A stretch of DNA of 50,152 nucleotides, the filler included, from Jimgerdemannia flammicorona (lineage: Eukaryota), in assembly GCA_003990765.1 (NCBI GenBank). It is 2 parts of 2 records of this genome, joined end to end, with 100 filler letters (N's around TTAATTAATTAA, not from the genome) between each part and the next. Parts side by side here need not be neighbours in the genome. Positions count along the whole stretch, not along the records: positions 25,127 to 50,152 come from RBNJ01000891.1; 1 more part is not named here. The stretch is one strand, 5' to 3'. Shown one piece after another: positions 1 to 50,152 of the stretch; within the stretch, counting starts at the first letter, position 1; every line of letters begins with the position of its first letter. The notes below the pieces were generated by a model. That model was given only the letters and a program-made list of their open reading frames with translations. It had not been told where the DNA came from and did not search any database. The position numbers were made by a program, and so were the translations under genes.

Positions 1-1
1 C

Positions 2-256
2 CTTCAAGGGACCTTGGTAGTCCTGATCAATGACTCCTCCTTCTACTGTGACTCCTTTGGTTGCCAATGAGGATCTTGAGGCCAATTGTCCATAATGCCC
101 AGGTGATATAGTGAGTGTGATCTGTAGGTCAAAAGTCCTGGTACTTCTGGGTCGGATTCTTGCTTGGTAGGGGAGGCAGAGGTCATAACCAACTGATCCT
201 TCTGTTTGTGCAAGAGGTGGCTGTGCCCAGGGTGAAAGCAGCTTGACCTGGATAAT
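2..256 (-). pseudogene. dUTPase domain within the retrotransposon pol frame (runs off the window)
   Basis: Hand translation IIQVKLLSPWAQPPLAQTEGSVGYDLCLPYQARIRPRSTRTFDLQITLTISPGHYGQLASRSSLATKGVTVEGGVIDQDYQGPLK contains trimeric dUTPase motifs I (GYDL), II (RSS) and III (GVIDxDYxG). Same frame as the protease ORF. Confidence 0.9.
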
Positions 257-1312
257 TAGTTGAGCTTTGAGAAATTGCGCTTCAACTGTTGCCATTATAG
301 GTGAGAAGTCCATGCGCTCCAGTTTGAAGAAAGGCCAGTGAGCTCCTGTCTTTGAGTTTCTTGTATAATTGAATCCAGTCTTTCCTAGAGGGTCCAGAGC
401 TTCCATAAGGATGAAGGCAAGATTGATACCTTCTTTTCCTTGATGAGGGTGGCAGTACCAGTGAATGATGGCAAGAACTTCCAATGGTAGGTTCCAGATA
501 GAGGTCTTGCTCTTGAACTTGCAATCTCCTTCATGGTTGATTTCTTTGCACTTCTGATAGGCCCAGCGAATTCGAGGTTCTTACAGGGTGGGATCCTTTC
601 TCTTGACTTGGCTCTTGTAGACATCTTCGCTGAGGTGAACATCTCGATGTTCACACCAGTGGCAGGTAAAGGTCTTTCTACAATCACAATGTCCCTTCTT
701 GACAAAGTCTTCATTTCGCTGTTTGACCTCCCTACTGGTAGGGAATCTCTTCCGATACTTGTCATAGGTGGGCTGTGTGATCTGGAGGGCCCAGGTGATA
801 GTGTAAGAGCTGTTGCTTTCTCCTTCGATAGTAAGGGACTCGAATGTTTGGTGGGCAAAGATCTTCTGTCCTTCCTTATAGGTCTTCTTGAAGGTCTTCG
901 GGGTTGGAGGTTGTATTTGGCTGTGGGATAGTGCTTGCTTCAATTCGTCCTTATCATCAATTTCTGGCATTGGAACCTTCTTGAGATCCAGGATTCGGCA
1001 ATTGCTACAATCATCTCTTGGTGAGTGGAAGCTGATGAAATGTTCACATATGCCTCAATGAAAGGCTTGCATGATCTGATTTTCTACCAGTGGTGGTGGT
1101 GGTTGAGCAGAAGGTCCTGCAAACTCAAGTACTGCCCTTGCATTAATGGCACTATCAAGGCTTTCTTCCAGGCCTTCAACACCAATAACTTCAATGAAAG
1201 AGTCTTCTTGTTCACTTTCTTGGTCTCTTGGGGCATCAAAATCACTTCCTAGTTCTTATAGGAAATTGGCTTCGCTTTCATCCTCAGTAGTAGTGGGGGT
1301 GTCGCCATGTCC

Positions 1313-1708
1313 TTACCATTCTGTTTCTGAGGCTTGATTCATCCTTTTGGATAATCCTTTCGAGTCAATGGGCACCTTGTGCTTCTGTCCATGAATGGAG
1401 AAGACCAGGAGTTGTTTCTTGATATCTACATTGGCTCCAACTTGGCTTAACCAGTCAGTTCCCAGGATCAGGTCATAGGAGGTTGCGGGGGTCACGACGG
1501 CTTTGGGTACATTGAGGCAGGCCTTTCCAACTTGAATGGGGATGTCTCTGACAAGTCTAAGGGGAGTGGAAGCTGATCCGTTGGCCATGATAACTCTTGC
1601 TTTGGTTCCTTCATCTATTTCCCATCTAATTCGCTCCAACATCCTTTGGGTGATGATGCATACTGCTGCTCCAGTATCAATGAGAATTCTGGCATTTTCA
1701 CCATGCAC
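1313..1708 (-). pseudogene. Retropepsin-type aspartic protease domain
   Basis: ORF 1313..1708 has DTGA catalytic motif and the DLILGTDWL motif. Confidence 0.92.
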
Positions 1709-2227
1709 TTTTCCATTGGCGAGTCTTGTAGATTGATGTTCATGTTGCTGACTCTCATGGGCTGTATGGATAGTGCTAGGTTCTTGAGTGTGTGGTCCTT
1801 GGACTGGAAGTCTCTTGGTATCTTCCTTGGCTTCTTACAGGAATTTTTGCCTGACCTCTGGTGTATTCTTGAGGACTTGCTCAACTGTAAGACCAGCATT
1901 CTGTAGGCGGATATGTTCCCAAAGTGAGGCTGCTGCATGGGGCTTGCTGCTTCTTTGGTGTCTTGGTCCCTTGGAGTGTAGTCTCTCATTCCTGATGGGC
2001 ATTTCATCAGCTGAAGATTCTATGCTCATATGCTCATCTTCTTCAAGGTCTGCCAGAGTAGAGCTGGGGGTTGTCCTAGATGGTCTGGCTTCTGGTTCAG
2101 GAGTATCTCTTCTAACTCGCTTCTCCTGTTCTTGTGGAGTGTCTGAAGAAGAATGGCCATGTCACGGATGCTTGCCTGTGGATATTGTTACTGGCAGTTG
2201 AGGTGGGGGGTTCCTTCGTGGTCTTCT

Positions 2228-4205
2228 TCATCCTCTGGTCTCTGCAGGGGCAGCTTCCCATGTCACCTTGGATGGAAAAACCTCGAAGTATGGGTAGATG
2301 TCATCTTCTTGACCATGGAGCCAGGCTGCTTCTTCTTCCATCTCCTGAGTCTCTTCATCTACCTGAAAGAGGTTGACATTTCTGTCATTGGACTGGGTAG
2401 ATTGGTTCCTTGGACAATTCCTCTGGATGTGGCCTTGATTTCCGCAGTTAAAGCAGGTGGGACCATAGGAACCAGTCACTGATGAGACTGTAGTTGCAGC
2501 TAGTAGTGTGGGAGCAGAATCTCTGTTGTCTTATTGCCAGTAGTCTGGTCTGTTATCATGACGGTAGTCCTGTTGTCTTCTACCTTGGTTCTTCAGCTGG
2601 GCAACTGCGATGGCCAGGTCCTTCATTTGCTTGGTGAGTGTTGTCATGGGGTCTTCTTGAACTCTTGATGGTGGCTGCTGCTGTGGTTGCCTGAATGGAG
2701 TCGGATTTGTGGGTGCTGGTCTGCTCTCATAGTTGGCTATCTGGGCTCTGAGGAAGGCATTCTCTTGCTCCATGGTTGTTCCTTGGGTCCTTGGGGTTTC
2801 AGCTCGGATTGGCTCATGATAGCCTTGTACTTGTTGTACTGGTCTATAATCTGCTTCTCAACATCCTTGTGCTCCAGCAACTTGCTGTTCAATGTTTCAA
2901 TATCCCATCCTGATAACTTGCCTTCGGAGTTCTGGGTATAAGCCATTGAGGAAGGTAGTTGAGGCTAGGGCCAGTTGGACTGCTGGTTGAAGGTTTGCCT
3001 TGATCATTTGAGCTTGAATCCGATGGTAGAAACTCTTGGGAGTTTCATTGGCAGCTTGGCTCATGTAGGTCAAAGTCTCCTGTGCTTCTTGTTGGCACTC
3101 GAATCTATTGAACTGGGCACAGAGCCAGGCTTTGTGAATCATGTACCTTGCTACATAGTTTCTATCAGGTTGAAGGCCGTCATTCAGTTCCTCTGTATAG
3201 ATTTCTCCTCTGGCTTGCTTGGCTTAGTTATATCTCTGTAGGGCTGGTACTCTCAGGAGTGACTCAACAATTCTGAGTTTTCTTGCAGCATCCCATTGTT
3301 TGGCAGCTGCTTGAACTTCAATTTCTCCAAAGAATTCCTCTATGTCTTCATTGTCTGTACCATGGAACTTCTGAAGGTAGCTCATATCTGGCTCATCTTC
3401 ACTATCTGAGCATTGTTCAGGGGTAGGGGATCTGGTGGATCCTCGGGGTGATGGGGAAGGTGGTGGTGCTAGTACTTGATGATCTAGTGGTGCTGGCAGA
3501 GGGCAGTGTCTTGGTGAGGGTGAGGGTAATCTGACTCTTCTAATTAATGCTGGGGTTGAAGTCCTGGGTAGTGGTGGAGATCTTCTGATTGACTGGTGAT
3601 AGTGGTGTGAGTGACCAGGGTACTGAAGTTTGAGCAACTGATGGTGGGAGTGGACTGATATAACTAATAGTGAGTTCATCTGCCCCTTGCTGTTGTGAAG
3701 TAGTGAGGTCTTGTTTGCCTTGTTGTGGGTCAGTGTCACTGTCTGGATAATAGTAGAGGTTGAATTCGTCCCTTTGATGGTCTGATCCCCAATCGTCGTC
3801 TTGCTCTGGTTGATATGGATGGTAGTCCTCTTCTCCTTCTGATGTTTCAAAGTATACCTAGTCTAGTGGAGTGACTCGAGTGACCACAGTAGTTATGTAG
3901 TCACTTCTGTCTGAGTTCTTCCTATGGATAAGGGTCTGATACTCCTCAGGGATATCCTCTTCTTCTTCTTGGCCTAAGTCTTGGATCTGAAGGGGCGGTT
4001 CTGGTTGCCCTCTGAGTTGTCTCCTTTCTCTTGAAGTCAAACCATAATCTGGGTCACATCTTTCTTCTGATTCGGTTTTCTGGCTACTGGTGTTGAGTAG
4101 AGTCCTGGCTACTGTTCTGACAAGGGTGTGGGCTTTCGTTTCTGCTGAGGAGGGCTGTTGCTGCCCCTGGTTTGGTTGCTGACTTGGTCCTGCTAAGTTC
4201 TCCAC
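2228..4205 (-). pseudogene. Gag (Pro-rich N-terminus, capsid-like domain, CCHC zinc knuckle), fragmented
   Basis: ORF pieces 3858..4205, 3224..3850, 2897..3142, 2531..2773 and 2228..2479 (Cx2Cx4Hx4C). The 5' boundary is approximate. Confidence 0.8.
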
Positions 4206-4253
4206 TGTAGAGAGCTGGGTTCTTGAGCTAAATAGTCAAGTCTTTTGAAAACT

Positions 4254-4271
4254 TTCCCAGTTGAGTCCCCA
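4254..4271 (-). promoter_or_regulatory. Primer-binding site, probably tRNA-Pro
   Basis: Minus strand TGGGGACTCAACTGGGAA lies 3 nt after the LTR ...TACA end. It resembles the tRNA-Pro PBS TGGGGGCTCGTCCGGGAT, and several differences are CpG-type transitions. Confidence 0.6.
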
Positions 4272-4274
4272 AAA

Positions 4275-5367
4275 TGTAGCATTGGGTTTGTATCCCTAGT
4301 TGCTTCTGGCATGGCTCAATGTGCCACTTGGTGGAGTGCGCAGTATATGACTGAGTGCATTTGCAATGGTTGTGGGTTGATGGTCACGTGATCAGTTCGT
4401 CCGATTCATATGATAATTGATAGCAGGAATTCGATTGTTCGTTGGCTCAGGATGTCAATAGCTCAATTGTTTAGTGGAAAAGGGTGGTGAATAACTTGGC
4501 GGCGACACTCTTGATGGTCTTGCTCTTTATGTGGTCAATTAAAGTGGTCCATGGCACAGTAGGTTGGGGAAAATGGAGGTTGATGGCTTGCTCGTCCATC
4601 TTGGTTAACTTGAAAGATTCCTGGTGGTCGTTTGGGTCTTTGGCAGCGGTCTTGTATCCTTTGGCTGGGTAACTTGGGTTCCTTGGGTTCTTTAGATGTG
4701 TTGCCGGGGTCTTGAATCTCGAATGGCAGTCTCGAATGGTGGCACTCGGCGGTTGGGTAATGTTTTCTTTCTTTCCATGGCAAGAGAAATTCTTTAACTC
4801 AAACCTCGAGCGATTCATTGCTCTAGTTATTTTATTATTGGAATTCTGTTCTCTTGGAGGCAGTGTGTTTTCTCTATAAAACTATCTGACTGAGGCTTTA
4901 TTCACTCTAAGGATATGGGTTATTTATACAAGTTTGCTAGCTATGGGGGGGGGGGCATGACTAAGGCTAAGGTATACTATGTTGTGGTGAACTTCGCTAT
5001 GCTATTGGCTTGCATGATGTGAAGGGCTGACTTGCTGACACGGACGGATATGGATATGATGATTGTTGCCAGAAATAGTTGTGAGGGGTAGTGACACTGG
5101 ATTTGGACTTGCTGACAAAATGCTGAAAATGGTTGTACTGGATAGCAATGCTGGAAACGGTTGTGCTGGGTAGCAATGCTAGAAACGGACTTGCTGACAA
5201 AATGCTGGAAATGGTTGTGCTGGGTAGCAATGCTGGAAACAGACTTGCTGACTTGCTGATATGAAGGCTGCACAATTCTCACAGCTGACAGGTGGTACTT
5301 CTAGAGAGAATAGTACCCTTCGTCCATAGTGGGCAAATCTTGCTGGGTTAAGATTTCTTCTTCATCA
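4275..5367 (-). repeat. LTR (~1.1 kb; TG...CA) with U3 tandem repeats, TATA and AATAAA
   Basis: Preceded on the minus strand by a PPT-like GAGGGGAGGTA (5368-5378) and followed by the PBS. TGTATAAATA near 4921-4930 and AATAAA near 4897-4902 (minus). ~54-bp tandem repeats at ~5105-5255. A related segment recurs at ~32,340-32,450. Confidence 0.65.
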
Positions 5368-6290
5368 TACCTCCCCTCAAAAGGGGGAAGTGCTGGCCAA
5401 GAGGTGAGGGGGTAGAAAAGTGGCCAGTCATCTTCAACAACATTCTCCAACCCTTGAACAGCTTGAATGTGGACAGAGGACTGGTAGACTCTCTGTTGCT
5501 CCTCTTCTTCTTCTGAAGACTCATCAGTTTCAGTATCAGAGGGGGTTTCTTCAGGGGTAGGGTCTTGGAGTTCTTGGGCTTCCTCTTCAAAGACAGGGAC
5601 CTCTTGGGCTTCTTCTTGATTCGGTTTCCAAATGATGAGATGTGAATTGTGGCTGGCAGAGTGGTGGATGGTTGGGGTAGCTCCAACGGGTGCTTCTATG
5701 GTAATGAGCGGTCCTTCAAATATCTCCATAAGACTCATTAGGTGACCTTGATGGTTGTCTCGGAGTGGGGTAGTGTGGAAACCTGGCTGAGTAGGTTCGG
5801 TTTGTTGGCTTCCTACAGCAATGCAGTTGCTGCCAATAGAGTTGGCTACTTCAGATTCTATCCAGTCAGCATCTTCAGTTGAAAGGCAGGAGAGGCTGCC
5901 AGCCATTACTCCTTGCAAGTATACTATGGCCCAGGGGATGTGGTGGAATATCTGATGAATGCGGAGAGCTCTCTTGATCAGCTGGCTGGTGGTTATCAAT
6001 TTGGTAATGAGGTCTTCCCAGTCATCTTCTTGAGTCTCATTGCAAAGGTAGTGTCCAATTTTGTAGTCATGCCAGAGGGTCATTCATTTGGTAGTGTCTT
6101 TAAGCTGTTGGGTCATTATATACTAGTAGTTGATGAAGTGTCCAAGGTCCTTGGTGTAGAAGTTCAAGTGTTCAGAAGTATCTGGGCACCAGATGGCCTT
6201 CTTGATAGCTTCAAAGATCAGGGTCTTTGGGCCAGGCAAAGGGGTAGAGTGGCAGGAGGTCTGGTTGGATCGGCGAATGGGAGGCATCAT
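5301..6290 (-). pseudogene. Extra ORF (ORF3) at the 3' end of an LTR element, overlapping the PPT and the LTR start
   Basis: ORFs 6123..6401 and 5301..6083 share one frame, separated by TAG/TGA stops. Likely start MMPPIRR at 6290. Helical core (LIKRALRIHQIFHHIPWAIVYLQGVMAGSLSCLS) and acidic tail. No domain I can name. Confidence 0.6.
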
Positions 6291-8961
6291 GTGGTAGGTA
6301 CTTGGTTCTTTGGTGCCGATCCCTGAGGTGGAGTATGGTTCCTTAAATAACATAGTCTTCATTTTGGCTCGGATCATCTTGTCTTCTTTTAGGATGATCA
6401 CCTAATGGGTCAGACTGTCTATTTGATTATCACACCATTATGTCATCTGATCTTAGCAGTCACCAGTACTCTGTTGTCAATTGCATATCTCACAACATAT
6501 AAGTAATAGAAAAATGAAATGATCATAATTATTTCTTATTTTTTGTTATTAACTTACAATATTTTCCATTGACTTATATTTTATCTTTACTTCTATATAT
6601 ACTTTCATTTATTACTATATAATAAATCAAATAACTGATCACTTCTTGGAAATATAGTATAATGTTATTAGTATAGTTGTATCTCATATAGCTATAAATA
6701 AATAGCATGATAAAAATCACAATATAAATATCATTAATAGGGTGAAAAATTATACCCAATACTAATGAAAAAATTAATATAAAAGTACTAGAAAATAATG
6801 GATAATAATTATAGTATTAATATATATATCTCAAACATAATAAATAGTTAGCAATAAAATAGATAATTAATGTATAATTATAATGAATGAGAAATTATAC
6901 TTCTATCAAACCAATTATATTAATTAAAATCCAACAATAACTAACTGTATAGATACCTCAGAACTATATAGATGTATTGAGGTTTAAATATATATATTTA
7001 GGAAATATGATAAAACTAGCCCCCATACAAATGGATAAACAAAAGAGAGGGAGAGAGGTAGTAAATATGAGTATATGATATGAATATATGAGCATATAAG
7101 TAAAGAATATATATAAGTATGTATAAAAGCAGATGTAATTAAATAATAACTAATATATGTAATATTATAGGAGTTGTCTTCTGCTAAAATAAATTATATG
7201 CACCAGTACTTAAGAAATGATTTGATCTCCTATATCTTGGTGAAACAACTTATACTCCCTATATATGCCTAAGATATTTCTACTACCATTGACTTACAGT
7301 TTCTAAGAAACTCACTTATAGAATGTGCCAAGCTATATCTTTGTAAATTGAGATAAACTAAGTTAATATAAACTATCTAGAATAGTGTTTTATCTAGGTT
7401 ATTGACTATAGTTCTCAGTTAATTGATATTGATATAGAGAAGAGAGTATAAGAGAATTGGATAACAATAGTGGCTATAAGAGTAGAAAGAATGGTAAAGT
7501 GATTGTTATTACAAAATATATTGTATATACCTACAGTATTATTAGCAATGAACTGCTATTGGGTTCTGATAGACTTTTTAGGAGTTATGAAAGTATACAC
7601 AGAGTATAAATATAAAATTATTTTTAATTTTATATTTGTTTTGAATCTTCCATTCTATGGCCCCATATTATACTCAATTCTTTATAAAATCAAAAACAAA
7701 CACTTTACTATATTCCATCTATTCTATATTATATTATCTGCCCAAAATTAAGTCAATATTTTCATAACCCAATTCTTATTATTTTCTACTCAGCTGATCA
7801 ATCTTACTGTAACTTTGGTATGATTACTTATATTTATATTATCTAGTAGTATATTTCTATACTTTTCCTTAATATCAGTTGGTATAGTAATGAGGAGTCT
7901 TACAACTTAGCAACCTTATAATATTGATCATATTATTAAATTCAGCTTCAGACAATCGTTGAAACAAGTTACAGTTGATTTTCGAAATTAAAAGATGAGT
8001 GATTATATTGTCTTAAATAGTAAAAAGAAGTATAAAGAGAATATTAAACCAAAGGGAGTGTGAGAATGACAAGTCAATATATGGATATAAATATGTTTTA
8101 TATTTACTCTTTCGTATATAAATATTGATCAAATCACATAAATATCAATATATATTAATATTTGTCAATATTAATAAATACTATAATATCACATGAGATT
8201 TGTATCTACATCTACTATCAAGGGTGGCTGTCCTTCTCTTGGGCTAGTAAGACATTAGTATTGATTTATGCATATCATTTATATTAAAGCAGAATAATAA
8301 TATCTGATCTCTGGTCAGATAATATATAAGAATAAGTAAACCTTGAGACCTTTGAAATCTTATAATATTAGACTTACTTGCAAGACTTACTTAGCTTGCT
8401 AAAATTATCATTAGTAGTATTTCTGATACACCAAGACTACTAAAGAACTAAGCAGCAGCATTCTCAGATTGAGAAATACTTTAATAGACTCTGAATTCTT
8501 AGGAACTACAAGAGTACCCTAGTTATCTAATACTCTTCATTCTTACATTATATCTGTGAAGATGTGAAGGAAAAAGTGAATAAAGAAAATAGCATATTGA
8601 AAAAGATGTTTAACCTATATCATTATTACATAATGTATTTCAGATTATAGATTTTGGAGTAAGTTTAGTTACTATCATATACTGAAGATAGTATAGAAGC
8701 TTATATTAGTGATGGTGATTTTGCCAGATTCTGATAAGAATACCAAAAGAATGACCTACCCCCCTCTTCTCTACTTATAAAAAAGAAAATTTATATATGT
8801 TAAATAAGTAGATCATAGCCTATATATTTATATCTACTAAATAAAGTTGCCAAACTTACTACTATTAAGAATTTACAGTATATAAACAATCAATAATTAT
8901 TTTATAGTGATAATAGTGTGGGTAATATACTTCCTATAGGCTCCTAATGAGATTGATTATT

Positions 8962-9385
8962 TTTTTTTTTTTTTATAGTCCCTTGGACTCCGTCTTTATT
9001 ACCAGTCTATGAATAAGTATACAATATCACCACTCACTATCCGATCCCTATCAGGTGGCCCCACCCCATCTTATCATATATAAAGACCACCCTCTCACCA
9101 ACAACTCCAACTCTCCCACCACTCTGACCACAGATTTTCACCACTAAGTGGTGCCTCCGACCCCCCTGCAGCCCCCAACCAAGCTGCCAGCCTGTCAAGA
9201 TATCCTCCATAAGGAACTGCCACCTTGCTAACTGGCTCCCCAAGCTCGGTTACTTCTCCTCCTCAAATACAAATAGCCAGTAGTCAGCCAGCCCAACCCA
9301 AATAGCCAATGCCCAGCCTAGAGTAATCTACTCTTCGTCAACCCCTCCTATCAATCGATCCCTCAGGTCCTCCCACTTCCCCCAT
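8962..9385 (-). mobile_element. 5'-truncated LINE copy (3' end plus poly(A)) with 15-bp TSD
   Basis: Reverse complement of the LINE 3' end at ~38,980-39,390 (AATAAA...GTCCAAGGGACTAT(A)n). TSD ATGAGATTGATTATT at 8947-8961 and 9386-9400. Confidence 0.9.
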
Positions 9386-10177
9386 ATGAGATTGATTATT
9401 ATACTTGATACTTCCTTCTCCTCTCCAATAATCTTTACCTTCTTTATCTCTATCAAAATTACATATAGCTTCTTAATCATCATTACCATATCTATATTTG
9501 CTCTTCTCACATAGCCTAGTACTCAGTCTACAAATTGAATGCTCTATTATTATACAAAATCTTTATCATACATTACATCTTCACCAGCATATTTTGAGAA
9601 AGATTTTGCAGCTGAGCCCTAGAACTACCTATAGTATATAATCAGTAATAAGAACTAAAATACTAGTGTATCTAGTAATAGTAACTAGGTCATTGTATAG
9701 TTGAATCTTATAGATATAAATAGCATAGATAAGTTTCTATTAATATTGAGAAGAATCACCTATTGATCTAAAAAATGAAATAAAATACTATGTCCTATGT
9801 CACTACTACTGAAACCCATCATATATACTTATACAGTGCTATACACTGAACTTTCATTTATGATTATAGAAGAATATAACAAAATATTTAAGAGAAAAAA
9901 AAAAAAAATAACATGTAATCTTTTCATGGCTTACATCAGAGTTCTTGAAGCTTATTGGCCATTACACTCAAATATGATATAAAAATATACAAGAAGAGTA
10001 GTGGTACAAATTAGGATAGTAGGAAATTAAGAATGGTACATATACTGATTGGAAGTGAGCCATACTATAACCTCTCTTATATATATATCTGAGTATACCA
10101 TATACTAATAAAGAATTTAACTTTATTAGTCTTACTTTACAGAATTTGATAAAGATAGAATGAACTCTTGGATTCTA

Positions 10178-10180
<3 letters not shown>

Positions 10181-10215
<35 letters not shown>

Positions 10216-11397
10216 TTTTTTTTTTTTTTTTTTTTTTTTATGTCCTGTGGATTTTTATTGGAAGAGAACCTAGACTATATAGGCCAAAACTCTCCCCCAC
10301 CACCTATCAAGCACTGCCCCCCCCACTAACCTAGGCTAGCTATTATCCAGCAGCTCGACCATACCAGGCGCAGCAGGGAAAAGTAGCCTGCACCTCATTC
10401 TGTGCACCATACTCTCTCTACCACCAGAGGAAACCCAGCCATACACCAACGACCGAAAGCGCACACCCGAGAACTCAATGTATATACAAGGCCACGCCCA
10501 AGCCAAATAGAATAGCCCCTGCCAACCCAAAGAGAATGACAGGCAAAGAAAAAACCCTCATCAAAGCACAATATGGTGAGTAGGGCCTGGTTCTCCCAGT
10601 CGAGGTAAGTAGAGGACTTATATGTGAGGCAGGAGGAGACCCCCAATACCCCACTACTCAAGCCTACAGGCCTCGATCACATTGCTGTGTCAGCTCCCAG
10701 TTCCAGTTGAGTGCAGCCAAGATGCCTGAAATGGGTAGCCTCAGGCCCCCCGACCCCCCCTGATGACCAGGGCCCAACCCCACGAATCGCCAAAAGAAGC
10801 CAAGAGTGACACCTACTACCTAACTGTACTATACCAATCAAAAGGCCCCACCAAAGCAGCATCCGCCCCAGCCCTGATGACCACCCCCAGCCTGGCACCC
10901 TACTGGTTCACCATAATCGCCCTTCCTCCTATCTGTGACAGCCATCTCTCCTTCCATCCTGACATCACCTGAAAAACAGTCACCTATGCCAGAACCATGC
11001 TCACCAGGAATCTTGTCAAAGCCACAGGGCCCCACTATAGGCACTGAGGACCTGCAGGTAACCTACACTGAGCACTTGACGCCCAAGGTTGGCTGACTTC
11101 CTACATAGCCCGAGACACACCAAGACAACTCTTTGTTGGTGACAGCAAAAGGAAGAAGGTGCTGCACCAAAATGGGTATATCCCAGATGCAGCTGAAGAC
11201 ACCAGAATCTGTGAAAAAGTGGAGGAAGCACTGATCCGACACCAATAAAGAGGAAACTCATCACCATTGCCCTCCTCCCACCATGTCCCTACAGGCACAG
11301 CAAACCAACCCGAGATAGAGGGGGCAATATTAGGGGAAAGGGGACTTGGAAGGTTGCCTACCAAACCTTGTGACTGGTAAGATAGCAGAGAAAGGAG
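10181..11397 (-). mobile_element. ~1.2-kb non-autonomous poly(A) retroposon (SINE-like), copy 1, with 14-bp TSD
   Basis: Poly(T) at 10,181-10,239. TSD CTTGGATTCTACCA at 10,167-10,180 and 11,398-11,411. Colinear with 30,605-31,798. No recognisable RT or EN. Confidence 0.85.
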
Positions 11398-14238
11398 CTT
11401 GGATTCTACCATACTCATAGTCCTCTCTTGTCACCAATGGTCAAGTTGGCCTTTATACATACTTTTATTAGACTTCAGCTTAAGTATGGCCTTTATCTTC
11501 TATGAGCTTTCTATCTGGCTACTATTATGAGGCTTCAGATATTGAGATATCCCAAGTAGATGTTTGATGATACAATTGCTTGAGTGGTTAGATTTTCTAG
11601 CTAAGCCCTATTTAGTAGTTTAATCCTAGACCTCTCTTCTTTCTTATATCATATATTGAACCTCTACTATATATTTCAAGCCTATTTGAATTAGTATAGT
11701 AAGTCTGACAATAACCTCATTAATCCTCTTGGTAAGTGCTTTGTCATATATTCCCTAGGGTTTCTTATTAATAAGTTCTAGTATTGGAACTCTTGGCTTG
11801 ACTTTCTTGACTAGTACTGAGATCTTCATCCTCTGGTCTGCAAGGCTTACTCACAATACTCCTTCCTTTAGTCCTTTCTTCAGAATCTACTACTGCTAAA
11901 TGAACTTTCTTATCTCAGGCCCTCATTTAGTATATTATGCCCCATGGTCACTTACAGTTTCAGAGAGATAATAAGATTCTCAACTTGTACCCCTGACTTG
12001 TATATTCTGTGCTTGCCTGGCACTATGGCTAATTTGGCCAACTTTATCTCTGTCTCTATAGAAACTAGTTTGATCATGACCATCTCTATAGGTATGATCT
12101 TCTTGATAATTAGTATTCTGCTTTTTAAGATAATTTTGATTGTGAACAACTTGATTAATTCACTATTGATGAATGGCAGAAGGAACTTGTGCCTACTCTC
12201 TTCATACTCTCCATAAGACTATCTATCATACTATTGATACTATTAAATTCTGGTAGTCATCTTATAGTTAAGTTCTGTCTAACTGAACTCATGAAGATAT
12301 TTGGATGATCAAATAATCAAATTTTTTTTTTATTTCTTCTTTCTCTTTTCTATCTTAGTTGATTCCTTATTTTATTGAGAGAGTATGAGTTATATATCTC
12401 ATATTAATCACTTGGTATTTAGTTGTTGATATTATTCCTATAGTTGGTATTGGGCAAATATATATTTTATTTAGCTTCTCTTTTCTTACTTTTTATATTT
12501 TATTACCTTTACTACTATAATGAAATGGTTTATCCAGCCTGTCTATAGAGTTCTCACTTCTCTGATATTTATTTTATTCTTCTTATCTAGTTATTTACTT
12601 CACTGACCTCTTTTTGCTTCTCTTACCTTAGGAGTCTTTGCTATTTATTACTCTGATATATCTCTTCTCCTCAATAATGAATAAATCCTTACTTGAAGCC
12701 TTACCCTAACTCTCTACAATGAATAAACTATTACTTAAAGCCTAACCCTAATCCTAACTCATACTTAGAAAGGATACAATTAGTCAATCTTAATGGTTAT
12801 AAATAATACATCTATATGTATCATCTAGCAAATAAGTTAATTTTAAAATTTTACTAATATATGTAGCTAAATAATTTTAATTATGTAAATATATTAATAT
12901 AAATAAAATTAGACAATTAGATAATATATCTACTATAGCTTAGATATTGATTTTATTTATTTTTATATTTCCTTGGATTTTGTCAGAATATTTATCTTTT
13001 ATATATCAATATATATTTCAAAGCATAACTACTATATATTTTAAACTTCTGACTTTATAATATAAGAGATTAATAGAAATAATATTATATATATATATAT
13101 TAAATAAAAGTATTGGTTGTATTATAAATATATCTCTTTTTTTAATTTTTTATCTATAATAATTATAAATAATATTATCTTTAGTCTTAGTATAATATAA
13201 CTAGATTTTAGAATAAGGAAAGTATAAAAAGAATTGAGCTAGTAAGAATATTTAATATGAAGTATTATCAGTACTATAAACTACTGAGAACTGATCTTTT
13301 AATATATATATTTATATATATATATTTATATCTATATATTTATATTATATATATAGACTATAAACTATATAGAGAAATTAGATTAGAGGATTTGAATTAA
13401 AGAATTTAAACTAAAAGATTTAACTTATAAAATTCAGATAGAAGAATTTGAATAGAATTATTCAGATTAAGTGATTCAGATTGAGTGATTTAGAATAATC
13501 TGAGTTAATTTAGATTGTTTTGGATTTAAGATTTAGATCAAACTATTACATAATCAATCAAATCTGGTTTTGAATTGAATTGACTTATTTGGAGTACTAG
13601 AAAGTAAAGTGAGTTCTTAAAAATTATAATGATATCTTGGAAAGCATAATAAGATCTTGAGTAAGGCACATTGTGAAACTCTGAAAATATAGTATATAAA
13701 AAAAGAATAATGTTACCAAAGATTCAAATCTAAAGATTTAAATGAATCAGAAATATTTCTATTATATAAAATATCACACTTTGAAATATTTAGAAAAAGA
13801 AAAAAAAAACAATTCACATAGGCTCATCTATATATGTAATAATAATCACATTTATATGAATATAAATCAATTTATATTTATAAATTCTTTACCTACTTTA
13901 AGATATTCTTTTATAATATACTCAGATTTCTTAATAATTTTATCAATAAAGTCTTTATAAATACTCTCTTAGTCTTATCTTATTTTCTCTATTACTAATC
14001 TCTTTTTTATAAGTTCATACTCTTCCATCTATTTTCTTATTGAGAAGTTCAGAGTATCCTTCTCTCTTTTGTTTTTTGTTGCATTTCTTATCAAAAATAC
14101 ATTACTCAATGAGAGCTTCAATTTCTTCTAATAGTGGTCAGATATTCTTAGCCTTATTGACTTCTTTTCCACTATCTTACTATATACTTTCTCATCTTCT
14201 GATCTCACTGATATCCTCTTAGAGCTGAGAGAAGTATC

Positions 14239-14243
<5 letters not shown>

Positions 14244-14277
<34 letters not shown>

Positions 14278-14322
14278 ATTATTATTATTATTACTATTAC
14301 TATTATTATTATTATTATTATT
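14244..14322. repeat. (ATT)n microsatellite (resumes degenerately at ~14,928-15,000)
   Basis: Direct reading. Confidence 0.9.
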
Positions 14323-14323
14323 G

Positions 14324-14927
14324 TTTTTTTTTTTTTTTTTTTTTTTAAAGTTACTTAGACTCCTTTATTACTAATAGAATCTATAAACAATATACAATTC
14401 ATGGTTCCATCAACTGCAATATCCCAACCCATTATTCAATCTCCTGAGAGAGATCTTCTCTTATATCTTAATAATTTAATACCACTTTACTATCTCTTAC
14501 TCCCACTCTGCCCCTATATCTTCTCTACTAGATAGTAATGATAACTTTCTTACAGACTCTATCCCAGCCACCAGCCCATCAAGTCATTCTCTATCAATCC
14601 TTTCCATCTTATTAATTACTCACCCAAACTCAACTATCATTCTTTCACAAAAACAAATAACTAGTATCTAGCCAAATCTACTCATACAACCAAAACCCTC
14701 TCTATAGTGAGTTACTTATTCCCAACCTCACTCACTAATCTATCTCTCAAATCCTCTCAGTAATCTCTCTCATCATCCCTCCTCCTCACAATACTCAATC
14801 TATTCCCAATTGCCAACCAAAAGTCTCAAAGTACCTATATTCTGATATCTATATAAACTCTCTCTTCTGCTCTACATTATGATACTCTATATACATATAA
14901 GGTGGCCTGAGTGAAATTTGATACTCC
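14324..14927 (-). mobile_element. Heavily decayed 5'-truncated LINE copy
   Basis: Poly(T) at 14,324-14,346, then TTAGACTCCTTTATT and sequence alignable to the LINE ORF2 C-terminus. Confidence 0.75.
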
Positions 14928-15256
14928 TATTATTATTATTACTATTAGTATTGTTACTGTTATTTTATCTCTATTATTATTATTATTCTTATTATTATTT
15001 CTGCTCTCTAGTAGATCTCTGACAATATTGTCATCTCTTAAGCTATCAGCTATAAATCTTGACTGAGATTAGATTCTGTTATTAAAAACTAAATGTAAAA
15101 TATCTCAGTACTAGTATTTTTTTTGAGAGTAGCTATTATTGAATAGGAATTTTCATTCAATATAAATTCAATTAGTTGTTAAAGATCAAAGCCCAATATA
15201 TACTCTGAATTATTATCTCTGTATTATCTCTATCTCTTACTTGAATCTCCTTTACT

Positions 15257-15258
<2 letters not shown>

Positions 15259-15332
<74 letters not shown>

Positions 15333-16593
15333 GTCACTCAGACTTCACTATTTATTACCAGTCTATATATAAATTTACATTATCTCCTCCCACTACCCAA
15401 TTCCCATAGGGGAACTCACCCCACTCTATACTCTTTCACACTTGAAAATCATCCTATCTCCTATGACCCCAACTCTCCCCCCACTCTGTCCATATATTTT
15501 CTCTACCAAATGACACTACCAACCACCCTGTAGTCCCCACCTATGCCACCAACCTGTCAGAGTATCCTATATCAGTTCTTCTCATTACAACAGTTGTACC
15601 CCTAAGCCCAGATATCTCCTATCCTCAACCACATACAGCCATTGTCCCATCAACCTTACTCATATAGCCAGCACCCACTCTAAAGTAAGCCACTCTCTCC
15701 CAACTCCTCCCACCAATCTATCCTGCAGATCCTCCCACCTACTCCTCATATTATCCTCCTTCTATATAATACTAACCTCTTCCCAACCACTATCCAGAAG
15801 TCACTGAGCACCTTGCACTCCCCTTGCCAATGTTCAGATATCTGTACAAAACTCTCTTTCTGTCTAACATTATAGCACTCCTTACAGTCAAAGGTTCTCC
15901 CTTCTACTAGGTGGTCAGAGTAAAAGTTAAGCATGATATTCTCCTCAACATACACCACCAGACTATTCAATACTTTGGTGGTAGCCACTGCTGAACCTCA
16001 GCACTCTAGTTCCAGATTTCCAGTCCCACTCTTTGCCAACACCAACCAACTGCCATCCACTGGCCCACAGATCTAGCCCCAACTCTCTCTGGTACTCAAC
16101 CCTATCACTAATATCAAAGTCACTAAGGGAGATACCCCTCAGCAACACTTGGTTCCTTCTTCACATCACTGGGCCCCATGGTCTTTCTCTCTTATCTTCC
16201 TACTAATGAATGTTGATGTGGTGTACTATACATATCAGTGACTCTCCACCAGAAGTCCAACCAAGGATAGAAGATCTCCTGTAGATCCTCTTGGTGAGGA
16301 GCTTATCTTCCAGACCTTCTTCAATTAGGGATCTCAACTGCTGCCCCCCAGCTCAATAGCTCTCTTCAGCTATCATGCTCTCAGGCAGTTCAACCTCTTT
16401 GGGAAGTCAATCAGTCTGAGTCCCCCTCTAGTCATCAGTAAGGACAAAATTTCCCAGCTAATATGACTCCTCCTCTCTATCCAGATCCACCCCTTGGTTA
16501 GTTTCAGCAGTCTCTTTACCATCTAGGCCAGGAAGTCCAGATGATATATCAGATATCACAACTTTGGCAGGCAGTAAGTATTCAAGATGGCCA
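15259..16593 (-). mobile_element. LINE 3' fragment (~1.3 kb, post-RT region and poly(A))
   Basis: Poly(T) then TATAGTCACTCAGAC. ORFs 15746..15988 and 15963..16148 match the ORF2 C-terminus (NIMLNF...CKECYNV...EHWQGEC). Confidence 0.9.
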
Positions 16594-19500
16594 AACACCT
16601 TTCACCAGTAACATTCGGGTGACACAAAACTCAGACAACACTTTTACAACGTTTTTGGTGCCCAACGACTAACAACATGGATGGCAATGATCGATCTGGT
16701 GAGCGTACTGGCCAGGGGGGTGACGGCGCCTTTGGCTGGCAGCAGGTGGGGAGGAGGGGAGATGGTTTGGGGATGCCAGGGGCCTCGATGGCTAGCCGGG
16801 GCCCCAGCAGCAGAGGGAGGGGAGGTCTGAGGCAGAGAGGAGGGGAGCGGTCGACCTTTGCTGACAAGGTCAGGATGGGGAAGATGGCTTCTGGGCTGGA
16901 TAGTTGGCTGGGACTGGGGAAGGCATTGATGGCTGCTGCTGGGGGTCAGGGAGATATACCCCAGGGTACTTCTGGTAGTAGGGAAGGGGCCGGAGTAGGG
17001 GCTGGAGATGTGACTGCTGATGGGGCTGTGACTGGGGATCTGGCAAAAAATCCAGATGTGACGGTGGTCAGCAATTTGGGACTTGGAGGGGGCATGAGGC
17101 CCGGGGACCTGGTGGATGGGATGATGGGCATGGTGTCGGCCCCATTACTCAAGAAGTCGAGGTCCGAATTCGCGGTCACGATGTGCTTCCAGGGCTTGGC
17201 CGTGACGGCGAGAATGATTTTGGGGCTGGTGGCGCAGGAGGCTAAGGGAGTGGCGTCGGTGAAGTTCTTGAGGGGAAAGGAAGGGGTTGAGGTGGGGTTT
17301 GAGGAGGAGGACGCCTTGTTGGCGGCCATGGAGAAAGGGGTGATGGTTGGCAGGGTTGTGGTCCCTATGGTCCGGTGTATGCGCTGGGACCCCCGGGTGG
17401 TACAGTTGACAGTATTGGACCTCCCTATGGTATCGAAGGAAAGGACCAGGGAGTTGGTTGTGGAGGCGATCAAGGAGTATGGCAAGATTGTGGATGTTGG
17501 GTTCAAGGTCTGGGAGGGCATGGAGCTTAGGACTGGAGACATCGATGTCAGGGTGCGACTGGCTGGAAAGGAGAATATGGGGAAGTCGAGGGACTGGCCA
17601 GCAGCGTTGAGGTGGGGCCAGGTGGAGTGTAAGGTCACTAGGGTGAAGGGGACGCAGGAGGAGGAGGAGGATCTGTTGGAGGCTCTGGAGGATCTGGAAG
17701 GGGCAGTTGCAAGGAGGAGATTAGCCTGGAGGGAGTTTGAGATGAAGATGGTGGTGGGGGAGGTGGATGGAAAGAGGGTTCGGATGGAGAAGGGGGCCTG
17801 GGAGAGGTTGCAGGGGAGGAAGATTCAGAAGGAGTTGTTAGCGAAGTTGGGCGGGGGTGGGGCTGGTGGAAGCTCCAGGGCGGGGGCTGCAGGGTTGCAG
17901 GAGAGTGCCTGGGCTGAAGGGGGAGAGATGGCCCAGGGCGGGGCTCAGGTTGGAGTCAGGGAGGGGCAGGAGGATAACTTGGAGGTGGATGCTGAAATGG
18001 GAGAAGGTGGGCGCCCTCAGTATAGTGTTCCAAATGGAGCAGGAGGTGAGGAGGAGCTGATGGATGTGCCAGAGGAGGAGTGGGATGAGTCAGTGAGGAG
18101 GAGCGCACTGGTGGACCCCGAGGTGGATGGGGGACAGATTGCTCAGGGGGCAGCAGAGGCAGTCAATGAGGAGAAGTGGATGTAGAAGACCCTGGAAGGG
18201 ATAGCGGCTGAGGAGCTGGGGGGTGAGGACTTCAGGGTGATGGAGGAGAGGCATTGGGAGGAGATTCTATGTGGGGAAGAGGTGCCAAGGAAGATGAGGA
18301 ATGAGATCCTGGCTGTCCTCCTGGAGTCGGTCGAGTATCAGGTTGATGATCAGCGTGAGGAGGAACTTAGAAGGATTGCGAGTGACCGGGCGCTTGTCTT
18401 GTGGAACTCGAGGAAGGGACTAGAGAAGTGGCGTGCAGTCTGCTTGGATTACAGAGCGGATATGGAGGAGGTGGACAGGGTGGAGTGTCAGGAAATCTTG
18501 GGGGCACTGGATGCTCGGGATATTGCGGAGGGTGAATTGGAAGCTGAGTGGCTCTTGGACTTGGCGAGGGATGAGATGAGCATGGAATTATAGGTTGGGG
18601 TCTCTTTTACAATTTCTATTCAATATGAACAGTACAACAAAGATATTTTCATTGAACGTTAACGGGTTACGGGGGGCGGCTAGGAGGAAGTACATCTTTG
18701 GTTGGCTTCGGGGTCTGGATGCAGACCTCTTCTTGTTACAGGATGTTCGGTATGAGGCAGATGTGGATTTACAGGATTGGTCTAAGGAATGGGGGGGTGC
18801 AGCAGTTTGGAGGGGGAAAGTGGGTATTCTTGTTCGGAAAGGGATGGGGGACATTGGGGACATTGGACATTGGGGGTCACGGGTGGTGTGGGGAGTATGG
18901 AAGAGGCCTGGATGGGGCTCGCTGACGGTTGGGTCTTGTTACTGCCCGGCTGAGAGAGGGGAGCGAGTGGATTGGATTCACAGGTTGAAAGAGGCTGGTT
19001 TGTTGGGAGAAGTTGGGTTGAACTGTATAGGAGGGGACTTCAACATAGTACGGGATAAGGAGTTGGACAGGACTGATGGAGGGAGAGGCATGTGAGGTGA
19101 AAGTGGTGGGTTGGCAGACTGGTTGGAGACAGAAAGGTTGTATTCTTTAGTGGACTCAGGGAGACACTTTTGGGCTGATCGGAGGGTGTATACCCATTGA
19201 GCAGCAGGACTGGGCTCTAGGATTGACTGGGTTCTCACAGCGGAGTGTTGGAGAGCAGATGTCTGGACGGTGCTGGGAGTCGTATGGTGTCCATGGTCTG
19301 ATCACTGGGGGTTGCTTGGAGGGGGGAGGTTTGGGGGTAATGAGGATGGGCCTGGACATTGGCGGTTAAATTCTTCCTTGTTGGAGGATAGGGCATTGTG
19401 GGAGGGTTGGAAAGCAGAGGTGGTGGGCGTTATTGGCAGGTGGCGGGATCAAGGACTGGCAATTGGGGACTGCTGGAGGAGGTTGAAGGTGAAGGCTCAG

Positions 19501-19923
19501 GGGTATTGGAGGGAAGCGGGGAAAGGGAAGTGTGATCAGTGAAGGCGGCGGGTGATGTGGGCCTCACGGCATTTGGCGGTACTCTTGGAGAGATGGGCGG
19601 GTGTGCTGGAGGATAGGGCCGAGACTGATTGGCATATTGCAAGGATCCGGCAAGAGGTGGAGGAGCTCAAAGGGGTGCTATGGAGGGAGGAAGAGGAGCA
19701 GTTGCAGGGGATGGTGGCCCGCTTGCGCTGGCAGGGGCTAGAGGAAGGGGAGAGACCTACCAGGTTCCTGTCATGGTTGTTACAAGCGCGACGAATGAGG
19801 CAGCGGTGGGAGGGAGTTTTGGATGAGAATGGCGAGCTGGTGGTGAGGACTCCGGCGATTTTGGGCCTATTGCGTTCCCAGTGGGGGAACCTTTGGAGTG
19901 AGGATGAAGGGGGACTGGAGTAG
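16594..19923 (+). mobile_element. L1/Tx1-like LINE copy A (5' end, ORF1, APE endonuclease; interrupted before RT)
   Basis: 5' end CCTTTCACCAGTAACATTCGGGTGACACAA matches copy C. ORF1 16,677-18,593 has one in-frame stop. ORF2 from 18,625: FSLNVNGL, LLQD, GGDFN, RIDW, SDH. Least decayed copy. Confidence 0.92.
16677..18593 (+). pseudogene. LINE ORF1 (Gly/Glu-rich; possible RRM-like core)
   Basis: ORFs 16677..18185 and 18237..18593 are in one frame. VVQLTVLDLPM...EAIKEYGKIVDV resembles the ORF1 RRM-like segment. Homologous to 33,607-35,635. Confidence 0.8.
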
Positions 19924-22900
19924 TGGTCCCCATAGTGCAGTGCTTAAGGTAGGACTCCAGGGTGGTGCAGCTTCTGGTGATAGGGGTACCTATAGTGACA
20001 AAGGAGAAGACTAAGAGGAGGGTAGAGGAGGTGATGATAGAGTAAGTGATGTAGTGGACATTGGCTTCTAGATGTGAGAGAGAACCACATTCAGGATGAG
20101 TGACATCAATGTCAGGATTCAGCTAGCAGGGAAGGAGGCCACAGGGAAGCCAAGTGACTGGCCCTTGGTGCTGATGTGAGGGGCTTTTGTCTATAAGGCA
20201 TTGAGGGTGAAAGAGAGTGATGAGGAAGAGGAGAACTTATTGGAGGCTCTGGAGGAGTTGAGTGGTACTTTGAGAGGAGGGCAAAAGCCTGGAAGCTGTA
20301 TGAAGAGTTGATATATCTGGAGGTTGTGGATGGGAAATATATTCATACTGACAGGAGGCAGTGAGAACAGGTCCAGGGGTGCAAGAGGCAGAGGGAGCTT
20401 TTAGCAAGTATGACAGGAGGGGCAAAGAAGAAGTTGGATGGGGCTGAGGAGTCTGGAGGCATCGAATCAAGTATCTGGGCTAGCAAAGGAGGAGAGAAGG
20501 TGGAGGTGAATGAGGAAGAAGCTGGGAAGGTGCTGGGCAAGGATCTCTATACTGACAGTATATTCAAAGTTTGGGAGCAGAATTTGGATAGCACTCTCCC
20601 CCCACTTATCAGGAGGGGCCCAGTTGAGAAAAGAGGGGCAGCAGAGGATATACTGATGCAGGGGGCCCAGCATGTTCACTTTGGGGTCCCAAATGTGGTG
20701 AAAGGGGACCAAGTGGTAGTGGTTGGTGAGGATGAGCTGGTTGATGTCCCAGAGGAGGAGTGGGATGAGACTGCCAGTATAGGAGCAGATACCATGATGC
20801 TGAATGCAGGGTGACCAGAGACTCCTGGAGGGAAGGAGGTGGGGAACCTGTGGATGAGCAAGGTGATGAATAACCTCATAGCTGAGGAGTTGAGATAAAT
20901 TGACCTACATGTAATGCCAGAGGAGCATTGGACACAGATTCTGAATGGGGATGAGGTGGTGGAGACACTGAAGGTGGAGATTCTTGCTATTTTCCTAGAA
21001 GAGGAGGGATATGAGATTGATTAGGTAAGAGAGGCAGATTTGGCAGTGGTTGCTGGTGAGCAAGCTGCCTACTGTTGGGTATAGCATCATGGTTTACAAC
21101 TCTGGCAGAAGGCCTGTCTGGAGTATTGTGAGGACTTTGAGGTGAAAGAGGATGGGGGGATAGTTGAACTTCTGGAGGGGTTGGAGGCACAGAAAGCTGA
21201 GGAGAAGAGACTAGCTGCAGAACATGACTTACACTTGATGCAGGAGAACTTGAATGTGAATTTGTAGTGGATGAGATTGATAAATAACAGTATTTCTTAT
21301 AAACAGTACAACTAACATTTTCTCTCTAAATATAAATGGGCTATGAGAATCTGGGCAGTATAAGAACATTTTTACTTAGCTCAAGAGATGGGAGACTGAT
21401 CTCTTTTTACTGCAGGATGTATGGTGTGAGGATGAGGATGATCAGGTAGAGTGGACTAGGGAATGGGGTGGAGCTACTGCTTGGTTTGGCAAAGTGGTGA
21501 TTCTGGTGAAGAAGGGTAGAGGAGATTTGGGTGGAATCAGGAGCTGGGTTGATCACTTGGTCTGAGGCAAATGGTATTGGCCAGGATGAGAATCAGTGAG
21601 GGTGGGCTCCTGCTACTGCCCTGCAGTTAGGGGTGAAAGGATTGCATAGATTAAGAAGCTACTGGAGGGGGGTATTCTCTTAGAGGAAGGAGTCAATGTT
21701 CTTGGTAGTGATTTTAATATGGTTCAAGATCTGTGACTAGATAGAACTGATAGAGGGAGGAATGCAGGTGGGAGAAGTGGTGGTCTGGATGCATGGGAGG
21801 AGGTAGAGAATCTTAGCTCCTTAGGGGATATGGGCAGAACACAGTAGGGTGATGCCAGGGTCTATATACATTGGGTGAATGGCTTAGGCATGAGGATTGA
21901 CTGGATTTTGATGGCTGAATATTGGGGTGCTGATGTCTGAAAGACTTTAGAGATGACATGGTACCCATGGTCTGATCACTGGGGACTATTAGGGTAGGGG
22001 CAGTTTGGGGGGAGTGGAGATGAACCTGAACATTGGCATCTTAACTCCTCTCTGCTAGCTGAGAAGGAGTTGTGAGACTTATGGGTGGAGGATATCCAGG
22101 CAAAGGTTCCTATCTGGAGACATGAAGGTCTGTTGGTGGGTGTCTGTTGGATGAGGTTGAAAGAGACTATGAAGGTCTATTGGGGAGGAGCTGGTAGAGA
22201 GGCTGGGAGACAGAAGAGGAAGTGCATATGGTCTGCTTCTAAGAGGCTGATGAGATTGTAGATGGAATGGGCTGATTTGCTTGTTTCTGATGAGGTGGAG
22301 GATTGGAGATTAGAGCAGGCAAAATTGGAAGTAGTTGAACTGCAACAGATGTTGAGAGAGGAGGAGGAGACTCATATGTGAGGAATGGCAGCCAGGCTAT
22401 GGTGGCAGGGGCTTGAGGAGGGAGGGTGGCCTACTAGATACTTGTCTAGGCTTCTCAAAGCTAGGAGGGTGCAACATCAGTGGGATCTTTGATGCTGAGG
22501 GAGATATGGTGTATGGCATGCAACAGATCTTGGGGGTCTTGAAGGAGTGATGGCAGGGTCTGTACAGTGAGAAAGAAGGGGGTGCTGATGAAGAGGCAAT
22601 TGGAGATACACTGGAGAAGTGGGAACTACCACAGGTAGAGGGCCTGGGTGACTTGATCTTACTGGTCCAAGAGGAGGAGGTCCAGAGAGTCCTTGCAGCA
22701 ACTAAACTTAGAATAGCACCAGTAGAGGATGGGTTATCTTGAGACTTCTGGAAGTAGATGGCAAAGGTCCCTGGAGTGTTAGAAGAGATGGCTGCCCTCT
22801 ATGACCATGTTCTTCTGAATGGTAAGTGGGTTGGAGAGCAGAACTTAGGGTTAGTGACCTTATTGTACAAAGACAAGGGCAGGCAAGAGGACTGGAAGAA

Positions 22901-25026
22901 TTGGAGGCCAATCATGCTTTTGGATATGGACCAGAAGTTGGTGACTAAAGTGATTGTTGCAAGGCTGTAGAAGGTTGCTCAACAGGTGCTGGGTGAGGAG
23001 CAGCAGAGTTTTATAGGAGGTAGGCTTATCAGAGATGGGACTGCCTGGGTGAATGGCATCATTGAAGGGGCTCGGGCCTGTGGGCTGGATGGTAGACTGG
23101 TCTTTTTAGACCAGGAGAAGGCCTATGACTATGTTCAGTAGGTATGACTGGGCAAGGTACTGGACAGAATTGGTGTCCCACCATAGTTTCGGGCCTCTAT
23201 GTTGAATTTATTGGAGGGTAGTAGGGCAGCACTGATGTGTAATGGTCACAGGGGTTTGGCATTTCTCTTGGGGAGAGGAGTGTCTCAAGGAGACCTGCTG
23301 TTCCCTATACTTTATACCCTTTCACTAGAACCTTTGATGGATAGAATCTCTCAGAAGGTGGCTGGGCTCTCTATATATAGTGTGGTGTAGAAGGTGGGAG
23401 TCTTTGTGGATGATATGGTAGTTGGACTTGGATCAGTGGCAGATGTAGGGTCACTTATGGAAACAGTAGAATGGTATGAGGTACACTCTATGGCAAAACT
23501 CAACTAGTATAAGTGTGAGATGTTAGTGTTGGAGAATGGATTGGTGGGAGGGGATATCATTGGAACAATTGTCCCCACAGGAGAGATGGTACAGTATCTT
23601 GATATCTTCTTTTCTATATATGGATCAGTCTTGCCATGGGTGTGGTGGGAGAGGAGGGTGGCTATTTGGGGGGAGGCTCTGAGAGGTTGGGGGGGTTGTC
23701 ACATCTCTCTGGCAGAGTGGGTGTCGATCCTTAATGTGTACTGGTTCCCCAAGCTGTGGTATGTGGCATATCACTTAGACTTTCTGGCCTGGGTGATGAA
23801 GAGGCTGAAGAAACTGGCTCAGGATTGGATTTGAACAGAAAGAAGGTCCCAGATTAGTTGGGAAACCCTTGTGGAGCTGGTGGTTAGGGAAGGCCTAGGT
23901 CTTGTAGATTTCCCTAGGTGCCTATACTGCCTGCAAGTTTGGTGGTTGAAAAGGGCTGTTGAACTTCAAGGAGGAGGTTGGGTTCCACTGATGCAAAAGG
24001 TATGGGAGATGAGATTCTCACCCTGGGGGTCCTCAGGAGACTTGCTCTCTCTGGTGGATCTGAATGAAAGCCGATGGCTACAGTATAAGGGCTTCTGGTG
24101 GGGGGTGGTGGATGGAGTGCACCAGATAGGTCTGTGCTGGAGAGACAATGAGGGGAAGGAGTTGTAGGGCTCTGCTATGTGGTGATGGGACAGACTATTG
24201 CTAGGGGGGGTTCTGCTTACTGAGTTTGATATTGGTAATGGAGTTGAGTGTCAGTAGAGACTTGGCCAGGATCTTTGGATGAGTAGTTGACAGGTAGTGG
24301 GAATTGGTGAGGAGTGAGACTGGGCAGGAATCTAGGCCTGGAGTACTGAGGTGCAGCAGTGGCTTCTTTCAAAGTTCTGGGTGGTGTGGTAGTGAATGCT
24401 GCAAAGGAATATTATGTTAAATTTCTGTACTAGGGATCTGGTAGATGTTGGCTGATTAGATTGTAAGGAGTATTATAATATAAGGCAAGCTGGGGGTTCT
24501 GTGCAGATGTTGGAACATTGGCTGAGAGAGTGTGAGATTTTGGGAGACTTTTGGATAGCTATAGGGGACTGGCTGGGTGTAGAAAGGAGGCTGGATAGCA
24601 AGAGAGATCACTGGGAGGATTTGAAATCTAGACTAGTGAGAGGTGTTGGCAATGGGTAGCTTACTATAGGGTGGGTTATTGTAGTGTTGGTAGGGTTGGC
24701 TGGACATTGGCTATTTGTTTTTGAGGAAGAGTGACAGACAGAGATGCCAGAGAAGTTAGTGAGGTGGGAGGAGTTGATGGGAGATCTACTTATGGGGTAG
24801 TGAGTTGGTTAGGGTTCCTAGGGTGAGTAATATTGCCATCTGGTGGAAGGGATCTGTGGCCAGAGTGGTGGGCCGGTGAAGATGGTATTTGACAAAGTGG
24901 TCTTTCATTGAGAGGGGGTAGAGGTGGGGCCCTAGGGGGATCAGATAGGAGGGGGGCACTGTGTAGTATATAGAGGATAGACAGGTATATTAATAAAGGA
25001 TAAAGTCTATATGACTATAAAAAAAA
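19924..25026 (+). mobile_element. L1/Tx1-like LINE copy B (starts mid-ORF1; EN, RT, C-terminal Cys/His; poly(A) runs into the gap)
   Basis: Begins at the VVPMVRC...DPRVVQL-homologous segment. RT motifs WRPIMLL, LDQEKAYD, GVSQGD and FVDD. Many premature stops. Confidence 0.92.
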
Positions 25027-25126
25027 NNNNNNNNNNNNNNNNNNNNNNNNNNNNNNNNNNNNNNNNNNNNTTAATTAATTAANNNNNNNNNNNNNNNNNN
25101 NNNNNNNNNNNNNNNNNNNNNNNNNN
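25027..25126. other. Artificial scaffold/contig spacer
   Basis: 44 N + TTAATTAATTAA + 44 N gives exactly 100 bp. Confidence 0.95.
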
Positions 25127-25434
25127 TTTTTTGAGTAGTTACTATATAGGCTTCTTCTTGCTCACTATCTTCTTTTTCTATTTTAAAGAGTACTCATTTC
25201 TTGATATTGATTAAAATTTATATCTTTTGTTCTCAATAGATAATCTGTATTTTTTAGAAATTTATATCAATTATAGTCTTAGCTTTGTAAAGTCACTAGT
25301 TGCCAATAAGAATATTATAATTAGTAGTATTTGTAATAATTACATCTACTGAAATAGTTATTTCTCTAAACTTAATAGAGACATCTTAAATCTTTTCTAG
25401 AGAGATAGCTCTTATATCATCTATTATAATTATA

Positions 25435-25782
25435 CTCCTAAATAAATTGAATAATTTGAATCAAATCAATTTGAGAGTCATTTAAATTAAATTAAATTGG
25501 TGATTTTTTTAATTTAAATCAATTTTGAATTAAATTAAAGATCCATTCAAATCCTATTTATAGAAATATAATAACTTAATAAAAATATGTCTAAATATAA
25601 TAATCTTCAGCTTATTAGATTCATCTTATATAAAAAAATCTAATAAGCTAAAGATCATTAAATTTAGACATATTTGTTGAGTTATTACATTTAAAAAAAA
25701 AAATATATAGTTTAAATTAAATTTAGAATTGAATTAGTATTTGATTCAATTAAAATCAATCTTTGATTTAATTTATTGAGAG
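25435..25782. mobile_element. Degenerate foldback/MITE-like element flanked by TA
   Basis: Imperfect TIRs CTCCTAAATAAATT / AATTTATTGAGAG. Internal inverted arms TCTTCAGCTTATTAGATT / AATCTAATAAGCTAAAGA and AAATATGTCTAAAT / ATTTAGACATATTT, centred near 25,629. Confidence 0.6.
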
Positions 25783-25789
25783 TACTACT

Positions 25790-27020
25790 TATGTATTCAT
25801 ATAAATAGTAGTCTTTTTCTTCACAAGTATAGAAGATTTCTCTCTTCTTATCTATAGTGGTAGCAAACTTCTGAACTAGGTAATAATCTCTTCTTTTGAT
25901 TTCTTTTACTATATCTCTCAGATGGGTAGTTATTTCAGTAAACTTCTTAGCAAGTTTCTCTATAGAATTACTATTTCTCTACTACTTTATAACCTTTAGT
26001 TGAGATGTGTTTTGATTGATTATAGTTGTAGGAATTATGCTAGTTACTTTGGGTACTTCAATTCTGACTCTTGTGACTCTCTCTATTATATAATCTTAAG
26101 AATATCTGGTTATCTAATAATACTGAGCATAAGTCATCTTTTGTACTAAGTTTAGAACTATTGATATTGATTAGATTATTATAACTATCTCTAGATAAAT
26201 TTCTTTTATAAGGATTACTTTAGTTACTTAATCTCTAATAGTATCAGTATAATTAACTAAGATTATCTAATAGCAGATTTAGATATTAAAGATATTTAAA
26301 TCTTTATTTATTCTTTAGCAAATAGTATTGAGTTAGTTCTTTAGAGCCTGTTTGATTTTATCTCTATAGTAAGTGGCTTACAACTAGGCCTTCTGAGCTA
26401 TTAGTATTATAGTATTATCATTTTTAATATAATTTATAGCTATAAATAAAGTTCTTACTAGTCCTCAGAGACTAAAGATATTAGAGCTACTTATTGTTAT
26501 ACTGATAAGATTCTTATAGCAGTATATTGCTCAAAATTATTAAGAAAGATAATGATTAATTTATTAGAAATATATATATTTATAGAATACTAATAGGTTT
26601 ATATCAATCTTATCTAGATATTTTAGTTTAATTTGAGTATATACTATAATGTGCCTGGCTCAATAGAGGCAAATTAGTATAAAGTTGGAGATTGATATAG
26701 TTTGGCTTAAGCTTTTAGTTACTTTGTCAAAAGTAACAAAATGTTCTAAGATTCCTTGTTAGTATTTAGTGATATATGTAATAGTCAATCTAGATATAAT
26801 AGTAGTTCCTCTATTTATATGGTAGTTGATTTGGGCAGATTTTTTTATTGGGTTAGTTCTTGGATACAGTAGTAATTTTATATGATAATAATAGTATGAG
26901 CAGGATTCCTTATACAGATGATCTGATAATTTAGTAATTTTCTTCTTGAGTGACAAGCAATCTTTAAAAGTATATAATTTCTATATAATAGTCTTGGTAT
27001 AATGATCTTATTTCCAAAAG
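25790..27020 (-). mobile_element. Heavily decayed Gypsy gag/leader region
   Basis: Hand translation near 26,180-26,400 (QKA*L*ATYYRDKIKQALKN*LNTIC*RINKDL...IILVN...REL) aligns by eye with the gag at 2897-3142. Confidence 0.55.
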
Positions 27021-27022
27021 TA

Positions 27023-27885
27023 TGTGATTTCTAGTAGATAACTCAATTTGGTAGATAATTTGAATAACTTGGTTTGGTGCAAATTCTCCTAAATCAGTAG
27101 CTTTCTGAGAATATCAATTAACTTGATAACTTTAGATAACTTAAAATCTTGGTAAGTTATATCAAAGACTGGCTTTGTTTATGTAGGGTTATATCATAGA
27201 TTGGCTCTACTACAAAGTTACATCAGAAAGACTAACTTGGTGACAAGGATCAGACTCTCTGAAAATAACAGTAAATAACTCAAAAATAGCAGATGGTGCA
27301 GATTCTCCTAAATTAGCAGACTTCTTTGGAAAATAACTTTCTTAACAAAGTTATGTTAAAGACTGGCTTTATTTGTATAGAGTTATATTATAGACTAGCT
27401 CTATTACAAAGTTGTATCAGAAAGACTAGCTTTATAGCAAGATAGCAGACTTTATTTTAAATAGTGACTCTTTCTTAAGCAGTGGATTTACTCAAATTCT
27501 TCAGACTTATCTGATAAGTAAAATGAGACTTTGTATCAGAAAGAGGACTAGAGTGAAAAGAGAATACTGTTGCTTTAGATTCAATTTCAGACTGAGGTTT
27601 ATTCACTCTTATCTCTGGGATATTTTATATAATTGTAGTTGCTATCTAATTACTATATTACTAATTATAGATTGCTATCTATAGTAGGTATATCTGGACA
27701 GTATGGTATACTAAACAGGTATAATATACTTACTTAGTACAGTATATCAGACCAGTATAGGTAAATATACTATTTCTGCTAATTATACAGGTTGGCACAG
27801 TAAAGTAGTTTTGATTACTTAGTATACTAGATATGATATGTGGCTAATTTATAATTTTAGTAGTACAATTTTACTGCTCATCACA
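27023..27885 (-). repeat. LTR of the second Gypsy locus (TGTGAT...ATCACA)
   Basis: 6-bp inverted termini and a decayed purine tract just upstream on the minus strand. The CTGAGGTTTATTCACTCT TATA/poly(A) block is shared with the 4.9-kb LTR. Internal ~190-bp direct duplication (~27,075-27,250 / ~27,294-27,450). Confidence 0.55.
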
Positions 27886-28449
27886 TCAGCTCCTACTAAA
27901 GGATGGTCTATCCTTGGACTATCCTTTAGTTATAATTCTAATGTATATAAATATTTTCAGTATCAATATCTGAATCATTATCTTCATTTAGATCAAAATC
28001 ACTCCATTCAACAGCTTCTTCTTCTTTCTCTGAGAACAAGATCTCAACATGGTTGATGATACTCTAGTAAATGATAAGACTTATGTTTTATATATTATTT
28101 AGAAAGAATTGTGCCTATATCAGTACTGGAATGTTTTATTTATAAATTGTATACAATTTGTCTACAGCAGTAGTGTTTTTCTGGATCAGGTCAGTAGAGT
28201 TCCTGATATAGATTAGGTCTGTAGTTAAAAGGTTCTATAATTGTTCTCTAATTATATAGTAGGCCTGTAGCTGGTGGACTTGTAGTAAACATCTGGTCAG
28301 GGTGAGGTTCTCCTGATGAGTCTGGATTCATTGGAGGGAATTTTCATTATCTTGGCAAAATTGGGGAAGAAGAACTGGAAGTAACTAGAATGAACTCAGG
28401 ATAAGGGTCTGGAGATACTAGTCAATTGTCTGGTTTATAATGAGGAGAG

Positions 28450-30600
28450 AGGTATATCTTGAGGCAGTTGATATATACTAGTATCCTCAGAGTTCATTTA
28501 TCCATACTTCTTAAATAGATGCTAGTTTCTCTAATATTATATACAAGATAAGATTCTTCCCATTTGAGCTCCAGTTTGGTGACAAAGTTTATTTCAATCA
28601 TGCTTCTCTAAACTAGTACTTGATCTCTGATCTTGATCTTCTGATCCTTCTGCTTCTGGTTATAATACTTTTTTTATCTCTCTTGGGCCTTGATAATCTG
28701 AACTTATGCTTGATTATATAACTGTTCTACCTTCTTGAGGAGGTCTCTGAGGTTCTCATAATTAGCAGTTTTGGTTTTTTTTTTTGACAAACATTATCTT
28801 GAAGGGCTTTTGTTTAGTTGAGGCAGCAGGGGTGTTCTGAATTTTCTATAGAATCTCAGATAAGTAGAGGTCTCAGTTGGTAGAATTGACTTGAGCAAGT
28901 TTTTTCTTGATGATCTGATTCATTCATTCTATCATACCATTGGTCTGAGAGTAGTATGATATAGTCTATTTGAGATAGATCTTGTGAATTTAGATATAAC
29001 TTATGATTATGTTATTAATGAATTCTGTGCCTCAGTTAGAGATAAGTTCATCTAGGAGTCTATATCTGAGTGTAAGTCTATAAAAGAGGTCTACAATGGT
29101 CAAGGCATCTGTGATTTCTATTGTGAAAGCTTCAGACCACTTGGTCAGATATTCCACAAATATAAGGATGTACTTATTTCTTCTTGATATAACTGGTAGA
29201 GGTCTAATTATATCTACTCTCCATCTCTGAAAGATATTATCTGATAGTATAATTAGTTGTAGTAGTACTTGATGGTTCTTCCTTTCTTGATACTTCTGGC
29301 AGATATTATATTTCTTAAGTATGACCTAGACTTATGTTCTGAGATTGGACCAATATTGATATATTATTCATAGCTTTTTTTCTATATTTGTCTACCCTTG
29401 GTGAACTTTCTGGTACTCTTTTCAGATGAGATCTTCTTGTGCCTTGATAGTCTGGAAAGCTTCCTTTAGAGTGTAGTTCCTCAGTATACCCTTCTTCTAG
29501 TTTATTGAGGTTGGCAAAAAAGTATATCAATATTATTATGAGTTTTTTTTTTTTGATTTATAGATAATGGTAATTTTTTAATTCTGGAGGATAAGGATCC
29601 AGTAGGCTAGGATTTCAGTAGGTTTTTTGTAGTTTAATAGCCATTTGAGGGCTGTATGGTCAGTTATTAAGATGAACCTTTTTCTAATAAGGTAATGCTT
29701 GAACAGGATGACTGCTCATATGACTGCAAAGTATTCTAGTTTGGTACTACCATAGTTCATCTGCTGCTGATTGATAGCTTAGCTTATATAAGCTATTATA
29801 TAGTATTATTAGTCAGGTTCTTCTTGGACTAGAACTGCTCCCAGGCTATCTTTGGAGGCATTTGTATATAAGATAAATAGCTTCTATAGATTGGGCTGAA
29901 TAAGAATTAGTACTATATAGTGCTTGAGTTATTTGAAGGCTTTCTCTTATAATTCCATCTATTTGTAATATACTTCTTTTTTGAATTAGGGCAGTGATTT
30001 GAGTAAAGTTCTTGATAAACCTTCTATAGTAAAATACTAGTATCAGGAATGATAGTATTTCCTTTAGAGTCTTGGATACTGGCCAATTATTGATCTTCTT
30101 AGTTTTCTTTAGCTCTACATGAGTTCTCTCTATTGAAACTATAAATCTAAGGAATTCAAGTTTCTGTTTCTCAAAGTAGTATTTTTTGATATTAAGTCTC
30201 AGGTAGTTCTTGTGAGTGAGCTTAAAGAATTCTTCTAGGTAGTATAGATATTCTTCAAAATTTACTGAATAGATGTTGAAATCATCTATATATACAATCA
30301 GACAGTAGTAGATCAGAGGAGCATAGACTGAATTCATTATTCTCTGAAAGGTAGAAGATACATTACAAAATCTAAAGGAGATTTGAAGATATTTAAATGG
30401 TTTTCCTAGAGCAAGAAAGACTATCTTCTTAATGTCTTTAGGATCTATAGAGATCTCATGAAATTCTGCAAAAAGATCTATATTGCTGAAGTATCTGGCA
30501 TCTTGTAACTGGTCCAAGAGATCATCAATTCTGAGCAAAAGATAGATATCCTTTTTGATGACTAAATTGAGTTTTCTGTAGTTTATACAGAGTCTCTATC
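28450..30600 (-). mobile_element. Decayed Ty3/Gypsy pol (RT-RNase H-integrase)
   Basis: RT (RIDDLLDQL, IVYIDDF), RNase H (YTNASKDSLGAVL, ITDHTALKWL), integrase (VEYLTKWSEAF, ISN*GTEF) and GPY/F-like tail. Domain order is Gypsy. Cut at 30,600 by the SINE-like copy. Confidence 0.9.
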
Positions 30601-30604
30601 TTCT

Positions 30605-31798
30605 TTTTTTTTTTTTTTTTTTTTTTGTTTAACGAACTCATGTCCTGCGGATTTTTATTGGAAGAGAACCTAGACTATATAGGCCAAAATCCTCCCCCAC
30701 CACCCACCAAGTACTGCCTCTCCATTAACCTAGGCTAGCTATTATCTAGCAGCTCAACCATACCAGGCACAGCAGGGCCGATTAGGCCTGCACCTCATTC
30801 TGTGCACCATACTCTCCCTACCATCAGGGAAAATCCAACCATATACCAATGACCAAAAGCACATGCCTGAGAACCCAACATATGTACAAGGCCATGCCCG
30901 AGCTGAATAGAATAGCCCCTGCTACCCCAAAGATAATGACAGATAAAGAAAAAACTCTCATCAAAGCACAACATAGTGGGTAGGGCCTGGTTCTCCCAGT
31001 CGAGGTGAGTAAAGAACTTATACATGAGACAGGAGGAAACCCCCAATACCCTACTACTCAAGCCTGCAGGCCTTGATCACATTGCCATGTCAGCTCCCAG
31101 TTCCAGTTGAGTGCAGCTAAGACGCCTGAAATGGGTAGCCTCGGGCCTCCTGACCCCCCCTGATGACTGGGGCCCAACCCTGCTGACCACCAAAAGAAGC
31201 CAATAGTGACACCTACTACCTAACTGCGCCACACCAATCAAAAGGCCCCACTGAAGTAGCACCTGCCCCAGCCCTGATAACTGCCTCCAGCCTAGCACTC
31301 TACTGGTTCACCGTTATTGCCCTTCCTCCTATCTGTGACAGCCATCTCCCCTCCCATCCCAAAAACATCTGAAAAACAGTCACCTATGCCAGAACTGTGC
31401 TCGCCGGGAAGCTCGCCAAAGCCAGAGGGCCCCACTACAGGCACTGTGGACCTGCAGGTAACCTATACTGAGCACTTGATGCCCAAGGTCGGCCAACTCC
31501 CTACGTAGCCTGAGATATACCAAGACAATACTTTGTTGGCAATAGCAAAAGGAAGAAGGTGCCACACCAAAACAGATATACCCCAGATACAGCTAAAGGC
31601 ACCAGAATCCATAAAAAAGTAGAGGAAGCACTGATCTAACACCAATAAAGGGGCAACTCATCACCATTGCCCTCCTCCCATTATGCCCCTGCAGGCACAG
31701 CAAACCAACCTGAGGTAGAGGGGGTAATAATAGGGGAAAGGGGACTCAGAAGGTTGCCTACCAAACCTTGTGACTGGTAAGGTAGCAGAGAAAGGAGC
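30605..31798 (-). mobile_element. ~1.2-kb non-autonomous poly(A) retroposon, copy 2
   Basis: Colinear with 10,241-11,397 from TGTCCTG.GGATTTTTATTGG to GCAGAGAAAGGAGC. Differences are mostly transitions. No TSD visible. Confidence 0.85.
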
Positions 31799-32209
31799 AT
31801 GGAAGATTATAGACTAAATCTATTAGATTACTTAAAAATTTAAACTTTAATATCTCACTTTATAACTGAGAATATAACTAAGTAGATAATTTTTATTTTA
31901 AAAAAATTAGTTTTTTTAAAAATATATTTTTTATTATAAATATAACTTAATTTATTCAAAAATAAAAAATTATTTTTTATAAAATTTTGACTATAAGTAT
32001 ATAAAAAAAAAATTATAAAAATTATTAGTGAAAATAAATAAATAAATAAATAAAGTTATTACAATATAATGAATTATTATTTATTTACTAAATTTGACTA
32101 TATTATAGAGTAAGAGATAAATATAATATTAAATATCAGTTTTATCAAAATTATATAATAAGAGTATTATATAAATTATTTAATTTAAACTATTATAACA
32201 TAGTGGATG

Positions 32210-32560
32210 CTTAACCTTGAAAGTATATCAGATTTCTGTATCTTGAAAACTTGATCTTCTTTGACTCTACAGAGTCTTTGGATGCAGGGGTGGGTAAGTT
32301 TGAAGTGTATCTACCTGCAGACTTACTAATTCCTTTACTTTCTCTTTGCTTTGAACTATTTTGATCTGAGGTTTATTTACTTTAAGATACTGGGTTATTT
32401 ATATAAGTTTGCTAGCTATAAGGTGGCTAAGTTATGACTATGTTATGAGTCACTTTTTGCAAGTATTAAATCTTTCAATATCTGCAAAATCTTCAATATC
32501 TGCAAAAAGTTCAATATTTACAAAAACTTTAATAGTTGTAAAATAACAATGACTGCTATT
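32210..32560 (-). repeat. Decayed LTR fragment related to the 4.3-5.4-kb LTR
   Basis: CTGAGGTTTATTTACTTTAAGATACTGGGTTATTTATATAAGTTTGCTAGCTAT matches 4890-4944. Boundaries approximate. Confidence 0.55.
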
Positions 32561-33518
32561 TATAAGGCTATATTATATCAGAAATTAGGTTCAGATACTA
32601 TGATCAAATATCTAATTCCTTCTGATTTATATTTCTAATTTAGATCAACTGTCACACTACATAAAAATAAATAAATAATCTAAAAGAATAAATTAATTAT
32701 AATATTTAATCTTAAATTCTAGTAGGATCTTAAGTTATTAATCTTTATTAAAACTGCTTAATAATAACTTTAATCAGTAATTATAAAACCTTATAATCTT
32801 TTTAAAAGACTTTATATTTAAATAAATCTACTTATAGATTTTAGCTATATATATTTTATTTTAAAAAACTCAACTATATTAGATAAATAGATATATATTA
32901 TAACTATAACTATCAAATCTATCAATTAGATAAATATTATATAAATAATATAATCTATATAATATAATCTATTAAAAATATCTTAGTATTAGTTAGTCAA
33001 AATAATATATAAATATTCCAGCTTTTGATAGTAAAATAAAGTCAGTTTAGTTCAGTTCAGTCTTATTTTATATATATATATAAACTCTTTTAAAGAGTCT
33101 TAATAATAATTTTTAAATTACTCTGTAAAACTTAGAGCTAGTATATAAACATCTTAATTCTAAATTAAAGTAGTTCAGTTTGTATATATTAAATCTCTTA
33201 GCTATAGTAAATAAGAGTTGATTATTATTCTACTAAGAAATATATTTTCTTATTTAGAAAAGTATCTAATAAAAGACTCATTTAGTTTTATAAAACTAAA
33301 GTCTCTAGTAATTAAGTTATCTTGCAAGAGACTTATATAATATCATATAAATTTAAATATAAAATAAATGAAGAGATATGTATATATTAATTACATATAT
33401 AATATTATAATATATATATATATAATATATACTAAGTAAAAGATATGAGAGAAAGAACAAACTCTTCAAAACATAATTAGAAGGCAAATAAATACATTGA
33501 CTAAGAGATTATTTATTA

Positions 33519-36500
33519 TGATATCTTTCTCTGGTAATATTCAGGTTACACAATCTTTTGGCAATACTTTCGACACAGTTTCTGGAGATAAGCTACTAGT
33601 ATTATAGTGACCAATGAGCTTCCTGAGGTACATACTGGGCAGGGTGGCCCTGGAGTATTTGAATGGCAGCAAGTGGGGAGAGGCCCTGGCTTGGGGAGTA
33701 GCATGAGGGGCCTGCTGGCGAGAGGCCACAGTGGAGGAGGGGGTGGAGCTGGCAGTCAAGGGTCTGGCAGAGCAAGCTTTGCAGAGAAGGTGAAGAGGGG
33801 TCAGCAGGGAGCTGGACTGAAGAGCTGGCTGAGGGGGGGGAAGGTGCCGGTGAGAGCTACCAGGCAGCAACCTCTTGAGGGTATCTCTGGAGGGCCATAG
33901 GGGTGGAGCTGAGGGGGTAGCGGCTAGGGCAGAGACTGCTGATGGGGGTGTGATGGGCAATCTGGAAAAAAATCTAGATGAGACTACTGATGGTGAGCTG
34001 AGTAGTGGGAAGGGCATGAGGTTCGGGGATCTGGCAGATGGTGTAATGGGACTAGCAGTGGCTCTGTTACTCAAGAAGTCAATCTCAGAATTTGCAGTCA
34101 TAATGTGTTTCCAGGGCTTGGCAGTGATGGCAAAAATGGTTCTAGGGCTGATTGTGAAGCAGATGAGTGGGGCAGCATCAGTTAAGTTCCTGAAGGGCCT
34201 AGAAGAGGTGGAGATGGGATTTGAGGAGGCTGGGCCACTGGAGGAGACTTTGAAGGCTGGGATGAAAGTGGACGAAGTATATATACTGATGGTGAGATAC
34301 CTGCGGTGGGACCCAAGAGTAGTGCAACTTCTGGTGAAAGGAGTTCCCACTGTTACTGCTATAGAGATGAGGAAGAGAGTCAAGGAGATTATGGCGGAGT
34401 ATGGGGAGATGGTTGATATTGAGTTCAGAGTGTAGGAAGGAACCTCTCTCTGGACAGGAGATGTTAACGTCAGAATTTGGCTGGCTGGGCGGGAGGCTAC
34501 TGAGAAGGCTCGAGACTGGCCCTCAGTGATGATGTAGGGGGCTATCTTGTGCAAGATGATGAGAGTAAAGGGGAGTGAGGAGGAAGAGGGGGATTTGCTA
34601 GAGGCACTGGAAGAGTTGAGTGGGGCAGTTGAGAGGAGGGCGAAAGCATGGAAAGCATTTGAGGTGGTAACGCATCTTGAGGTGGTTGGAGGAAAGTGAG
34701 TCTGCATCAACAAGGAGGTGTGGGAGAGGTCCCAAGGGTGTAGAAGGTAGAGAAAATTGTTGGCGAAAATGGGGGTGAAGGCGACGAGGAAGGCAGGTGA
34801 TAGTGTGACTACCAGAGGTACTGAGGCGAGTGTCTGGGCTACTAGTAGTGGAAGGAATGAGGAGGGGGGGCAGGTGGAGACCATAAAGGTGCCGAACAAG
34901 AATCTGTATAAAGATGGCACACTGGAGGTTTGGGAGGATATCTGGGAGGATTCACCTTCACCCTTCCTCCTTATCAGAAGGGGTCCGGCAGTGAGAGGTA
35001 GGGTGGTGGAGGATATGCCGATGCACAGTGCTCAGTAGGTGTGTTTTAGAGTCCCAAATGTTGAGAAGGGGGGATTGGTAGAGATGACTGGGGAAGAGGA
35101 ATTGGTGGATGTCTTGGAGGAGGGATGGAATGAGTCAGCAAGTATGGGGGCTGATACTATGATGTTGGATGGAGGGAGGCCAGTGACCCTAAGAGGGAAG
35201 GAGGTGGGAAACTTGCTCTGGGTATGCCAGATGATGAACAACTTGGCAGCAGAAGAGCTGGGGGAGGTCGACCTTTGAGTGATGAGTGATGAGCATTGGG
35301 CAAGGATCCTGCAAGGTGATGGAGTGGAGGCAGTATTGAAGGCAGAGATTCTGGCAGTATACTTAGAGGAGGAGGGGTATGAGGTAGATAAGGAGAGGGA
35401 AGCTGTGCTGGCAATTGTGGTGGGTGAGCAGGCCACCCACTGTTGGACCAAGAGGCATGGGCTACAGCTCTGGCAGGAGGCTTGTTTGGAGTACTACAAG
35501 GAGTTTGAGGAAAAGGAGAATGGGGAGATGGCTGAAATCCTGGCTAAATTGGAGGCTAAGAGGATCGAGAAAGCTAAAGCTACTGCTGAGTGCAATCTGG
35601 ACAGGGCACAGGAGGAAGTAGATATGGAGCAGTAGAGAACACATCTGAAACTATATAATTTCTCTTATGAATAGTACAACCAACATTTTTTCTTTGAATG
35701 TGAATGGGTTACAGGGTACTTATCAATATAAGAACATTTTTACTTGGCTGAAGGGATTGGAGGCTGATCTCTTTCTCTTGCAGGATATCAGATGTAAGGA
35801 TGACTTGGATAGACTGGAATGGATGAAGAAGTGGGAAGGTGAGGCAGTTTGGAAGGGCAAGGTTGGAATTCTGGTGTGGAAGAGCAGAGGAGAGATACAG
35901 GATGTGTAGAGCTGGGGGGATAGATTGGTCTGGGGAGAGTAGATATGTGTAGGTTGGGAGCCAGTCATGGTGGGCTCCTGTTACTGTTCTGTGGTACAGG
36001 ACAAGCAGGTGAACTGGGTGATGGGCCTACAGAAGAGTGGGATTCTTGTAGAGGTTAGGGTAGATGTGCTGGGTGGGGACTTCAATATAGTCTGAGATAT
36101 ATTGAGGAATAGAACTGATGGAGGACAAGGTGCTGTGGGGTGGAGTAGAGGACTGACAGTATGGGAGGAAGTAGAGAGACTTAGTGCTCTGGTGGATGTG
36201 GGTAGGGAATGTTGGGGGAATAGAAAGGTGTACACACACTGGGCCGGAGGCCTGGGGACAAGGATTGATTGGATTCTGATGGCCAGCTGCTGGGGCCTGG
36301 ATATTTGGAAGTCACTGGAGGTGGAATGGTGTCCTTGGTCGGATCATTGGGGGCTTTTGGGGCAGGGACATTTTGGGGGGAGTGGGGATGGGCCTGGACA
36401 TTGGTGTCTCAATTCCTCCCTACTAGATGACAAGATCAGGTGGGGTAAATGGGCTGAAGTCATTCAAATGCAGGTGGAGTGCTGGAGGCAAGAAGGTGTC

Positions 36501-39382
36501 ACAGTTGATATTTGGTAGATAAGAATAAAGGAGATAACCAGGGCCTTCTGGAGTGAGGCTGGTATGGAGGCAGGGAGACAGAGGAGGCAGCAGGTACGGT
36601 GGGCATCTCGTAGACTATCTAGACTCTTGGAGGACTGGGTGAGACTGGCGACATTGGAGGGAGAGGAGGACTGGCATTCGATAAGGTTACAAATAGAGGT
36701 GGCTGAACTACAACAGGTGCTGCAGAATGAGGAGGAGGCTAGGGTCTAGGGTCTGGCAGCACAGCTTCATTGGTAGGGGCTGGAGGAAGAAGAGTGGCCC
36801 TTGAAGTTTCTTTCAAGGGCCCTTCAGGTGAGAAGAGTGTAGCAAAGGTGGGAGGGGGTGCTTAATGCTGATGGTTCATTGGTGTATAGGGTACAGGACA
36901 TTCTTAGCTTGTTAAAGGAGCATTAGAGTGGATTGTGGAGTGAGGAGGAGGGTGGGGCTGGTGCTGAGGATATTGATCAAGCCTTGGAGGATTAGCACCC
37001 TACCCAAGTAGCTGGGTTGGATGACTTAGTACTATCAGTACTAGAGGAGGAGATCCACCAGATTCTTGCTGCGACAACCTTGGGTATGGTACCTGGAGAG
37101 GATGGTCTGCCCTGGGACTTCTGGAAAAGGATGGTGGGAGTCCTTGGAATAGTGGGAGAGATGAGGGTACTGTGTAATTGGATTCTACAGATGGGGAGAT
37201 GGGTGGGAGAACAGGATCTAGGGTTGGTAACATTGCTTTATAAGAACAAAGGAAGCTGAGAGAACTGGAAGAACTGGAGGCCAATTATGCTACTGAATAT
37301 GGATAGAAAGTTGGTTACCAAAGTGATGGTCGCAAGATTGCAAAAGGTGGCCCAGCAAGTCTTGGGTGAGGAGCAGCAGAGCTTTGTTGGAGGCCAGCTC
37401 ATCAGAGATGGTATGGCATGGGTACATGGAGTTATTGAAGGGGCGTGAGCCAGTGGACTGGACAGGCATCTGGTCTTTTTGGACCAGGAGAAGGCCTATG
37501 ACTGGGTGTGACAGGTCTGGTTGGCAAAAGTTTTGGATAGAATTGGGGTCCTGCGACAGTTCAGGACCACCATGGTCAGTCTACTGGAAGGAAGTAGGGC
37601 AGCACTCATGTGTAATGGACATAGAGGGGTAGCATTTCCCCTGAGTAGAGGGGTGCCCCAGGGGGACCCACTGTCCCCCATTTTGTATGCTTTGTCTCTG
37701 GAGCCCTTCATGGACAGAATACAGCAGAAGATAGTGAGGCTCTCTATCTTTGGCATCAGGTGGAAAGTAGGGGCATTTGCAGATGATATGGTGGTCAGTC
37801 TGGGATCAGTTGCAGATGTTGAAGAGCTCAAGGAGATAGTGGAGTGGTATGAGGTGAACTCTGGGACTAGGCTTAATTAGCATAAGTGCAAGACAATGGT
37901 GTTAGGCAATGGTCTAGTGGGCGGGGAGATTATTGGTATGATTGTCCCTGCTGGTGAGGTGGTATGGTACTTGGGTATTTATCTGTCAGTATATGGGTCA
38001 GTTCTGCCCAGACTTTGGTGGAAGTAGTAGGTTGGCATTTGGAAGGAGGCCCTGAGGAGTTGGGGGGACCATCAATTGTCTCTGGCAGGCTGCGTTTCGA
38101 TTCTGAATGTCTATTAGCTACTAAAGGTATGATATCTGGCTTATCATCTGGACTTCCCAGATTGGGTGGTAAAGTGATTGATGAAGCTGGCCAAGGGGTG
38201 GATCTGGGCTAGAAGGCGGAGTCAGATCAACTGGGAGGTCTTGTCCTTCCTGGTGGTGAGTGGGAGACTTGGGCTGATTGACTTTCCTAAGAGACTATAC
38301 TGCTTGAGAGCTTGGTGACTGAAGAGAGCAGTGGAGTTAAGAGGGAGTGGTTGGGTTCCCCTACTGCAGAAAGTCTGGGAGATGAGGTCCTCTCCGAGAG
38401 GTTTGATGGGTGATCTCCTAGCACTTGTGGGCCTTCAGAACTCTGGACAACTACAGTACAAAGGCTTCTGGTAGGGAGTGGCAGAGGGAGCATGCTATAT
38501 TGGGATTAGGTGGCAGGGAAATGAAGGGGAGGAGGCTTGGGATCAGGTGATGTGGAGATGGAACCAAGTGTTACTAGGTGGTGTTACCTTACTTGAGTTT
38601 GACATTGGTGATGGGGTTGAATGCCAATGGGGACTGGGCCAGGATCTGTGGCCTAGTAGTTGGCAGGGTGTAGGAATTGGTGAGGAGTGAGACTGGTATA
38701 GCATATGGGCCTGGAGTGCCAAGGTGCGGAGGTGGTTGCCGCTGAAGTACTGGGTGGTCTGGTGGCATATGCTGAGGCAAAATGTTATGCTCAACTTCTG
38801 CTCTAGTCACCTTATCGAGGGGGGCTGCTTCAACTATGAAGAGTGTTATAATGTAGGGCAGGAAGGGAGATATGTACAGATGCCTGAACATTGGCTAGGA
38901 GAGTGTGAGGTGCTTTATTCCTTTTGGCAGAACATTGGGGATCATCTGGGAGTAGTGTACAGGAGAGCTGATGTGCAGGGGCAATGGGAGGACTTAAGGG
39001 ATAGACTGGAGGAGGGGGTGGGGAAGGAATGGCTGACGTTAGGGTAGGCTTTGGCCATTTGGGTGGGGCTGGCCAGTCACTGGCTATTTGTATTTGAGGA
39101 TGGGAGGAAACTTGGCTCTGAGGTCAGGCTGATGAGGTGGTGTAGTCTTATGGAAGACACCTTGATGGGCTGGTGGCTGGATTGGGGGTTGAAAGGGGGT
39201 CAAAGGCATCATTTGGTAGAACAAATCTGTAGGCAGAGTGGGGGGAGGGTTGGGGTTGTGGGTGCGAAAGTGGTTTTTGTTTGTGTGAATAGGTGGAGTG
39301 GTACTCCTATGGGGATCGGGTAGTGAGAGGGTAAACTGTAAAATTATTAATAGACAGCAATAAATGGCAGAGTCCAAGTGAC

Positions 39383-39454
<72 letters not shown>
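33519..39454 (+). mobile_element. Full-length L1/Tx1-like LINE copy C with 16-bp TSD (inactivated)
   Basis: TSD AAGAGATTATTTATTA at 33,503-33,518 and 39,455-39,470. ORF1 ~33,607-35,635. ORF2 35,667-39,323 with APE, RT (GVPQGDPLSPILY, FADD) and a C-terminal Cys/His segment. ~70-nt poly(A). Confidence 0.95.
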
Positions 39455-39459
<5 letters not shown>

Positions 39460-40145
39460 ATTATTTATTACACCCACTACCCTATGCCTAACACTTTTAA
39501 TGTCCCGCCCCACACTTCTGCGCATGAGACATGATCTCGCGCGACATAACATTTTGGGAGAGCCAATATGGCAACGACGCACATTATTCGTCAGACAGCG
39601 GCGAATCTCCAGACAATCGCGTGAGTGGATAGCACGAGTTATATGGTGCAAGTGAAACTAGGGAAGCGGAAAACAACATCGTTCAAGGTTGGTGCCAAGG
39701 TGGGAATTCTGCAACGAAGAATTCTCTAGTGCAGGTGGGTTCCAGACAGAGACCCATTTGAACTGGCCCGCAGCCCTACTAAGCCTTTATGGACTGAAAT
39801 AGTGTATATATATTAGACCAAGTTAGCGTGATCGATGCTGAGAAAAGCTCCGTTTATTTGGTCTTTTTTTTCTTTTTTTTTTTTTGAATAAAAAAAGTCG
39901 TGACTGGAGACGAACTATAATGAAAACGATTCGCGCTAGGCAACCAATAAATACTACGACTTTGCAGGCTCGCAAGACATCCGGCATCTGAGCAGTATGC
40001 CCATAATCACGCGGTCATGTCAGATTTGATTGGCGTTGCAAGGTGTGGGTATTGAAGGAAAATACACGACAGATTTGAATGTACATGGACACGCGGAGAA
40101 AATGTATTTACATAAAACACGCCAACGCTATATCCGCATTGGCGC

Positions 40146-43100
40146 TTACACCAACTTCCTAAAGAACGTATCGCTCTTTAACGCCATTGTCACATCCTCC
40201 TCGCTCACGTTCAGCCGTATCCTCTGATGCAGATCCAACCTCCCAGGCTCTACCAATAGACACCTGGCTTGTCCCAGTGATGCGCAGATGGCGGCCAGGT
40301 CGCTCGAGGACGGCGGCTCAACATTGTGCCATCGACACGTCTGAACGTGCTGCTGTGCGACTTCGGCGAACTCCACGTCGGCGACGCCCGAACGACGCAG
40401 GCGCTGCATGGTAGCGAGGAGGAAAATCTTTTGGTGCAGGGAGGCATGACGGATGAAAGACACATTGGCCGAGGAAAACATCTCGCGCACGGCCTCGTTG
40501 ATCGTCGGAATGGTGACGTGATAGGCTGTCGTGGGGGTGGGTATGTCGGTCGGCGTAGGGTTGTCCTTGTCTTTCTTCAGCTTGGTTTCGACAATCTCGA
40601 CGGCCCTTCTGAGGTGCCGGGAAATCGGTTAAGCATAGCCGATCAATATTATGTCGTCCATTTAACCAGCAACCTCGGAACCACTCCCATGGGCTGTCGT
40701 GCCAATTCGCAAAAAAAGAAAAAAAAAAAGGCATCTCTGGACTACTTACCGACATATATCCAACGCTCTCCTTGCATCACCCGAGACAGCGCTAACTTTG
40801 CGCGCGGCGAACTGGACGGCGTCCTTCTCAAACGCATCGATACCTTCGAGCCGTGACTCGATAATTTTGATCAACTGGTGATGTGTGTATGGCTGGAAGT
40901 TGATACGAGTGAGGCCTGTGAAGGTGTCCCCCAAAATGGAATGGCAGAGGCCAAGTGAAAAGTAGAGTGAGTGAATAAATATATACAGCATTATATGTTT
41001 ATGGTAACAACAAGTTATTCGATATAACCGTAGAGTAACCAAACTAAGATTTCCTTTTTAGGGTTGATTCTAGCAACCAATATGCCAAGTCGCAACATCA
41101 AAACTATAAGAACATACACGAACAACGTACCCAGCCTACTAGACACCTTATTCGTCAACATCCTCTCCGGCAGATCCATCGTGTTCGCGACGGCGATGAC
41201 GATAAGCTTTGAATGCGGCCGGTTCGGCCACTCGAAAAAGTTGTACATGACCGTTTGCCGCTTGGTGACCAGTAGATCGAGCTCATCCATCAGCACAACG
41301 CTGAAACGGGAAGACATGACGAGAGATGAAAAACATGTTAGCAAAAATCAAGACTCTGTGGCTTTCATCAATCATCTAACAAATATATAAGTCCGGCAAT
41401 GTACCAAGGCCCTACCATGGATATCGTCTCGGCGACGGTGTCGAAAACTGCTTCTCAAGTAGTTCTAACGCGTGGTTGGCGGTCATGCGTTTCTCGGCCA
41501 AGGCCTCCCAGAGCAATGTATAGGCATGCGAAGGTTCTGTGAGCTTCATGCCGTTAATTTCGACGAATTGAAACGGCGGAACGTTCTGATAGAAAGGTTC
41601 GGATAGAGTTGGTCTCAAATCGTGTGACAGCGAAGGCTCTGAAATGGAGCTGGTCAGATTTTGTGAAAGATAGATCGAATACTTACACCATTTTCAGCTT
41701 TGGACAGCAGGTGCCGGATCACTTCGTGAACAGTGGCGGTCTTGCCGGTGCCAGGAACGCCAGAAATGTCTGGAATAATCAAACAGTTATTTTTTTAAGA
41801 ACGCGGTGACGCAATGCAAAATAACAACCAGCCTTCACCCCCCAAAAGGTTGACATACATATACAAGTTCCCGTTCCCTCCTCGATTGCACCCTCAAGGT
41901 ACCCCAGGATCTCCGCGAACTCCTCCTCGCGACACGGTAACGAGTGCGGCACGGCCGAGACGTGAAGGCGTTCGCGCGCGCGTTCGTAGGGTGTGGAGGG
42001 TGTAGTGACGATTTGCGGGCGCTGACGGAGCGGTGTGACGGCGAGGATGGGCTTCGTTCTAGGCATTGCGGCATCGAGATGGGCGACGTATATGTTACAA
42101 ATTGCTCAGAATGTGGTACTATATTTGAATAGTCAAACAAAAAACTATAATCGAACAACGAGGCATTGTACCTCTGTGATCGCGGCGTGAGTTTTGATGG
42201 GCTCCGCTTGGGTGTCTTTCGCGGGGTACTTTTGGATGAGCCGACAGTACGCCGTTTCCGCTTGGTGGGCGTGCGATTGTTTTTCTTTTTCCGCTTCTCT
42301 GCCTCGTCTTCTTCATCCTCCTCCTCCTCCTCCTCTTCCTCCTCGCCAGCATCGCCATCCTCCTCTTCCACCTTCTCCACCTCCGGAAAAAAATTCCCAT
42401 CCTTATCATTGTCACTTTCATCTGACTCCTCCACCCTCACAAACTTTCTCCCATTCCCATCTTTCTTCCGATTCGTCTCCTCAAACATGCAATCCGTCTT
42501 CGGGTCATCGAACCTCCTATTCGAGTAGAAATCGTCCCAGTCAAGATCGATGAACCGGTTATGCGCGTCGTACGCCCGGCGGCAGAAGAAGTTCCTCTCG
42601 CGGTGCGCGCTGGGGACCATGCCGTCCGGGTACTTGGATTTGAAGCATTGATAGGAGAGAACCTCACAGTGGGATTCAATGTTTTGAAGAAGTTTGCCGC
42701 CATCGAGGTTAGAGTAGAAGAGCTCTTGCTGTGCAATACCGATTGACATGGGGGACGTGAGTGTGAGATGCTATTTGTCGTGTGCTTTTATTTTTTCTCC
42801 TAATTATCCCGTCGAAATTATTTGTGCTCACCTCATCATACTCCACACTGCCCTGGCCATCCTTCTTGGGTCTCCGCCTCATCTTCGGGAACACGTCCTC
42901 GGGCCTGTTGAACCATCGATAACTGAACATTCTCTTCTCATGTTCATCCTGCCACATCCGCTTAATGATTGCGATCCAGGGTTTTTCGGAATCATTCTGA
43001 ACGAGGACGCAATCGCCCAGCGTGAAAGTTTCGCCATTCTTTCGAAAGGATTTATAGAAGATCCGGTTCGAAAGATTGCTGCTACGTGTGACCCGACGCG

Positions 43101-43260
43101 ACGGAGTACCAATGGACTCGGTGGCTTGCGCAGCGGTATTGGTAGTGGCGGGATCGACGACCCACTCGAAGACATCATTACTGTCGGTGCGCCGTGAGCT
43201 CCTCTCCTTGTTTGCTGCATCGAGGCGCTTCTGAAGCTTCGGTGTTGTCGGCAGAGACAT
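40146..43260 (-). CDS. ORC1: Origin recognition complex subunit 1 (BAH + AAA+ + winged helix), 8 exons
   Basis: Exons 43260-42832, 42728-42172, 42058-41859, 41769-41687, 41585-41416, 41300-41131, 40915-40750 and 40608-40146, all GT-AG and in frame. BAH (LGDCVLV...WIAII...YRWF), LPCREEEF, Walker A GVPGTGKT, Walker [29 protein letters not shown]. Confidence 0.96.
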
Positions 43261-43265
43261 TTCGG

Positions 43266-43340
43266 ACGGGAAGCAATAGTAATCGAAGAAACGGGAAGCA
43301 ATAGTAATCGAAGAAACGGGAAGCAATAGTAATCGAAGAA
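43266..43340. repeat. 3 perfect copies of a 25-bp unit just upstream of the ORC1 ATG
   Basis: ACGGGAAGCAATAGTAATCGAAGAA x3. Confidence 0.95.
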
Positions 43341-43487
43341 AAACACGTCTACGATGGATTTTGGACTTTGGACGGTGACGTCATCAGTCATTTAAGCCAG
43401 GAGCGCGAGCAATCTCGTTTATATGATTGGGAACGCTCTTTCTTTTGCCGGGAACAATTTGTCCTTGATCACCTCTTGAACGCCACA

Positions 43488-44969
43488 ATGGACGTCAACC
43501 AGTATAAGTTGAGGATACAAGGTATGGATTATTACTCGTGTACGCGTGGACTCGATCCGCAACAAGTGTTGATCTCACCTCAAAAATGAACATAGCGTCA
43601 ATTCTGAGTCTTCGTTGACTCGATATCACACCATAATGACGCCAACACTTCATGGCGTGAACGTCACCTATTATGCACCTGTTAAACAATATATTCCCCT
43701 GCACATTTCCTTGGTACTGATACACCCTGCACCTCTCCAGAAATTCTCCGCGCTTCCGATCCCTCCATCGTATCGGCCAAGAAGATCCGCCAACAACTGG
43801 AAACCGAATACAAAATCTCCCTCCAGCCTGTCAAGAAGGAGCTCGACGCTCTCGTGATGGACATGTTCTACGGGCTGGAGGAGGAGCTGAACCAGAACAA
43901 GGATGTAGACGACCCCTACGACAACGACCTCGACGGGGACAACGACAACGACCTCGACGGGGACAACGACAACGACCTCGACGGGGACAACGACGACAAC
44001 GGCCCCGAAAACGTCCCCGGGTGCGATCTCATGTCCTTCGACATGGCAGTTGCGGAAACCACCGTTCCGGCCGCGCAGACTTCTGGCTCCACCCAGCATT
44101 TCCAACTCGCCCTCCCGCCAACCACCTTTGCCCCGCAAGCGCTGCACCCGCCTGCCCGCCCCTCGGCCTCCGCTCCTGCGAGCTCTACCCCGAAGCGGCC
44201 CAAGAAATCCAAGGACACCATTTCCGGGTCCGACTCGGACCTGTCGTCGACCGAGGACTCACGGCCGCGGGCAAAAAAGGCGCGTACGGGTACAGCGGCC
44301 AGCAAGGCCACGGGGAGCAAGACGAAGGGGAAAAAGGCGAGGGCGGATTTGGACGCGGAGATGGCGAGAAAGCTACATAGCGAGGTGAACGGACTGAGGA
44401 CAACGAGAGGAGAGGCGAGGGGCGGGGAAATTGTGTTCAAGAAGAAGAAGAAGGCAGGTGATGAAACGGAGACGGAGAAGCCAAAGAAAGTTACGGGGTT
44501 CAACAAGCCGTTAATGTTGAGCCCGGCACTGGCGGAAATTTTGGGGGAGAGCGAGGTGAGTTTGGAGGGTCCCGGATGAGTTGGCTAAGTGCCGTTGTAT
44601 TAGTTTGCTTGTGTGGTGTGGTGTCGGTTAGAAAGATTGGAGAATTTTATTATTTCAGGAGGATGTCATATAATGTGGACACGAGAAAATCGTAGGGCTT
44701 ATTTTCTTTAATGATTCCAATGTTGACATAATTCTGACATATTTACTCGCAATCAACTCTTCCTCTGCGTCCAGCTCTCGCGTCCCGAAGTCGTCAAACG
44801 GATGTGGGCATACATTAAGGAGAACAACCTGCAAGATCCGGAGGACCGGCGGTGGGTGATCTGCGACGAGAAGCTGACCGAACTTTTTGGGAAGGACCGC
44901 GTTAACAGCTTCGCGATGAACAAAGATTTGACGCAGCATCTATGGAAAAAGGAGGAGGTCGTGACGTGA
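43488..44969 (+). CDS. DEK-C + SWIB/MDM2 domain protein (UAF30/Tri1/Spp27-like), 3 exons
   Basis: Exons 43488-43521, 43741-44555 and 44775-44969. DEK-C (EILRASDPSIVSAKKIRQQLE) and SWIB (GFNKPLMLSPALAEILG...LSRPEVVKRMWAYIKENNLQDPEDRR...CDEKL...F). 24-bp coding repeat (DNDLDGDN)n at ~43,920-44,000. Confidence 0.92.
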
Positions 44970-47645
44970 GGGTATGATGAATTGAAGCAGAGGCAAGGAG
45001 AACGAGTAAATGATAACTGATGCGATGTTTTGGTAGCAGGCTCGCGGAGGTTGGTGGTCGTGGAATGAAGGTGACTGGATTGGAGAAGGGAACGTGTGGT
45101 GACATTAACAGATTCACATATTGTGTAGAGTTGAGAAAACGGCAGACATCCAGGACCAGTGATGATTTCTTTTCTTTTCTTTCCTTTTTTATTCTTTTTA
45201 AAAAAAAAAATCTTGCCTTTTATCTCTTTTGCCATGATTATTTTTCGATGCTACTCATCCACTTACAATTGCTTCTCTAGTAAGCGCGTATCACGTGTTC
45301 TGTAACATAGTTTTCTTTTTGTTGTATGCGTTTCCTGTCAGTCCAGAATCGCGCAGAGCTGTTCAACCGCGACATAATGAGGAGGTGTCTTCTATAGTAA
45401 GCAGAGAGCGCCTGGTAGTCGTACGTGTTCACGCCATTTGCAAAAGCCAGTAACCCAGTACATATGGAACAAATCCTCATATTTATAACTGCTGGAATTG
45501 CTCAGTTGAATTATTTTCCTTCTATCCAATATCCCTTCATTAAAGAAATAATGATCTATTATATATATATATTATAGAGATATTAATACAGAGATATATG
45601 TATGTTACTTTTGTAATAATAGAAAATATATTTATATAAAGTTAGATTTTTTATTATTATTTAATTTTATATTATAGAGAATAGTTTAAAAACTATATAT
45701 TAGTAATTTTATATAATATAGATATATGTATTTAAATTAGACTTTAATTTAAATTAAATAATATATATATTAGATATTTAGGATAATATTATATTTAATT
45801 TCTAAAATATTTATTTAAATTTTGAAAAATGGTTATATAAGTTATATTTATATTTTATAATAATAATTTATAGTTTTCAATTTAGTAAATAATTTCAATA
45901 ATTAGTATTGAAGAACCCTCTAGAAAAATATTTTCTAAAAAATATATATTATTAACTAAGAGTACAGCAGAATTCTTTTTAGGTTATTTACAACTTATTT
46001 TATAATTATAAAGTATTGCTTTAGTAGTTAAGCAAATAATTTAAAATATTCCAAACTAGCTCTATAAGATATAATTCTTTGATATTTAAACATAACATGG
46101 TCACCGCTTACTGTGATTATCGAATGTTCAACCGTCACACGACAAGACTGATCAGTTCGGTTCCAACTAGCAAAATCCTGAAGCGTCCGAATCAAATAAG
46201 CTTATGCCGAGTAGCTCGAAGCGCTACCTTCAGCCCTCACATACAAACCACTACTCCAATACACCTGGATTAGACATGCAGTTCTCTATGGCAGATGATG
46301 AAAAGAAAAACACTATCCTCATATTTATTATTATTAATTTTAAAAAGACAACCTCAATAGTTTCCGTCTTTGAATATTGATTCCACACCATTCTCTCGCC
46401 CCAGCACGTTAACAAAATTTCAATTGGTCCTACTACATTTTCATTCCTATCCCGCAACCGCCCATTGCTTACCTCCCCGCACATCTGGCCTCGAATTCCA
46501 TCGTTGAACGCTATTAGTGCCCATGAATACGATGCTTGTGGATGGGACTTGTGAAAGTGGAAGCCTCGGAGAATCTTTCAGGTCAACGATCAACGCGCCT
46601 CCAATACAGCAGCTCCTGCTATTATACATGTGTTGTCTTTTCGCCGGACCAATCTGCAACCGCCGCGCCTCCTAGTATTCCTGCTGCCTTGTACTTCATC
46701 CCCAGCTTGAGCTTCAGCACGTCGGCAGTGCCACAGTGCTCGGTACGCGCACAAATTGGCTAGCGGCGGGTTGTAGTGGAGATTGAGCTTGATGCGGAAG
46801 GTAGGAGGTGAGCCTGTCTCGCGGACGAGCTCGCGTGAAGTGGAGCATTTGAGGTGGCGCCGGTGGGTCACCGTGGGACCTCGGCATGGTTTCACGCAGG
46901 GGAGCTGGAGCTTGGTGTGGCGGGTGCTAGGAAGCGGAGGATGTGTATGATATGTGGGCAGGGCTGATGGCTGGTTTGGGAATCTGAAAGTTGAAATGGA
47001 GAGAGTAAGACGCTTGTAAGATGATTGGGGATCTAAAGGTTCAATATGCGAATCCGATTTGGTCCAAACCTACGGGTCGTCGTTAAGAAAGGCAGCGGGG
47101 TCACCAAGGCCAAGGTGATGGGGCTGGCATCCCGTCAGGCTCCGCCCTATGTATATACATCATGCTTCTTGCGCTGCTATCTCTTTATTCTTTTTACTCC
47201 TTCCCTCCCCAACATGAGATTCCTTTGCTGAGATTCCCTTTCTTTCATCTAGAGCGATTATTCTAAATTGCTATAATGATATAATGATAAACGATTGATG
47301 CGGGCGATGGGCAATTGGCATAGTGGTGAGCTGGGGGTCTCGATAGTCTGCTCGAGCGTCATGATGTTTCAGAGCCAAGTTGTCGCTTATTAACCCCTCC
47401 CTCAAGTCCCCAATAGCACCATCACCACACGTGGTTCTGTTATTACACCGTTTTCCAATGGCTAACAGACTCGGTCGACAAGCGTTGGATATGGTTTCTC
47501 TTATGAGTTAAAATTAAGCGTGTACTTGGTGTGGTGTGGGACTTGCTAAGCGAGAAAGATAAGTAAGCTTTTATTTTCTGTTTGTTTTCAACACTTATTT
47601 AAACTCTCTTACTCACTTGTTTTTGACCGGCGCGAAACGCGTCGC

Positions 47646-47716
47646 GCCGGTCTTGGTTGCTTCTTATGCCAACTGATGAGCCCCTTGAGCAAGGGCGAAA
47701 CCGGTCTAGGTCATAG
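47646..47716 (+). ncRNA. Hammerhead ribozyme (type III fold; alternative minimal type I fold)
   Basis: GCCGGU-C^ (47646-47652), stem I UUGG/CCAA, core CUGAUGA (47673-47679), stem II GCCC/GGGC, GAAA (47697-47700), stem III ACCGGU. All catalytic core nucleotides are present. Confidence 0.85.
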
Positions 47717-47944
47717 TTACACCTCATAGCCTCTATTGTAATATGACTTTTCGTCACGAAATAAAATAAAATAATAAAAACAACACCAAAATGCGATAAA
47801 GTGGAACAAGGAAGTCAAGAGATTGTTTACGACGCCTACTAAATTTGCCGACACCCGTCACCAGCACAGCCTCGTAACGCCACCCTAAGTAGTCCCTTGT
47901 ACCCCCTCGTTCGGCCGTTGGAGAAGCAGGTGGAGACGGGGGGA

Positions 47945-48036
47945 CGAAGGGGGTTTACCAGGTGGGCGAAGGGTTTACTAGGTGGGCGAAGGGGGTTTAC
48001 TAGGTGGGCGAAGGGGTTTATCAGGTGGGCGAAGAG
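47945..48036 (+). repeat. G-rich minisatellite, ~20-22-bp unit (AGGTGGGCGAAGGG(G)nTTTAC.)
   Basis: About 4.5 copies read directly. Confidence 0.9.
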
Positions 48037-48514
48037 GTTGGGTTTGGGGGTTGCCGGCATGTATAAGTAGCCTCCCCGCCACTCCTGCCTTTCCAGCACA
48101 CCACGCTCACTCACCCCCTGCGTTGAACTTTGCAGAACAGTGAATCCAATAGTCACCCTGGCTACAACAGAGCGGTTGTCAGCTGGCCAGCTGCCTGCCA
48201 GCACGAAGCCGCCGCGCGTTGTGGCTCTTGATCTGTTGAGGTTATTTGGGGGCATGGCTAAAGTCGCTTTCTGTCAAGGCCTGGTTTGAGAGGGTACAAA
48301 GGATATGGAATAAACGACCTTCGATCGCCCTGTATTCATCAGATTCCAAGACGTTCTTGACAACGTGGGTACATTTATTTCATGCAGTCGCATCGTATTC
48401 TTGCATCTCCGAGCTACACCAATCCTTTCCCCACACCTTATTCTAATTGACACCATCCCCTCCCCCAGTACGGTACGGTCCCCACGAGACTTGGTACGAG
48501 CTCAAGCCCTCCGT

Positions 48515-49950
48515 TTCCGCACGAAGGCTCCACTCTTCCGACCGACGCACCTCGCCGTATACCGCAAGGATCGCTACGACTGGGACCGGGACCGAGACCG
48601 GCATGATAACTGCCCGCGGTATGACGACGGCAGGAGGGACGTCGACGTGATCAAAGAGATACCGACCGGCCGCAGTACGACGAGAGGAGGGGGCAAGAGC
48701 AGGATCATGACCGGTACGATGACCGTGATCGATACAGAAATTGGGGATCGCGACACCGATTCGAGGGTGGAGTGGATAAGCGATATGACGATGGTAGGGA
48801 GACTCGGAGACAGGGAAGGAGAAGGCGGACAATGATAACCCGTCCAATGATCAGAGCGTGCCGGTATCGTTGGAGGAATTGATTGCAAAGGAGGAGGCGG
48901 AAAAGAGGGAAGCTGAAAAGGTTCGTAGGACGATATAATATCGTTTTTTATTTATTTATATTTTGCTGCGAGACAGCGGCGCATTTCGGTTAACCGATAC
49001 ACCATTCTCTGTTCTAACGTTTTGCAGCCGAAATTCTTCACCAAAGAAGAGCGCGCCAAACTAGCCTTGGAGAAGAGGCAGCAAGAGGTCGAAGAATTGT
49101 GGCGTAAACAAGAGCAGGAGAGGCATGTGCGCGATGAGTTTGACATGAAAGCGATGGAGGAGGCAAGGAATCACTATAATGTCCATATCCCCTTTCTTTG
49201 CCATCATTTATTAATGTCGAGGGTTCTGTCATTCCTACTGACAAGTTACTCTATTTGTCACATAGGGTGCGACCGGAGAAACCGCAACGATCGCGAGCAA
49301 CACTTCGAATGTGATTTCGGCCGTGAGAGGGATCGTAATGGGGAGAGATTAATGAGAGAGACAGACGCGAACCTCCAAAGACTCCCGCTGCGATGGAACT
49401 AGACGACGACAAGGAGGTACAGGTTATCAGGGTAAGATTTCGTCCCGCCGATTCAACTCTGCCAAACTTTAGCGGCTTTGTTTGATCATTTTCTTGCTAT
49501 CACCTCGTCTTTCCGCACGATCTTGACAAACGAACAGGAGCGCCACATGGACGGCGAGCGTCGCAAGCGTAAGATCCGCAAAATGAACGAGAAGGTCGTG
49601 TTCGACTGGGCGACCGACGAGGACACGTCGTACGACTTTAATCCGCTGTACGCGAACCAGCACGACGCGCGAATGTTTGGGCGCCGGCATTTCGCCGGCA
49701 TGAACATTAAGGACCAGATCAAGCAGCGGTTGGCTTTCTACAACCGCATGCTCGAGGAGCCTAGGACCGTGCTGAGGAGCTGATGGATATCGACCGCAAA
49801 GATACAGTGGGACGACAGGCACCGGTTCGAGAAACCGCTCGAGCATTATGAAGGAGAGCTCCTACGATCCTCGGCGTCATCGATCACGTCGGGTACAAAG
49901 AGCCAACCCTCATTCAAAGGTAGACGATTCCCATCGTCCTGCAAAACTGT
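48515..49950 (+). pseudogene. PRP28: Unprocessed, truncated pseudogene of the splicing DEAD-box helicase Prp28/DDX23
   Basis: RD/RS-rich start, VSLEELIAK, PKFFTKEERAKLALEKR, KRKIRKMNEK..FDW...DTSYDFNPLY, WDDRH.FEKPL, GYKEPT.IQR*TIPIVLQN (Q motif). Introns retained (48921-49027, 49432-49537). Frameshifts, a deletion and a stop at 49,921. Ends before motif I. The 5' boundary is approximate. Confidence 0.9.
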
Positions 49951-49951
49951 A

Positions 49952-50120
49952 GGCCTATTGGCTAAGATCAAGTGTAGTATCTGTTCTTAATAGTTTAACA
50001 ACTATTATATGGATCAATGATCCGTTGTTTGTTAATCTTATTTTTGAACCTGGGTCCTGAGCTCCGGCTTGCCGTCTCAGGCTCACAGGTGTCCCCGGGT
50101 ATCGCACTACCTCAGGGGAG
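49952..50120 (+). ncRNA. U2: U2 snRNA, lacking roughly the first 10 nt (probable pseudogene copy)
   Basis: GGCCTATTGGCTAAGATCAAGTGTAGTATCTGTTCTT with branch-site recognition GTAGTA. Stems IIa and IIb, Sm site ATTTTTG (50040-50046), SL III (50048-50090), SL IV with loop ATCGCACT. Confidence 0.93.
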
Positions 50121-50152
50121 GTTTTTTTTTTTTATTATTAATCAAAGAATTT

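Follow-up and report, generated by a model that had tools for sequence, protein, structure and literature searches.

The ribozyme described in this work lies in a 50,152-nt stretch of DNA (hereafter the window) of Jimgerdemannia flammicorona, a fungus of the Mucoromycota (Endogonales). Pfam analysis of the 74 ORFs of the window placed it in an ORF-poor spacer of 2.3 kb (46000-48300), between a gene with DEK_C and SWIB domains and a DDX23/Prp28-like gene. The DEK_C ORF shows 100% identity to a protein attributed to J. flammicorona. The parts of the ribozyme and the surrounding features are listed in Table 1.

Table 1. Coordinates of the hammerhead ribozyme, its parts and the neighboring features in the window.
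Feature	Position	Strand	Details or basis
Degenerate gypsy-like and LINE-like elements	1-39.4 kb		Pfam
ORC1-like gene	40.1-43.4 kb	-	Pfam
DEK_C + SWIB gene (upstream neighbor)	43.7-45.0 kb	+	Pfam
Upstream hairpin, 11 bp, GACCGGCGCGA / UCGCGCCGGUC	47625-47652	+	6-nt loop 47636-47641; folding, and self-inverted match in self-BLAST
Full Rfam type III hammerhead match	47645-47706	+	37.9 bits, model positions 1-54 of 54
Helix III 5' strand GCCGGU	47646-47651	+	partner is 47700-47705
Predicted self-cleavage site C47652/U47653	47652-47653	+	GUC placement relative to the core in the Hammerhead_3 alignment
Helix I and 10-nt loop 1	47653-47672	+	47653-47657 with 47668-47672; loop 47658-47667
Catalytic core CUGAUGA (C3-A9)	47673-47679	+	sequence and Hammerhead_3 match
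Helix II GCCC/GGGC (4 bp) and loop 2 CUUGAGCAA	47680-47696	+	47680-47683 with 47693-47696; loop 47684-47692
Core GAA (G12-A14), then helix III 3' strand ACCGGU	47697-47705	+	strand 47700-47705; sequence and Hammerhead_3 match
Copy-specific duplicate of the cleavage context CCGGTCTAGGT, with second GUC and fold B pairing strand for 47664-47672	47701-47716	+	sequence; fold B helix also in the MFE structure
A-rich run: AAATA x3.2, then AATAAAAA	47759-47780	+	begins 53 nt past the ribozyme
DDX23/Prp28-like gene (downstream neighbor)	from about 48.3 kb	+	Pfam
U2 snRNA	49945-50131		Rfam search of the whole window

Genomic setting of the ribozyme

The original prediction had described the locus as CpG-intact with no reverse transcriptase (RT) nearby, and had suggested either a tiny retrozyme-like element or a domesticated ribozyme. 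The CpG observed/expected ratio ranges from 0.85 to 1.10 near the motif and from 0.85 to 1.25 over the whole part beyond 39.5 kb, versus 0.00-0.24 in the retroelement-rich part of the window (1-39.4 kb), in agreement with the first description. Since CpGs are intact here in a genome that strips its repeats of CpG, the locus is unlike an old repeat. RIP of the ascomycete type was considered for the repeats and rejected, as they show CpG loss and not the RIP signature. The description of the locus as lacking a nearby RT is accurate only up to a distance of about 9.7 kb, where the nearest of two RVT_1 fragments (37512-37877 and 29849-30595) is found in a LINE-like context. GIY-YIG or Penelope-type matches were absent among the 74 ORFs scanned.

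Copies and insertion traces were sought within the window. The core pattern, self-BLAST and Rfam gave no second copy of 46000-48300 and no second hammerhead; self-BLAST of 46000-48300 against the window, which ends 2.4 kb downstream at 50152, gave no direct repeats. No tRNA genes were found, and the best candidate for a target-site duplication was one 9-mer, at about chance level by our own estimate. A retrozyme, SINE or LTR origin was set aside on the lack, within the window, of direct repeats, tRNA genes and a convincing target-site duplication. A retrozyme- or Penelope-like element found no second hammerhead, flanking direct repeat, linked RT or GIY-YIG in the window to support it. The domesticated ribozyme is preferred to a transposon because the window contains only this copy and its CpGs are intact, as opposed to those of the stripped repeats. 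A Pol III-like unit, with a TATA-like TATTTAAA at 47596-47603 and T runs after the ribozyme in two of the metagenomic relatives described below (L007 and L019), was dropped as unsupported, since the third relative (L036) has no such T run and that of the window is 40 nt distant. The A-rich repeats noticed earlier downstream of the ribozyme are present as an AAATA run from 47759, which may be akin to a poly(A) signal or to the tail of a retroposon.

A type III hammerhead ribozyme

Sequence reading and alignment to the Rfam Hammerhead_3 model both identified a type III hammerhead at 47645-47706 on the plus strand, with all core positions canonical. Everything that the original prediction had stated about the sequences of stems I, II and III and about the two GUC sites was confirmed on reading 47400-48000, and CUGAUGA, GAAA and GUC, which make up a complete stand-alone core, are all at the places noted. 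Helix III (G47646-U47651 with A47700-U47705) consists of 6 bp, five Watson-Crick pairs and one G-U; helix I, UUGG(U)/(G)CCAA, has 5 bp (U-A, U-A, G-C, G-C, and U-G). Helices I and II are closed by loops and helix III is open. The first GUC occupies 47650-47652 and its C47652 corresponds to C17; this cleavage base and the core pairs G10.1-C11.1 and A15.1-U16.1 (A47700-U47651) are all present. The GAAA is at 47697-47700, the GAA alone at 47697-47699.

The covariance-model check that had been proposed for the motif gave a Hammerhead_3 match of 37.9 bits, aligned end to end (E 7.3e-7 in a 351-nt search). This is below the Hammerhead_3 gathering score of 48.5 bits, which is a curated cut-off and not a structural feature, so a default Rfam search omits this hammerhead; the shortfall is mainly due to the long loop 1 and a helix II bulge. 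When the whole window was searched (50,152 bases, both strands, 4227 families), the hammerhead was found at E 1e-4, and the U2 snRNA was the only other match at E <= 5. The bare pattern CTGATGA-N6-36-GAAAC is not significant: it matched once in the window and at least once in 27 of 100 shuffles. We concluded that the motif is a real type III hammerhead. It is in our judgment a fairly ordinary new member of a known ribozyme class, the conserved hairpin described below, a putative lock, being its sole unusual trait.

Loop 1 and loop 2 may interact. By sequence reading, UUGCUU of loop 1 (47657-47662) is complementary to GAGCAA of loop 2 (47687-47692) over 6 bp, and the resulting loop-loop pseudoknot could stabilize the active state. 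The complementarity extends over 3-4 bp in the relatives L007 and L036 and is absent in L019. Loop-loop pseudoknots are documented in all three hammerhead types in the passages available from one survey (PMC3088659).

The same passages describe the intronic hammerheads of the amniote RECK and C10orf118 genes as conserved, single-copy genomic ribozymes (PMC3088659). So far as those passages go, the ribozyme in the window is like them in being stand-alone and in non-repetitive sequence, in the conservation of only the ribozyme and its immediate flank, and in its possible pseudoknot; it differs in topology and lineage, and in lying in a spacer without intron or gene assignment. The hammerheads of Yarrowia lipolytica, given there as the first fungal examples, are in multi-copy interspersed repeats (PMC3088659). 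Compared by description only, they share with the window copy that they are genome-encoded fungal hammerheads, whereas the latter shows no sign of a repeat within the window. Rfam hammerhead matches in Agaricomycetes transcripts are mentioned in passing in a passage of another paper (PMC8893723). The titles, abstracts and passages retrieved on hammerheads and retrozymes of fungal genomes contained no Mucoromycota genomic hammerhead and no such family, and those that pair hammerheads with Mucoromycota concern ambiviruses and TatD enzymes. A text search of the literature with four short strings from the 3' half of the ribozyme returned only an unrelated bacterial match.

Hammerheads are known from all domains of life, and RF00008 (Hammerhead_3) comprises the type III hammerheads of viroids, plant satellite RNAs, plant retrozymes, and phages. 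The window copy resembles these in its canonical 11-nt core, GUC site, closed helices I and II, open helix III, and alignment to the full length of the model. Unlike them, it scores below the gathering cut-off, has a Mucoromycota host, is single-copy in the window without rolling-circle or LTR context, and has an upstream hairpin that overlaps the cleavage site. To our knowledge, the roles of hammerheads beyond rolling-circle replicons and retroelements are mostly unknown.

Metagenomic relatives and the second GUC site

In the pattern used to scan metagenomes, GTCTTGG, CCAACTGATGAG and CGAAAC were the only fixed parts. Most of the 38 loci returned are evidently unrelated type III hammerheads, phage- or bacteria-like. 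Three soil-type metagenome contigs, L007 (minus strand), L019, and L036, carry relatives of the ribozyme, which match it also in the free parts of the pattern: their loop 2 is CUUAAGCAAGG, where the window has CUUGAGCAAGG, and loop 1 ends in UAUG in all four. Since the scan pattern prescribed the core and four pairs of helix I, identity at these positions is built in. BLAST identity between the relatives and the window is 81-85% over 53-54 nt, and the relatives score 32.0-42.3 bits with Hammerhead_3, all three under the gathering score. The contigs are 1.0-1.3 kb each with a GC content of 35-37% and no convincing ORFs.

In a gap-free alignment of the four ribozymes (A4), 60 of the 63 helix cells of the type III structure pair, versus only 18-51% with slid partners. 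Four of the 16 pairs change on both sides, three of them in helix III and one in helix II (C-G versus U-A at pair 10.2-11.2), and the observed covariation score was reached by 5 of 500 shuffles. All four double changes split the window from the other three sequences and hence amount to little more than one independent comparison; the alignment comprises only four sequences. The type III fold of the original prediction (fold A, with a predicted cut after C47652) is the one found by the Rfam model and the one in which these compensatory changes occur.

Among the relatives a block of ∼160-180 nt is conserved, which starts ∼100-120 nt upstream of the ribozyme and ends at its 3' end. Its flanks in L019 are otherwise unrelated, and L007 and L036 have a further common block of 80 nt ∼300 nt upstream. 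This pattern looks more like orthologous loci than random insertions. Outside the ribozyme, the window and the relatives have nothing in common, in coding or in synteny of the neighbors with the relatives' contigs.

The loop 2 pattern was also scanned against viral contigs, where it matched two type I hammerheads (L045 and L046) with a third variant, G-C, at pair 10.2-11.2; GUCUUGGUAGCUUC of L046 is shared with GUCUUGGUUGCUUC of the window. This likeness in loop 2 and helix I between ribozymes of type I and type III indicates that the design recurs across hammerhead topologies. The single match on prokaryote genomes (L047) has by eye no GUC site or helix III partner within 161 nt. Viral contigs scanned with a CCGG helix III pattern gave six loci.

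The sequence CCGGTCTTGGT (47647-47657) is repeated in the window as CCGGTCTAGGT (47701-47711) with 10 of 11 positions identical, and a second GUC is thereby found at 47704-47706, 54 nt past the first. This direct duplication of the cleavage context, CCGGTCT(T/A)GGT, had been noticed earlier; it is real and specific to the window copy.

The original prediction suggested that a single core may make either a type III cut (C47652) or a minimal dimeric type I cut (fold B, after C47706), possibly releasing a 54-nt RNA. Both GUC sites do exist at that distance, and the ACCGGU palindrome could form an intermolecular helix III. The minimum free energy (MFE) structure of 47625-47725, where the upstream hairpin hides the first site, contains helix I of fold B (47664-47670 with 47709-47716). 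Penelope-like elements and animal retrozymes carry dimeric type I hammerheads of minimal size, in which helix III is palindromic; Cervera and de la Pena reportedly described Penelope-type and retrozyme hammerheads in 2014 and 2016. The window copy shares with these the layout of a short palindromic helix III followed by the triplet (GAAACCGGUC at 47697-47706). Unlike them, it occurs within the window neither in tandem nor in pairs nor beside a Penelope-like element, and its core forms a better type III fold. Fold B can be drawn for the window copy only, as none of the three relatives has a GUC after the helix III 3' strand or a palindromic helix III. Its helix I contains a bulge and an A-A mismatch adjoining the core, and after removal of the first GUC the best Rfam match was still a type III hammerhead, truncated at the 5' end (23.9 bits), with the type I models ranking lower. 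Since fold B needs the palindromic CCGG helix III and the duplicated GUC that the relatives lack, it looks incidental, a by-product of the palindrome in the window copy and not a second working site. We therefore gave the two-cut model hardly any credence.

The upstream hairpin and its proposed role

An 11-bp hairpin at 47625-47652, absent from the original prediction, competes with the ribozyme. Its predicted folding energy is -22.5 kcal/mol (z -4.40), a value attained by 1 of 200 shuffles. The hairpin is blunt-ended, its 3' arm contains the helix III 5' strand, and its last base is the cleavage-site C47652. As the helix III 5' strand and C47652 are used by both structures, the hairpin and the active ribozyme are mutually exclusive. 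The ribozyme is not formed in the predicted MFE structure of the window, the hairpin (off) state being favored by 8.8 kcal/mol. The ribozyme as encoded may be almost silent, because the hairpin is favored by the predicted thermodynamics and is transcribed first.

Equivalent hairpins of different sequence are found in two of the three relatives, L007 and L036, and in each of these, as in the window, the MFE structure has a hairpin terminating on the cleavage-site C. The MFE is -15.5 kcal/mol for L007 (2 of 200 shuffles as good) and -15.0 kcal/mol for L036 (0 of 200), both values including a second, unrelated helix further upstream; the enforced active fold is above the MFE by 6.2 and 6.5 kcal/mol, respectively. 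One hairpin pair is switched between the two, from U-A to A-U. No terminal hairpin forms in L019, where the folding energy was attained by 129 of 200 shuffles; the active fold of L019, with only 2 bp of helix III enforced, is 1.2 kcal/mol above the MFE. On sequence comparison, the window hairpin is analogous to those of the relatives and not alignable with them. Among 29 distinct upstream segments from the type III scan, which include the window and several near-duplicates of one another, a hairpin of <= -8 kcal/mol that terminates no more than 5 nt from the cut was present in 17.

The locus could be the solitary relic of a hammerhead element that once moved or replicated (retrozyme-like, SINE-like, or the integrated cDNA of a viroid-like circular RNA), in which case the ribozyme would serve no function for the host, with the hairpin as the remnant of a rod-like fold. 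Plant retrozymes and viroid-like RNAs are the best-known sources of type III hammerheads in eukaryotic genomes, and hammerhead-bearing viroid-like RNAs and ambiviruses occur in fungi according to the passages available. The window also carries LINE-like elements with long poly(A) tails, and the A-rich run follows 53 nt downstream of the ribozyme; the 10/11 duplication has the look of a target-site duplication or of another unit beginning, and the conserved block of the relatives sits within otherwise unrelated flanks in L019. Against this, neither 46000-48300 nor the rest of the window contains a second hammerhead or a flanking direct repeat, the best target-site duplication is the chance-level 9-mer, and the locus retains the CpGs that the repeats of this genome have lost. 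The second homology block of L007 and L036 is as expected of orthologous loci, and no RT, GIY-YIG or ambivirus-like ORF occurs within 9.7 kb. We consider such a relic unlikely, though still to be reckoned with; it would extend the known range of the motif by one lineage.

A chance look-alike, without catalytic or biological role, is very improbable. The upstream palindrome would then be an element at the DNA level, e.g., a protein-binding site, and the hairpin loop ACGCGT does resemble an MluI-box; the score below gathering, the frequency of the bare core pattern in shuffles, and the failure of the ribozyme to form in the predicted MFE structure point in the same direction. The E-value of the full model over the whole window argues against it, as do the independent contigs with homologues that share loops and show compensatory changes in the helices.

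The reading that we favor is that the locus is probably a genuine type III hammerhead of a small family, retained by the host as a single-copy cis-processing module with a hairpin lock or trap. We infer cleavage in vivo, a transcript, and a biological role for the hammerhead, as follows. A transcript through 47600-47750 would take one of two exclusive states, hairpin (off) or hammerhead (on). In the hammerhead state the RNA would be cut between C47652 and U47653, leaving the upstream piece with a 2',3'-cyclic phosphate and the ribozyme-bearing piece with a 5'-OH; this cleavage chemistry is established for hammerheads in general. After the cut, the upstream product would end in the blunt 11-bp hairpin, which would cap the new 3' end, and its snapping into the hairpin would prevent religation. 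The hairpin could act as a lock, by slowing or gating the cut, or as a trap, by making it irreversible. Because the hairpin precedes the ribozyme in transcription and its predicted stability is much the greater, the cut may proceed slowly or depend on a hairpin-opening factor. In the spacer between the DEK_C/SWIB and DDX23/Prp28-like genes, the module would determine where a non-coding transcript has its 3' end. For the use of ribozymes in host RNA processing, a type III hammerhead present once in an early-diverging fungus would offer a compact test case; the one described here has soil relatives and a conserved competing hairpin that ends exactly at the cut.

It is doubtful, and in our estimate quite unlikely, that the hairpin and the hammerhead together form a conserved bistable module of soil fungi. 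In such a small self-processing transcription unit, the hairpin would hold the ribozyme off until something opened it; the opened unit would then yield a short hairpin RNA ending in a 2',3'-cyclic phosphate or define, upstream of the Prp28/DDX23-like gene, where a regulatory non-coding RNA has its 3' end. If this were true, it would represent a natural gated hammerhead with a host function in a eukaryotic nuclear genome.

As a separate observation, of the words sampled from 47200-48200, three sequencing runs contain fractions of 0.42, 0.25, and 0.06, and two of these runs are only guessed to be RNA.

Hairpins and permutation among hammerheads

In many unrelated type III hammerheads (L008-L041, metagenome loci from a pattern scan), a GC-rich hairpin ends 0-5 nt from the cleavage site, as the 11-bp hairpin in the window ends at C47652. 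Counting distinct upstream segments of type III hammerheads, the window included, this was found in 17/29, which suggests that a hairpin at the cleavage site is a general 3'-end-capping layout. On the viral contig L046, a type I hammerhead has the same loop 2 as the type III ribozyme of the window, and the two also agree at 13/14 nt of the GUC and helix I strand; they are one module in different circular permutations. Contigs L027-L030, labelled as metagenome records, carry two near-identical type III hammerheads 1024 nt apart in direct orientation, and this pair resembles paired arrangements flanking genes or units.

Coordinates of features in the window and in two other loci
Feature	Sequence	Position	Strand	Remarks
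Gypsy-like fragment	window	2-580 and 1316-1834	-	dUTPase domain adjoining retroviral-type aspartyl protease
LINE-like element 1	window	16600-25000	+	Exo_endo_phos and RVT_1 matches
LINE-like element 2	window	33500-39455	+	Exo_endo_phos and RVT_1 matches
Tandem repeat	window	47945-48039		unit 21-22 nt, 4.2-4.5 copies (CGAAGGGGTTTACCAGGTGGG)
U2 snRNA gene, full-length	window	49945-50131	+	117.5 bits, E 3e-23
Paired type III hammerheads (example)	L027	3001-3057 and 4025-4081		
Type I hammerhead	L046	1440-1600	-	viral contig

Surroundings of the ribozyme

The loop and inner stem of the window's hairpin (47633-47645) contain ACGCGT, with TTTCGCGC on the opposite strand; these look similar to the MluI-box and E2F-type cell-cycle promoter motifs. 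The tandem repeat is placed between the ribozyme and the DDX23/Prp28-like gene. The ORFs of the latter (49436-49780) immediately precede the U2 snRNA gene, and the helicase continuation frames appear disrupted there.

Retroelements and CpG content

G strongly exceeds C in both LINE-like elements (skew about 0.5), and the second one terminates in a poly(A) tract of roughly 60 nt (near 39390-39455). The first has TTAATTAATTAA at its 3' end, between two N runs (88 N in total, about 25010-25110), probably an assembly gap or linker. CpG is nearly absent from the retroelement-rich part of the window (1-39400; observed/expected 0.00-0.24), where CpA+TpG is elevated, whereas the CpG ratio is 0.85-1.25 in the genic part (39500-50152); this difference suggests that the repeats underwent CpG-targeted mutation and not classical RIP.
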